48,960 bases of DNA from Solirubrobacterales bacterium (GTDB taxonomy: Bacteria > Actinomycetota > Thermoleophilia > Solirubrobacterales > 70-9): positions 1 to 48,960 of the forward strand of contig DATBHQ010000134.1 in assembly GCA_036557385.1 (NCBI GenBank). Direction: 5' to 3'. Each line of letters opens with the position of its first letter. The stretch's first letter is position 1. Below the pieces are notes generated by a model that was not told where the DNA came from, ran no database searches, and worked only from the letters and a program-made list of their open reading frames with translations. The translations under genes were made by a program, and so were the position numbers. Shown one piece after another: positions 1 to 48,960 of this stretch.

Positions 1-187
1 CGTGCGCAACTTCACGGAGAAGGCCGGGAAGGACGGGATCCCGAACGGCGCCCGGGTCATCTCGATCGGCCCGGTGACCAGCGAGGCGATCAGGGAGGCC
101 GGCCTGACCGTGGACGTGGAGGCCGAGCGGCACGACATCGCCGGGCTGGTCGAGGCCCTGCTCGTCGCGGCGTCCTCGGGATCCTGA
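1..187 (+). CDS. C-terminal fragment of a uroporphyrinogen-III synthase (HemD-like) domain; 5' end lies outside the window
   Basis: The ORF is open to the window edge. The string ISIGPVTSEAIREAGLTVDVEAERHDIAGLVEAL resembles the C-terminal HemD/HEM4 segment. By-eye similarity only. Confidence 0.5.
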   Translation, partial: VRNFTEKAGKDGIPNGARVISIGPVTSEAIREAGLTVDVEAERHDIAGLVEALLVAASSGS

Positions 188-221
188 CGAGCTCCGCAGG
201 GCCTGCTTACATCTCCTCACC

Positions 222-1310
222 ATGGGGAGGGCTCGACCCGTCGTCTTGCTGGGCGCCGTAGCGGCAACCGCCGGGTTCGCTTCGAACGCGGCCGCGTTGA
301 CGCCACCGCCGCCGGATCTCGGCTGCGTCTACTCGGGGCCGCCCGAGAACCGGGTCACCTTCACGATCGGCACCGGCGAGGAGACGGTCCTCGTGCGGCG
401 GGAGGGGAACGAGATCAAGCTGCTCTCCGAGCACGACCAGGGGACCGTGAAGCGGAAGGGAAGGCGCAAGCGGACCGTCTGGCGGCGCGTGTTCACGGCG
501 GCTCAATGCAACGCGACCCCGACCGTCCAGAACACCGACGCGATCCGGATTCGGATCGAGGCGGAGGAGATCGTCGATCTCGACGTCTCCCTGGAGGGAG
601 GGCCGCTGGCACCCGGCGCGACGCCCGAGGGCGATGGGACGCCGGAGATCGAGACGGAGGTCCAGCAGCTCACGGACTACGGACACACGGTCCGGCTCGT
701 CGGGACCCAGGGCACGGACTGGTTCCGCTTCGGTGCGACCGGAGGCACCCCCTTCACGCCGGCCGTCAACCTGAACGCCCAGGACGAGGGGCCATCTCCC
801 GATGCCGACGTGACGGTGCTCCCGCTCCCCCGAGGGGGGTCGGGGGGATTCAGCCTTCCCGGGCTCGTCCTCGCGCCGGCCGGAGGAGATGACCGCGTGA
901 CGACGGCGGGAGGCCCGGAGTTCGGTGCGCCGTCGCCCTTCGCGCCGTTGATCAGCGGCGGTCCCGGCAACGACGTCCTCTCGACGGTGGGCTCGGGGTG
1001 GAGCATCACCAAGGGCGGGGGCGGAAACGACCTGATCGAGGCAGGCTCGGGCCACAATCTCCTGCTCGGCGGAGCCGGCGGCGACACCATCATCGGCGGA
1101 CCGAACCGGGACAGCGTCGAGCCGGGAAAGGGACGCGACAAGGCGATCCTCGGCGATGGCTTCGACCTGGTCGCGGCGCTCGACCACAGGCGCGACCGGA
1201 TCAACTGCGGCCCACACGTCGATCTCGTGGCGAAGGACCGCAAGGACCGGACCCCCGGCTGCGAGCGGCGGATCTTCCGCCCCTTTCACCTGAAGATCTT
1301 CACGGACTAG
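222..1310 (+). CDS. Secreted protein with hemolysin-type (GGxGxD) calcium-binding repeats
   Basis: N-terminal signal-like segment VVLLGAVAATAGFASNAAA. C-terminal repeats GGPGNDVL, GGGGNDLIEAG, GGAGGDTIIGG, GKGRDKAILGDGFD. GC3-rich frame. Confidence 0.6.
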   Translation: MGRARPVVLLGAVAATAGFASNAAALTPPPPDLGCVYSGPPENRVTFTIGTGEETVLVRREGNEIKLLSEHDQGTVKRKGRRKRTVWRRVFTAAQCNATPTVQNTDAIRIRIEAEEIVDLDVSLEGGPLAPGATPEGDGTPEIETEVQQLTDYGHTVRLVGTQGTDWFRFGATGGTPFTPAVNLNAQDEGPSPDADVTVLPLPRGGSGGFSLPGLVLAPAGGDDRVTTAGGPEFGAPSPFAPLISGGPGNDVLSTVGSGWSITKGGGGNDLIEAGSGHNLLLGGAGGDTIIGGPNRDSVEPGKGRDKAILGDGFDLVAALDHRRDRINCGPHVDLVAKDRKDRTPGCERRIFRPFHLKIFTD

Positions 1311-1348
1311 GCCGCCGCGGGCCCGGGCGAAGCTGGTTTGATTCGCCG

Positions 1349-2161
1349 GTGGCGCAGCCGCGGCCGATCACCTTTCTCTCCGACTACGGCTATGAGGACG
1401 AGTTCGCCGGCGTCTGCCGTGCGGTGATCTCGCAGATCGCTCCGGGCGCGCCGCTGATCGACCTCAGCCACGGGATCGCGCGCCAGGACGTGCGCCAGGG
1501 CGCGATCGTGCTAGCCAACGCCCTCCCGTCCTGCCCGCCGGGCGTCCACCTGGCCGTCGTGGACCCAGGGGTGGGCTCCGCTCGGCGCGCGGTCGCGGTC
1601 GCCGCAGCGGAGGGGCGCTTCCTGGTCGGGCCCGACAACGGGCTGCTCTCGCGCGCCCTCGACCGGCTCGGCGGGGGGCTCGACGCGGTCGAGCTCTCCC
1701 GCTCGCCCTTCCGGTTGGAGCCGGTCTCGGCGACCTTCCACGGCCGCGACCTCTTCGCTCCCGTCGCTGCCCACCTCGCCCTCGGCGCCCGGCTGGAGGA
1801 GGCCGGCGAGCCGATCGACCCGGCCTCGCTGATGGCTCTCGAGCTTCCCACCCCACGGGTCGGACCCGACGAGATCGTCGCCCACGCGATCCACGTGGAC
1901 GGCTATGGGAACGTCACGCTCAACCTCGACTCCTCGCTGATCGCCGACGGCCCCTTGAGCCCCGGGGAGGCGCTCGAGGTCCGCGCTCCGGACGGCCGTT
2001 TCGAGGGAGCCTGGGCGCGGACCTTCGCCGACCTCGACGACGGCGAGGTGCTCCTCTTCGAGGACTCCTCGGGAGCGCTCGCCCTCGCGGTCAGCGGCGG
2101 CAGCGCGGCCGGGCTGATGAACCTCGCGCCCGACAGCGAGGTCACGCTGCGGCAGTTATGA
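1349..2161 (+). CDS. S-adenosyl-L-methionine hydroxide adenosyltransferase family protein (DUF62/SalL-like)
   Basis: ITFLSDYGYEDEFAGVCRAVI..., VVDPGVGS.RR, TFHGRDLFAPVAAHLA and HVDGYGN are hallmark strings of this family. In-frame GTG at 1349 chosen, because the upstream part of ORF 998-2161 overlaps the previous gene and is Arg/Pro-rich. Confidence 0.75.
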   Translation: MAQPRPITFLSDYGYEDEFAGVCRAVISQIAPGAPLIDLSHGIARQDVRQGAIVLANALPSCPPGVHLAVVDPGVGSARRAVAVAAAEGRFLVGPDNGLLSRALDRLGGGLDAVELSRSPFRLEPVSATFHGRDLFAPVAAHLALGARLEEAGEPIDPASLMALELPTPRVGPDEIVAHAIHVDGYGNVTLNLDSSLIADGPLSPGEALEVRAPDGRFEGAWARTFADLDDGEVLLFEDSSGALALAVSGGSAAGLMNLAPDSEVTLRQL

Positions 2162-2198
2162 GAGGGTGCCCCGGAAGCGGAGCTGAGGAGCAACCCGA

Positions 2199-2936
2199 TT
2201 GATGGTCGCCTTCGGCCGGCCGTACCGGCATTTCCGCCGCACGGACTCGACCAACGAACGCGCCAAGGAGCTCGCGATGGCGGGAGCGCCGGGCGGGCTG
2301 GTCGTCACCGCGGAGGAGCAGACCGCGGGGCGGGGACGGCGCGGGAACGATTGGTTCGCTCCCCCCGGGTCCTGCCTGCTCTACTCGGCGCTGCTGCGGC
2401 CCTTCGCCGCCAGCCGCGCGCCGCTGCTCCCACTCGCCGTGCCGGTCGCGGTCTGCGAGGCGGCCGAGGCGGTCGCCCCCGTCCGCTGCCGGCTCAAGTG
2501 GCCGAACGACGTCTGGATCGACGAGCGGAAGGTCGCGGGCGTCCTGGTCGAGGCGCGCCCGGACGAGGGGTGGGCCGTGATCGGGGTGGGTCTGAACGTC
2601 GCTATCCCGACCGAGGCCTTTCCGCCCGAGCTTCGCGAGACCGCGACCTCGCTGCTGCCCACCGAGGCGGAGGACGGAGTGCCTCCGGGGGGCGCGCCCA
2701 GCGTCCGGCGGGCTCGCGATCAGCTCAGCGACGCGCTCGGCCGCTGGGCCGCCGCGAGCGACGAGGAGGTCCTCGCCGCGTTCCGGGCGCGCGATGCGCT
2801 CTGCGGGCGGCACGTCTCATGGGATGGCGGCGATGGCACCGCCACGGAGATCGACGAGCGCGGGCACCTGGTCGTCGCAGACTCCGGCGGCGAGCGAATC
2901 ACCCTCGGCGCCGGCGAGGTTCACCTCGCGATCTAG
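2199..2936 (+). CDS. birA: Biotin--[acetyl-CoA-carboxylase] ligase, catalytic-only form without N-terminal HTH
   Basis: STNERAKEL...VVTAEEQTAGRGRRGNDWFAPPGSCLLYS is the BirA GRGRxGR motif context. KWPNDV is present. The start may be TTG 2199 or ATG 2202; GAGGAG lies upstream. Confidence 0.8.
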   Translation: MMVAFGRPYRHFRRTDSTNERAKELAMAGAPGGLVVTAEEQTAGRGRRGNDWFAPPGSCLLYSALLRPFAASRAPLLPLAVPVAVCEAAEAVAPVRCRLKWPNDVWIDERKVAGVLVEARPDEGWAVIGVGLNVAIPTEAFPPELRETATSLLPTEAEDGVPPGGAPSVRRARDQLSDALGRWAAASDEEVLAAFRARDALCGRHVSWDGGDGTATEIDERGHLVVADSGGERITLGAGEVHLAI

Positions 2937-3166
2937 CTCGCCTCCATCGGGTCCTCGCCGGGACGGGTGCCCCGCTCAGCGCCCTGCGTCGGGTCCTCGC
3001 CCGGACCATCGCTTCCCTGGGTCGGGTCGGCGTCCGCCTGCTTCCGTCCCTGGGTGGGATCCTGAGAGGGCTCGTCAACGGCCGCCTCGCCGCGGGTGGG
3101 GTCCTTCTCGTCAGCCTCTGATCCACGGGTGGGATCGTCTTCAGGCCTGTTCGCCTGGTCGCTCAT
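2933..3166 (-). CDS. Small (77 aa) acidic, repeat-containing hypothetical protein with five DPT(R/Q)G motifs
   Basis: ATG at 3166 is preceded by a near-perfect SD. Sequence: MSDQANRPEDDPTRGSEADEKDPTRGEAAVDEPSQDPTQGRKQADADPTQGSDGPGEDPTQGAERGTRPGEDPMEAS. The 3' end overlaps the birA stop by 4 nt (convergent). Confidence 0.55.
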   Translation of the reverse strand: MSDQANRPEDDPTRGSEADEKDPTRGEAAVDEPSQDPTQGRKQADADPTQGSDGPGEDPTQGAERGTRPGEDPMEAS

Positions 3167-3170
3167 CGCG

Positions 3171-3180
3171 TCACCTCCTT
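3171..3180 (-). promoter_or_regulatory. Shine-Dalgarno AAGGAGGTGA for the small repeat protein
   Basis: Reverse complement of tcacctcctt. The GGAGG core lies 7 nt upstream of the ATG at 3166. Confidence 0.6.
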
Positions 3181-3259
3181 TGGTATCTGCCTTGGAGGTA
3201 CCCGTCCGCGCCGTGCCGGAGACCGGCCGGGTCACCCGGCTTACGCCGGTCCGGGCTCG

Positions 3260-5854
3260 CTAGGGCTCGTCGGCCGCGTCCGCGGCCTCGACCTCATCGG
3301 GCTCGCTGGGCTCGGGACGCGAGCCGTTCTCGCTCTCGCTCGCCTCGAGCTGATCGAGCTCGCGATCCTCGGCGCTGCCGTTGGCGCCCGCGGCCCGCCC
3401 GTTCTTCTCGGCCGCCCCGTTCTCCTGGGAGGCGCCCTTGCGCTTGCGTCGCCTTCGGCGGCCGCCGGCCTTGGGGAAGTTGCGAAGCAGCTCGCGGGCG
3501 ACCGCGGAGGGCTTGCGGGCGGCGCGCATCCGGGCCCCGCGGAGGACCTCCTCGCCCTCGGGAGTGTGCGCGATCCCGGCGGCGAGCAGCGCCGCCGCCA
3601 AGCGGCGGTCCTGATTGCGAGCCGCGTGTACGAGGCGGCGGGCGTTTCGCCCGTGCGCCCGGCCGGATGAGTTGACGAGAAGGCCGAGCAGCCGCTTGGT
3701 CTCCGGCCAGCGCTGCACGGCGTACTCCTCGTGCAGGTCGCGTGTGTAGTCGGCGAGGCGCCAGACCCAGGCCTGGGCCTGGTCGCGGCGGCCGATCCGG
3801 CGCTCGGCCAGGGCCTCCAGCATCACCTTCGTGCCGGCGCGCCGGTCGTCCCGGGACCAGGTGCCGATCGTGTCGATCGCGTCGTCCAGGGCCTCCGGAT
3901 CGCGGAGGGTGGCGATCTCCGAGAGCGCCTTGAGGCGCAGCTGCTGGTTGCGGTTCCGCTGCACGCAGGTGAGCAGGAAGCGGCGGCGGAGCTCCCTGTT
4001 CTGGTCGTGTTGGAGCATCGCCTTGGCGCGGCGCCAGCCGGAGGGGTTGACGCGGGCACCGGCGAGGGCGGCCCAGACGTGCTGCTCGGAGTGGTTCAGG
4101 TTCTCGACCGCGATCCGCCAGAGCTCTCGCTCGAGCACGCGCAGGCGGCGGTTCGGGTCGTCGGAGACCGGCACGACGCGCTTCTCGACCCGCACCCGGC
4201 GCCCCCGGCCGCGGCGCACTGGGCCGACCACGATCGCGCCGCCTCGATAGACGTCGCGGTCGAGCAGGCTGTGCAGGGTGACGATCGTCTCGTCGTGGGT
4301 CGTGGCCGGGTGGACGAAGTCGATCACCAGGCCGGCCTCCTTGCCCGGGTTGCGCCGGGTGACGCGGCCGACCCGCTGCTGGTAGACCCGCCGGGATGCG
4401 GTCGGGGCGAGATGCATGCAGATCGTCGCCCTTGGCGAGTTCCAGCCCTCGGCGAGCAGCATCGCGTTGCACAGCACATCGACGTCACCTCGCTCGAACC
4501 CGGCCAGGATCTCCGCCAGCTCCCGCTTCGGGGTCTCGCCCGAGACGGCGCGCGCGTTGATCCCGACCTCCTGGAAGGCCTTGGCGACGTTGTTCGCGTG
4601 CTTCACCCCGGCGGTGTAGACGACGCCCGGGACGCGGCGGAAGCGGGAGCGGTAGAGGTCGGCGATCGCCACGTTGAACGGCGTCTGATCGAGGAGCTTG
4701 GCCAGCTCCTCCTGGTCGAAGTCCTGGTCGACCTCGCCCTTGCGCAGGGGGACCTTGGCGATCGTCCGCACGCCCGGCCCGGGCGGGATGCGCACGCAGC
4801 GGAGCGGCGCGATCACACCGCGGCGGGCCGCCTGGGCGAGGTCGAAGCGGGAGGTCTGGGTGGGAAAGAGGTCGGTGACGTGGCGTGCGATCAGCGCGCC
4901 GGTGGCGGTCATCCCGATGAAGACGGGTCCCGGCCAGGCCCGGATGCAGGCGCTGGTCTTCTCGCCGAGCGCGGTGTGGGCCTCGTCGCAGATCACGATC
5001 GAGTACGCGTCCGAGATGCGGCCGGCGTTGCGCACGAACCACTGATAGGTCTCCACCGTCACGGGGCCGTAGGGGTGGTCGGCGCCGTCGAGCAATGGGG
5101 GCGAGAGGCGGTCGGCGTAGCCCCGATCGGAGATCTCGCCGATGAACTGGTCGACCAGGTTGCGGCGGTGGGTGAGGATCAGGATGCCGCCGGTGCGCGA
5201 AGCCTCGATGAAGCCGACCGCCGCGACCGTCTTGCCGGAGCCGGTGGCGTGCTCGAACCAGAAGCGCCGGTCGGCACCAGGGTCATCGATCGCCTCCTCG
5301 ACGACGTCCTCGTCCTCCTCCTCGGTCCAATCCTCGGCCTCCTCGGCCTCGGTCGCCTCCTCCTCTTCCTCCTCCTCATCCTCCTCGGGCGCGGCGCCAG
5401 CCGCATCGATCTCCGAGCCGTTTTCCTCCGGCTCCTCCTCCGCGGTGGTGCTCCCCGCCGCGCGCCCGTTGCCGTTGCCGGTCCACGGGTGGCCGTTGAT
5501 TCGCTCCTGCACATCCGCGATCAGCGCCGCGAGGGTGCCGGAGAGCGCGTCAACCTGGTGGGCCGAGAGCTCGGCGCCATCGGCGAGGTGCGGCTCCTCC
5601 TCGGAGAGCAGGCGCTCCAGGCCGAGCATGAGGGAGAAGTCCCGGCGCCACTCGATCGAGGGAGCCTCGTGCCCCTCGTCGATCTCGGCGAGCGCGGCGT
5701 CGAGCGCTCTGCGGCGGGGAGTCCCCGGGGCGAGGTCCTTGGGCTTCTCTCCCTCGAGCAGGAACGGCTCTCGGGCGAACTCCCGGGCTCGCTCGATGTC
5801 GGCGCTCGTAGGCGCCTTCGCCGCACTGGCGGCTGCCTTGGTGTCTTCAGCCAT
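3260..5854 (-). CDS. Superfamily-2 DEAD/DEAH-box helicase (SSL2/type III restriction Res-like core) with an acidic insertion and a long C-terminal domain of unknown function
   Basis: Walker A HATGSGKTV, DEAH box VICDEAH, motif III MTAT, motif VI QQRVGRVTRR. Start set at MAEDTKAAAS (ATG 5854). The further upstream part of ORF 3260-6424 overlaps the divergent TlpA gene and looks non-coding. Confidence 0.8.
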   Translation of the reverse strand: MAEDTKAAASAAKAPTSADIERAREFAREPFLLEGEKPKDLAPGTPRRRALDAALAEIDEGHEAPSIEWRRDFSLMLGLERLLSEEEPHLADGAELSAHQVDALSGTLAALIADVQERINGHPWTGNGNGRAAGSTTAEEEPEENGSEIDAAGAAPEEDEEEEEEEATEAEEAEDWTEEEDEDVVEEAIDDPGADRRFWFEHATGSGKTVAAVGFIEASRTGGILILTHRRNLVDQFIGEISDRGYADRLSPPLLDGADHPYGPVTVETYQWFVRNAGRISDAYSIVICDEAHTALGEKTSACIRAWPGPVFIGMTATGALIARHVTDLFPTQTSRFDLAQAARRGVIAPLRCVRIPPGPGVRTIAKVPLRKGEVDQDFDQEELAKLLDQTPFNVAIADLYRSRFRRVPGVVYTAGVKHANNVAKAFQEVGINARAVSGETPKRELAEILAGFERGDVDVLCNAMLLAEGWNSPRATICMHLAPTASRRVYQQRVGRVTRRNPGKEAGLVIDFVHPATTHDETIVTLHSLLDRDVYRGGAIVVGPVRRGRGRRVRVEKRVVPVSDDPNRRLRVLERELWRIAVENLNHSEQHVWAALAGARVNPSGWRRAKAMLQHDQNRELRRRFLLTCVQRNRNQQLRLKALSEIATLRDPEALDDAIDTIGTWSRDDRRAGTKVMLEALAERRIGRRDQAQAWVWRLADYTRDLHEEYAVQRWPETKRLLGLLVNSSGRAHGRNARRLVHAARNQDRRLAAALLAAGIAHTPEGEEVLRGARMRAARKPSAVARELLRNFPKAGGRRRRRKRKGASQENGAAEKNGRAAGANGSAEDRELDQLEASESENGSRPEPSEPDEVEAADAADEP

Positions 5855-6032
5855 CCGAGGCTCTCTGATCTGCCGCTCCTCGCCAATCGGGGATGGGCGA
5901 GGCGCATTTGGCCTGATCACGGGGAAGACCCGAGATACGGTCTTTCCCGCTCCGGGCACTCCCTGGGTCCAGGAACTAGATGGACCGGTAGGAATTAAAG
6001 CACTCTTGATCACCGACTCGTATTCCTTGGAC

Positions 6033-6629
6033 GTGAGATCCGACTCCCGCCCCAGACGGCCAGGCGTGCTGCTGCTCCTGCTCGCCGCGCTCGCCGCGCT
6101 CGCGATCGCGGGCTGCGGCGGCTCGGGCAACGGAAATCCCGACTCCCGATTGACCGCCGAGCAGGCGAAGGCCCCGATCGCCGGCGCGCCGCCGCAGCTC
6201 GCGGCGATCCGCGCGCAGGCCGGGCAGCTGCTGGAGGGCGGCAGCGACGCCTTCGACGCCCGGCTCACCCAGCTGCGCGGGACGCCGGTCGTCGTCAACA
6301 AGTGGGCCTCCTGGTGCGGCCCCTGCCGGCTGGAGTTTCCCTGGTTCCAGACCCTCGCCGAGAAGCGCGGCGGGCAGATCGCCTTCTTGGGTGTCAACGC
6401 GAACGACTCGGACGGCTCCGCCAAGACCTTCCTCTCCGAGCTCCCCCTGCCCTATCCCTCCTACACCGACCCGGATCTGAAGATCGCGCAGGATCTCGGT
6501 GGGCCACCGCAGGCGTTTCCGACGACCACCTACTACGACCGCTCGGGCAAGCAGGTCTTCACCCACCCAGGCGTCTATCAGGACGAGCACGCCCTGACCG
6601 CCGACGTGAACCGATACGCAGGCGGATAA
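6033..6629 (+). CDS. TlpA/ResA-like thiol-disulfide oxidoreductase, probable lipoprotein
   Basis: Lipobox-like LAIAGC after a hydrophobic leader. Thioredoxin motif WASWCGPCRLEFP. Start GTG 6033 (or TTG 6027) within ORF 5142-6629. Confidence 0.75.
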   Translation: MRSDSRPRRPGVLLLLLAALAALAIAGCGGSGNGNPDSRLTAEQAKAPIAGAPPQLAAIRAQAGQLLEGGSDAFDARLTQLRGTPVVVNKWASWCGPCRLEFPWFQTLAEKRGGQIAFLGVNANDSDGSAKTFLSELPLPYPSYTDPDLKIAQDLGGPPQAFPTTTYYDRSGKQVFTHPGVYQDEHALTADVNRYAGG

Positions 6630-6636
6630 TGGGGAC

Positions 6637-7104
6637 ATGACCGGCCTCGCCATCGCCCTTCTGGCCCTGGCGCTGCTGCTCTTCATCGCCGAGGCCCACG
6701 CGCCGACCACGGTGGCCGGGCTACTCGGCGTCGCGGCGCTGGTCGGAGCCGGCTTCGCCTGGCGGGACGCCGGGCACGACGTGCCGGTGGCGGCGATCAT
6801 CGTCGGCGGCGTGATCCTCGCCGCCTTCGTCGTCTTCGCCTCACGCAAGGCGATCGCGGCGCACCGCGACGAGCCCGTCCGAACCGGCTCCGAGGAGCTG
6901 GTCGGAGCCGTGGCCGAGGTGCGGGCGCCGCTCGATCCCGAGGGTCAGGTCTTCATCCAGGGCGCGCTCTGGAGGGCGCGCGCCAGGGGCCCTGCCGGGA
7001 TCGGGCCAGGCACTAGAGTCCGCGTCAAGGCGGTGGATGGCCTGACCCTGGAGGTCGAGCCGGTCGCCGACCAAGATCCGGCAACAGTCGAGAAAGGGGC
7101 CTGA
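6637..7104 (+). CDS. NfeD-family membrane protein
   Basis: Two N-terminal hydrophobic helices plus a C-terminal OB-like segment GQVFIQGALWRAR...GTRVRVKAVDGLTLEVEP. Sits immediately upstream of an SPFH gene, the classic NfeD-SPFH pairing. Confidence 0.75.
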   Translation: MTGLAIALLALALLLFIAEAHAPTTVAGLLGVAALVGAGFAWRDAGHDVPVAAIIVGGVILAAFVVFASRKAIAAHRDEPVRTGSEELVGAVAEVRAPLDPEGQVFIQGALWRARARGPAGIGPGTRVRVKAVDGLTLEVEPVADQDPATVEKGA

Positions 7105-7107
7105 CCC

Positions 7108-7875
7108 ATGGCGGTAGCGATCGGCGTAATCGTTGTCATCGCGTTCTTCGTCCTGATCTTCCTCGGCTCCTCGATCCGGGTCCTGAGGGAGTACGAGCGA
7201 GGCGTGATCTTCCGCCTCGGCCGCCTGATCGCGCAGAAGGGCCCCGGGCTGATCCTGCTGGTGCCGGTGATCGACCGCATGGTCAGGGTGGATCTCCGAA
7301 CCGTGACGCTCAACATCCCGCCGCAGGAGGTGATCACCCGCGACAACGTCCCGGCCCGGGTGAACGCGGTCGCCTACTTCCGGGTGATCGACCCGAACAA
7401 CGCGATCGTCGAGGTCGAGAACTTCCTGCTCGCCACCTCGCAGATCGCCCAGACCACCCTGCGCTCGGTGCTCGGCAAGGCCGACCTCGACCAGCTGCTC
7501 GCCGAGCGGGAGCGGCTCAACGAGGACCTGCAGAAGATCATCGACGAGCAGACCGAGCCGTGGGGGGTGAAGGTCAGCACCGTCGAGATCAAGGACGTAG
7601 AGATCCCCGAGCAGATGCAGCGGGCGATGGCGCGCCAGGCAGAGGCCGAGCGGGAGCGCCGCGCGAAGATCATCAACGCGGAGGGTGAGTTCCAGGCCGC
7701 CGAGAAGCTCGCCGACGCCGCCGACATCATCTCCAAGAACCCGGCGACGCTCCAGCTGCGCTACCTGCAGACCCTGCTTGAGATGGGCGTCAACCAGAAC
7801 ACCACGATCGTCTTCCCGCTGCCGATCGAGTTCATCGACGCCTTCCAGCACCTCACCAAGAAGTTGGACAGCTGA
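7108..7875 (+). CDS. SPFH/band-7 (stomatin-like) protein
   Basis: N-terminal TM helix, then [18 protein letters not shown]...[18 protein letters not shown]...[21 protein letters not shown]... and [14 protein letters not shown]. Typical prokaryotic stomatin. Confidence 0.9.
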
Positions 7876-7901
7876 GCGCAGACTGCCGCCTCACCGTCAC
7901 G

Positions 7902-8327
7902 GTGCGCCCGGCCCGTGACGACACGGAAGTCGCAGCCGCGATGGACCTTCGCGTCAAGGTCTTTATCGACGAGCAGGGTGTCGACCCCGCCGAGGAAAGG
8001 GACGAGCTCGATGCGGTCTCCCTCCAGCTCGTCGGGCTGGACGAGAGCGGTGTGATCGCGACCTGCCGCCTGCGGGAGCTGGGCGCTGCCGAGTGGAAGC
8101 TGGAGAGGATGGCGGTCGAGCGCCGCCTGCGCGGGAACGGCGTCGGCGGGCAGCTGCTGGCGGGGGCGGAGCGCGAGGCGCGCGAGCGGGGCGCCCGCGC
8201 GATGGTCCTGCACGCCCAGCGGCGGGCCGAGAGCTTCTACGCCGCCCACGGCTACGCCCGCGAGGGGAACGTCTTCCTGGAGGCCGAGATCGAGCACGTG
8301 CGGATGCGAAAGGCGCTCGATGGCTGA
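7902..8327 (+). CDS. GNAT family N-acetyltransferase
   Basis: MAVERRLRGNGVGGQLL (the Q/RxxGxG/A acetyl-CoA motif) and FYAAHGY near the C-terminus. Overlaps the next gene by 8 nt. Confidence 0.75.
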   Translation: MRPARDDTEVAAAMDLRVKVFIDEQGVDPAEERDELDAVSLQLVGLDESGVIATCRLRELGAAEWKLERMAVERRLRGNGVGGQLLAGAEREARERGARAMVLHAQRRAESFYAAHGYAREGNVFLEAEIEHVRMRKALDG

Positions 8328-9408
8328 CGAGAAGCCCAAGCCGGAGGTCCGCCTCGATCAGCTCACCGGGCTGCGGACGATCCTCTCCCCGGCGCGGGCC
8401 GACCGGCCGTTCGACTTCGGCGGCGTTCCCACGGAGCCCAATCAGGATGCGCGCGAGAACTGCCCCTTCTGTGAGGGGCGCGAGGACCGCACCCCACCCG
8501 AGAGGTGGGCGGATCGCCCGGGCGGAGGGGAGCCGGATTCACCGGGCTGGCGGGTGCGGTCGGTGCCCAACCTCTATCCGGCGCTCGCGCAGACCTGGGA
8601 GGACGAGGCGCCGAGCTCTCCCGAGGGGGGCATCGAGGCCGGCGAGGGGTTCGCGGCCGCGGGCGACCCGCTGCGGGCCAGCTCGCGCGGCCGCGAGCCC
8701 GATCTCTTTCGCCCCTCGGTCGCGACCGGCTTCCACGAGGTGATCGTCAACTCGCCGCAGCATCGGACCTCGCTCGGCCAGCTCGACGACGGCGAGCTCA
8801 CCGCCGCCGTCGCCGGCTGGCGGGAGCGGATGCGGGCCCACGCCGAGAAGGCGGCCTACGTCCAGCTGATCGTCAACGAGGGCCGCGAGGCCGGCGCGTC
8901 CCTCGAGCACAGCCACGCCCAGCTCTACGCGCTCGGCTTCGTTCCGGCCGCGATCGCGCGGGAGCGGGAGCGGTTCTCCGCCTACAACCAGCAGACGATG
9001 GGCGGTGATCTGCTCGGCGAGATCGCCTCGGAGGAGGTGCGGCGACGGGAGCGTCTGGTGGCGATCGATGACGACGCGCTGCTGATCTGCCCCTGGGCGT
9101 CGCGCTCCCCGTTCGAGCTGCGGATCATCCCGCGCACTCCCGCGGCGAGCTTCCAGGACGACGGGGAGGTCGGGCTGGGGATGCTGCGCACGGCGCTCCG
9201 TGCGCTCGAGGCGCGCTTCGACGCCGTCCCCCAGTTCAACGCCTGGACGCTGACCGCGCCGCGAGACGCCGAGACCTTCCACTGGCACCTCGACATCGCG
9301 CCGCGCATCGGGATCCGCGCCGGCTTCGAGATGTCGACCGGCATCGAGCTCAACGTCTTCCCGCCGGAGCGGGCTGCCGCGGAGCTGCGCGAGGCGCTCG
9401 GAGGCTGA
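8320..9408 (+). CDS. galT: Galactose-1-phosphate uridylyltransferase family (HIT superfamily branch III) nucleotidyltransferase
   Basis: Zn motif CPFCEGRE, NLYPAL, HEVIVNSPQH, active-site-like SLEHSHAQLY, second half-domain WHLDIAPR. No galK or galE nearby, so the physiological substrate is uncertain. Confidence 0.7.
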   Translation: MADEKPKPEVRLDQLTGLRTILSPARADRPFDFGGVPTEPNQDARENCPFCEGREDRTPPERWADRPGGGEPDSPGWRVRSVPNLYPALAQTWEDEAPSSPEGGIEAGEGFAAAGDPLRASSRGREPDLFRPSVATGFHEVIVNSPQHRTSLGQLDDGELTAAVAGWRERMRAHAEKAAYVQLIVNEGREAGASLEHSHAQLYALGFVPAAIARERERFSAYNQQTMGGDLLGEIASEEVRRRERLVAIDDDALLICPWASRSPFELRIIPRTPAASFQDDGEVGLGMLRTALRALEARFDAVPQFNAWTLTAPRDAETFHWHLDIAPRIGIRAGFEMSTGIELNVFPPERAAAELREALGG

Positions 9409-9409
9409 G

Positions 9410-10492
9410 ATGGCGAAGAGCCCGCCCGACGCGAGCACCAGTGGGATGAAGGGCGAGGGCTTCTACGACGCCCACTCGGAATACCAGCGGCGTGTGATCG
9501 AGGCGGGTGATGAGCTGATCGGCGACGCCGCCGGCTCTCTCGAACCGGACCCGGAGCGAGCCGCCACCATCGTGGACTACGGCTCCGGCACGGGAGCAAC
9601 CTCCGTGCGTGCGGTCGGAACGGCGATCGCGGCGATCCGCGAGGGTGGCCGCGATCGCCCCCTCCAGGTGATCCACAACGACGTCCCGGACAACGACTTC
9701 ACGCAGCTCTTCCGGAACGTCGCCGGAACTGACGGCTACCTGCGGGCGGGCGGTCCGGTCTACGCGCTCGCCGCGGCGGGATCGTTCTTCGACCAGGTCA
9801 TCCCGGATCACTCGGCCGACCTCGGGATGTGCTCCAACGCCTCCCACTGGCTGCGCCATCAGCCCACGGCCCGGATCCAGGACGGGATGTACTTCTGCGA
9901 GGCCGCCGGCGACGAGCGGGAGGCGATCGCCTCTCAGGCCGCCCAGGACTGGCACTCCTTCCTCTCCGCCAGGGCCCGCGAGCTCAGGCCCGGCGGCCGC
10001 CTGGTGGTCCAGGGCATCGGCAGCGACGACAGCGGCGAGCACGTGTCGGCTTCGCGCCTCCTCCGCGTGATGTGGCGTGCCGCCGATCAGCTGGCCGAAG
10101 CCGGCCAGCTCGACCGAGAGACGCTCGAGGACTACGTCTTCCCGGTCTACTGCCGCAGCCCCGCCGAGGCGAAGCGACCGCTGGAGGACGGCGAGCTCGA
10201 GCGAGAGCTGGAGCTCGTCACCGAGAGGCTCGACGAGGTGCCCAGCCCCTACTGGGAGACGTACGAGCGCTCCGGCGACGCCGAGGCCTACGCCGACACC
10301 TACGTCGAGTTCGTGCGCGCTTTCGCCGAGTCGACCATGCTCGCCAACCTGTTCGAGCCCGGCGCCCGGGGCACCGATCCGGCCAAGCTGTGCGACCGCT
10401 ACTTCGAGGTCCTCCGCGGGATCTGCGCCGAGACGCCGGACGAGGGCCGCTACGAAGCTTGGATCCTGCGCCTGGTGATTGCGCGCAGGTAG
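9410..10492 (+). CDS. SABATH-type (Methyltransf_7-like) SAM-dependent methyltransferase
   Basis: By-eye alignment to plant salicylic acid carboxyl methyltransferase: MKGEGFYDAHSEYQRRVI, IVDYGSGTGATS, QVIHNDVPDNDFTQLFRNV, AAGSFFDQVIP, SNASHWL, FLSARARELRPGGRLVV, FPVYCRSPAE. Start lies 1 nt after the galT stop. Confidence 0.7.
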   Translation: MAKSPPDASTSGMKGEGFYDAHSEYQRRVIEAGDELIGDAAGSLEPDPERAATIVDYGSGTGATSVRAVGTAIAAIREGGRDRPLQVIHNDVPDNDFTQLFRNVAGTDGYLRAGGPVYALAAAGSFFDQVIPDHSADLGMCSNASHWLRHQPTARIQDGMYFCEAAGDEREAIASQAAQDWHSFLSARARELRPGGRLVVQGIGSDDSGEHVSASRLLRVMWRAADQLAEAGQLDRETLEDYVFPVYCRSPAEAKRPLEDGELERELELVTERLDEVPSPYWETYERSGDAEAYADTYVEFVRAFAESTMLANLFEPGARGTDPAKLCDRYFEVLRGICAETPDEGRYEAWILRLVIARR

Positions 10493-10497
10493 GGTCA

Positions 10498-11142
10498 TTG
10501 GCCGTGCCGCCCGTCTCTCGACCGATACCGCGCTTCATCGCCGACGCAAGCGTCGAGGGGCTGCCCTACGGCCGCTGGGCCCAGCGGCTGCGTGAGGAGT
10601 TCGCGTCCGCCTGTGAGCCCCTGGTCGAAGAGGCCGGCGGGCCTCCGGGCGAGGTGACCTGGTTCCCGGAGCGCGGCTGGGGCGGGCGCGTCTACGTGCC
10701 GGCGGTGGCGCCGGTGGAGGGCGCCGCCGAGCCGAGCGAGTACTTCGGCTTCGTGTCCTTCGTGCGCCCCGCCGAGGGGGAGTCCGGGGAGGCGGGCGAG
10801 TTCGACGCGCACGCCGACTTCACCGATGTGACGGCCGACCAGAACCCGGACTGGATGATCGACCTGAACGAGGAGGTGATCGGCGACTGGCGCGGAGAGA
10901 GCGACCGCCGCGGCGACGTCACCCTCGTCTGGGGTACGCCGCTGCTCCCGGGGGCGAAGGCGGCGACCGGGGACCTCCAGGACGAGGTGGTCGACCAGAC
11001 TCCGGTCACCGACGAGCGCTTCACGCTGGTGGCACTCGACGCCGTGAAGGGCTTTCCCGACGACCTCTACCTCGAGATCAAGATCTGGAGCGAGCAGGGC
11101 CAGCAACTCGCCGCCGAGAGCCTCTACGAGGAGCCGGAGTAG
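10498..11142 (+). CDS. Hypothetical acidic protein, last gene of the GNAT-galT-methyltransferase operon
   Basis: GC3-rich frame, the 3' part of ORF 9829-11142. TTG 10498 or GTG 10504 lies just after the preceding stop. No recognisable motif. Confidence 0.5.
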   Translation: MAVPPVSRPIPRFIADASVEGLPYGRWAQRLREEFASACEPLVEEAGGPPGEVTWFPERGWGGRVYVPAVAPVEGAAEPSEYFGFVSFVRPAEGESGEAGEFDAHADFTDVTADQNPDWMIDLNEEVIGDWRGESDRRGDVTLVWGTPLLPGAKAATGDLQDEVVDQTPVTDERFTLVALDAVKGFPDDLYLEIKIWSEQGQQLAAESLYEEPE

Positions 11143-11154
11143 GGCTCCAGCGCG

Positions 11155-12621
11155 TCAGTGAGCCGCGACGAAGCGGCGGATCCAGCGGACCGCCGGTGAG
11201 CGGCGCGGGTAGTAGAGATCGGAGGCGTGCCCGCGGTTGGGGACGATTCGGAGCCGCGAGGAGGGATAGCGGCGCGCAACCGAGCGGGCCTCCCTCACGG
11301 TGGTGATGTCGTCGAACTCGCCGGAGAGCACCAGGACGGGGAGCCCAGCCGGCTGGCTCGCCCCGGCCGGCACGGGCGGCTCCATCCGCGGCGTCGGCGG
11401 CGGCCAGGAGAGGCATCCGGTGAGGCCGGCGGACGGCAGCGTCATCCACTGGGCGACGGTCAGGGGCGCGAACAGGTGGCGCTTGGGAAAGGCGGCGATC
11501 GATTGATCCAGCTGCGCCGTGCGCTGGGCGTAGTCCGCCGAGCGCTCCCAGGCCACCGGATAGTCGTTGCACTCCACAGCGGTGCTCATCCCGGTGGAGA
11601 AGTAGTGGAAGTCGCCGTCGCCGGGCCGTCCCTCGCGGGCGATGCGATCCAGCCGCTCCGGGTCGCCCGCCAGGTACTCGGTGACCGCCCGGTTCAGCGC
11701 CAGATATGAGTTCGGCGACCAGGTCCCCGCCTCGAGCAGGTACTCCAGCGTGCCGTTGAGGGGGCCGCCGGTGCGCTGGATCCGTGCTAGAGCGTGGCGG
11801 AAGCGCTGCGCGCCGTTCCAGGAGCAGCGCAGGCCCTTCTCCCCGCAGAGCGACTTGGCCCGGATGCGGCAGGGCCTGCTCCGCGAGCAGCTCAGCTTGA
11901 GCGCCCGCATCGCGGCCGGGTAGATCGTCCGCCAGAACGCATCGTCGGCCGGATAGGCGGAGGAGAGGACCAGCGAGCGCAGGCTGCCCGGGTAGCGGAC
12001 CGAGTACGCCTGGGACAGCAGGGTCCCGTAGGAGTCCCCGTACAGGGTGATCGGCCCGACGCCCAGCGCGGTGCGGACCGCCTCGATGTCGGCCGCGGAC
12101 TCGGCCGAGGTGAACCCCTGGTAGCGGGGGCCGAGCTGGTTCGCGCAGGACGCGACCGCGATCTGCTCCGGGACCATCCCCCTCTGCACCTGCGTGCAGT
12201 TGACGGCCTGCGAGTGCCCGGTGCCGCGCTGATCGACCAGCACCAGGTCCCGGCGGCGAAGGAGCGGCCGGAAGACGTCCCGGAAGGACTTCGCGGAGTC
12301 GAAGTTGGTGCTCGCGTAGCCCGGCCCGCCCTCGACGGCGAAGATCGTCCCGATCGCCGGCTTCTTCTGAAGGATGCGCGGCCAGACCGCGAAGAAGATC
12401 GGCTGGTCGCCGAGGCTCGGCTCACCGCGCACCGCCGGAACGGTGATCCGCCCACACTCAAATCGCGGACCGGCGCCGATGTTGCAGGGAGCGATCAGGG
12501 GCGAGTCGCTGGCCGCGGCCGTTTCTGCGGTCGCTGCGCTCGCGGGCGCCGATCCAAGGACACCGAGTGCCAGGACTGCCAGGCCCGAGGAGAGCGGAAG
12601 GGAGCATCGCAGTCGGGGCAT
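11155..12621 (-). CDS. Secreted alpha/beta hydrolase, S33 tripeptidyl-aminopeptidase-like
   Basis: Signal peptide LAVLALGVLGSAPASA, oxyanion region EGGPGYAS, nucleophile elbow GDSYG, C-terminal TAP-like LVLSGEFDDIT...NRGHA. Confidence 0.75.
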   Translation of the reverse strand: MPRLRCSLPLSSGLAVLALGVLGSAPASAATAETAAASDSPLIAPCNIGAGPRFECGRITVPAVRGEPSLGDQPIFFAVWPRILQKKPAIGTIFAVEGGPGYASTNFDSAKSFRDVFRPLLRRRDLVLVDQRGTGHSQAVNCTQVQRGMVPEQIAVASCANQLGPRYQGFTSAESAADIEAVRTALGVGPITLYGDSYGTLLSQAYSVRYPGSLRSLVLSSAYPADDAFWRTIYPAAMRALKLSCSRSRPCRIRAKSLCGEKGLRCSWNGAQRFRHALARIQRTGGPLNGTLEYLLEAGTWSPNSYLALNRAVTEYLAGDPERLDRIAREGRPGDGDFHYFSTGMSTAVECNDYPVAWERSADYAQRTAQLDQSIAAFPKRHLFAPLTVAQWMTLPSAGLTGCLSWPPPTPRMEPPVPAGASQPAGLPVLVLSGEFDDITTVREARSVARRYPSSRLRIVPNRGHASDLYYPRRSPAVRWIRRFVAAH

Positions 12622-12647
12622 GCCTGGACACTAACCTGCACTCGCAG

Positions 12648-12721
12648 GCCCCGATAGCTCAGCTGGATAGAGCGTCTCCCTCCTAAGGAGAAGGCCCCAG
12701 GTTCGAATCCTGGTCGGGGCG
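12648..12721 (+). tRNA. tRNA-Arg (anticodon CCU)
   Basis: Manual fold of 74 nt: acceptor GCCCCGA/TCGGGGC, D arm GCTC-AGCTGGATA-GAGC, anticodon arm TCTCC-CTCCTAA-GGAGA, T arm CCAGG-TTCGAAT-CCTGG, discriminator G. No encoded CCA. Confidence 0.9.
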
Positions 12722-12743
12722 CTTGGAGGGGCCGGGTACGTGC

Positions 12744-12769
12744 GTCCCCCACGAGGGGGGTTCGTATTT
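12744..12769 (+). terminator. Possible intrinsic terminator after the tRNA
   Basis: The CCCCC-ACGA-GGGGG(G) hairpin is followed by TTCGTATTT. Short stem and weak U-tract. Confidence 0.3.
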
Positions 12770-12813
12770 ACCGCGATCTCTCCGCTCGGACTACTAGATT
12801 TTCTCGATCTCGA

Positions 12814-13266
12814 ATGGTTCCGGGTCCATCGAGATCCCAATCCCCGATCACCGTCGCCATCGTCGACGGCGATCTTCTGTTCCGGAATGCACTGCGCCTG
12901 CGGCTCGCTGCCGAGAGCGACATCGAGCTCATCGCCGAAGCATCCGATGCATTCACGGGGATCGAGCTCGCCATTCAGCAACGGCCCGATCTGGTCCTGG
13001 TCCAAGTCGCGCTTCCCGATAGAAGTGGCTGCGAAGCGATGCAGGAGATCCTCAGCATCGCCCCAGAGACAAGGGTCATCATGCTCGCGGCCGAGGCCGA
13101 CGAGGCCACTCAGGTGGAGGCGTTGCGAGCGGGGGCGGTCGGGTTCCTGCCGAAGTCCATCAACCTCGACGTCCTGCCGCGAGTCCTCCGCGGCGTGCGA
13201 GCAGGTGAAGCGGCTGTGAGTCGATCGGTGGCCATGCGCCTCGTCGAGGAGGCTCGGGAGAGGTAG
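12814..13266 (+). CDS. Stand-alone receiver-domain protein (NarL/LuxR-type receiver without output HTH); atypical, with Gln at the phospho-acceptor position
   Basis: ITVAIVDGDLL..., RPDLVLVQVALPDRSG (Q where NarL has D59), conserved Lys in GFLPKS. Ends right after LPRVLRGVRAGEAAVSRSVAMRLVEEARER. Paralog of 32493-33281, which continues into a GerE HTH. Confidence 0.7.
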   Translation: MVPGPSRSQSPITVAIVDGDLLFRNALRLRLAAESDIELIAEASDAFTGIELAIQQRPDLVLVQVALPDRSGCEAMQEILSIAPETRVIMLAAEADEATQVEALRAGAVGFLPKSINLDVLPRVLRGVRAGEAAVSRSVAMRLVEEARER

Positions 13267-13407
13267 GGCCGACCGGCCTCATCGCATGTGCAAAATTGAG
13301 GTTTCCGGTGGGTGGTCCGAGGTATACGGTGGTGAATTAGACGGTTCGCGCCGCGGGTTGCTCTGGACCCGGCCGGACGAAATCAGGAGGAGCGAGACCG
13401 GGAAGGG

Positions 13408-14085
13408 ATGCCCGGGATGGCCAAGCTCAAGGTTTCCGGCACTCACATCATCATCGGCGAGCCGGATCCGATTGCTCGGCGAGTGATTCGGGACGGATTG
13501 CAAGACCAAGCCGGCTTCGTGATCCCAGCGGAGGCATCGAACGGCCGCGAGGTCGTCGAGCTGGCGCTCTATTACCGCCCCGACGTCTGCTTGATGGAGA
13601 TCTCGCTCGCCGAGGTCGATGGGCTCACCGCGGTGCGCCAGATCCGGGAGAAGGCGCCCGCGGTTCACGCGCTCATCTTCTCGCAGCACGACACCGAGGA
13701 GTCCCAGTTGGAGGCACTGCGCGCGGGAGCGTCCGGATTCCTCTCCAAGGAGGTCCCGCTGGAGACCGTGGCTCGAGTGGTGCGGAGTGTGGTCCGTGGC
13801 GAATCCGCCTTCTCACGGAAGGTGACGATGCGATTGATCGAGCGGCTGCGAGAGCTCCCGGAAGGCGGTATCGGCATGCGGCCCGTGCACAGCCCGCTGA
13901 CCGAGCGCGAGTGGGAGATCCTGGATTTCTTCTGCCAAGGCAAGGACACCAAGCAGATCGCCGAGACGCTCGTCCTCTCGGAGGAGACCATCCAAAGTCA
14001 CTCCAAGAACGTGCTGCGAAAGCTGAAGGTGCACTCGCGCCAAGAGGCGGTCGAGGTCGCTCAGCGGCTGCGCGTTCCCGTCTGA
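13408..14085 (+). CDS. LuxR/NarL-family response regulator (receiver + GerE HTH), atypical with Glu at the phospho-acceptor position
   Basis: RPDVCLMEISLAEVDG (E for the acceptor D), IFSQHD, GFLSKE. C-terminal LTEREWEILDFFCQGKDTKQIAETLVLSEETIQSHSKNVLRKLKVHSRQEAV is a GerE HTH. The real start is probably ATG 13417 (MAKLKV). Confidence 0.8.
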   Translation: MPGMAKLKVSGTHIIIGEPDPIARRVIRDGLQDQAGFVIPAEASNGREVVELALYYRPDVCLMEISLAEVDGLTAVRQIREKAPAVHALIFSQHDTEESQLEALRAGASGFLSKEVPLETVARVVRSVVRGESAFSRKVTMRLIERLRELPEGGIGMRPVHSPLTEREWEILDFFCQGKDTKQIAETLVLSEETIQSHSKNVLRKLKVHSRQEAVEVAQRLRVPV

Positions 14086-14231
14086 GAACCGGGCACCCCG
14101 CCGGGCACGGCTCGGGGTAGAAAACACCCCTTCTCCTGCTGGGGATCTCCCCCAAACCGGGTTCCCCACCCAATTAGTTTCGGGTAGGTGGATGCCCGGC
14201 CCGAGGGATCCAGCGAGACGAGGACGGATGC

Positions 14232-14861
14232 ATGGTGACGACTTTGGGGCCCCCCGGCCCTGCCTATCTGGTGGTCAAGCGGGCGATGGACATGGTCGTT
14301 TCGGCCACCGCGCTCCTCCTGCTCACGCCGCTCCTGGCGTGCGTGGCGCTCGCCGTCAAGCTCGAATGCCCCGGCGCCCCCTTGCTGTTTCGGCAGCCCC
14401 GCTCGGGCCGGCTCGGGCGGCGCTTCCAGATCACCAAGTTCCGCACCATGGTGCCCAACGCGGATGAGCTCAAGGAGTCCCTGCGGGGACGCAGCTCGGT
14501 CTCCTGGCCGGATTTCAGGCTCGAACACGATCCGCGGGTGACGCCCCTGGGCCGCGTGCTGCGGCAGACGAGCATCGACGAGCTTCCGCAGCTCTGGTCG
14601 GTTCTCCGGGGCGACATGAGCCTGGTCGGGCCTCGCCCGACCAGCTTCAGCTCGGACACCTACCACCCATGGCAAACCGAGCGCCTTGATTTCGCGCCCG
14701 GGCTGACCGGGCCGTGGCAGGTCACGGGCCGGAACTCCATGGACTTCACCCAGCGATGCAGGCTCGAGATCAGCTTCTTCCGGAACACCTCGGTATGGCG
14801 TGAGCTCGGCATCCTGTTCCGGACGGTGCCCGTCCTGATTCGCCGGACCGGAGTCGCATGA
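14232..14861 (+). CDS. Small monotopic phosphoglycosyl transferase (bacterial sugar transferase family, WbaP/EpsL-like initiating enzyme)
   Basis: KRAMDMVVSATALLLLTPLL, FRQPRSGRLGRRFQITKFRTM, DELPQLWSVLRGDMSLVGPRP and PGLTGPWQV are hallmark motifs of the family. Confidence 0.85.
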   Translation: MVTTLGPPGPAYLVVKRAMDMVVSATALLLLTPLLACVALAVKLECPGAPLLFRQPRSGRLGRRFQITKFRTMVPNADELKESLRGRSSVSWPDFRLEHDPRVTPLGRVLRQTSIDELPQLWSVLRGDMSLVGPRPTSFSSDTYHPWQTERLDFAPGLTGPWQVTGRNSMDFTQRCRLEISFFRNTSVWRELGILFRTVPVLIRRTGVA

Positions 14862-16015
14862 TCCGGCAAGCCGCCCCGGCGGGCCTCCCGGATCTCCTCG
14901 ACCTGGCCACCGACCCCGGCGAGGTCACGGCGCTCGCCCCGGAGTGGCGGGCGCTCGCCGAGCGGCGGGGGAGCGCGTTCCTGACGCCCGAATGGTTTCT
15001 GGCCTGGTTGCGTCACTGCGGCCGGGACTGGGAGCCTCACGTAGCGGTTGCGCGCACCCCCGGTGGGATCGTCCGGGGGATCCTCCCCCTCGTCTCGGCC
15101 AAGCGCAACGGCGGCCCCGAGCTCCGGGTCTGCCCGATCGGGGACCGGTTCCATCCGGTCGCGGCCGTGTCAGACGAGGAGGCGGTGGCGGCCGAAGCGG
15201 CCCACGCGCTTGCGCCCGGTGGCGGGCTTCGCTCGCTCCTGCTCGAGAACGTCGACGCCGACGGGGAATGGTGGCGTGCGCTGGCGAAGGCCTCCCCCGC
15301 CCCCCTGGCCACCGTGGAGCGAGGTGAGGCGACGCTGCCCTTCGTGGAGCTGGCGGGCATCGGCTGGGACGAGTACCTGGCCGGGCGGAGCCGGCAGCTC
15401 CGCAGCCAGCTCGGACGGAAGCTGCGCTCCCTCCGGAGAGAGCACGAGGTGCGGTTTCGCCGCACGCTGCGCTTGGAGGACGTCCCCGCGGATCTGCTGA
15501 CCCTTTTCCGGCTGCACGACGCGCGCTGGGCCGAGCGTCCCCAGAGCTCTGCGTTCGCCGACCCCGACGTCCGGGCGTTTCACTTCGAGTTCGCGACCGC
15601 CGCGTTCGAGCGGGGCTGGCTGCGGCTCTTCGTGATGGAGGTGGATGGAGCTCCGGTCGCGGCGCTCTACGGGTGGTCGATCGGCGGGCGCTGGTCCTAC
15701 TATCAGGCGGGATTCGATCCGGCCTGGTCCCGCTACAGCCCCGGCTTCCTCCTGCTCGGGGAGACCATCAGGGCGGCGATCGCGGAGGGGGCCTCCGAAT
15801 ATGACCTGCTGCGGGGAGACGAGGCGTTCAAGCGCCGCTTTGCGACCTCTGCCCGCACGACGCGCACCGTCCTCCTCGCGCCCCGCGGCCACCAGGCCCA
15901 CATCAACGCAGCCGCCGTCGTGCGCCTGCGCCGGGCCTGGCGCACCCTGCCCTCGCGACCCAGGGCCCAGGCGAGGCGACTCGCGAGCCGCCTCGGTGTG
16001 CGCCTGACGACCTAG
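14858..16015 (+). CDS. CelD/BioF2-like GNAT (FemAB-like acyltransferase fold) protein
   Basis: EWRALAERRGSAFLTPEWFLAW and the C-terminal YSPGFLLLGETIRAAIAEGASEYDLLRGDEAFKRRF are typical of the Acetyltransf_6 family found in polysaccharide loci. ATGA overlap with the upstream gene. Confidence 0.7.
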   Translation: MIRQAAPAGLPDLLDLATDPGEVTALAPEWRALAERRGSAFLTPEWFLAWLRHCGRDWEPHVAVARTPGGIVRGILPLVSAKRNGGPELRVCPIGDRFHPVAAVSDEEAVAAEAAHALAPGGGLRSLLLENVDADGEWWRALAKASPAPLATVERGEATLPFVELAGIGWDEYLAGRSRQLRSQLGRKLRSLRREHEVRFRRTLRLEDVPADLLTLFRLHDARWAERPQSSAFADPDVRAFHFEFATAAFERGWLRLFVMEVDGAPVAALYGWSIGGRWSYYQAGFDPAWSRYSPGFLLLGETIRAAIAEGASEYDLLRGDEAFKRRFATSARTTRTVLLAPRGHQAHINAAAVVRLRRAWRTLPSRPRAQARRLASRLGVRLTT

Positions 16016-16027
16016 GCCGCTCGAGAC

Positions 16028-17608
16028 GTGGATCGCACACCTGACCGTGGCCAGGGTGGGACCGCAGCCGCCGGGGGCCTCACCGGCACGGTGGTGCGGG
16101 GGACCGCCCTCGCGGGAACCGGCTACGCGCTGAGCCAGGCCCTCACCCTCGCCTCGTATCTCGTCCTGGCCCGGCTCGTGACGCCGACCGAGTTCGGCCA
16201 GTTCACCGCCGGCCTTGTCATGCTTGCTCTGGCCCAGCTCTACACGGAGTCCGGCATGCTCTCGGCCCTCGTCTACCGGCGCGACCGAGTCGAGGAGGCG
16301 GCCGCCACGGCAGTCATCGCGACCGTCCTCGGGGGCTTGACGATCTCGCTCCTTCTGCTCGCGGCCGCTCCCGTGATCGGCACGTTCTTCGGCAGCCAGA
16401 CGATCACGGGCGTCGCCGCCGCGGCCTCGGGAATCAGCCTCATACGGGCGCTATCCATCGTTCCCGACGCCCTGATGCAGCGACGCTTCTCGTTCCTGCG
16501 CCGCACGATCGTCGAGCCCGCCGGCGTACTCGCGTTCGGCATAACGGGCGTCGTGCTGACCGCCGGCGGACTTGGGGTTTGGGGGCTCGTGCTGGCCCAG
16601 TACGCCTCGGTGCTCGTCGGCGCCGCTCTGTCGTGGACCCTGGCGCGCTGGCGACCGCGACTCCGACTCGCGTCGTTTGCGATGTGGCGCGAGCTGATCT
16701 CCTATGGGCGGCACACGATCGCCGCCACCACCGTGATCCGGGTGAGCGAGGAGATCCCGGTACTCCTGCTCGGCCGGTTCACGGGCACCGCCCCGTTGGG
16801 CCAGTTCCGATACGGCCGCCGGATCGCCTCCCTCCCCCTGGCGATGCTGATGGCCGCGGCCTCCTACGTGCTGTTTCCCGCGTTCGCTCGGATCGCCACC
16901 GAGCGGGAGCGATTCCACGCGAGCGCGCTGCGGGCCCTGCGCTGGATGGCGATCCTCGCCTTCGGAGGCGGCCTGATCATGATCCCCCTCGGCGAGCCCC
17001 TGACGACGCTTGCGTTCGGCGCGACCTGGTCCGACGCGGGAAAGGCGGCGATGGCGCTTGGAGTCTTCACCGCCGCCCGCGGAGTCAGCTCCCTGATCGT
17101 GGAGACGCTGAAGGCGGACGGCCGGCCCGACGTGGTCACGCGGATGAACCTCGTCGAGATCAGCGTGGGGAGCGCCGCGATGGTCGCGCTGCTGCCCCTC
17201 GGTCTGGTCGGCGTCTGCATCGGACTCTCGATCGGGTCGGTGGTGCGAGCGGTGTACGCGTTCAATCGCGCCCACAGCGTCGTGGGCCTCTCCCTGGGGA
17301 GCCTGGTGCAGGCAATCCGGGCGCCGCTGCTCGGATCCCTCGCGATGGTGGCGATCCTCTTCCCGCTCGAGGCCTTCGTCGTGCAGGCGGGCGATCGAGG
17401 GACCGCGATCGGCCTGCTGTTGGTGACAGTCGAGGCGGCGTTCGGTCTCGCGCTCTACGCGGGGATCCTGCACGTGCTCGTTCCGGGCACCCTGGCGGAG
17501 TTCCGGAGTCTGGTGCGGAGGATGTGGAAGCGGTCCAGACCGGATGGCGAGGCGAGCGATCGTCCGCGCCTCTCGGCCGGGCTCTCGGCGACGGTGAGGT
17601 CAGGCTAG
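16028..17608 (+). CDS. Wzx-type oligosaccharide flippase (MOP superfamily polysaccharide biosynthesis protein)
   Basis: About 12-14 hydrophobic segments. N-terminal GTALAGTGYALSQALTLASYLVLARLVTPTEFGQF is the typical Wzx/PST opening. GTG start. Confidence 0.75.
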   Translation: MDRTPDRGQGGTAAAGGLTGTVVRGTALAGTGYALSQALTLASYLVLARLVTPTEFGQFTAGLVMLALAQLYTESGMLSALVYRRDRVEEAAATAVIATVLGGLTISLLLLAAAPVIGTFFGSQTITGVAAAASGISLIRALSIVPDALMQRRFSFLRRTIVEPAGVLAFGITGVVLTAGGLGVWGLVLAQYASVLVGAALSWTLARWRPRLRLASFAMWRELISYGRHTIAATTVIRVSEEIPVLLLGRFTGTAPLGQFRYGRRIASLPLAMLMAAASYVLFPAFARIATERERFHASALRALRWMAILAFGGGLIMIPLGEPLTTLAFGATWSDAGKAAMALGVFTAARGVSSLIVETLKADGRPDVVTRMNLVEISVGSAAMVALLPLGLVGVCIGLSIGSVVRAVYAFNRAHSVVGLSLGSLVQAIRAPLLGSLAMVAILFPLEAFVVQAGDRGTAIGLLLVTVEAAFGLALYAGILHVLVPGTLAEFRSLVRRMWKRSRPDGEASDRPRLSAGLSATVRSG

Positions 17609-18796
17609 GTGCTCAATCAGCGCCCCCTCAAGGTGGTCACGCTGGTGCGTGAGATCGGTCCCGCCGGCGGCGGGGGAGCCGAGCGGGTGGCTCGTGACCT
17701 GCTGGTCGAGCTCGATCCGGACCGGTTCGAGCGGATTCTGTTCGTCAGCCGTCCCCCCCGTGACCGGACCGGCGGGCAGGTGGTGTCCGACCTGCGAGGG
17801 CGAGGTGTGGACGTCCGCTTCCTCAGGCGTCGGTTCAAGTACGACCCTCTCGCGTGGTGGCCGCTGTTCCGGGCGTTGCGCCGGGAGCGGATCGACGTGC
17901 TTCACACGCATGCCTTCGGCCCGAACGCATGGGGCTCGCTGATCGGTCGGTGCGCTGGTGTCCCCGTCGTCATCGCCCACGAGCACAACTGGGCCTTCGA
18001 GGGTCGCCCGCTGCGCCCCGTGATCGACCGAGAGCTCATAGCGCGCTGTACCGACGCGCTGATCGTGGTGTCTGAGGAGGCTCGGCGCAGGATGATCGAG
18101 GTCGAGCGCATCGCGGCGGAGCGCCTCCTGTTGCTCCCGAACGGAGTCAGGGCGCTGCCGCCCGGCGACGGACATGCCGTGCGCGTGGATCTCGGTATCC
18201 GCAGGCGCGACCGGGTGGTGGGCACCGTCTGCATCCTCCGCTCGGAGAAGGCGCTCGACGTCCTCGTCGGCGCCGCGGCGCTGCTGAGGCGTGACTTCCC
18301 CGGTCTTCGCGTGCTGATAGCCGGGGATGGCCCTGAGCGCGCCCGCGTGGAGGCCGCCGCCGAGCGGGCCGGGCTCTCCGGGAGTCTCCACATGACGGGC
18401 GCTCGAGCCGACGTGCCCGACGTCCTGGCCGCGATCGACATCGCGGTGATCTGCTCCGACTACGAGGGAAGCCCGCGGTCGGTCCTGGAGTTCATGGACG
18501 CCGGCAAGCCGATCGTGGCCACGGCCGTCGGCGGCATTCCGGAGGTCATCGAGGATGGGGTGCACGGCGTGCTCGTGCCGCCGCGCGATGAGCAAGCTCT
18601 CGCGACCGCCGTCGGGAAGCTGCTTCGCGACTCGGATCGCGCCAGCGAGCTGGGAGCCCGAGCGCGGGACCGATGCCGTCGTGACCTCAGCCTGGGCCAT
18701 GCCGTCGAGAGCCTGCAGGGACTGTACGAGGAGCTTCATGCGCGGCGAAACGGCGAACCCGCACCTGCCGCACCGGCAACCGCTTCGATGCGATGA
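17609..18796 (+). CDS. Glycosyltransferase family 4 (GT-B)
   Basis: GGAERV near the N-terminus. C-terminal SDYEGSPRSVLEFMDAGKPIVATAVGGIPEVIEDGVHGVLVPP is the GT4 E-x7-E region. The start abuts the preceding stop. Confidence 0.85.
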   Translation: MLNQRPLKVVTLVREIGPAGGGGAERVARDLLVELDPDRFERILFVSRPPRDRTGGQVVSDLRGRGVDVRFLRRRFKYDPLAWWPLFRALRRERIDVLHTHAFGPNAWGSLIGRCAGVPVVIAHEHNWAFEGRPLRPVIDRELIARCTDALIVVSEEARRRMIEVERIAAERLLLLPNGVRALPPGDGHAVRVDLGIRRRDRVVGTVCILRSEKALDVLVGAAALLRRDFPGLRVLIAGDGPERARVEAAAERAGLSGSLHMTGARADVPDVLAAIDIAVICSDYEGSPRSVLEFMDAGKPIVATAVGGIPEVIEDGVHGVLVPPRDEQALATAVGKLLRDSDRASELGARARDRCRRDLSLGHAVESLQGLYEELHARRNGEPAPAAPATASMR

Positions 18797-19692
18797 GCAC
18801 CTCGGTGCGCCCCACGGCCAGGCTCGCGGGGGTGACGAAGCGCCGGCTGCGCAGCGTCGCCTACCGCCGTCAATGGTTCCTCGGCATTCGGCGGCGGCGG
18901 CCCGGCACCCTTCCGCACGAGGATCCCCATCCGTGGCGGGAGATATCGCCGCCCCCCGATCGCCAGTGGGCGGACCCCTTCGTCTTCGAGCGGAACGGCG
19001 AGACGGTGGTCTTCTTCGAGCAACTCGACCGCCGCGAGACGAAGGGCGAGCTCGCGGTGGCTCGGCTGGATCCGGACGGCGAGCTCGGTGACCCCCGGCC
19101 GATCCTCCGCGCCCGGCACCATCTCTCCTACCCGTACGTCTTCCGCGATGGCGGGAACGCGCTGATGATCCCGGAGTCGGGCGAGGCACGGCGCATCGAG
19201 CTCTGGGCCGCGACCGATTTCCCGACCGGCTGGACTCGCGTCGAGATCCTGCTCGAGGGCGTGCAGGCCGTCGACGCGACGGTGCTGCATCACGGCGGGC
19301 TGTACTGGATGTGGGTGAGCCAGCCCTCCACCAACGGCCGCCTCGACGCCGAGACGTTTCTCTACCTCAGCGACCGGCTCGAGTCCGGCTGGACCGCCCA
19401 TCCCGCAAGCCCGGTCGCGTCCGATGCCCGCTGGGCCCGTCCGGCGGGCCGCCCCTTCCTCCATCGCGATGCCCTCATCCGCCCGGCCCAGGACTGCGCC
19501 GGCCGGTACGGGTCGCGAGTGGTCTTCAACGAGGTCGAGGTTCTGACGCCGGACGAGTACCGGGAGAAGCCGGTGGGCTCGCTCGGCCCAAGCTGGGCGG
19601 CGGGGCGCAACCTCTGCGCCCACACCTACACGTTCGACGGGGGATTCGAGGCGACCGACGGGCGGCGCCTCGTCTCCAGGCTGCGACCGTGA
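18793..19692 (+). CDS. Hypothetical polysaccharide-locus protein, tentatively GINT1_N-like / GH43-like beta-propeller family
   Basis: WADPFVFERNGETVVFFEQ, HLSYPYVFRDGG, and DATVLHHGGLYWMW recall the family annotated as glucosamine inositolphosphorylceramide transferase-like. Recollection-based and not verified. ATGA overlap upstream. Confidence 0.4.
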   Translation: MSTSVRPTARLAGVTKRRLRSVAYRRQWFLGIRRRRPGTLPHEDPHPWREISPPPDRQWADPFVFERNGETVVFFEQLDRRETKGELAVARLDPDGELGDPRPILRARHHLSYPYVFRDGGNALMIPESGEARRIELWAATDFPTGWTRVEILLEGVQAVDATVLHHGGLYWMWVSQPSTNGRLDAETFLYLSDRLESGWTAHPASPVASDARWARPAGRPFLHRDALIRPAQDCAGRYGSRVVFNEVEVLTPDEYREKPVGSLGPSWAAGRNLCAHTYTFDGGFEATDGRRLVSRLRP

Positions 19693-20891
19693 GGCAGGCA
19701 CCCGACCGTCAGGCGATCGTGGTCTCGTTCGCCAAACTCGCCGGCAACCCCCCAATCTCGCCTCGGGTTCAGCGCACCGCGCACCTGACCGCCGCCCTGG
19801 AGCGGGAATTCGATTTCCACGTGACGCGAGTGCCCGAGCAACTCGACAGCGCGGGTCTCGGCGGCGGACTGGTGCCCAGAGGTCTCGCTCGCAAGGCGCT
19901 CCGCCCGCTGGTGCTCGACCACCTCGAGATCCCGGCGCGGGTGGCGATGCGCGGGTGGCGACCATCGGGTGAAGGCGCGCTCTTGATCGGCTGGCCGTAT
20001 TCCCCGATCTACGTCGCCGCGTCGCGCCTCGTCGCCGCCCGAGTTCCGTACGTGGTCGACGTCGGAGATCCGTGGGTGCTGACCGAGCCGGCGCCCTGTC
20101 CGTGGCCGCGTCGCCTCTCGCTTCTGCGGGCCGAGGCCGCCGAGAGTTTCCTCTGGCGTCATGCCGCCGCGGGAGTGGTCACCACCGAGACCCAGGCGCG
20201 CGGTCTGCGGGCGCTGTTTCCCGATCTCGAGCTGCTGGTGCGGCCGAATGGCTACCTGGCGGCCGAAGGGCCCGGATGGAGGGAGGCACCGAGCCGGGCG
20301 AGCGCCGAGGGCGAGCTGCGGCTCGTCCACTTCGGCTCCATCAACTCCGCCAGGGCGCCGATCGGCAAGTGGCTCTCGGCACTTCCCGCCGCGGCGGGAG
20401 TCAGGCACGTGCTGTTCGCCAACTATGGGGCCGTGAACCATCCCGAGCTCGTCAGGGCGGGACACCCCGCCGTCACCTTCGAGGCCCACGATCCCGTCGA
20501 TTGGGGGCGCGCGTGCCAGATCGCTCGCACCTTCGACGCGGCGGTGGTGGTCGGGAACACCGACCCGGCCAAGCTGCCGAGCAAGGCGATTCAGTACCTG
20601 ACCCTGCCGGTCCCCCGGGTCGCGCTCACCGTGAGCGGAGGTGGAGGCGAGTTGGCCGCCTTCGCGGAGCGGCGGCCGGGTTTCGTCCGGGTCGGCCGCG
20701 ACACGCCGGGGGACATTCCGCGCCTGATCGCCCACGTGCGTCGTGCCTGGTCCGACGAGGAACTGAGCCCGCCGGCCGAGGATACGTGGGCCGAGGTATC
20801 ACGGGACGTCGTGCGATTCGCGATCCGCTCCTGGGAGGGGGCGGTGGCGCCCCGCGCTCGAGGTCGGTCGGAGCGGGCCGCGATCGCCTGA
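19689..20891 (+). CDS. Putative divergent GT-B-fold glycosyltransferase
   Basis: GTGA overlap with the upstream stop. Two-lobed pattern (IVVSFAKLAGNP...; LRLVHFGSIN...PSKAIQYLTLPVP), but no clean E-x7-E motif. Function is tentative. Confidence 0.45.
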   Translation: MRQAPDRQAIVVSFAKLAGNPPISPRVQRTAHLTAALEREFDFHVTRVPEQLDSAGLGGGLVPRGLARKALRPLVLDHLEIPARVAMRGWRPSGEGALLIGWPYSPIYVAASRLVAARVPYVVDVGDPWVLTEPAPCPWPRRLSLLRAEAAESFLWRHAAAGVVTTETQARGLRALFPDLELLVRPNGYLAAEGPGWREAPSRASAEGELRLVHFGSINSARAPIGKWLSALPAAAGVRHVLFANYGAVNHPELVRAGHPAVTFEAHDPVDWGRACQIARTFDAAVVVGNTDPAKLPSKAIQYLTLPVPRVALTVSGGGGELAAFAERRPGFVRVGRDTPGDIPRLIAHVRRAWSDEELSPPAEDTWAEVSRDVVRFAIRSWEGAVAPRARGRSERAAIA

Positions 20892-20904
20892 GGGAACCTG
20901 AGTC

Positions 20905-22830
20905 TTAGTGGTGTGCCCAGATCCTCGCGCCGTCAGCGGAGACGCAGGTCGCGATCGTTGAACCGGCCGGATCGGTCGTGCACCTCCACCTCCCGATGGC
21001 GCCCCCGCCGCCGTTGAGGGCGGAGAGGACGATGGATTCCGCCCGGTCGCAGCCGGCCGGCTTCCCATTCGGGTCGGAGACGGTGAGGGCGTACTCGGTG
21101 CCGGAATTCGCCGCCCCGCTGCCGATGATCGGATTGCAGTGCGAGATCGCCGCCACCGGGGCGAGGGAGGCATCCGGGCGAGAGGAGATCTTGGCCGGGC
21201 TCCCCCCGTCGCCTCCGCCGGCCACCAGCACACCGATCCCGATGCACGCCGCGAGCGCGATTCCCGTCATCGTCGCGATGGCAAGACCCGGCGGGTGACC
21301 ACGCCGCCGCGGCGCCGCCCTCGGGCGTGGAGGTGGCGTCACCGAGGTCGGCCCGGCAACCGCCGGCCGGGCGTGTGCCGGTGGCCCCGCGGGCGCCGGG
21401 CGCAACGCGGCGTTCCGGGCGAGCTGTCCGGCGGCGAAGCCGAAGCCCACCAGGATCCAGAGGTAGCGCGGGTACGCGGCGTGCAGGAAGAGGCCGGCGA
21501 CGAGAAAGCTCAGCAGGGCGACGAAGATGCCCTCCGCGAGGAGCGAGTCGGCGCCCCGAAGCGAGCGCCTGCCCCGCCAGGCGCCGCGGAGCGCCAGCCA
21601 GAGGACGGCCGCGAGGGCACAGCCCCCGATGATGCCCGTCTCGGCGAGGGTCCCGAGGTAGAGGCTGTGCGCCTCACGCGGCGACAGGCGAGGGTCCAAC
21701 CCGATCTGCTCGGAGTACGAGAGGTAGTGCCGCGAATAGTTGCCCGGGCCCACGCCGAAGATCGGGTGGTCGCCGAACATCTGCAGGGCGGCGAGGTTCT
21801 CGGACTTGCGACCCTTGATTGCGTCCTCGCTCCCCTTGGTCACCTTGGCCGCCTCCGGGTCGGACGACGACGGATTCGAGAGGCCGATCCGGGCCTGGAG
21901 GCCTGACGGCATGAAGATCAGGCCCGCGACGACGCCCAGGATCCCGATCCCGATCCCGATGTCCCGCGGAATCGGCGCCAGGAGAATGATCAGCAAGAAG
22001 GCCGCGGCAACGGCCACCAGCGCACCCCGCGAGCCCGTCAGGCCGGTGGCCACGATGCAGGCCGTAAAGGCCGTCAGCGCGAGCCCGCGGGCGGCGCGGT
22101 CTCGGGCCGAGAGCGCCAGGTAGACGGCCAGAACCGCGGTCGCCACGAGCACCTGGCCGAAGAAGTTGGGGTCGAGCGGCCCGCCGATCCTGAAGACCCC
22201 GTCGCCCTCCGGCCTCGCGATGGCGAACCCTCCGAAGTCGTTGCCGTATGCGCCCGTGGCGGCCTGGAAGAGGGAGACGATCGCGAGCGCTCCACCGGCG
22301 GCGACGACGACCCACACCGCTCTGCGAAGCCAGTGGGGTCGATCCAGGAGGACGACGATGGCGACCACCGTCAGCCCGTATCCGAGGAAATCCCAGATCT
22401 GCCGCAGGCTCGCGTCAGCGTCCGAGGTGAAAGCGGCTGAGGCGGCGGAGGCCACCCCCAGGATGAGCACCGCGATGAGCTCGCCTGGGAGCGACAACCT
22501 CTCGGTCCGCTCGAAGTGCCGCCAGAGGAGCACGGCGATGATGAGCAGCAGGAGCCCCTGACTGACCTCGGGGCCTCCGAGCGTGTGCCCGACCACCCAG
22601 CCCGCGTAGCTATAGAGGAGGAAGAGCAGGGCGAGCAACGCCCAGCGGGTCGCCGTGAACGCGACGACCACGACCGCGGCGCTCGCCAGGAGGGCGATCA
22701 GGCCGGCGACCGCGGCGACCGACGTCGCCGTCGCGACCCCGAAGAGCACGGCGAGAAGCGCCCCGATGCCCCAGAGCGGGACGGCGATGCCGTCGCTCGG
22801 AGAATGTCTGTTGCGGGCGAGGGCCTCCAT
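20905..22830 (-). CDS. O-antigen ligase/polymerase (Wzy-like) membrane protein fused to a Pro-rich linker, an extra TM helix and a Cys-containing C-terminal domain
   Basis: Multiple TM segments. LTGSRGALVAVAAAFLL and GVGPGNYSRHY...EAHSLYLGTLAETGIIG match the Wzy_C family. ATG 22830 lies 2 nt after the upstream stop. The C-terminal ~170 aa is unrelated to Wzy. Confidence 0.7.
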   Translation of the reverse strand: MEALARNRHSPSDGIAVPLWGIGALLAVLFGVATATSVAAVAGLIALLASAAVVVVAFTATRWALLALLFLLYSYAGWVVGHTLGGPEVSQGLLLLIIAVLLWRHFERTERLSLPGELIAVLILGVASAASAAFTSDADASLRQIWDFLGYGLTVVAIVVLLDRPHWLRRAVWVVVAAGGALAIVSLFQAATGAYGNDFGGFAIARPEGDGVFRIGGPLDPNFFGQVLVATAVLAVYLALSARDRAARGLALTAFTACIVATGLTGSRGALVAVAAAFLLIILLAPIPRDIGIGIGILGVVAGLIFMPSGLQARIGLSNPSSSDPEAAKVTKGSEDAIKGRKSENLAALQMFGDHPIFGVGPGNYSRHYLSYSEQIGLDPRLSPREAHSLYLGTLAETGIIGGCALAAVLWLALRGAWRGRRSLRGADSLLAEGIFVALLSFLVAGLFLHAAYPRYLWILVGFGFAAGQLARNAALRPAPAGPPAHARPAVAGPTSVTPPPRPRAAPRRRGHPPGLAIATMTGIALAACIGIGVLVAGGGDGGSPAKISSRPDASLAPVAAISHCNPIIGSGAANSGTEYALTVSDPNGKPAGCDRAESIVLSALNGGGGAIGRWRCTTDPAGSTIATCVSADGARIWAHH

Positions 22831-22832
22831 GG

Positions 22833-23924
22833 TCAGCGCAGGAAGGCGAGGAATCCCTCGATCAGGTTGCTGAGCTCCAGGGCCGGCCCGGGCAACGGGC
22901 TCGCGTCGCGGCCGCGCGGAGCCGGGCCGAGCACCCCTCGGCATTCACTCCCGGGCCGCAGGCGGAAGTTCTTCGCATTCCGGTTGACGTAGGCGGGGCT
23001 GGCATTCAGGTTGTCCATCGCGCTGAACCCGGGACCGCCGCTGATCCCACCGTCCTCGTCGTAGTGGGAGTCGGGATTCCCCCCGTGGACGCAGTTGCGC
23101 GCGACGACGTTTCCCCTCCCCACCGGTCCCGGCCAATAGGACTGCACGTTCCAATAGGCGGTCGAATTGCTGATCACGTTGCGCGTGACGACGTTCCCGG
23201 AGGAAGCGCTGGACGCGTCGCCCGAGAAGTTCAGCCCGATCGGATTCCCGTCGATGACATTGCGCCGGATCCGGGCTCCCCGTGAGTCGGGCCCGACCTT
23301 GATGCCACGCTCGGCGTTGTCGTAGATCGTGTTCCGCACGATCCGCGCGCCCCTCACGTCCTGCATGTAGATCCCGTGATCGGGAATGCCTCCGGGCTGG
23401 CCGCAATCGTGGATCCGATTGCGCTTGATCACCGGGTGGCGGACCTCCTCGAGGCTGCCGAGGATGAAGCAGATGCTCGAATCCCGGCTCGAGACGTCGT
23501 CGTGGCGGAAGACGACGCGGTCCGCGTTGATGGTGGGGCTCGGGAGGTCGCGCGCGTTGCGCCCGTCGAGCGTCAGTCGCTCCACGGTCACCCGGGGGGC
23601 GGTGACGCGCAGCCGCCCCGCCAGGGTGGCGCGCTCTCCCGGATAGCCGGTCAGCGTGATCCCCGGGGTGGCGAGGGTGAGCTCGTCCTGCCGGTACGTG
23701 CCGGCTCGGAGGCAGCCCGTCTCGCCTGGCGCGAGCGAGCTCACCAGCCTGCGTGCCGTCGCGTAGGGCGTCGCGGTGGTCCCGGAGGCGGAGTCGTCGC
23801 CGCTCGGGGCGGCCACCTTGTCGCAACCTGCCCCGGCCGCGGTCGAGCGGGAGGACGGCAAGGCGAGGACGAGAGCCGCGACGAGGCCGAGGCACACGAA
23901 CACCGATGTGAGCGGCTTCACCAT
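22833..23924 (-). CDS. Secreted right-handed parallel beta-helix repeat protein (pectate-lyase-fold; possible glycan lyase, hydrolase or epimerase)
   Basis: Signal peptide VFVCLGLVAALVLALP. Repeated V.RN.I.DN / I.RN.I.GN rungs: IKRNRIHDC, IVRNTIYDN, IRRNVIDGN, VTRNVISNS, VARNCVHGG. Confidence 0.7.
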   Translation of the reverse strand: MVKPLTSVFVCLGLVAALVLALPSSRSTAAGAGCDKVAAPSGDDSASGTTATPYATARRLVSSLAPGETGCLRAGTYRQDELTLATPGITLTGYPGERATLAGRLRVTAPRVTVERLTLDGRNARDLPSPTINADRVVFRHDDVSSRDSSICFILGSLEEVRHPVIKRNRIHDCGQPGGIPDHGIYMQDVRGARIVRNTIYDNAERGIKVGPDSRGARIRRNVIDGNPIGLNFSGDASSASSGNVVTRNVISNSTAYWNVQSYWPGPVGRGNVVARNCVHGGNPDSHYDEDGGISGGPGFSAMDNLNASPAYVNRNAKNFRLRPGSECRGVLGPAPRGRDASPLPGPALELSNLIEGFLAFLR

Positions 23925-25120
23925 GCCGTCCGCGCCCTTTCCGCCGGTCGCGAGCCGTTCCGCCCGCTCGGCGCGGTGCCCGAGCGGACGAATTCGGCCA
24001 CGCGCCGGCTCTCGGTCTCGACGGTGTGGCGGCGTACGTGGTCCGCCCCCGCCTGGGTGAGCCTCTGCCGCAGGGAGGGATCACGCGCGAGGCGCTGGAG
24101 CTGGGAGGCGGCGGACGAGGCATCCCCCGGAGGTATGAGCAGGGCACGGCCGACCCCCGCCTCGGCGACCCCACCCACGGCCGTCGCCACGACCGGCAGC
24201 CGGGCGGCGAACGCCTCGAGCAGCACCTGGGGCACGCCCTCGGTCCAGGAAGCGTGAAGGAGGAGGTGACAGTCCCGGTAGAAGCACGCCAACCCGTCGC
24301 CCATCGGCACGTAGCCGTGCAGGTCGGCGTACTCGCGCACCCCGAGCTCCTCGAGCCTCTGCTCCAGCGCTCCGTGCATCGGCCCCTCGCCGACGACCAC
24401 CAGCCGCCAGCGGGGCTCCTGCTCCCGCAGCAGCGCGAGCACGTCGGCGAGCAGCAGCGGGTTCTTCTCGCGCTCCAGGCGGCCGACCGCCAGGACGAGC
24501 ATCTCGCCCGAGTAGTCCCGCTCCCTCTCGCGGGCGGAGCTCTCGATCGCACGCTGCTCGACCAGGGAGACGTACATGCCGAGCGTTGAGTGCGCGTCGC
24601 CATACCGGCGCTCCAGGTCCGGCCCGACGACGATCACCGAATGCCGGCGGGCGAGCCACCGCCAGCTGCCCTCGAGAACCAGGGCGATTCGCCGGAGGGA
24701 GCGTCGGTGCGGGTGGCGGCTCGCCACGTATCGCGGCAGATCCTGTCGGGTGCCGAGGATGACTCGCTTCCCGCGGAGGTTCGCCAGCACCAGGAAGGCG
24801 ATCGAGAGAGCGTGCGGTCCCAGAACCCAGACGGCATCCACGCCGTCGAGGACGCGCCAGAAACGGCGAATCGACCTCAGCAGCGCGGGGGCGGCCCGCA
24901 GCGGCTTGGCCAGCGTTCGATACCAGGGAAGCGGCACGAACAGGATCGAGCCCGGCAGGCGGTAGTGCCACCGCCCGGGCTTGGGATCGACGCGTCCCAG
25001 GAGCACGAGCGCATCCACCTCGCCGGCGAGCCGGCCGAGAAAGAGGGTGAAAGCCTTCTCCGCGTACACCCCGCTGGAGTCGCGCCGGTACTTGTAGTCG
25101 GTGTAGACGGCGAGCCGCAT
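23918..25120 (-). CDS. Glycosyltransferase family 4 (GT-B)
   Basis: GRLEREKNPLLL..., LHASWTEGVPQVLLEAFAARLPVVATAVGGVAE (E-x7-E region). Start taken at MRLAVYTDY (ATG 25120), downstream of the upstream gene's stop. Confidence 0.8.
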   Translation of the reverse strand: MRLAVYTDYKYRRDSSGVYAEKAFTLFLGRLAGEVDALVLLGRVDPKPGRWHYRLPGSILFVPLPWYRTLAKPLRAAPALLRSIRRFWRVLDGVDAVWVLGPHALSIAFLVLANLRGKRVILGTRQDLPRYVASRHPHRRSLRRIALVLEGSWRWLARRHSVIVVGPDLERRYGDAHSTLGMYVSLVEQRAIESSARERERDYSGEMLVLAVGRLEREKNPLLLADVLALLREQEPRWRLVVVGEGPMHGALEQRLEELGVREYADLHGYVPMGDGLACFYRDCHLLLHASWTEGVPQVLLEAFAARLPVVATAVGGVAEAGVGRALLIPPGDASSAASQLQRLARDPSLRQRLTQAGADHVRRHTVETESRRVAEFVRSGTAPSGRNGSRPAERARTAW

Positions 25121-25127
25121 GGCGTCG

Positions 25128-25952
25128 TCAGCCGGGCCCCATCGATGTGAAGTCACAGCTCGCGAGGACGAGGCCCGCGACGAGCAGGGGTTCTCGCACG
25201 TGCCTCGTTCGATCCAGCATCTCCCACGCGGCCGTACCGCGCAGGGCCCGGATCATCCCCGCCGTCTTCAGCCGGAAGCGCCAGGGGGCGTCGCGGTGAT
25301 AGAGGCCGATCCGGGGGCAGCGCAGGGCGGCGACGGGCGCCCGGAAGTCGCCCGGCAGCTCCGCCGCGAACAGGTAGCCGGCGTCCGCCACAGCCTCGGC
25401 CACGCGCCGATCCACCGCCCCGTACGGGTAGGCGATCGAGCGACAGGGAACGCCGAGGCGCCGCTCGCAGTCTCGCCGGGATCCCCGGAGCTCGCCCGCG
25501 AGCTGGCCATCCGCCAGCTCCGGAAGGCGCGGATGGGTCCGGGTGTGGGATCCGACCTCCCAGCCGGCGTCGACGAGCATCTCCAGCTCGGGCCAGGAGC
25601 ACGGCGTGAGCTCGGCCTCGTGGGCCGTGTCGTGCCACCGCTCGATGCCGTCCCAGCACATCGGCCGTTCGCTGCCGATGTACGCGGTGGGCGCGAAGAC
25701 GGTCGCGGGCAACCCGAGCTCATCGAGAATCGGGAACCCGAGGCGAACGACCGAGCGGTAGGCGTCGTCAAAGGTCACGACGAGCGTCCTGCCCTCGGGA
25801 GGTCGAGCGAGCGCGTCGCTGAAGGTGGCGCCCCGGTAGCCGCGATGGACGAGCGTGCGGAGCTGGCTGCGAAGTGCCGTCGGCGAGACCGAGAGCGAGG
25901 CGGGGAACTTCTCGCTCACCGCGTGGTAACAGAGGATCAGCAGCTCGGCCAT
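25128..25952 (-). CDS. Polysaccharide deacetylase (CE4 / NodB homology domain)
   Basis: LCYHAV, VVTFDDAYRSV (TFDD metal/acid motif), GSHTRTHPRL (H-x4-H). Confidence 0.8.
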   Translation of the reverse strand: MAELLILCYHAVSEKFPASLSVSPTALRSQLRTLVHRGYRGATFSDALARPPEGRTLVVTFDDAYRSVVRLGFPILDELGLPATVFAPTAYIGSERPMCWDGIERWHDTAHEAELTPCSWPELEMLVDAGWEVGSHTRTHPRLPELADGQLAGELRGSRRDCERRLGVPCRSIAYPYGAVDRRVAEAVADAGYLFAAELPGDFRAPVAALRCPRIGLYHRDAPWRFRLKTAGMIRALRGTAAWEMLDRTRHVREPLLVAGLVLASCDFTSMGPG

Positions 25953-25958
25953 CGCGCC

Positions 25959-27146
25959 TCACCCTCTGACGGGGCTGTCGACGGGCTCGACCGGCTTCCG
26001 GCCCCGTTGTGCGGGGTCCCATCTCTCGAAGCGAACTCCGCGAATCAGCGAGAGGACCGCCGCGGCCGCGGCGAGATTGACGAGGCAGAAGTAGTAGGCC
26101 ACCCAGAGGGGCCGGGCTCTACCCCACTCCCTGGCGCGGGCGGCCCATCCAGCCGCGGCCAGTGAATAGAAGGCGAGTTGCGGCGCCAGCACGAGCCACC
26201 ACACGGGGTCGAGTGCGGCGAGCCAGACGCCGGCCGCGAGCGCGGTGAAGAGGAAGAAGGGCAAGGTCCGGCGCAGCACCTTGTGGGAGAGGACCTGAAC
26301 CGAATAGAACCCCCCGTGCCAGGGCAGCAGGAGCCCGCCGAGCGAGAAGGCAGCGCGCAGGCCCCGGTTCATCACCCGGACCTTCCGCCTGAACTCCGAG
26401 CCCGCGCCTTCCGGGGAGTCGACCTGCACGAGCGTGTGCTCGTCGAACGCGAGGCGACGGCCGGCCTTGAGCACCTGCGTCGAGATCACGAAGTCGTCCG
26501 TGCCTGAGGTGACGGCGGACGGCCGAAAGAGCGAGCGCCTGATCGCGTAGAGACGGCCGCTCGCGGAGACCGCGCTGCCGACCCTGTCCTCCAGTCGCTT
26601 GATCCACTGCTCGTAGCGCCAGTACGCCCCCTCGCCGCGCGCCACCCCGGAGGAGTCGGACCCGGTGTGGCTCACCTCGTTGGCCGAAACCCCGCCGACC
26701 TCGGGGTCCGCGAAGTTCGCGAGCAACTGGTCCAGCGTGTCGGGGCGAAAGTAGGAGTCGGCGTCCGTGAAGACGAGGATCTCCCCACTCGAGGCGCTTA
26801 CCCCCTCGTTCAGCGCCGTGATCTTTCCCACCCGAGGAAGGTCGAGCACCCGGTCCGTGCCGGCGCCCCGGGCGACGTGGACAGTGCCATCGGTCGAGCC
26901 GTCGGACACAACAACCGTCTCGATCAGCGACCGCGGATACCGCGTGGCGCGCACGTTCGCCACCTTGTCCTCGATCACGTCCTCCTCGTTGTGGGCGGCG
27001 ACGAGAACGCTGACCGTCCTGCGAGTCGGTCGCCGTTTGCGCGGTCGAGGACGAACGCGCCCGAGCGCGGTGAGGAGCAACGGATAGCCCGCGTACACCC
27101 AGGCGATGGTCGCCGCGGAGGCGAGAAACAGGATCAGCGGGAGCAC
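25959..27146 (-). CDS. Membrane-embedded glycosyltransferase family 2
   Basis: N-terminal TM helix, VSVLVAAHNEEDVIEDKV, VVSDGSTDGT, FTDADS (DxD), plus 3-4 C-terminal TM helices. GTG start. Confidence 0.85.
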   Translation of the reverse strand: MLPLILFLASAATIAWVYAGYPLLLTALGRVRPRPRKRRPTRRTVSVLVAAHNEEDVIEDKVANVRATRYPRSLIETVVVSDGSTDGTVHVARGAGTDRVLDLPRVGKITALNEGVSASSGEILVFTDADSYFRPDTLDQLLANFADPEVGGVSANEVSHTGSDSSGVARGEGAYWRYEQWIKRLEDRVGSAVSASGRLYAIRRSLFRPSAVTSGTDDFVISTQVLKAGRRLAFDEHTLVQVDSPEGAGSEFRRKVRVMNRGLRAAFSLGGLLLPWHGGFYSVQVLSHKVLRRTLPFFLFTALAAGVWLAALDPVWWLVLAPQLAFYSLAAAGWAARAREWGRARPLWVAYYFCLVNLAAAAAVLSLIRGVRFERWDPAQRGRKPVEPVDSPVRG

Positions 27147-27149
27147 CGG

Positions 27150-28145
27150 TCAGTGCCCCCAGGGCTCGCCTCTCTCAGCGACACCCCGAACGGGCCCCGA
27201 GCGCAGCCTGCGCTCGGCCAGGACGAGGGTGATCCCGAGGAGCGCCCCGAGCAGAAGGGCAAGGCCAACCGTCCGTGCGGTCTTCGGCCCGACCTGTGTC
27301 GGAGGAGACGGGGCGCTCAGCGTCTCGAGCCGGTAGGGCGGGTAGCTGTCCTCGACAAGGCGGGCTGCTTCAGGCGCGGCCGCGCTCTGCATGGCGAGGA
27401 GCTTCTGATCATCCGGGCCCTTCAGCCGCACGTCGACGATCGTGCTCCCGGTCCGGCGCGTCGCGCTCCACGTGTATTCCGTGCCGCTGCCACCGACGGC
27501 ACTGGTGGGCACGCCGGCGGCCCTGGCGGCGAAGTCGCTCAGCCGCGGGCTGCCGAGCATGTTGACGATCGTCTCCGTGACCGCGCTGTCCGGCTGGGCC
27601 AGCGTCCCGAGCACGTCGTTCACGGACGCGGGGGGAACGTCTGGGCTCGGTCGAACCGCGAAGCTCGATTCCCGTTGGAACGTCTTCGGATCGTTGCTCA
27701 CCGAGATGAACGCCGCGATCGCGGCCACGGCGGCCAGGCCGACGACCGCCAGCGCCCGCCGGATGGGCGAAGGCAGGCGCCTCAGAAGGGCGAGTGCGTG
27801 CCCCGGGCTGGGGGCGCGTCGCGCGAAAGCGGACAGCGCGGCGTAGCGGTCGGGCTTCTCGGGTGGCTCCTCGTTCGACTCGCGCTCGGAGCCATTCCGC
27901 TTCCCGTTTGAGCTGGCCGCCTGCGGTTCCCCGATTCCGTTCGGCGCGTCGGGCTTCCCGTTTCCGTTCGCCGTGTCCGGCCCACGCCGTTGGTTCGGAC
28001 CTCGCAATCCCCGCCGGCGGATTCGCCGGGAGAGCGACGCGGGCGGGCAGCCGACGTGGCGCGCGGTCTCCACGGTCCCGTGCTCGTCCAGCAGGGCCTG
28101 CAACTCGTTGTCGTCTGGCCAGTCGTACTTCTTCGTGCTTGGCAT
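27150..28145 (-). CDS. Bitopic membrane protein with Wzz/PCP-like topology (2 TM helices flanking a ~150 aa external domain) and an N-terminal HTH-like cytoplasmic segment
   Basis: TM1 ALAVVGLAAVAAIAAFISV and TM2 VGLALLLGALLGITLVLA. N-terminal ELQALLDEHGTVETARHVGCPPASLSRRIRRRGL looks like a helix-turn-helix. Assignment rests on topology and context only. Confidence 0.45.
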   Translation of the reverse strand: MPSTKKYDWPDDNELQALLDEHGTVETARHVGCPPASLSRRIRRRGLRGPNQRRGPDTANGNGKPDAPNGIGEPQAASSNGKRNGSERESNEEPPEKPDRYAALSAFARRAPSPGHALALLRRLPSPIRRALAVVGLAAVAAIAAFISVSNDPKTFQRESSFAVRPSPDVPPASVNDVLGTLAQPDSAVTETIVNMLGSPRLSDFAARAAGVPTSAVGGSGTEYTWSATRRTGSTIVDVRLKGPDDQKLLAMQSAAAPEAARLVEDSYPPYRLETLSAPSPPTQVGPKTARTVGLALLLGALLGITLVLAERRLRSGPVRGVAERGEPWGH

Positions 28146-28203
28146 CAGGCTGCCCGTCCTTCCCGATAGAGGCTTTCCAACCCCTCGTTGTCCCCATGCC
28201 CTC

Positions 28204-29439
28204 TCAAATGAGATCTCCGGTCGGCCGGAGGGCGACGCGCGGCCGGTACGACAGTCGAACCACTCGCTGGCGACGGCCGAGGATGTTCCGCGCGAGCGCC
28301 GGAGCGGCGTACCACGTCCCGACGACGAAGCGCATCACAGGCCCGAAGCTGAGCGTGCCTGCCGCGCCGACGAAGTGCAGTCCCGGGACGCTCGATTCGA
28401 AGCCCGGGCTCATCACCGGGTAGCCGCCGGCCACATCGAGGTCCCGAACCAGCTCCTGCGGCAGGAACGGGTATCGGGTGACGTCGACGGCGTAGCCCGT
28501 CCCCAGCAGGACATGGTCGACATCGCGGACGGTTCCGTCGTCGAGAGTGACGCGCACCCCCGTCCCGGATGGGGCCGCCTCGGCAACGGCGCGCCCCATG
28601 TCGATCGGCACCTCTGCCAGCCGCGGACGCAGCCAGTCCGATCCCTTCGGAGCGATGCAGCGCCGGGTGATCTCGGGACGCATCTTGGCCGGCATCCGCC
28701 TGAACAGCTCAGGTGCGGCGGCGATCCAACCCGACCCCATCCCCCCGACGCCGGTCGGCGGCATCAACAGCTGCGTCATTCGGCCGCGCACGTCACTGCG
28801 GTCCTCGGGCGCCAGCCAGACGATGCCCGGGGCTCTGGCGACGACTTCGACCTGCGCGCCGACCTCGTTGAGGATGGCCGCTGACTCGAGGGCGCTCTGC
28901 CCCGCGCCGACCACCATCACGCGCCTGCCGGCGAGGGTCGCGAGGTCCGCGTGGTCGGATGCGTGCGAGACCAGCTCCCGCGGCAGCTCGCCCAGCGGCG
29001 CGGGCCTCCAGGCGAACGGCTCGAGTCCGGCGGCGAGCACGACCCGGTCAGCGGCGACCCCTTCGCCGTCGTCGAGCCTGAGGCTGAATCCTCCGTTGAC
29101 CCGATCGACCCGCTGCACGCGGCGCCGGTCGACGTCGATGGCGGCGGCCAGGCGGAACCAGTCGGCGTACTCGATGTAGCTCTCGATGTCGATCGGCTCG
29201 GAGAGCTTGGCGCCGGTGGTCCGCTCGTATTCGTCGATCGTCAGCGACTGGGTCGGATCGGCGAGGTGCGAGGCGCATCGGCGGGAGCGCAGCAGCATCT
29301 GGCGTGGCATGCGCTCGCGCCAGTAGCCCATCGGCTCCCCGAATATCAGGGGCTCAACGCCGGCATGGCGGAGATGGGCGGCGCAGGCGAGGCCATATGG
29401 GCCCGCGCCGATGATCGCTACGCGCGGGTCAGCGTGCAT
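28204..29439 (-). CDS. FAD/NAD(P)-binding oxidoreductase (flavin monooxygenase-like, two Rossmann motifs)
   Basis: VAIIGAGPYGLACAAHL (GxGxxG 1) and VMVVGAGQSALESAAIL (GxGxxA 2). Confidence 0.7.
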   Translation of the reverse strand: MHADPRVAIIGAGPYGLACAAHLRHAGVEPLIFGEPMGYWRERMPRQMLLRSRRCASHLADPTQSLTIDEYERTTGAKLSEPIDIESYIEYADWFRLAAAIDVDRRRVQRVDRVNGGFSLRLDDGEGVAADRVVLAAGLEPFAWRPAPLGELPRELVSHASDHADLATLAGRRVMVVGAGQSALESAAILNEVGAQVEVVARAPGIVWLAPEDRSDVRGRMTQLLMPPTGVGGMGSGWIAAAPELFRRMPAKMRPEITRRCIAPKGSDWLRPRLAEVPIDMGRAVAEAAPSGTGVRVTLDDGTVRDVDHVLLGTGYAVDVTRYPFLPQELVRDLDVAGGYPVMSPGFESSVPGLHFVGAAGTLSFGPVMRFVVGTWYAAPALARNILGRRQRVVRLSYRPRVALRPTGDLI

Positions 29440-30748
29440 CGGAAGCCTCCTTGGGTCGTGCGCCCAATGCGAGCGGTGCTGGCACCGAGCGCCTTCGGCG
29501 CAGAACGTGAGCGAGCAGAAGCAGGGCCCGTGCGGCCAGTGGGGCCGGGTCGGTCAGCCTGAAGAAGCTCCTGGTCATCCGCCGCCGCGGCAGCAGCATC
29601 CGAACTGCGGAGCCAAACCGGCGGTCCGCCAGGCGCCTCGCCAGGTTCCGTGCCTCGGCGTCCTCCCATCGGTAGCGGTACCCGGGGCGTGCCTCGCCTC
29701 GATCGGGCTCGAAGCCCAGGGCCCAGTCGCACCAGGCCGTGGCGAGCGGGGCCCCCGCTCTGGTGACCAGTTCGAGCGAGCCGAACAGGCGCGGATTGAA
29801 GTCGATCACGGCGAACCGATCGCCGTGCTGAATCAGCTCCAGCTCGAAGATGCCCTGCCAGCCGAGCGCCCCGATCAGGCTCTCAACCTTTCGAGGCAGC
29901 CCTTCGGGTGGGGAGATGGTCTCGGCGAACGACACTGCGCCGCCCTCCGGGGGCCAGGTGCGGCCGTAGCGGCTCACCCCGGATGCCAGCAGGCGACCGC
30001 CGGCCGCGACCCCGGAGAACGAGACGACGGCACCGTCGAGATGTCGCTGAATCAGGGACCCAGGGCCATACGCCGGCCAGATCGATGCGAGCGAAGCCCG
30101 GCTCCGGAGAACCGCGCTGCCTCGCTGAATGGCTCCGCCGTTGCGAGCGACCACGGTGCTGGGCGGCTTCAGCACGATGGGATAGCCGAATCGACGCGCG
30201 GCGCCCAACGCCTCGGCGTCGTCCGCGCAGACCTCGGCATCCGGTGCGCCAAGGCCGGCCTCGACAGCCGCCTCGGCGAGAGCCCGCTTGCTGACGCATC
30301 GCTCCACGACCTCAGCCGCCGGCAGGCCGAGCTCGATGAGCCCCTCCAGACGCGCGCGGTGTCGCGAGACGGCGATCAGCGAGGCGTCGCTACCGGTGAT
30401 CAGCAGGCCGTAGCTTCCGGTCAGCGCGACGTCCCTGAGCTCCTCGACGAAACGAGCCCCGTCCTCCCTGGGATCGGTGGACACGAGGCGCCTGTCACAC
30501 GATCGCGACCAGTGCGCGGCCGCCGGGCGGCTGCTCGCCACAGCGTCGACCGCGTAGCCGGCCAGGTGCAGGCTCCTGCAGGCTGCGAGGGAAGAGCGGT
30601 CCTGCGCGTCGGTCAACAGGACGCGGGGACGCTCTCGTCTTTCTGGCGCGCCTGGTCGCGGGAGCGCCACCAGCCGAGCGCATGTATCCGCCGTTACCGC
30701 TGGCTTGACACCGCGCGCCAAGAATTTCTCCGAGACAACCGCCTTCAC
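29429..30748 (-). CDS. ATP-grasp superfamily carboxylate-amine ligase (COG3919-like)
   Basis: RVLLTDAQDRSSLAACRSLHLAGY..., GYPIVLKPPS, LIQRHLDG, GIFELELIQHGDRFAVIDFNPRLFGS. GTGA overlap with the upstream gene, 11-nt overlap with the downstream gene. Confidence 0.7.
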   Translation of the reverse strand: MKAVVSEKFLARGVKPAVTADTCARLVALPRPGAPERRERPRVLLTDAQDRSSLAACRSLHLAGYAVDAVASSRPAAAHWSRSCDRRLVSTDPREDGARFVEELRDVALTGSYGLLITGSDASLIAVSRHRARLEGLIELGLPAAEVVERCVSKRALAEAAVEAGLGAPDAEVCADDAEALGAARRFGYPIVLKPPSTVVARNGGAIQRGSAVLRSRASLASIWPAYGPGSLIQRHLDGAVVSFSGVAAGGRLLASGVSRYGRTWPPEGGAVSFAETISPPEGLPRKVESLIGALGWQGIFELELIQHGDRFAVIDFNPRLFGSLELVTRAGAPLATAWCDWALGFEPDRGEARPGYRYRWEDAEARNLARRLADRRFGSAVRMLLPRRRMTRSFFRLTDPAPLAARALLLLAHVLRRRRSVPAPLALGARPKEASDAR

Positions 30749-31710
30749 GCCGCCACCCGCTCACGCCGACGCTGGGTCTGGGCCAGGCTCCACGCCGCCT
30801 GGCGCGCCAGGCCCTCCTCCAGACCCACGCCGGGCGCGAAGCCCAGGTCGATCCTCGCCGTGCGGGGATCCGCGCAGGTTCTACGTACGTCGCCCCGCGC
30901 GTCCGGCAGGTGCTCGACCTCGATTCTCAGATCGAGCGTCTGCTCGATCTGAGCGAGGGCCTCGAGGAGCCTCACCTGGGTTCCGCCGCCGATGTTGTAG
31001 ATGGCCCCGGGGCGGCCGTTGCGCGCCGCAGCGATCGTCCCCTTGACGGCGTCTTCGACGAAGGTGAAATCGCGCACCTGGGAGCCGTCACCGAGAACCC
31101 TGACCGGCTCCCCCGCGAGCGCGCTGGCGAAGAACTTCGCGAAGGCCATGTCCGGTCGCTGTCGCGGCCCGTAGACGGTGAAGTAGCGCAGTCCCACGGT
31201 GTGCAGCCCGTCGAGCCGGCCGTACACCGCCGCGAGCTCCTCGGTGGCGAGCTTGGTCAGCCCGTAGGGCGAAAGCGGCGCGCGATGCGTGCCCTCGGGT
31301 GTCGGATAGGCCAGGGAGTTCCCGTAGACCGACGACGAGGAGGCGTAAACGAAGGTCTTGACTCGAGCCGTGACGCTGGCCTCCAGCACACGCTGCGTGG
31401 CCAGCACGTTGTCGTGGACATAGCGAGCGAAGCTCGCTCCGAAGCTTCCTCGCACACCCGGCTGGGCAGCGAGGTGGAACACCGTGTCGACGCCGTCGAA
31501 GGCGGCTTCGAGCCGGTCGCTTCCCAGGTCGAGCTCGAACAGCGTGAAGCGGTTGTGCTCGCGCAGGCCCTCCAGGTTGCCCTCCTTGACCGCGCGCGGG
31601 TAATAGTCCGTGAAGAAGTCGACGCCGACCACTTCCTCGCCCGAGTCGATCAGGCGCTCGCTCAGGTGAGAGCCCAGAAAGCCGGCACAGCCAGTGACCA
31701 GGTGCGTCAA
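30745..31710 (-). CDS. Extended-SDR NAD-dependent sugar-nucleotide epimerase, UDP-glucuronate 4-epimerase-like
   Basis: VTGCAGFLGSHL, ASSSSVYG, YGLTKLATEEL (YxxxK), LRYFTVYGPRQRPDMAFAKF (resembles the Cap1J/GlaKP-type signature). TTG start with TTGA overlap. Confidence 0.8.
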   Translation of the reverse strand: MTHLVTGCAGFLGSHLSERLIDSGEEVVGVDFFTDYYPRAVKEGNLEGLREHNRFTLFELDLGSDRLEAAFDGVDTVFHLAAQPGVRGSFGASFARYVHDNVLATQRVLEASVTARVKTFVYASSSSVYGNSLAYPTPEGTHRAPLSPYGLTKLATEELAAVYGRLDGLHTVGLRYFTVYGPRQRPDMAFAKFFASALAGEPVRVLGDGSQVRDFTFVEDAVKGTIAAARNGRPGAIYNIGGGTQVRLLEALAQIEQTLDLRIEVEHLPDARGDVRRTCADPRTARIDLGFAPGVGLEEGLARQAAWSLAQTQRRRERVAA

Positions 31711-32348
31711 TTCACGCTCCTCATCGAGCCCCTGTCGGGTCCGAGGCCGCGAGGAAGGAGCCGCTGCACCGGCTGCGGTCCCAGGCCGCGTCCGCGCCGC
31801 CGAAGCCCGGGCTCGCGTTGGGGAAGGCGGTGGAGCGCCGCTTCGAGCAGGGACTCCAGCGTCACCCCGTCGTCCGGAGACCTGGCCCAGGCCAGCTCGA
31901 TCTGGTCACCGCAAGCCCCTCTGAGCCGCTGGTCGATCCCGGCCCGGGCAGCCTCGTCGGACGCAAGAACGGCGCACACTCCGTGCCCGCGCAGAGCCGG
32001 GATCGGCGACACGCCGTCGGTGACTCGCAACATGGAGGACACGGCGCTCGCGCACCTTCGCGTGGGTCGCCCGTCGGCGAGCGAGATGCTCGCCGGAAGC
32101 TCGATCACCAGCACGTCCGCCCGCTCGCCGCTGCGACGCAGGCGCGCGAGCTGCATCCTGGCCGGGTAGAGCGCATCCGGGCGGTGCCGCGACCCGCCGG
32201 TCAGCAGGATCACGGCCAAGGTCACACCAGTCCCGAACGACACGGCCTGCGACACCCCGACAAGTCCGAGGCCAATTCCGCCGATGCCGGTCAGGCCGGA
32301 TGCCAGTGCCGCCAAGACGAGCGTGGACGCGCGCGTGCCCGTAGACAT
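31707..32348 (-). CDS. Two-TM membrane protein with a possible degenerate GGDEF-like cytoplasmic domain; first gene of the minus-strand polysaccharide operon
   Basis: TM segments LVLAALASGLTGIGGIGLGLVGV and GVTLAVILLTGG. The cytoplasmic part parallels the GGDEF layout: RRSGERADVLVIELP, LRVTD...LRGHGVCAVLASDEAARAGIDQRLR, and LESLLEAALHRL. By-eye only. Confidence 0.5.
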   Translation of the reverse strand: MSTGTRASTLVLAALASGLTGIGGIGLGLVGVSQAVSFGTGVTLAVILLTGGSRHRPDALYPARMQLARLRRSGERADVLVIELPASISLADGRPTRRCASAVSSMLRVTDGVSPIPALRGHGVCAVLASDEAARAGIDQRLRGACGDQIELAWARSPDDGVTLESLLEAALHRLPQREPGLRRRGRGLGPQPVQRLLPRGLGPDRGSMRSVN

Positions 32349-32492
32349 GGCGGCAGTCTCTCTCGGCTACCAAATTGTCAGTGGGGTTCTCTGCCACCCG
32401 AATGAGGTATTCGGGCAACCGCCGGGCAGGCAGTTTCCGCCCCCGGACGACGCCCGCGCGGGGTAGATCTCTGCCCCCGGCTGGGTCGAGGT
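32349..32492. promoter_or_regulatory. Divergent intergenic control region between the minus-strand polysaccharide operon and regulator pair 2
   Basis: 144 bp of non-coding DNA between divergent start codons. No operator motif could be verified. Confidence 0.35.
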
Positions 32493-33281
32493 TTGCTCTC
32501 CCGACGCCGGGACGGCCCCGTAGTTTCCGATCCCGTGGGTGTGGGGTCGGTATCAGCGCTTCGATCCTCGCCGTCCGAGGCGATCACGGTGGTGACCGTC
32601 GATGGCGACCCGCTCGCCCGCCGCGCCCTACGTTCGCAGCTCGCCGCCGAGCCCGATCTCGAGCTGGTCGGCGAGGCCACGGATCCCTCCGCGGGCATCG
32701 ACCTGGTGTCCGATCAGCAGCCGGACCTCGCCCTGTTCGCAGTCACGGCGCGGGATCGGCGCACCAGCGAGGCGATCGGCGACATGTACACGGCCTCTCC
32801 GAAGACGCGCATCATCGTGCTGGCCATTGAGCGGGACGACGATGCCCAGATGCAGTTCCTGAAGGCGGGTGCCGCGGGCTGGCTCATCAAGTCGGTCGCC
32901 CTCGAAGTCCTCCCCCGCGTGCTTCGCGGCGTGCACGCCGGCGAGGCCGCCGTCCCCAGGGCAATGTGCAGGCGCGTCGTGAGCGAGGCGATCGGGCCCG
33001 GACGAGCGGACCGCAATCGGCTTCGCCCGGTCCGCAGCTCCCTGACGGGACGGGAGTGGGAGGTGGTCGATCTGCTCGCGGAGGGGGCGACAACGGCCGC
33101 GATCGCGGGGGAGCTGCAGCTCAGCCCGGAGACGGTTCGCACGCACATCAAGCACGTGTTCGGGAAGCTCGGGGTGCACTCGCGCGACGAGGCGGTGCGC
33201 CATGTGGAGCGGCTCCGCCGGGAGGGACCCGCGCCACGCCCCGAGAGGGACGGATCAGGCCCATTGCCGCAAGGTCAGTAG
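32493..33281 (+). CDS. LuxR/NarL-family response regulator (degenerate receiver + GerE HTH), with Ala at the phospho-acceptor position
   Basis: ITVVTVDGDPL, QPDLALFAVTARDRR (A for the acceptor D; the MPxxxG turn is also lost), GWLIKS, LPRVLRGVHAGEAAV. HTH: LTGREWEVVDLLAEGATTAAIAGELQLSPETVRTHIKHVFGKLGVHSRDEAV. Start uncertain (TTG 32493 or GTG 32535). Confidence 0.75.
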   Translation: MLSRRRDGPVVSDPVGVGSVSALRSSPSEAITVVTVDGDPLARRALRSQLAAEPDLELVGEATDPSAGIDLVSDQQPDLALFAVTARDRRTSEAIGDMYTASPKTRIIVLAIERDDDAQMQFLKAGAAGWLIKSVALEVLPRVLRGVHAGEAAVPRAMCRRVVSEAIGPGRADRNRLRPVRSSLTGREWEVVDLLAEGATTAAIAGELQLSPETVRTHIKHVFGKLGVHSRDEAVRHVERLRREGPAPRPERDGSGPLPQGQ

Positions 33282-33374
33282 GGGTTTAACCCCGAATGGT
33301 CGGTGGGGGCCGATTCAATTACCGTAAACTGGGTACAGTTGCGTATCGGAGGAGAGACCTGAGGGGGGGCCGAT

Positions 33375-34124
33375 GTGGGAATGCCCAAGCTCAAGCTCGA
33401 CACGACTCACGTAGTCATCGCTGACTCGGATCCGCTCGCCCGGCGCGTCGTTCGTGACGCGCTGCAGGACCGCACCGGGTTCGTGATTCCCGCGGAGGCC
33501 TCGACGGGCTCCGAGGCCATCGAGCTCTCCCTCCACTACCGCCCCGACGTGACCTTGATGGAGACCTCGCTTCCCGGGGTCGATGGGCTCACCGCAACGC
33601 GACGGATCCACGAGCTGGCCCCCGAGGTTCGCGTCCTCATCCTGTCGCGAGACGACCAGGAGGACGTTCAGCTGCAGGCGCTGCAGGCCGGAGCCGCTGG
33701 ATTCGTCTCCAAGAACGTTCCGGTCGAGACCGTGTCCCGGGTGGTGAAGAGCGTGGTGCGCGGTGAGGCCGCCGTGTCGCGGAAGCTGACGATGCGACTG
33801 GTCGAGCGGCTGCGTCATCTTCCGGAGGGCGGTGTGGGCATGCGGCCGGTGCAGAGCCCGCTGACCGAGCGCGAGTGGGAGGTCCTTGACCTTCTCTGCC
33901 AAGGGAAGAACACGAGGGAGATCGCCGAGACGCTGGTGCTCTGCGAGGAGACGGTCTACAGCCACTCCAAGAACGTCCTGCGAAAGCTCAACGTGCACAC
34001 CCGCGAGGAGGCCGTGGCGGCTGCGACGCAGCTTCGCCAACCGATAGTCGGGCTCGCGGACAGCGCCGGAGCGGCCGGCGACACCCCGCCGGCACTGAAA
34101 CTGGCCGAGAGCTCCAGCCGCTAG
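33375..34124 (+). CDS. LuxR/NarL-family response regulator, atypical with Glu at the phospho-acceptor position; paralog of 13408-14085
   Basis: RPDVTLMETSLPGVDG, ILSRDD, GFVSKN. HTH: LTEREWEVLDLLCQGKNTREIAETLVLCEETVYSHSKNVLRKLNVHTREEAV. The real start is probably ATG 33381 (MPKLKL). Confidence 0.8.
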   Translation: MGMPKLKLDTTHVVIADSDPLARRVVRDALQDRTGFVIPAEASTGSEAIELSLHYRPDVTLMETSLPGVDGLTATRRIHELAPEVRVLILSRDDQEDVQLQALQAGAAGFVSKNVPVETVSRVVKSVVRGEAAVSRKLTMRLVERLRHLPEGGVGMRPVQSPLTEREWEVLDLLCQGKNTREIAETLVLCEETVYSHSKNVLRKLNVHTREEAVAAATQLRQPIVGLADSAGAAGDTPPALKLAESSSR

Positions 34125-34136
34125 GCACCGGCCAGC

Positions 34137-35351
34137 TCAGCGGCGGGCGTGCCGCCGCCGATTGAGCTTCCTCCAGCCGAAGACTCCTCGCCGCGCCAGG
34201 CTGGTCATCGCCGGGACCCGGGACCCAGCGTGAATCAGCTTGAGGTAGGCGAGGGGAGGCAGCCGGCGGAGAAAGGAGGAGCGCCGGCGACTCATCAGCT
34301 CGGCCAGTCGCGGGGCGCCGAGGCGCGCATAGCGATCGACGTGCTCGAACCAAGCGGCGCTGTTGCGCGCGGCGCGCTGAGCCTCGACCAGGTCGCCCGA
34401 TCGCTGCTTGCCGTACGCCCTGAGCGCCGAGGGGACGTCGACCTGGTCGCGGAGGGCGGTGGCGAGCCCGATCGCGTCCTCGAGCGCCAAGCGCGTGCCG
34501 GAGCCGATGGTGAAGTGGGTCGTGTGGGCGGCGTCTCCCATCAACGCCAGGTTGCCGTGGTACCAGCTGCGGTTGGTGACGGTCCGAAACTCGAGCCAGG
34601 GCGTGAGATCACGCGTTCCGACCTGGGGCTCGAGAGGGTGACCGTCCAGGCTCGCCTCGAAGATCTCCTCGAGGAGCCTCATGGTCCGATCCGGCGGCAG
34701 TCCGTCGAAGCCGAGGTCCCGCCAGGTCTCCGGCGAGGTCTCGACGATGAATGTGCTGCCCGCCGAATCGAAGCCGTAGGCGTGCGCCCAGACGAGCCCC
34801 GCCTCGGTGTTGACGAACGGGAAAGTGAACGAGTCGAACACCTTGCTCGTCCCCAGCCAGATGTAGCGGTTTCGACCGCGGACGACCCTCGTCCCGAAGT
34901 GAGGTGCTCGCTGTTGGCGCAGGTGGCTGTTCGCTCCGTCGCTCGCAACGACGAGGTCGCTGCCGGCAAGCTCTGAGACGTCTTCGGCTTCGCGGCCGAA
35001 GACGAGCTCCACTCCCACCGCCCGGGCCCGCTCGACCAGGATGTCGAGCAGCGTCTGCCGGCGCACGCTGTAGCCGTGGCCCGGCTCGCGGATCGGCGGT
35101 GCGGCATCGACCCGCAGGGTCAGGTCGGACCAGCGGAACGCATTGGCGCGGACCTGACGCGCCGTCTCCGGATCGGTTCCCTCGAGATCTTCGAGCAGCC
35201 CGTCCCAGAAGACGACTCCCCACCCGTAGGTGGTCCCCTCGCGGCCTCTCTCGATCACGGTGACCGCATGGTCAGGGCCGAGGCGCTTCGCGAGGATTGC
35301 GAAATACAGCCCTGCGGGACCGCCTCCCACACAGGTGATCTTCCTCCCCAC
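34137..35351 (-). CDS. FAD-dependent aromatic-ring-hydroxylase-type monooxygenase
   Basis: KITCVGGGPAGLYFAILAKRL (GxGxxG at the N-terminus) and ALMGDAAHTTHFTIGSGTRLALEDA (the GD / G-x-G FAD motif). GTG 35351 chosen, because the longer ORF would overlap the divergent gene. Confidence 0.75.
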   Translation of the reverse strand: MGRKITCVGGGPAGLYFAILAKRLGPDHAVTVIERGREGTTYGWGVVFWDGLLEDLEGTDPETARQVRANAFRWSDLTLRVDAAPPIREPGHGYSVRRQTLLDILVERARAVGVELVFGREAEDVSELAGSDLVVASDGANSHLRQQRAPHFGTRVVRGRNRYIWLGTSKVFDSFTFPFVNTEAGLVWAHAYGFDSAGSTFIVETSPETWRDLGFDGLPPDRTMRLLEEIFEASLDGHPLEPQVGTRDLTPWLEFRTVTNRSWYHGNLALMGDAAHTTHFTIGSGTRLALEDAIGLATALRDQVDVPSALRAYGKQRSGDLVEAQRAARNSAAWFEHVDRYARLGAPRLAELMSRRRSSFLRRLPPLAYLKLIHAGSRVPAMTSLARRGVFGWRKLNRRRHARR

Positions 35352-35384
35352 CCCCCGGAGGCTAGACCCTCCTAGATTTGAGGG

Positions 35385-36506
35385 ATGACCACGGCCCGCT
35401 GGCTGAACACCGGGAGGCTGTCGGCGCGGGAGGTGGAGCGCTGGGCTGAGCTTGGACGCGCGGCCGCGTGCCCGAATCCGTTCTATGAGCCCGACTTCGT
35501 CCTTCCCGCCCTCGAGCATTTCGGGGGGAGGGAGCTCGAACTGCTCGTCGCTCTGGACCACGCCGGCGGCTGGGTGGGGCTCATGCCGGTCGAGCGGCGG
35601 CGACGCTGGGGGCGACTCCTCGGCGCGGCGCTGACGGGCTGGAAGCATGTGCACTGCTTCCTCGAGTCACCGCTGCTAGCGCGCGGCTCGGAGGACGTCG
35701 CCGCCGAGGCGATGCTTCGCGAGGCGCGCCAGGAGGCGCCGCTCATCGCCTTCGACCGCCTCCCGGTCGACGGCCCTGCGGCAGCGGCCCTCGCCTCGGC
35801 CTGTCGCGGGATCGGCGCGAAGCCGATCATCTGGAAGACGTTCGAGCGGGCGGCGCTGAAGCGGCGCCCGGAGGACGATTACGTTCGCTCGACCGTGGGC
35901 AGCAAGCACTTCCGCGACCTGCGGCGAAAGGGCAGGAAGCTCGAGAGCAAGCTCGGCGAGCTGGCGGTCGTCGAGCGCGCCGGCGATCCACAGGCCGTAG
36001 AGGACTTCCTCACGCTCGAAGCGTCCGGCTGGAAGGGCGATGCGGGCACGGCGCTGGCGGGCGGCCCGGGAGCCGGGTTCTTCCGGGCAATCTGCGAACG
36101 GTTCGCCGACGGGGAGCGCCTCCAGATGCTCGCGCTGCAGGCGGGGGATCGGGTCGTCGCGATGCAATCCGCCCTGAAAGCAGGCGAAGGCCTCTTCTGC
36201 TTCAAGATCGCGTACGACGAGTCGCTGGGACGATTCTCGCCGGGGACGCGGCTCATGGCGGAGACCGCCAGCGAGTTCCACCGCCGCTCGGAGCTGCAAT
36301 GGGTCGACTCCTGCGCGAAGCCCAACAGCGAGCCGATGGAGCGCCTCTGGCCGGACCGCCGGGAGCTGTCGACCATCCTGGTCCCGGGGGCGGGCGCGAA
36401 GGGTGGAGCCGTGTCACTCGAGGCCAAGGTCGCCGCGCGGCTCAGGGCGGCACTCCGCTCGGGTGAGAACGGGCACCGGCCGGCGCCGGTCTCTACGGCA
36501 GGTTGA
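35385..36506 (+). CDS. CelD/BioF2-like GNAT (FemAB-like fold) protein, second copy in the window
   Basis: VERWAELGRAAACPNPFYEPDFVLPAL, FLTLEASGWKG, FKIAYDESLGRFSPGTRLMAETASEF and RLWPDRRE are family-typical strings. Confidence 0.7.
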   Translation: MTTARWLNTGRLSAREVERWAELGRAAACPNPFYEPDFVLPALEHFGGRELELLVALDHAGGWVGLMPVERRRRWGRLLGAALTGWKHVHCFLESPLLARGSEDVAAEAMLREARQEAPLIAFDRLPVDGPAAAALASACRGIGAKPIIWKTFERAALKRRPEDDYVRSTVGSKHFRDLRRKGRKLESKLGELAVVERAGDPQAVEDFLTLEASGWKGDAGTALAGGPGAGFFRAICERFADGERLQMLALQAGDRVVAMQSALKAGEGLFCFKIAYDESLGRFSPGTRLMAETASEFHRRSELQWVDSCAKPNSEPMERLWPDRRELSTILVPGAGAKGGAVSLEAKVAARLRAALRSGENGHRPAPVSTAG

Positions 36507-37248
36507 CGCTGACGCTGACGCCGGGGAGGTCGCCTACGGGCGTCTTCAGCGACGGCACCGTCACCGAGATCTGCGGCGAGCTCTGGGATGGCGTCGAGGA
36601 CTGGGTTGGCGATGACTCGGAAGGTGACGACGATGACTGCTGCTGCGGGGGCACCGTCACCGACGGAAGCTTCGGGAGCTTTGGGAGATTGAGGGGCGGC
36701 GGTTGCGGAGCGCTGGGCCCGGACGACGGAGCCGTCGGCTTGGACGAGGTCGGGGGATCCTGGCGGCCGCCGCCTCCGGGTTGCGGGGATGGATCCGCGG
36801 GCCGATGCGGCATGCGGGCCTCGGGACGGCTGTCCATCGGGGCCTGCGACTCCGCCGGCTGGCCGGGACTACCCAGCGACGTTTGACGATCCACCTGCCC
36901 AGCCTTGATGTCGGGGCCTCGTTTCGCGACGGGCGTCAGCGCAGCCGTCGGGTCGAGCGAACCGAGATCGGCGAATGGCTGCGAAGGATCCGCGGGATCA
37001 GCGCCCGCGGCAAACGCGAACCCGGGGAAACCCGATGAGCGATTGCCGCCGTCGCCCCCGGAGACCAGCCCGCCGACGATCGCCAGGCCGCAGGCGACGA
37101 GAACGGTGATCCAGGCGACCCGGATGGACGCCAGGCCGGCGAGCTTGATTTCGGACGCACCCTTCACCGTGGCGACAGTGTCCGCACTTACCGAATTCTC
37201 GCCCAGGAGAGTTCCTCCCCAGCGGCGGCGCGAGCCGGTCAGATCCAT
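36493..37248 (-). CDS. Membrane-anchored Pro/Ser-rich hypothetical protein
   Basis: Single TM helix IRVAWITVLVACGLAIVGGLV, followed by low-complexity P/S/Q-rich sequence (PPLNLPKLPKLPSVTVPPQQQSSSSPSESSPTQSS). GC3-rich frame. Start set at ATG 37248. Confidence 0.45.
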   Translation of the reverse strand: MDLTGSRRRWGGTLLGENSVSADTVATVKGASEIKLAGLASIRVAWITVLVACGLAIVGGLVSGGDGGNRSSGFPGFAFAAGADPADPSQPFADLGSLDPTAALTPVAKRGPDIKAGQVDRQTSLGSPGQPAESQAPMDSRPEARMPHRPADPSPQPGGGGRQDPPTSSKPTAPSSGPSAPQPPPLNLPKLPKLPSVTVPPQQQSSSSPSESSPTQSSTPSQSSPQISVTVPSLKTPVGDLPGVSVSVNLP

Positions 37249-37367
37249 ACCCCGGGGCCAGAGCGGCGCCGACGGCCGGTGAACCTCTACCTGAGCCCGA
37301 GGGTCTGAGGACCGGGCCCTGATCGCGGCGCTCGCGGTCGGCGCACCCGGCGTGGAATAGTCCGCTC

Positions 37368-38915
37368 GTGCCACCGATTCGGACGATCGAGCTGAGGGCC
37401 GGCGGGCTCACGCTCGCGGACGTCGTCGCGGTCGCGAGGGAGGACGCCCAGGTCGAGCTCGCGGACGACGCCCGCGAGGCGATGCGGGAGAGCGCGGCGA
37501 TCGTGGAGCGGCTCGCCGCCTCCGCGGAGCCAGCGTATGGCGTCTCCACGGGCTTCGGATCGCTCGCCACCACGCCGATCCCGGCCGAGCGCCGGGATCA
37601 GCTGCAACGCGCCCTGATCCGCTCGCATGCCGCCGGGATGGGCGAGCCGGTCGAGCGGGAGGTCGTCCGGGCGATGATGCTGCTGCGGGCGCGGTCGCTC
37701 GCGATGGGATATTCGGGAGCGAGGCCGGAGGTCGCCGAGACGATCGTGGAGATGGTGAACGCCGGGGTCACCCCGGTGGTGCCCGAGCACGGGTCCCTCG
37801 GCGCCAGCGGCGACCTCGCGCCGCTCGCGCACTGCGCCCTCGCCCTGATCGGCGAGGGTGAGATCGTGGATGCGGGCGGGGCCACGCGACCCGCCGCCGA
37901 GGCCCTGGCCGAGGCCGGGATCGAGCCCGTGACGCTGCGCGCGAAGGAGGGCCTGGCGCTGATCAACGGCACCGACGGCATCCTCGCCATGCTGGTCCTC
38001 GCCGTCGAGGAACTGCGCGCGCTCCTTAGCGTCGCCGATCTGACCGCCGCGATGTCCGTCGAGGCCCTGCTCGGAACCGATCGCGCCTTCGCGGAGGACC
38101 TGATCTCGCTGCGGCCGCAGCCCGGGCAGGCGGAGAGCGCCGCGAACATGCGTCGCCTACTCGACGGTTCGCCGATCGTCGCCAGCCACCGCGAGGACGA
38201 CCCCCGCGTCCAGGACGCCTACTCGCTGCGCTGCGCCCCCCAGGTGAACGGCGCCGCCCGGGACGCCCTCACCTACGCCGACGGCGCAGCGAAGGCGGAG
38301 CTCCGTTCCGCGATCGACAACCCGATGGTGCTGCCCGACGGCCGGGTCGAGTCGTGCGGGAACTTCCACGGCGCGCCCCTCGCCCTGGCCTGCGACCTGC
38401 TCGCGATTGCGATCGCGGACGCGAGCGCGATCGCCGAGCGCCGGACGGACCGGCTGCTGGACCCGAGCCGCTCGGAGGGCCTGCCGCCGTTCCTCGCCGA
38501 GGACCCGGGGGTCGACTCGGGGCTGATGATCGCCCAGTACACCCAGGCCGCGATGGTCGCCGAGAACCGCAGGCTCGCGACCCCAGCCGGCGTCGACTCG
38601 CTGCCGACCAGCGCGATGCAGGAGGACCACGTCTCGATGGGCTGGGGGGCGGCCAGGAAGCTGCGGACCGCCGTGGACAATCTTCGGCGCATTCTCGCGG
38701 TCGAGGCGGTCTGCGCCGCGCGGGCGCTCGAGTTGCGCGCTCCCCTCGAGCCCGGAGCCGGGACCGGCGCCGCCCTCGCGGCGATTCGCTCCGCCGGTGT
38801 GCCGGGGCCGGGCGCGGACCGCCATCTCGCTCCCGAGCTCGCGGCGGCGGAAGGGCTGATCGCGGATGGCGGGCTCACGGAGGCCGTCGAGGCCAGGATC
38901 GGGACGCTGCGGTGA
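37368..38915 (+). CDS. hutH: Histidine ammonia-lyase
   Basis: MIO-forming motif [14 protein letters not shown]. Full-length similarity to the HutH pattern ([21 protein letters not shown]). Confidence 0.95.
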
Positions 38916-40573
38916 GCGGCCCCCGCCCGGTGCGAGCGCCCCGCGGGACCGAGCTCTCCGCCAGGGGCTGGCAGCAGGAGGCGGCGCTGCGCATGCTGAT
39001 GAACAACCTCGACCCGGAGGTGGCCGAGGATCCCGACCAGCTGGTCGTGTACGGCGGCACCGGGCGGGCGGCGCGTTCGTGGGACGCCTTCGACGCGATC
39101 GTTCGGTCGCTCCGCGAGCTGGGCGACGACGAGACCCTGCTGGTCCAGTCGGGCAAGCCGGTCGGCGTCTTCCGCACCCACGAGTGGTCGCCGCGCGTCC
39201 TGATCGCGAACTCGAACCTGGTCGGAGACTGGGACAACTGGGACGAGTTCCGGCGCCTGGAGGCCGAGGGCCTGACGATGTACGGGCAGATGACCGCCGG
39301 GTCGTGGATCTACATCGGCAGCCAGGGAATCGTCCAGGGCACCTACGAGTGCTTTGCGGAGATCGCGCGGCGCCGCTTCGACGGATCCCTCGCCGGCACG
39401 ATCTCCCTGACGGCGGGTCTCGGCGGCATGGGCGGAGCCCAGCCCCTGGCGATCACGATGAACGGCGGGGTGGCGCTGTGCCTCGAGGTCGATCCGGCCC
39501 ACCTGCGGAGGCGGATCGAGACCCGCTACCTCGACGAGGAGGCGGACGACCTCGAGGACGCGATCGCCCGCTGCGAGGCGGCCAAGCGCGAGCGGCGCGC
39601 CCTCAGCGTGGGGCTGGTCGCCAACGCGGCGGACGCGCTGCCCGAGCTCCGAAAGATGGGCTTCGAGGCGGACATCGTCACCGACCAGACAAGCGCCCAC
39701 GATCCGCTCAACGGCTACGTCCCCAACCTGATGACGCTGGATCAGGCGCTGCAGCTGCGGGAGGAGGACCCGGGCGAGTACGTGAAGCGCTCCCGCGCCG
39801 CCATCGCGGCCCACTGCGCGGCGATGGTCGGCTTCCTCGACGGCGGCGCCGAGGTCTTCGACTACGGCAACAGCCTGCGGGCCGAGGCCGAGCTCGGCGG
39901 GTTCGAGCGGGCCTTCGCCTATCCCGGCTTCGTCCCCGCCTACATCCGCCCGCTCTTCTGCGAGGGCAAGGGACCATTTCGATGGGTCGCCCTGTCGGGC
40001 GACCCCGCCGACATCGAGGCGACCGACCGAGCGGTGCTCGAGAAGATCCCCGGCGACGAGCCGCTGCGGCGCTGGATCGAGCTTGCCGGCGAGAGGATCG
40101 CCTACCAGGGGCTGCCGGCGCGGATCTGCTGGGCGGGGTACGGGGAGCGCGCCCGCCTCGGACTTCGCTTCAACGAGCTGGTCCGCTCCGGAGAGGTCTC
40201 GGCGCCGATCGTGATCGGCCGTGACCACCTCGACTCCGGCTCGGTCGCCTCGCCCTACCGCGAGACGGAGTCGATGGCCGACGGCTCCGACCCGATCGCC
40301 GACTGGCCCCTCCTCAACGCCCTCGTCAACACGTCGGCCGGCGCCTCCTGGGTGAGCATCCACGACGGCGGTGGCGTCGGCATCGGGCGCTCGCTCCACG
40401 CCGGGATGGTCTGCGTCGCGGACGGCACCGACCTCGCCGCCGAGAAGCTCGAGCGGGTCCTCACCACCGATCCCGGGACCGGGGTGATGCGACACGCGGA
40501 CGCCGGCTACGAGCGGGCGGTCGACGTCGCCGCCGAGCGCGGCGTCCGGCTTCCGATGCAGGACCGAGGGTGA
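38912..40573 (+). CDS. hutU: Urocanate hydratase
   Basis: GTGA overlap with the hutH stop. [65 protein letters not shown]. Characteristic HutU. Confidence 0.95.
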
Positions 40574-41145
40574 GCGTCCGCGAGGTCGTCGAGATCGGCG
40601 ATCCCGTCCTGCGCGAGCGCGCCAGGGAGCTGAGCGCCGAGGAGATCTCCTCCCCGCAGATCCAGGGGCTGATCGACGACCTGATCGAGACCAAGCGCGC
40701 CACGAACGGCGCCGGGATCGCCGCCAACCAGGTCGGCGAGGCGGTCCGGGTCGCGATCGTCGAGGTGGAGGAGCACAACCCACGCTACCCCTACAAGCCG
40801 CCGCACCCGCTGACGGTGATCATCAACCCCGCGATCGAGCCGCTGAGCGACGAGAAGGTCGAGATCAACGAGGGCTGTCTCTCGGTGCCCGACCTGCGCG
40901 GCAGTCTCGAGCGGCACCTCGCGATTCGGGTCCGCTACCTCGATCGCAACGGCGCCGAGCACGAGGAGGTGAAGCGCGGGCTCACCGCGGGAACCTTCCA
41001 ACACGAGGTCGATCACCTCGACGGCATCCTCTTCGTCGACCGCGCGGACCCGCGGACGTTCGCCACCTGGGAGCAGTTCGACCGCTATCAGCGCGAGGAG
41101 TTCGTGCGCCGGGTGACACGGCTCGAGCAGGAGCTCGGGACGTGA
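40570..41145 (+). CDS. def: Peptide deformylase family metallohydrolase embedded in the hut operon
   Basis: All three PDF motifs are intact: [26 protein letters not shown]. There are 4-nt GTGA overlaps with both hutU (40570-40573) and hutF (41142-41145). Confidence 0.85.
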
Positions 41146-42479
41146 GCCCGGTGGAGGCTCTCTGGTGCGAGCTCGCCTGGCTCGGGGGCGAGCAGGCGGA
41201 GGCGGGCGTCGTGATCGGCCTCGAGGACGAGCGAATCGCCTCCGTCGCGGCCGGGGTGTCGGAGCCGCCGGCCAGGGCGACGACCCTCGCCGGGCTGACG
41301 ATCCCGGGGATGGCCAACGCCCACTCCCACGCCTTCCAGCGGGCCATGCGTGGGCGCGTTCAGGCCGAGCGCGGGGACTTCTGGACCTGGCGCCGGCGGA
41401 TGTACGAGATCGCCGAGTCGATCGAGCCCGACGCCTATCTCGCCCTGGCCCGCGCGACCTTCGCTGAGATGGCGCTCGCCGGCATCACCGCGGTCGGCGA
41501 GTTCCACTACCTCCACCACGCTCCCGGCGGCGTGCGATACGCGGACTCGAACGCGATGGGCAGGGCCGTGATCGAGGCGGCGCGCGAGGCGGGGATCCGC
41601 ATCACCCTGCTCGACACCTGCTATCTCCACGGCGGGATCGGGCGGGAGCCGGAGGGCGCCCAGCTCCGCTTCTCGGATGGCACCGCCGATCAGTGGGCCG
41701 AGCGCATCGACGGGCTCGAGCCGACCGGGAGGGCGCGCCTCGGCGCGGCGATCCACAGCGTCCGGGCGGTCGATCCCGAGGCGGCGGCCCGGGTGGCGCA
41801 GGTCGCCGCCGAGCGCTCCTGGCCGCTGCACGCCCACGTCTCCGAGCAACCGGCCGAGAACGAGGACTGCCGGGCCGCCTACGGAACGAGCCCGACCGGG
41901 CTGCTCGCCGAAGCGGGCGCCCTGACGGAGCGCTTCACCGCCGTTCACGCCACCCATCCAGTCGACGACGACTTCCCCCTGCTGGGGGCCAACGACTGCC
42001 GGGTGTGCCTCTGCCCGACCACCGAGCGCGACCTGGCTGACGGCGTCGGGCCCGCGCGTCGCCTCTCCGAGCACGGGATCGGGCTCTGCCTGGGCACCGA
42101 CTCGCACGCCGTGATCGACATGTTCGAGGAGGCGAGGGCGGTGGAGCTGGACGAGCGGCTCGCCAGCGGGCTGCGCGGAGGACATTCCGCCGCCCCGCTG
42201 CTGGCGGCCGCGACCGCGACCGGCTGCGCCGGCATCGGCTGGCCGGAGGGGGGCCGGATCGAGGCTGGGTCGCTCGCCGACCTGGTGACGGTCGGGCTCG
42301 ACTCGGTGCGCCTGGCGGGCGCCTCGCCGGAGCACGCGCTCGAGTCGGTGGTGTTCGCAGCGACCGCCCAGGACGTGCGCAACGTGATCGTGGGCGGGGA
42401 GTTCGTGGTCCGCGACGGCGTCCATCTCCACCTTGACGTCGCCGCCGAGCTGGCCGCTGCGATCGAGGGGCTGCCCTGA
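41142..42479 (+). CDS. hutF: Formimidoylglutamate deiminase
   Basis: [56 protein letters not shown]. Matches the Pseudomonas HutF pattern. Confidence 0.85.
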
Positions 42480-43660
42480 TGAGCACGCTGGCGATCGACG
42501 ACATCGGCCTGCTGGTCACCAACGACCCCGCGCTCGGCGAGGGCCCCCTGGGCGTCGTCCGCGGCGCGGCGCTCATCTTCGAGGACGGGCGGGTCACCGC
42601 GGTGGAGCGTGCCGGCACAGCCGCCGACGAGCGCTTCGACGCGGGCGGCCGCTGCGTGATCCCGGGCTTCGTCGACAGCCACACCCACCTCGTGTTCGCG
42701 GGCGACCGAGCCGAGGAGTTCGCCGCGCGGCTGGCGGGGAAGCCGTACGAGGCGAGCGGGATCCGCGTCACCACCGAGGCCACCAGGGCGGCCGGTGACG
42801 GCGAGCTGCGGACGCTCGCCGAGCGCAGGCGAGCCGAAGGAGCGCGGGCGGGGATCACCCAGGTGGAGATCAAATCCGGCTACGGACTCGACGTCGACAC
42901 CGAGCATCGGCTCTGCGAGATAGCGGCGGGCCTGACCGACGAGGTCACGTTCCTGGGCGCCCACGCCGTGCCGCCGGAGTACGAGGGCCACGCCGACGAG
43001 TACGTCGAGCTCGTCCGCGGCGAGATGCTCGCCGCCTGCGCGCCGTTTGCGCGCTGGATCGACGTCTTCTGCGAGCGGGGAGCCTTCGACGAGGACCAGT
43101 CCCGGGCGGTGCTGGAGGCGGGGCGCGCGGCGGGGCTCGGCCTGCGCGTGCACGGCAACCAGTTGGGGCCTGGACCGGGGATCCGGCTGGCCGTCGAGCT
43201 GGGCGCCGCCTCGGTGGACCACTGCACCTACTTCGACGACGCGGACGTCGAGGCGCTGGCGGGGGGCGACACCGTCGCCACCTTCCTCCCCGCCACCGAC
43301 TTCTCGACCCGCCAGCCCTACCCGGACGCGCGCCGGATGATCGATGCCGGTGTAAGCGTCGCGATCGCCACCAACACCAACCCCGGGTCGAGCAACACCA
43401 CCTCGATGGGCTTCTGCATCGCCCTCGCGGTCCGCGACATGGGGATGACGGTCGACGAAGCTCTGCGGGCGGCGACCCTCGGGGGCGCCGACGCCCTGCG
43501 TCGCGAGGACATCGGCCGGCTCGCGCCCGGGGCTCGGGCCGACGCGATGGTGCTGGACGCGGCGTCCTACATCGACTTCGTCTACCGCCCCGGGGTGCCG
43601 CTGGTGGCCGCGAGCTTCACGGCCGGCACTCAGGCTTCGAGGACGACCGCCAGTCCCTGA
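42479..43660 (+). CDS. hutI: Imidazolonepropionase
   Basis: [43 protein letters not shown]. Typical HutI amidohydrolase. Confidence 0.9.
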
Positions 43661-44808
43661 CCGACCCCGATGCAGAGCGCGGCCATGCCCCAGCCACCGC
43701 CGCGGCGGTGGAGCTCGTGGGCGAGGCCGGCGAGGACGCGCACGCCCGACGCTCCCAGCGGATGCCCGATCGCGATCGCCCCTCCGTTCGGGTTCATCCG
43801 CTCGACCTCGACCCCCTCCCAGCCGGCCAGGTCGGCCAGGCACTGGGAGGCGAAGGCCTCGTTCAGCTCGATGACCGAGACGTCGTCCCAGCCGATCCCG
43901 GCGCGCTCCAGGGCCCTGTTCGCCGCCTCGACGGGAGCGATGCCGAAGATGTCGGGGTCGACGGCGTGGACGCCGCGACCCGCGATCCGGGCGAGCGGCT
44001 CGCGCCCGAGCGCCGAGGCGGTCGCCTCGTCGGCGATCAGCGCCGCCCCGGCACCGTCGTTGAGCGGCGAGGAGTTCCCGGCGGTGACGGTGCCGCCCTC
44101 CTTGAAGGCGGGCCGCAGCTTGGCGAGCTTCTCCAGGCTCGTGTCCGTGCGAATCCCCTCGTCGCGCTCCAGCTCGGTGCCCGGCACCGGGACGACCCAC
44201 TCCGTGTAGAAGCCGTCTTCCCAGGCTCTGGCGGCGTTCCGGTGGCTGCGGAGCGCGAACTCATCCTGCGCCTCCCGGTCGATCTTCCAGCGCTCGGCGA
44301 TCAGCTCGGCGCTCTCCCCGAGCGAGATCGTCCACCGCTCGGGCATCTCGGGGTTGACCATCCGCCAGCCGAGCGTGGTCGAGAACATCTGCTCGTGGGA
44401 GCGGTCGAAGCCGCGCTCGGGCTTCAGCACCACCCAGGGAGCCCGGCTCATGGACTCGACCCCGCCGACCAGGACCCGCGAGGCATCCCCGGTCTCGATC
44501 GCCCGGCTCGCCTGGATGGCCGCCTCGAGGCTGGAGGCGCAGAGCCTGTTCACCGTGGCCCCCGGCACGCTGGTGGGCAGGCCCGCGAGGAGCGCCGCCA
44601 TCCGAGCGACGTTCCGGTTCTCCTCCCCGGCACCGTTCGCGTTGCCGAATGAGACGTCATCGATCGTCTCGGGGTCGAGATCCGGCGAGCGCTCGAGAAG
44701 CGCGCGGACGACGTGTGCCCCGAGGTCGTCCGGGCGGACCTGCGACAGCCCCCCGGCGTAGCGTCCGAAGGGGGTCCTGATCGCGTCGATGACGTAGGCG
44801 TCGGCCAT
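43630..44808 (-). CDS. Acetyl-CoA C-acyltransferase (thiolase II, PcaF/PaaJ-like)
   Basis: [11 protein letters not shown] (active Cys), [28 protein letters not shown]. Confidence 0.9.
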
Positions 44809-44860
44809 GGCTCAGTCCGGAATCCTGGCGAAATCTAGACCGGGGTGATAGAGGTAGGCC

Positions 44861-45274
44861 GTGATCTCAACCGTCGCCGTGGGCACGGATGGCTCAGAGA
44901 CGGCTGGTGAGGCGGTGAAGCAGGCGGCGGAGTTCGCCGAGCGCTTCGACGCGAAGCTGGTCCTGCTGAGCGCGTTCAAGGACGGGCCGCCACCTCCGGA
45001 CGCGAGCGAGGCCGATTGGTCCTACAGCCCGGCGGCGCAGCTCCGGGGGCTGCTCTCCCGGACCGAGGACGAGCTGAATCGGCGCGGCCTCGAGTGCACG
45101 ACCGCGGTCGAGGAGGGCGATCCGGCGGAGGTGCTGGTGCGGCTCGCCGATGAGTGCGGCGCTGACGTGCTGGTGATCGGCAACAGGGGAATGCAGCGAC
45201 GGGTGCTGGGCAGCGTCCCCAACTCCATCACCCACAAGGCCGGCTGCTCGGTCTTCGTCGTCAAGACGACCTAG
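44861..45274 (+). CDS. Universal stress protein (UspA family)
   Basis: VAVGTDGSE..., ADVLVIGNRGMQRRVLGSVPNSITHKAGCSVFVV (the G-2x-G-9x-GS ATP motif). Confidence 0.85.
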   Translation: MISTVAVGTDGSETAGEAVKQAAEFAERFDAKLVLLSAFKDGPPPPDASEADWSYSPAAQLRGLLSRTEDELNRRGLECTTAVEEGDPAEVLVRLADECGADVLVIGNRGMQRRVLGSVPNSITHKAGCSVFVVKTT

Positions 45275-45371
45275 CCAGGTGCAGTTCAAATCCTCGTCAA
45301 GCGGGTAACCCAGGTCTCACCGCCAGCGCGAAAGGCGCAGCTGGCACGGAAGCCGAGGAGTGACGAGAACC

Positions 45372-45902
45372 ATGGCCCAGACAACGCGGTCTTCGAGCAC
45401 GCGTTCACGGCGGACCGGCTCGAGGTCAACCAGGTCGACGAGCCGAAACGGCTCGTCCAGTAAGCCGAGAAGCGGCAACTCGCGAGCGGGAAGCACGCGA
45501 AGCCGAAGCAGCTCCACGCGGACGAAGTCCCGCTCGAGCTCATCGAATGGTCCCGTCGGCAAGGCCGGCGAGAAGGTCGCGGCCGTCGCGTCGAAGGCGA
45601 CGCCGGACACCGCCACCGTCCGGAAGACCGGCAAGAGCGTGAGCAATCTGGCGTCGAAGGCGAAGACTCCACTGCTCGCGGGCGGAGCCGCGCTGGCCGG
45701 GGTGGCGGGTGGCATCGCCTTGAAGAGCCGCACGGCGTCGAAGCGGCGGACCGGCCGGTTCCGGAGTGTTCAGCTGCCGAAGGCGCTCAAGAACATCGAC
45801 GTCGAGCAGGTGATCGACGCCGGGCGCCAGGTGCGCGCCATCGGCGAACAGGTCGGCGACGTCGCCGACACCGCCGCGAGGACACGCAAGAAGCACAAGT
45901 AG
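45372..45902 (+). CDS. Hypothetical basic protein with an extremely Ser/Arg/Thr-rich N-terminus and one hydrophobic segment
   Basis: ATG 45372 (or 45360) lies after GAGGAG. The N-terminal ~60 aa are almost only S/R/T. LLAGGAALAGVAGGIAL is a putative TM helix. GC3-rich frame, especially in the 3' half. Confidence 0.45.
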   Translation: MAQTTRSSSTRSRRTGSRSTRSTSRNGSSSKPRSGNSRAGSTRSRSSSTRTKSRSSSSNGPVGKAGEKVAAVASKATPDTATVRKTGKSVSNLASKAKTPLLAGGAALAGVAGGIALKSRTASKRRTGRFRSVQLPKALKNIDVEQVIDAGRQVRAIGEQVGDVADTAARTRKKHK

Positions 45903-45909
45903 CTCGCGA

Positions 45910-46491
45910 TCAGCGCCGCACGGCCTCGAGCAGCTCCCCGTAGGAGCGGACCAGCGCGGCTCGCTCCTCGGCGATCAATGGGCTGGCGGGATCGCAGCCC
46001 TGGTCAACCCAGCGGTCTGAGTGGATCATCGCCAGGGCTCGCTGCTCGGCCGCGACCCGGACCTCCTCGGGCGGCACGGAGTAGACGTACGCATAGAGGG
46101 ACCTGAGCGCGCCGACCAGCTCGCGGACGTCGACCCGATCGCCATCGTGCTGCAGCTCCCGGTGGGCGCGCCACCACTCCACCTCGAGGCGGGCGGCCTC
46201 CGTGGGGTCGAAGTCCTCGCCGGAGCGGTCGCGAACGAGCTCGTAGAAGCGGCGCATGTAGTCGCGGGCGGCGTCCGGATCGTTGTCCGGATACGGCGCC
46301 CAGACCTGGTTGGCTCGGAGGACCCACCAGCCGCCGCGCAGGGTCGCCGGCCGGGACAGCCCGAAGCTCGCGCGTGTGAGGCCGAACGCCGCGCGCAGGA
46401 AGGTCGGCCAGCGGCGCCGGTAGTAGGCGACCCAGGCCGCGCACTCGAGCGCGCCGACGCGCACCGGGTCGAAGGACCTCATGTCCGTCAT
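45910..46491 (-). CDS. Conserved-looking hypothetical protein
   Basis: 193 aa with good GC3 bias and non-repetitive composition (WVAYYRRRWPTFL, EVEWWRAHRE). ATGA-type coupling to the downstream hydrolase. No family recognised. Confidence 0.55.
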   Translation of the reverse strand: MTDMRSFDPVRVGALECAAWVAYYRRRWPTFLRAAFGLTRASFGLSRPATLRGGWWVLRANQVWAPYPDNDPDAARDYMRRFYELVRDRSGEDFDPTEAARLEVEWWRAHRELQHDGDRVDVRELVGALRSLYAYVYSVPPEEVRVAAEQRALAMIHSDRWVDQGCDPASPLIAEERAALVRSYGELLEAVRR

Positions 46492-47225
46492 TCCGCCGAC
46501 CTCAGGAATTCCTCGAGCCGCTCGTTGTAGGGATCACCTGTGGAGGGAACGGTGTGGCCGCGGCCGCGGATCACCTCGCGCTCGGCGGAGAGCGCCTCGG
46601 CGAGGGCGTCACAGACGGCCTCGAAGGCGAGCGAGTGACCGCCGGAGAGAACCAGCACCGGGAAGTCCGACGCGGCCAGCCGCTCCAGCGGGATCTCCGC
46701 CTCCCATGAGGGCCGCTCGCGCTTGAGCAGCTTGACGCCGTGCATCAGCTCGTCCGGGAGCTGGTCGGGTGTCCCGTAGGCGGACCCCGCTCCGCCCCGG
46801 AAGAGCTTCAGGAATTCCTCCGAGGGGATGGATTCGGCGTTGGCGAAGAGCAGCTCGCCGTTGGCGATCATCTCGTCGACCTCCGGGGTCCCCTCCGCGA
46901 TCCGGAGACAGCCTGGCTCGGAGACCGTGAGGGAGCGGACTGCGTCGGGCCGCTCCGCCGCGGCGAGCAGTGCGATCACCGAGCCGTAGGAATGGCCGAC
47001 CAGGTGCGCCCCGTCGCCGAGCAGCTCGGCGAACATCGGCGCCTCGATCTCGAAGTCGTTGCGCTCCAGCGGCGCGCTCTCGCCGAAGCCGGGGCGGCTC
47101 GGGATGATCAGGGTCCAGCGCCCGGCGAGCTCGCGCTGCTTCCTCCAGGTGAGCGAGGGGCCGACGATGTCGCCGTGCACGAAGACGATCGGCGGCCCCT
47201 CGCCGAGCCGCTCAACGGCGAGCAT
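46488..47225 (-). CDS. Alpha/beta hydrolase
   Basis: IVFVHG oxyanion region, nucleophile elbow GHSYG, C-terminal GRGH. Confidence 0.75.
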   Translation of the reverse strand: MLAVERLGEGPPIVFVHGDIVGPSLTWRKQRELAGRWTLIIPSRPGFGESAPLERNDFEIEAPMFAELLGDGAHLVGHSYGSVIALLAAAERPDAVRSLTVSEPGCLRIAEGTPEVDEMIANGELLFANAESIPSEEFLKLFRGGAGSAYGTPDQLPDELMHGVKLLKRERPSWEAEIPLERLAASDFPVLVLSGGHSLAFEAVCDALAEALSAEREVIRGRGHTVPSTGDPYNERLEEFLRSAE

Positions 47226-48288
47226 GCCGCCTCAGCTCGAGCAGATGGTCGCGGAACCCGACCCCGAATCCCGTCGGCTTGCCGCGGTAGTTCCGGATCA
47301 GGCTCGGCCCGGCGTGGCAGGTCCAGCCGCCCTTCGCGTCCCAGGCCCAGCCGAGATAGGAGATCCGCCGCCGGTCCGCCCAGCGCATCCACTTGTCGAT
47401 GTAGTCATGGCGGCAGTCGGTCTGCCCGAGCTCGCCGACCACCACCGGGACCCTGGCCGCGGCCGCCGCGATCGCCCGCTTGCAGCCGCGCAGGCACGGC
47501 GCCAGGTGGTGGCCGTAGTTGTGCTCGGAGGCGACCAGCTGCCCGAGCGGATCGCTCGGCTCGTGGGCGAGCCAGCCCGAGAGGTCGCGCGCGTAGTCCA
47601 CCCCGCCGAGCATCAACGGCTGCGTCGCGCCGGTGGAGCGCACGGCGTCGACGAGCTCCTGCATTCCGGCGGCGCGGTAGGCGGGGTGGCGCTCCGAGAA
47701 GCGGCCCCCGGCCGGCACGTCGCAGCCCGCCAGCCAGCAGTCCCAGGAGATGTCGTGCGGCTCGTTGTAGAGGTCGAAGACGAGGGAGCGGTTGTAGGCG
47801 AAGTGCGCCGCGACCGAGGTCCAGAAGGCCGGTGACTGATCCGCGTCCGCCATCGGGATGATGCCGAGCGCCCGCTGCCCGGCCGGAGCCGCCACGTGCT
47901 CGTCGATGACGACGTACAGCCCGGCCCGGTTCAGGCGGGCCACGAAGCCGTCGATCGCCGCCCGGTACGCGGACCCGGCGAGCGTCGCCCTCACCCCATC
48001 GGTCCCGAGCCAGCAGTCGGGGTTGAGGGGCACGCGCACGGCGTTGATCCCCCACCTCTTCATCGCCATGATGCTGCGCATGCCGGTCGGGCCGTCGAAG
48101 AACCCGTAGCCCTCGGCGCAGGCGTACTCCGAGCCGCTCCTGCTGACGCCCAGCAGCCGCAGCGTGCGCCCCGAATCGTCCACCAGCCGGTTCCCGGACA
48201 CGCTCAAGCCGAGCGCCGAGGCGGTGGTGGGCGACGAAATGGCGCCCGCGCAGAGAGCGAGCATGACGATGCGTAGCAACCGCGCCAT
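47212..48288 (-). CDS. Secreted glycoside hydrolase family 5 (cellulase-like)
   Basis: Signal peptide LRIVMLALCAGAISSPTTASA, acid/base FDLYNEPH, nucleophile region VVVGELG, WGINAVRVPL. Start at ATG 48288 within ORF 47212-48504. Confidence 0.75.
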   Translation of the reverse strand: MARLLRIVMLALCAGAISSPTTASALGLSVSGNRLVDDSGRTLRLLGVSRSGSEYACAEGYGFFDGPTGMRSIMAMKRWGINAVRVPLNPDCWLGTDGVRATLAGSAYRAAIDGFVARLNRAGLYVVIDEHVAAPAGQRALGIIPMADADQSPAFWTSVAAHFAYNRSLVFDLYNEPHDISWDCWLAGCDVPAGGRFSERHPAYRAAGMQELVDAVRSTGATQPLMLGGVDYARDLSGWLAHEPSDPLGQLVASEHNYGHHLAPCLRGCKRAIAAAAARVPVVVGELGQTDCRHDYIDKWMRWADRRRISYLGWAWDAKGGWTCHAGPSLIRNYRGKPTGFGVGFRDHLLELRRHARR

Positions 48289-48316
48289 TGCCTGACAAAC
48301 CCTACGATCAGCGCGG

Positions 48317-48960
48317 ATGAAGCTGGTCATCCAGATCCCCTGCCTGAACGAGGAGGAATCGCTCCCCCGGCTGCTGGCCGAGCTGCCCCGCGAGGTCCCG
48401 GGCTTCGACGCGGTCGAATGGCTCGTCGTCGACGACGGATCCACCGACGAGACGGTCGAGGTCGCCCGGCGCCACGGCGTCGACCACCTCGTCAGGCTGA
48501 CCACTCACAAGGGCCTGGCGACGGCGTTCCAGGCCGGCCTCGACGCCGCGCTCAAGCTCGGCGCTGACGTGATCGTCAATACCGACGCCGACAACCAGTA
48601 CCGCTCGGAGGACATCCCCAGGCTGGTCGAGCCGATCCTGGCGAGGCGCGCCGACATGGTGATCGGCGACCGCCAGGTGAAGAGCATCGACCACTTCTCG
48701 CCGAACAAGAAGCTGCTTCAGCGTCTCGGCAGCTGGGTCGTCCGGCTCGCGTCCGACACGGACGTGCTCGACACGACCTCCGGCTTCCGGGCCTACAACC
48801 GCGAGGCGGCCCTTCAGCTGATCGTGGTCTCCCGCTACACGTACACGCTCGAGAGCCTGATCCAGGCGGGCAAGATGTCGGTCGCCCTCGAGGACGTCCC
48901 GATCTCCACCAACCCGACCGATCGGGAGTCGCGGCTGTCCGGCTCGACCTCGGCCTACGT
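48317..48960 (+). CDS. Glycosyltransferase family 2 (dolichyl-phosphate sugar transferase-like), 3' end outside the window; absent from the supplied ORF track
   Basis: Own translation from ATG 48317: MKLVIQIPCLNEEESLPRLLAELP...EWLVVDDGSTDETVEVARRHGVDHLVRL..HKGLATAFQAGLD...VNTDADNQY...GFRAYNREA. The frame is open to the window end. Confidence 0.8.
   Translation, partial: MKLVIQIPCLNEEESLPRLLAELPREVPGFDAVEWLVVDDGSTDETVEVARRHGVDHLVRLTTHKGLATAFQAGLDAALKLGADVIVNTDADNQYRSEDIPRLVEPILARRADMVIGDRQVKSIDHFSPNKKLLQRLGSWVVRLASDTDVLDTTSGFRAYNREAALQLIVVSRYTYTLESLIQAGKMSVALEDVPISTNPTDRESRLSGSTSAY

Follow-up and report, generated by a model that had tools for sequence, protein, structure and literature searches.

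The window, that is, the whole 48,960-nucleotide stretch of Solirubrobacterales DNA analysed here, carries four co-oriented genes for HutH, HutU, HutF and HutI, each of which scores above its NCBIfam equivalog cutoff, together with a gene of the peptide deformylase (PDF) fold, hereafter def, placed between hutU and hutF (Table 1). The initial annotation had described a hutH-hutU-def-hutF-hutI operon with GTGA overlaps on both flanks of def, and this description is borne out: the def open reading frame is real, its neighbours lie above curated cutoffs, and both overlaps are present in the sequence, one formed by the def start and the hutU stop (TGA at 40571-40573) and the other by the def stop and the GTG start of hutF (41142-41145). 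Overlaps are found at all four junctions of the cluster, with a further GTGA shared by the hutH stop and the hutU start and a TGATG in which the hutF stop and the ATG of hutI overlap by 1 nt. The hutU start is most likely the GTG at 38912, which overlaps the hutH stop; the hutU frame and N-terminus agree with TIGR01228, the model starting at position 13 on the translation from 38957. Scans for promoters and terminators returned nothing useful in the window sequence, the GC content of which is 71%.

Table 1. Genes, junction and protein motifs of the hut cluster (coordinates in the window)
Feature	Coordinates	Strand	Evidence and remarks
hutH, histidine ammonia-lyase, step 1	37368..38915	+	TIGR01225, 673 bits (cutoff 539); PF00221
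hutU, urocanate hydratase, step 2	38912..40573	+	TIGR01228, 905 bits (cutoff 375)
hutU/def junction	40560..40573	+	AGGA at 40560-40563, 6 nt ahead of GTG at 40570
def, PDF-fold gene, 191 aa, proposed step 5	40570..41145	+	PF01327; GTG start
Motif 1, G47-A-G-I-A-A-N-Q-V-G56	40708..40737	+	alignments; oxyanion Gln54 retained; E. coli Ile44 replaced by Ala48
Loop R72-Y-P-Y75-K76-P77	40783..40800	+	counterpart of the mobile CD loop of Leptospira PDF
N100 and motif 2, E101-G-C103-L-S-V-P107	40867..40890	+	Cys103 is a metal ligand
Motif 3, A140-G141-T142-F-Q-H145-E146-V-D-H149-L-D-G152	40987..41025	+	His145 and His149 are metal ligands; Glu146 is catalytic
hutF, formimidoylglutamate deiminase, step 4	41142..42479	+	NF006681, 615 (cutoff 362); TIGR02022, 454 (cutoff 413)
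hutI, imidazolonepropionase, step 3	42479..43660	+	TIGR01224, 339 bits (cutoff 298)

The assignment of the 191-aa product to the PDF family, as first annotated, holds at E=1.7e-45 (PF01327, 154.9 bits, cutoff 22.8), and the protein also exceeds the NCBIfam cutoffs for peptide deformylase (NF001159, 156.8 against 125; TIGR00079, 121 against 103.95). PF01327 is its only Pfam match, which places it outside PF05013, the family of HutG, and it has no Peptidase_M20 match (PF01546/PF07687). An AF2 model (pLDDT 95.3, pTM 0.91) gave Foldseek top matches that are all PDFs, among them the Leptospira enzyme 1sv2_B (E=3.4e-21, TM 0.96, rmsd 1.0 Å). The three catalytic motifs that had been called intact were found as G49-IAANQV-G56, E101-GCLSV-P107 and Q144-HEVDHLD-G152, and the Cys and two His residues that bind the metal are present in the protein along with the catalytic Glu and the oxyanion Gln, all of them invariant in 50 members of its subfamily.

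The residues that surround the substrate in ordinary PDFs have not been kept. Ile44 and Ile128 of the E. coli enzyme shape the S1' pocket, which receives the Met side chain, and the CD loop of the Leptospira enzyme is mobile (PMC3101196). With E. coli residue numbering verified against 1bs4, the hydrophobic Met pocket (Ile44, Ile128, Cys129 or conservative equivalents) is replaced in the def protein by Ala48, Gly141 and Thr142; alignments place Gly141 at Ile128 and Thr142 at Cys129, and these two replacements give the subfamily the signature that we refer to as 'AGT'. At its S1' positions the protein is unlike every ordinary PDF compared: among 27 such proteins, most have R, A, T or V at position 128 and most have V, I, C or A at position 129. 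On the loop, Tyr75-Lys76 is invariant within the subfamily where ordinary relatives have RYP[D/E/G][A/T]P, and Asn100, which is Trp in ordinary relatives and Tyr in the non-hut subfamily members, is restricted to the hut-linked actinobacterial clade. The pocket replacements are small or polar residues and not obvious cationic binders of a carboxylate. From these alignments we infer that a shift in specificity would come from a remodelled S1' pocket, with Asn100 beside the metal motif as a further change, together with the Tyr75-Lys76 pair of the gating loop as a possible carboxylate binder.

That the def-in-hut arrangement might be confined to a single strain, a possibility raised in the initial annotation, is contradicted by the relatives, since Thermoleophilia show it as a rule: in 80/80 species the ortholog adjoins hut genes (61-86% identity, median gap 6 bp). 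The order is H-U-def-F-I in 61 of these species in full and in 11 in part, H-U-F-I-def in 5 and, in 3 more, F-U-H divergent from def-I; an Acidimicrobiia MAG provides a fourth order, hutC-U-F-I-def-H, and the HutC-type gene heading this operon was the only regulator seen. HutU, HutH, HutI, HutF and Def are the only families conserved in these neighbourhoods, and the hut-linked actinobacterial proteins are monophyletic in a phylogeny. With 80/80 orthologs linked, against 0/80 HutF loci of other phyla with any PDF in the flanks covered, the hut linkage of def is far above chance. The nearest ordinary PDF that we looked up, P0303, lies outside hut in an argS/mnmE/relA neighbourhood; it belongs to P0153, among the best-scoring ordinary full-length clusters, and its source genome is proteobacterium-like. 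We also considered the AGT signature alone as a marker of hut linkage and rejected it, having found members in other phyla in four non-hut contexts, namely next to a DSP phosphatase and an M24 peptidase, DUF6918, an aldehyde dehydrogenase or a PALP enzyme. The existence of AGT-type members outside hut also means that the pocket signature alone is insufficient proof of formylglutamate specificity.

The enzyme that usually takes the fifth step is absent from the cluster. The lack of HutG in the operon and the window, as first annotated, was upheld on three tests: Pfam scans found neither PF05013 nor M20 in the ~40 predicted genes of the window, tblastn of the window with a genuine Rhizobium HutG gave no match at E<0.9, and an HMM built from 22 HutG sequences matched none of the window open reading frames of >=70 aa. 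The same HMM found no canonical HutG in 84 related loci. A formyltransferase domain, which would mark the fmt-type housekeeping context of def, is likewise lacking in the ~40 window genes, and neither the window nor the related loci, ~1.5 Mb in all (~20 kb per genome), hold a second PDF. No housekeeping def of Thermoleophilia was found among the high-GC non-AGT representatives screened, the names of which were Vicinamibacteria, Rokubacteria and Myxococcota.

To see what accompanies HutF more widely, we compared 165 HutF loci, comprising the window, 84 PDF-type loci and 80 loci of other phyla. In the window and the PDF-type loci, PDF is present in 85/85, HutG in none and an adjacent M20 gene in none; an M20 HMM detected one gene in these 85 loci (L029), which is non-adjacent. 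At the 80 loci of other phyla, where the search for PDF covered at most 8 kb of flanking sequence, HutG is adjacent at 19, an ArgE-type M20 gene at 10 and PDF at none, and the other 51 have no adjacent partner, many of them having short flanks. Two partner types never occur together at any of the 165 loci. M20 proteins are also found fused to HutF, in oomycetes. A Streptomyces COG0624/M20 protein was an earlier context-based candidate for the same step and had no deformylase activity in vitro (PMC3223725), a precedent that counsels caution for the PDF-type gene as well. The hut locus on a 1.5-Mb linear plasmid of Streptomyces (L091) has the order H-U-I-F followed by an ISL3 transposase and is for this reason uninformative on the M20 slot.

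The pairing of PDF with HutF extends to eukaryotes, where the two are joined in one polypeptide. Proteins of 640-736 aa with an N-terminal Def and a C-terminal HutF portion, the latter above the NF006681 cutoff, form 17 clusters (15 full-length) that reach down to 55% identity. Among their sources are Stephanoeca, Acanthoeca and Paraphysomonas transcriptomes and contigs on which Skp1, Myb or Josephin genes also lie. The fused PDF subfamily is found in choanoflagellates, a chrysophyte and picoeukaryote-like contigs. We considered assembly or frameshift artefacts as their origin and rejected this, given 19 contigs from three sources, complete transcriptome open reading frames and 17 clusters; for Thermoleophilia, by contrast, the list of representatives has many 'fusions' that are near-identical and probably artefacts. 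Proteins made in the eukaryotic cytosol carry no formyl-Met.

Conserved linkage through rearrangements, HutF fusions, the exclusivity of the partners and an altered Met pocket beside intact catalytic residues lend strong comparative-genomic support to the initial proposal of a PDF-family replacement of HutG, and def is probably a functional analogue of HutG on the PDF fold, acting as an N-formyl-L-glutamate deformylase. The pathway would run from histidine to N-formimidoyl-L-glutamate through HutH, HutU and HutI, HutF would convert the latter to N-formyl-L-glutamate and ammonia, and the PDF-fold protein would release formate and L-glutamate (EC 3.5.1.68), the step usually taken by HutG. By analogy with PDF, water would be activated by the metal held on Cys103, His145 and His149 with Glu146 as general acid/base, and the oxyanion would be stabilised by Gln54 and the backbone of Leu104; the leaving group, however, would be a free dicarboxylic amino acid and not a Met-peptide. 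The five genes appear to be read as one translationally coupled operon, and the PDF-fold enzyme would consequently be made in step with HutF. Literature searches for a link between PDF and hut found none, and no curated model describes one.

We weighed this proposal against readings in which the gene retains an ordinary role. It could be a housekeeping peptide deformylase that is merely co-transcribed with hut, N-formylglutamate being hydrolysed by an unlinked enzyme; such a gene would be expected to pass the curated PDF cutoffs (including that of the equivalog TIGR00079) with intact motifs and a canonical PDF fold, as this one does, and the failure to see a second def within ~20 kb per genome and the AGT-type relatives outside hut clusters in other phyla fit this reading as well. 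Yet an essential constitutive gene is unlikely to persist in a catabolic operon that, across two classes, has taken on four or more gene orders, and an ordinary def would account neither for its absence from all 80 HutF loci elsewhere nor for the mutual exclusion of PDF, HutG and M20 beside HutF. The residues that grip Met, the role of which is taken from PMC3101196, are replaced, and the subfamily is fused to HutF in nuclear genes of eukaryotes, the cytosolic proteins of which lack formyl-Met; overall, we regard a housekeeping role as very unlikely. A compromise, in which the protein is the sole PDF of the genome and has N-formylglutamate as a second substrate, a single gene thereby serving translation and histidine catabolism, would be consistent with the full conservation of the catalytic machinery, with the lack of a second def in the loci inspected and with a widened pocket (Ala48, Gly141) that could in principle still take Met. 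Its place behind hutH and hutU, however, would probably tie an essential activity to the availability of histidine, and neither the HutF fusions of eukaryotes nor the finding that every one of the 80 orthologs is hut-linked, with none standing alone, is expected of a gene that also serves translation; we consider this dual role extremely improbable.

The reading that concedes a small-molecule deformylase or deacylase on the PDF fold and differs in the substrate used in vivo requires separate consideration. The substrate could be a different amino acid with an N-formyl or N-acyl group, or a by-product of histidine or urocanate catabolism such as N-formyl-isoglutamine or N-formyl-aspartate, and the S1' wall has no evident cationic residue. 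The varied contexts of AGT-type genes (aldehyde dehydrogenase, PALP enzyme, DUF6918) suggest small-molecule amidases with varied substrates. Against this, the recurrent partner, whether as neighbour or as fusion, is HutF, the product of which is N-formylglutamate, the operon would otherwise be without its last pathway step, and the parallel HutF-HutG and HutF-M20 pairings indicate the same step, which makes a different substrate unlikely. N-formyl-L-glutamate is thus the substrate that we favour for the PDF-fold protein.

To our knowledge, no PDF-fold enzyme with a small-molecule catabolic substrate has been known before. If true, the proposed function would show in a natural case that an enzyme essential for protein maturation can be retargeted by a small number of changes in its pocket and loop, and would give metabolic reconstructions of the abundant soil Solirubrobacterales a complete route from histidine to glutamate. 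The labels 'peptide deformylase' and 'formimidoylglutamate deiminase' would need revision for thousands of proteins from soil metagenomes and for several genes of eukaryotes. There would also be consequences for how specific PDF inhibitors are and for the counting of 'def paralogs' as antibiotic-resistance reserves. It would fill a gap, since the last-step enzyme of actinobacterial HutF-type histidine catabolism is not established and the M20 candidate failed (PMC3223725). More tentatively, and with somewhat less than even confidence, we suggest that the whole AGT-type branch, which spans Thermoleophilia, Acidimicrobiia, several other bacterial groups, choanoflagellates, chrysophytes, diplonemids and picoeukaryotes, may be an ancient family, so far unrecognised, of deformylases that act on N-formyl amino acids, N-formylglutamate above all, and not of peptide deformylases. 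The eukaryotic HutF fusion would then be a bifunctional enzyme that takes formimidoylglutamate straight to glutamate, and no fewer than three separate inventions, FGase, M20 and PDF fold, would have supplied the HutF pathway with its last step.

Among known systems, the formimidoylglutamase of enterics and Bacillus, also called 'HutG' and of the arginase fold, belongs to a four-step pathway in which formimidoylglutamate yields glutamate and formamide with neither HutF nor N-formylglutamate; as HutF is present in the operon, this route does not apply. The HutG of the five-step Pseudomonas-type pathway (FGase, PF05013; EC 3.5.1.68) has the same proposed reaction and position after HutF, and it shares the genomic habit of the PDF-type gene in that 19-21 of the 80 sampled loci have it beside HutF or another hut gene. 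The PDF-type protein is, however, of an unrelated fold and family and would be an analogue of HutG, not a member. The 'alternative' M20 candidates occupy the same slot beside HutF, as neighbour or fusion, exclude both HutG and the PDF type, and are likewise metallo-amidohydrolases acting on N-acyl amino acids, but with the M20 peptidase fold; as the Streptomyces avermitilis M20 protein showed no deformylase activity in the published test (PMC3223725), that case is unproven. Closest in structure are the PDFs with a long CD loop, from Leptospira interrogans (1sv2/1y6h), plant and human mitochondria (PDF1A; 1zxz, 4je6, 3g5k), Burkholderia and P. aeruginosa, with which the def protein shares the fold (rmsd 1.0-2.2 Å, TM up to 0.96, 38-40% identity), the three motifs, the metal ligands and the 'RYP' loop insertion. 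It differs from them in having Ala48 for Ile/Val, Gly141 for Arg/Ile, Thr142 for Val/Ile/Cys, Asn100 for Trp and Tyr75-Lys76 for [D/E/G][A/T], and in its context, since it belongs to a catabolic operon or is fused to HutF where theirs is a housekeeping neighbourhood.

The initial annotation had placed a peptide deformylase (PDF) homolog, def, with intact motifs and GTGA overlaps on either side, inside a histidine-utilization operon that lacks HutG, and the window sequence bears this out in full. The def product scores above the NCBI curated peptide-deformylase cutoffs and contains the motifs G49IAANQVG56, E101GCLSVP107 and Q144HEVDHLDG152, and its neighbours score past the equivalog cutoffs as HutH, HutU, HutF and HutI. 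An AGGA lies 6 nt 5' of the def start. As the hutH/hutU junction is also a GTGA overlap and the hutF/hutI junction a TGATG overlap, the four overlapping junctions indicate that hutH-hutU-def-hutF-hutI forms one tightly coupled unit. No FGase (PF05013, the HutG family), M20 peptidase, second PDF or formyltransferase was found in the remainder of the 49-kb window, which is mainly occupied by a glycan-biosynthesis cluster and regulators.

Features of the window and of compared loci
Feature	Location	Strand	Description
def	window 40570-41145	+	GTG start, 191 aa; PF01327, E=1.7e-45
hutU start	window 38912		probable GTG
Putative gene	window 36493-37374	-	293 aa, Pro/Ser-rich, no Pfam match; divergent from hutH
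Thiolase gene	window 43630-44808	-	convergent with hutI
hutI/thiolase overlap	window 43630-43660		3' ends overlap by 31 bp; no terminator-like structure detected
Glycan/exopolysaccharide cluster	window 13400-33300		between two LuxR-type response regulators
PhyH-family gene	locus L031 7558-8352		between hutH and hutU
VapBC-like pair and DsbA-family gene	locus L071 8689-9996		between hutI and PDF homolog, Conexibacter sp. DBS9H8
Non-hut AGT-type gene	locus L097 8001-8579
Ordinary PDF P0303	locus L094 6001-6534		overlaps stop of upstream 530-aa gene without Pfam match

The putative gene divergent from hutH takes up the ~860 bp preceding the operon, in which one would look for a promoter or regulator site, and no HutC-type regulator was found near the window hut operon, in contrast to the Acidimicrobiia locus described below. 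The large glycan cluster encodes a sugar transferase, a GNAT protein, a flippase, GT4 and GT2 glycosyltransferases, a Wzy-like ligase, a polysaccharide deacetylase, an epimerase and a β-helix protein.

Close homologs of the def product carry the name 'Solirubrobacterales bacterium'. The synteny of def among relatives, to which the initial annotation had pointed, was surveyed by scanning one genome per species, which yielded 80 loci (61-86% identity), all from Thermoleophilia (Solirubrobacterales, Thermoleophilaceae, Baekduia and the complete genome of Conexibacter sp. DBS9H8). The def ortholog adjoins hut genes in every one of the 80, at a median distance of 6 bp to the nearest and within 100 bp in 78. 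The order hutH-hutU-def-hutF-hutI was found in 61 loci and is compatible with 11 partial contigs; five loci have hutH-hutU-hutF-hutI-def, and in three hutF-hutU-hutH diverges from def-hutI. The linkage thus persists through gene rearrangement. When all genes of the 80 loci were clustered, only five families were conserved, namely HutU, HutH, HutI, HutF and the PDF homolog. An Acidimicrobiia MAG encodes a homolog of 52% identity in the order hutC-hutU-hutF-hutI-def-hutH, again with overlapping junctions. Some hut loci contain insertions of unrelated genes (a PhyH dioxygenase, a β-helix protein, or DsbA with VapBC); the phytanoyl-CoA dioxygenase-like gene (PF05721, ~264 aa) was present between hutH and hutU in at least seven Solirubrobacterales species (L017, L018, L021, L031, L042, L049, L079).

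When 50% representatives were searched exhaustively, long proteins emerged in which a PDF domain at the N-terminus is joined to a HutF domain at the C-terminus. One such cluster (659-660 aa), whose HutF part passes NF006681, is present on 19 contigs (JGI, ENA, Logan), and as a query it recovered 17 two-domain clusters, 15 of them full-length (640-736 aa), at identities down to 55% and in the order Def then HutF. Fusions from named organisms come from two choanoflagellates, Stephanoeca diplocostata and Acanthoeca spectabilis, and from the chrysophyte Paraphysomonas; Diplonema has unfused members of the subfamily. Metagenomic copies are surrounded by Josephin, Skp1, Myb and Oscp1 genes, indicating that they reside on eukaryotic nuclear DNA. 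Fusion of two enzymes is a classical sign of consecutive steps, and N-formylglutamate is the product of HutF. Separately, four proteins of 331-339 aa (P0151, P0157, P0175, P0189) contain two tandem PDF domains.

Among 80 HutF loci sampled from other phyla and annotated with HMMs, none had a PDF within the retrieved flanks (up to 8 kb), 19 had an adjacent HutG/FGase and 10 an adjacent M20 gene; 51 showed no partner, many of these having short flanks. By comparison, a PDF was present in all 85 of the window and 84 PDF-type loci, with no adjacent HutG/FGase or M20 (a single unlinked M20 occurs in L029). Two partner types were found together in none of the surveyed HutF loci, and such mutual exclusivity of PDF, HutG and M20 is the expectation of non-orthologous displacement. 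In the 10 M20 loci (L105, L109-L111, L113-L117, L120; Acidobacteria/Gemmatimonadota-like metagenome contigs) an ArgE-type M20 gene directly precedes hutF in the same orientation, the two forming a module without hutH, hutU or hutI nearby. TIGR01892 ('acetylornithine deacetylase') was above cutoff in 4/4 checked, and this ArgE label is likely wrong. In oomycetes (Phytophthora, Pythium, Lagenidium, Globisporangium) HutF is fused to an M20 peptidase domain instead of a PDF (HutF N-terminal, 827-861 aa; P0519, P0476, P0464, P0500, P0513, P0554, P0558, P0560). These fusions mirror Def-HutF and support an M20-type formylglutamate hydrolase, despite the lack of deformylase activity in vitro of the Streptomyces avermitilis COG0624/M20 protein, a context-based candidate for the same step (PMC3223725). 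This earlier failure of a prediction from gene context also counsels caution for the PDF proposal.

The AlphaFold model of the def product (pLDDT 95.3) superimposes on the Leptospira PDF with an rmsd of 1.0 Å (TM 0.96), the closest solved structures being Leptospira, plant-mitochondrial and proteobacterial PDFs. The metal ligands Cys103, His145 and His149, together with Glu146 and Gln54, are invariant in 50 subfamily members. However, the positions of E. coli Ile44, Ile128 and Cys129 (numbering checked against 1bs4) carry Ala, Gly and Thr, an 'AGT' signature found in none of the ordinary PDFs compared. The residues equivalent to Ile44 and Ile128 give the hydrophobic S1' pocket its shape, and it is the interaction of this pocket with the side chain of Met that brings about closure of the active site (Fieulaine et al., PMC3101196). 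The subfamily invariably has Tyr75-Lys76 in its counterpart of the mobile CD loop described for the Leptospira enzyme, and position 100 is Asn in the hut-linked clade versus Trp in relatives. These pocket and loop changes may accommodate both carboxylates of formylglutamate.

Four independent lines of comparative evidence thus support the proposal of the initial annotation that a PDF-family protein replaces HutG, and the def product is probably a formylglutamate deformylase. Hut-linked PDF-type proteins are labelled 'peptide deformylase' in every source, and no model dedicated to them exists in NCBIfam release 20; with the conserved hut linkage and the altered pocket, it is distinctly unlikely that def encodes the housekeeping enzyme. 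Action on another small-molecule substrate is unlikely, given the Def-HutF fusions, although the varied gene contexts of the wider AGT subfamily speak for it. This subfamily is monophyletic and includes the actinobacterial hut-linked proteins as a single clade. Its members in other bacteria are not hut-linked (L097, L098, L099, L101, L102, L103). The genes beside them encode a DSP-type phosphatase, an aldehyde dehydrogenase, a PALP enzyme or, in three loci, DUF6918, and none of these contexts relates to translation; an M24 peptidase accompanies the phosphatase. These contexts hint at further small-molecule roles; such members may serve unlinked hut genes or act on different substrates. That the def product, combining intact PDF catalytic residues with a changed pocket, is bifunctional appears most improbable. 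For comparison, the ordinary PDF P0303 (L094-L096) has argS, mnmE and relA in its neighbourhood, on a genome that resembles those of proteobacteria.

The literature searched gave no link between PDF and histidine utilization. In its proposed function the def product resembles HutG (EC 3.5.1.68) but lies outside the FGase family; by structure it belongs to the PDF family, yet it has neither the hydrophobic S1' pocket that defines substrate recognition there nor the housekeeping gene context. If the proposed function is correct, the PDF fold would represent a third solution to the HutG step.
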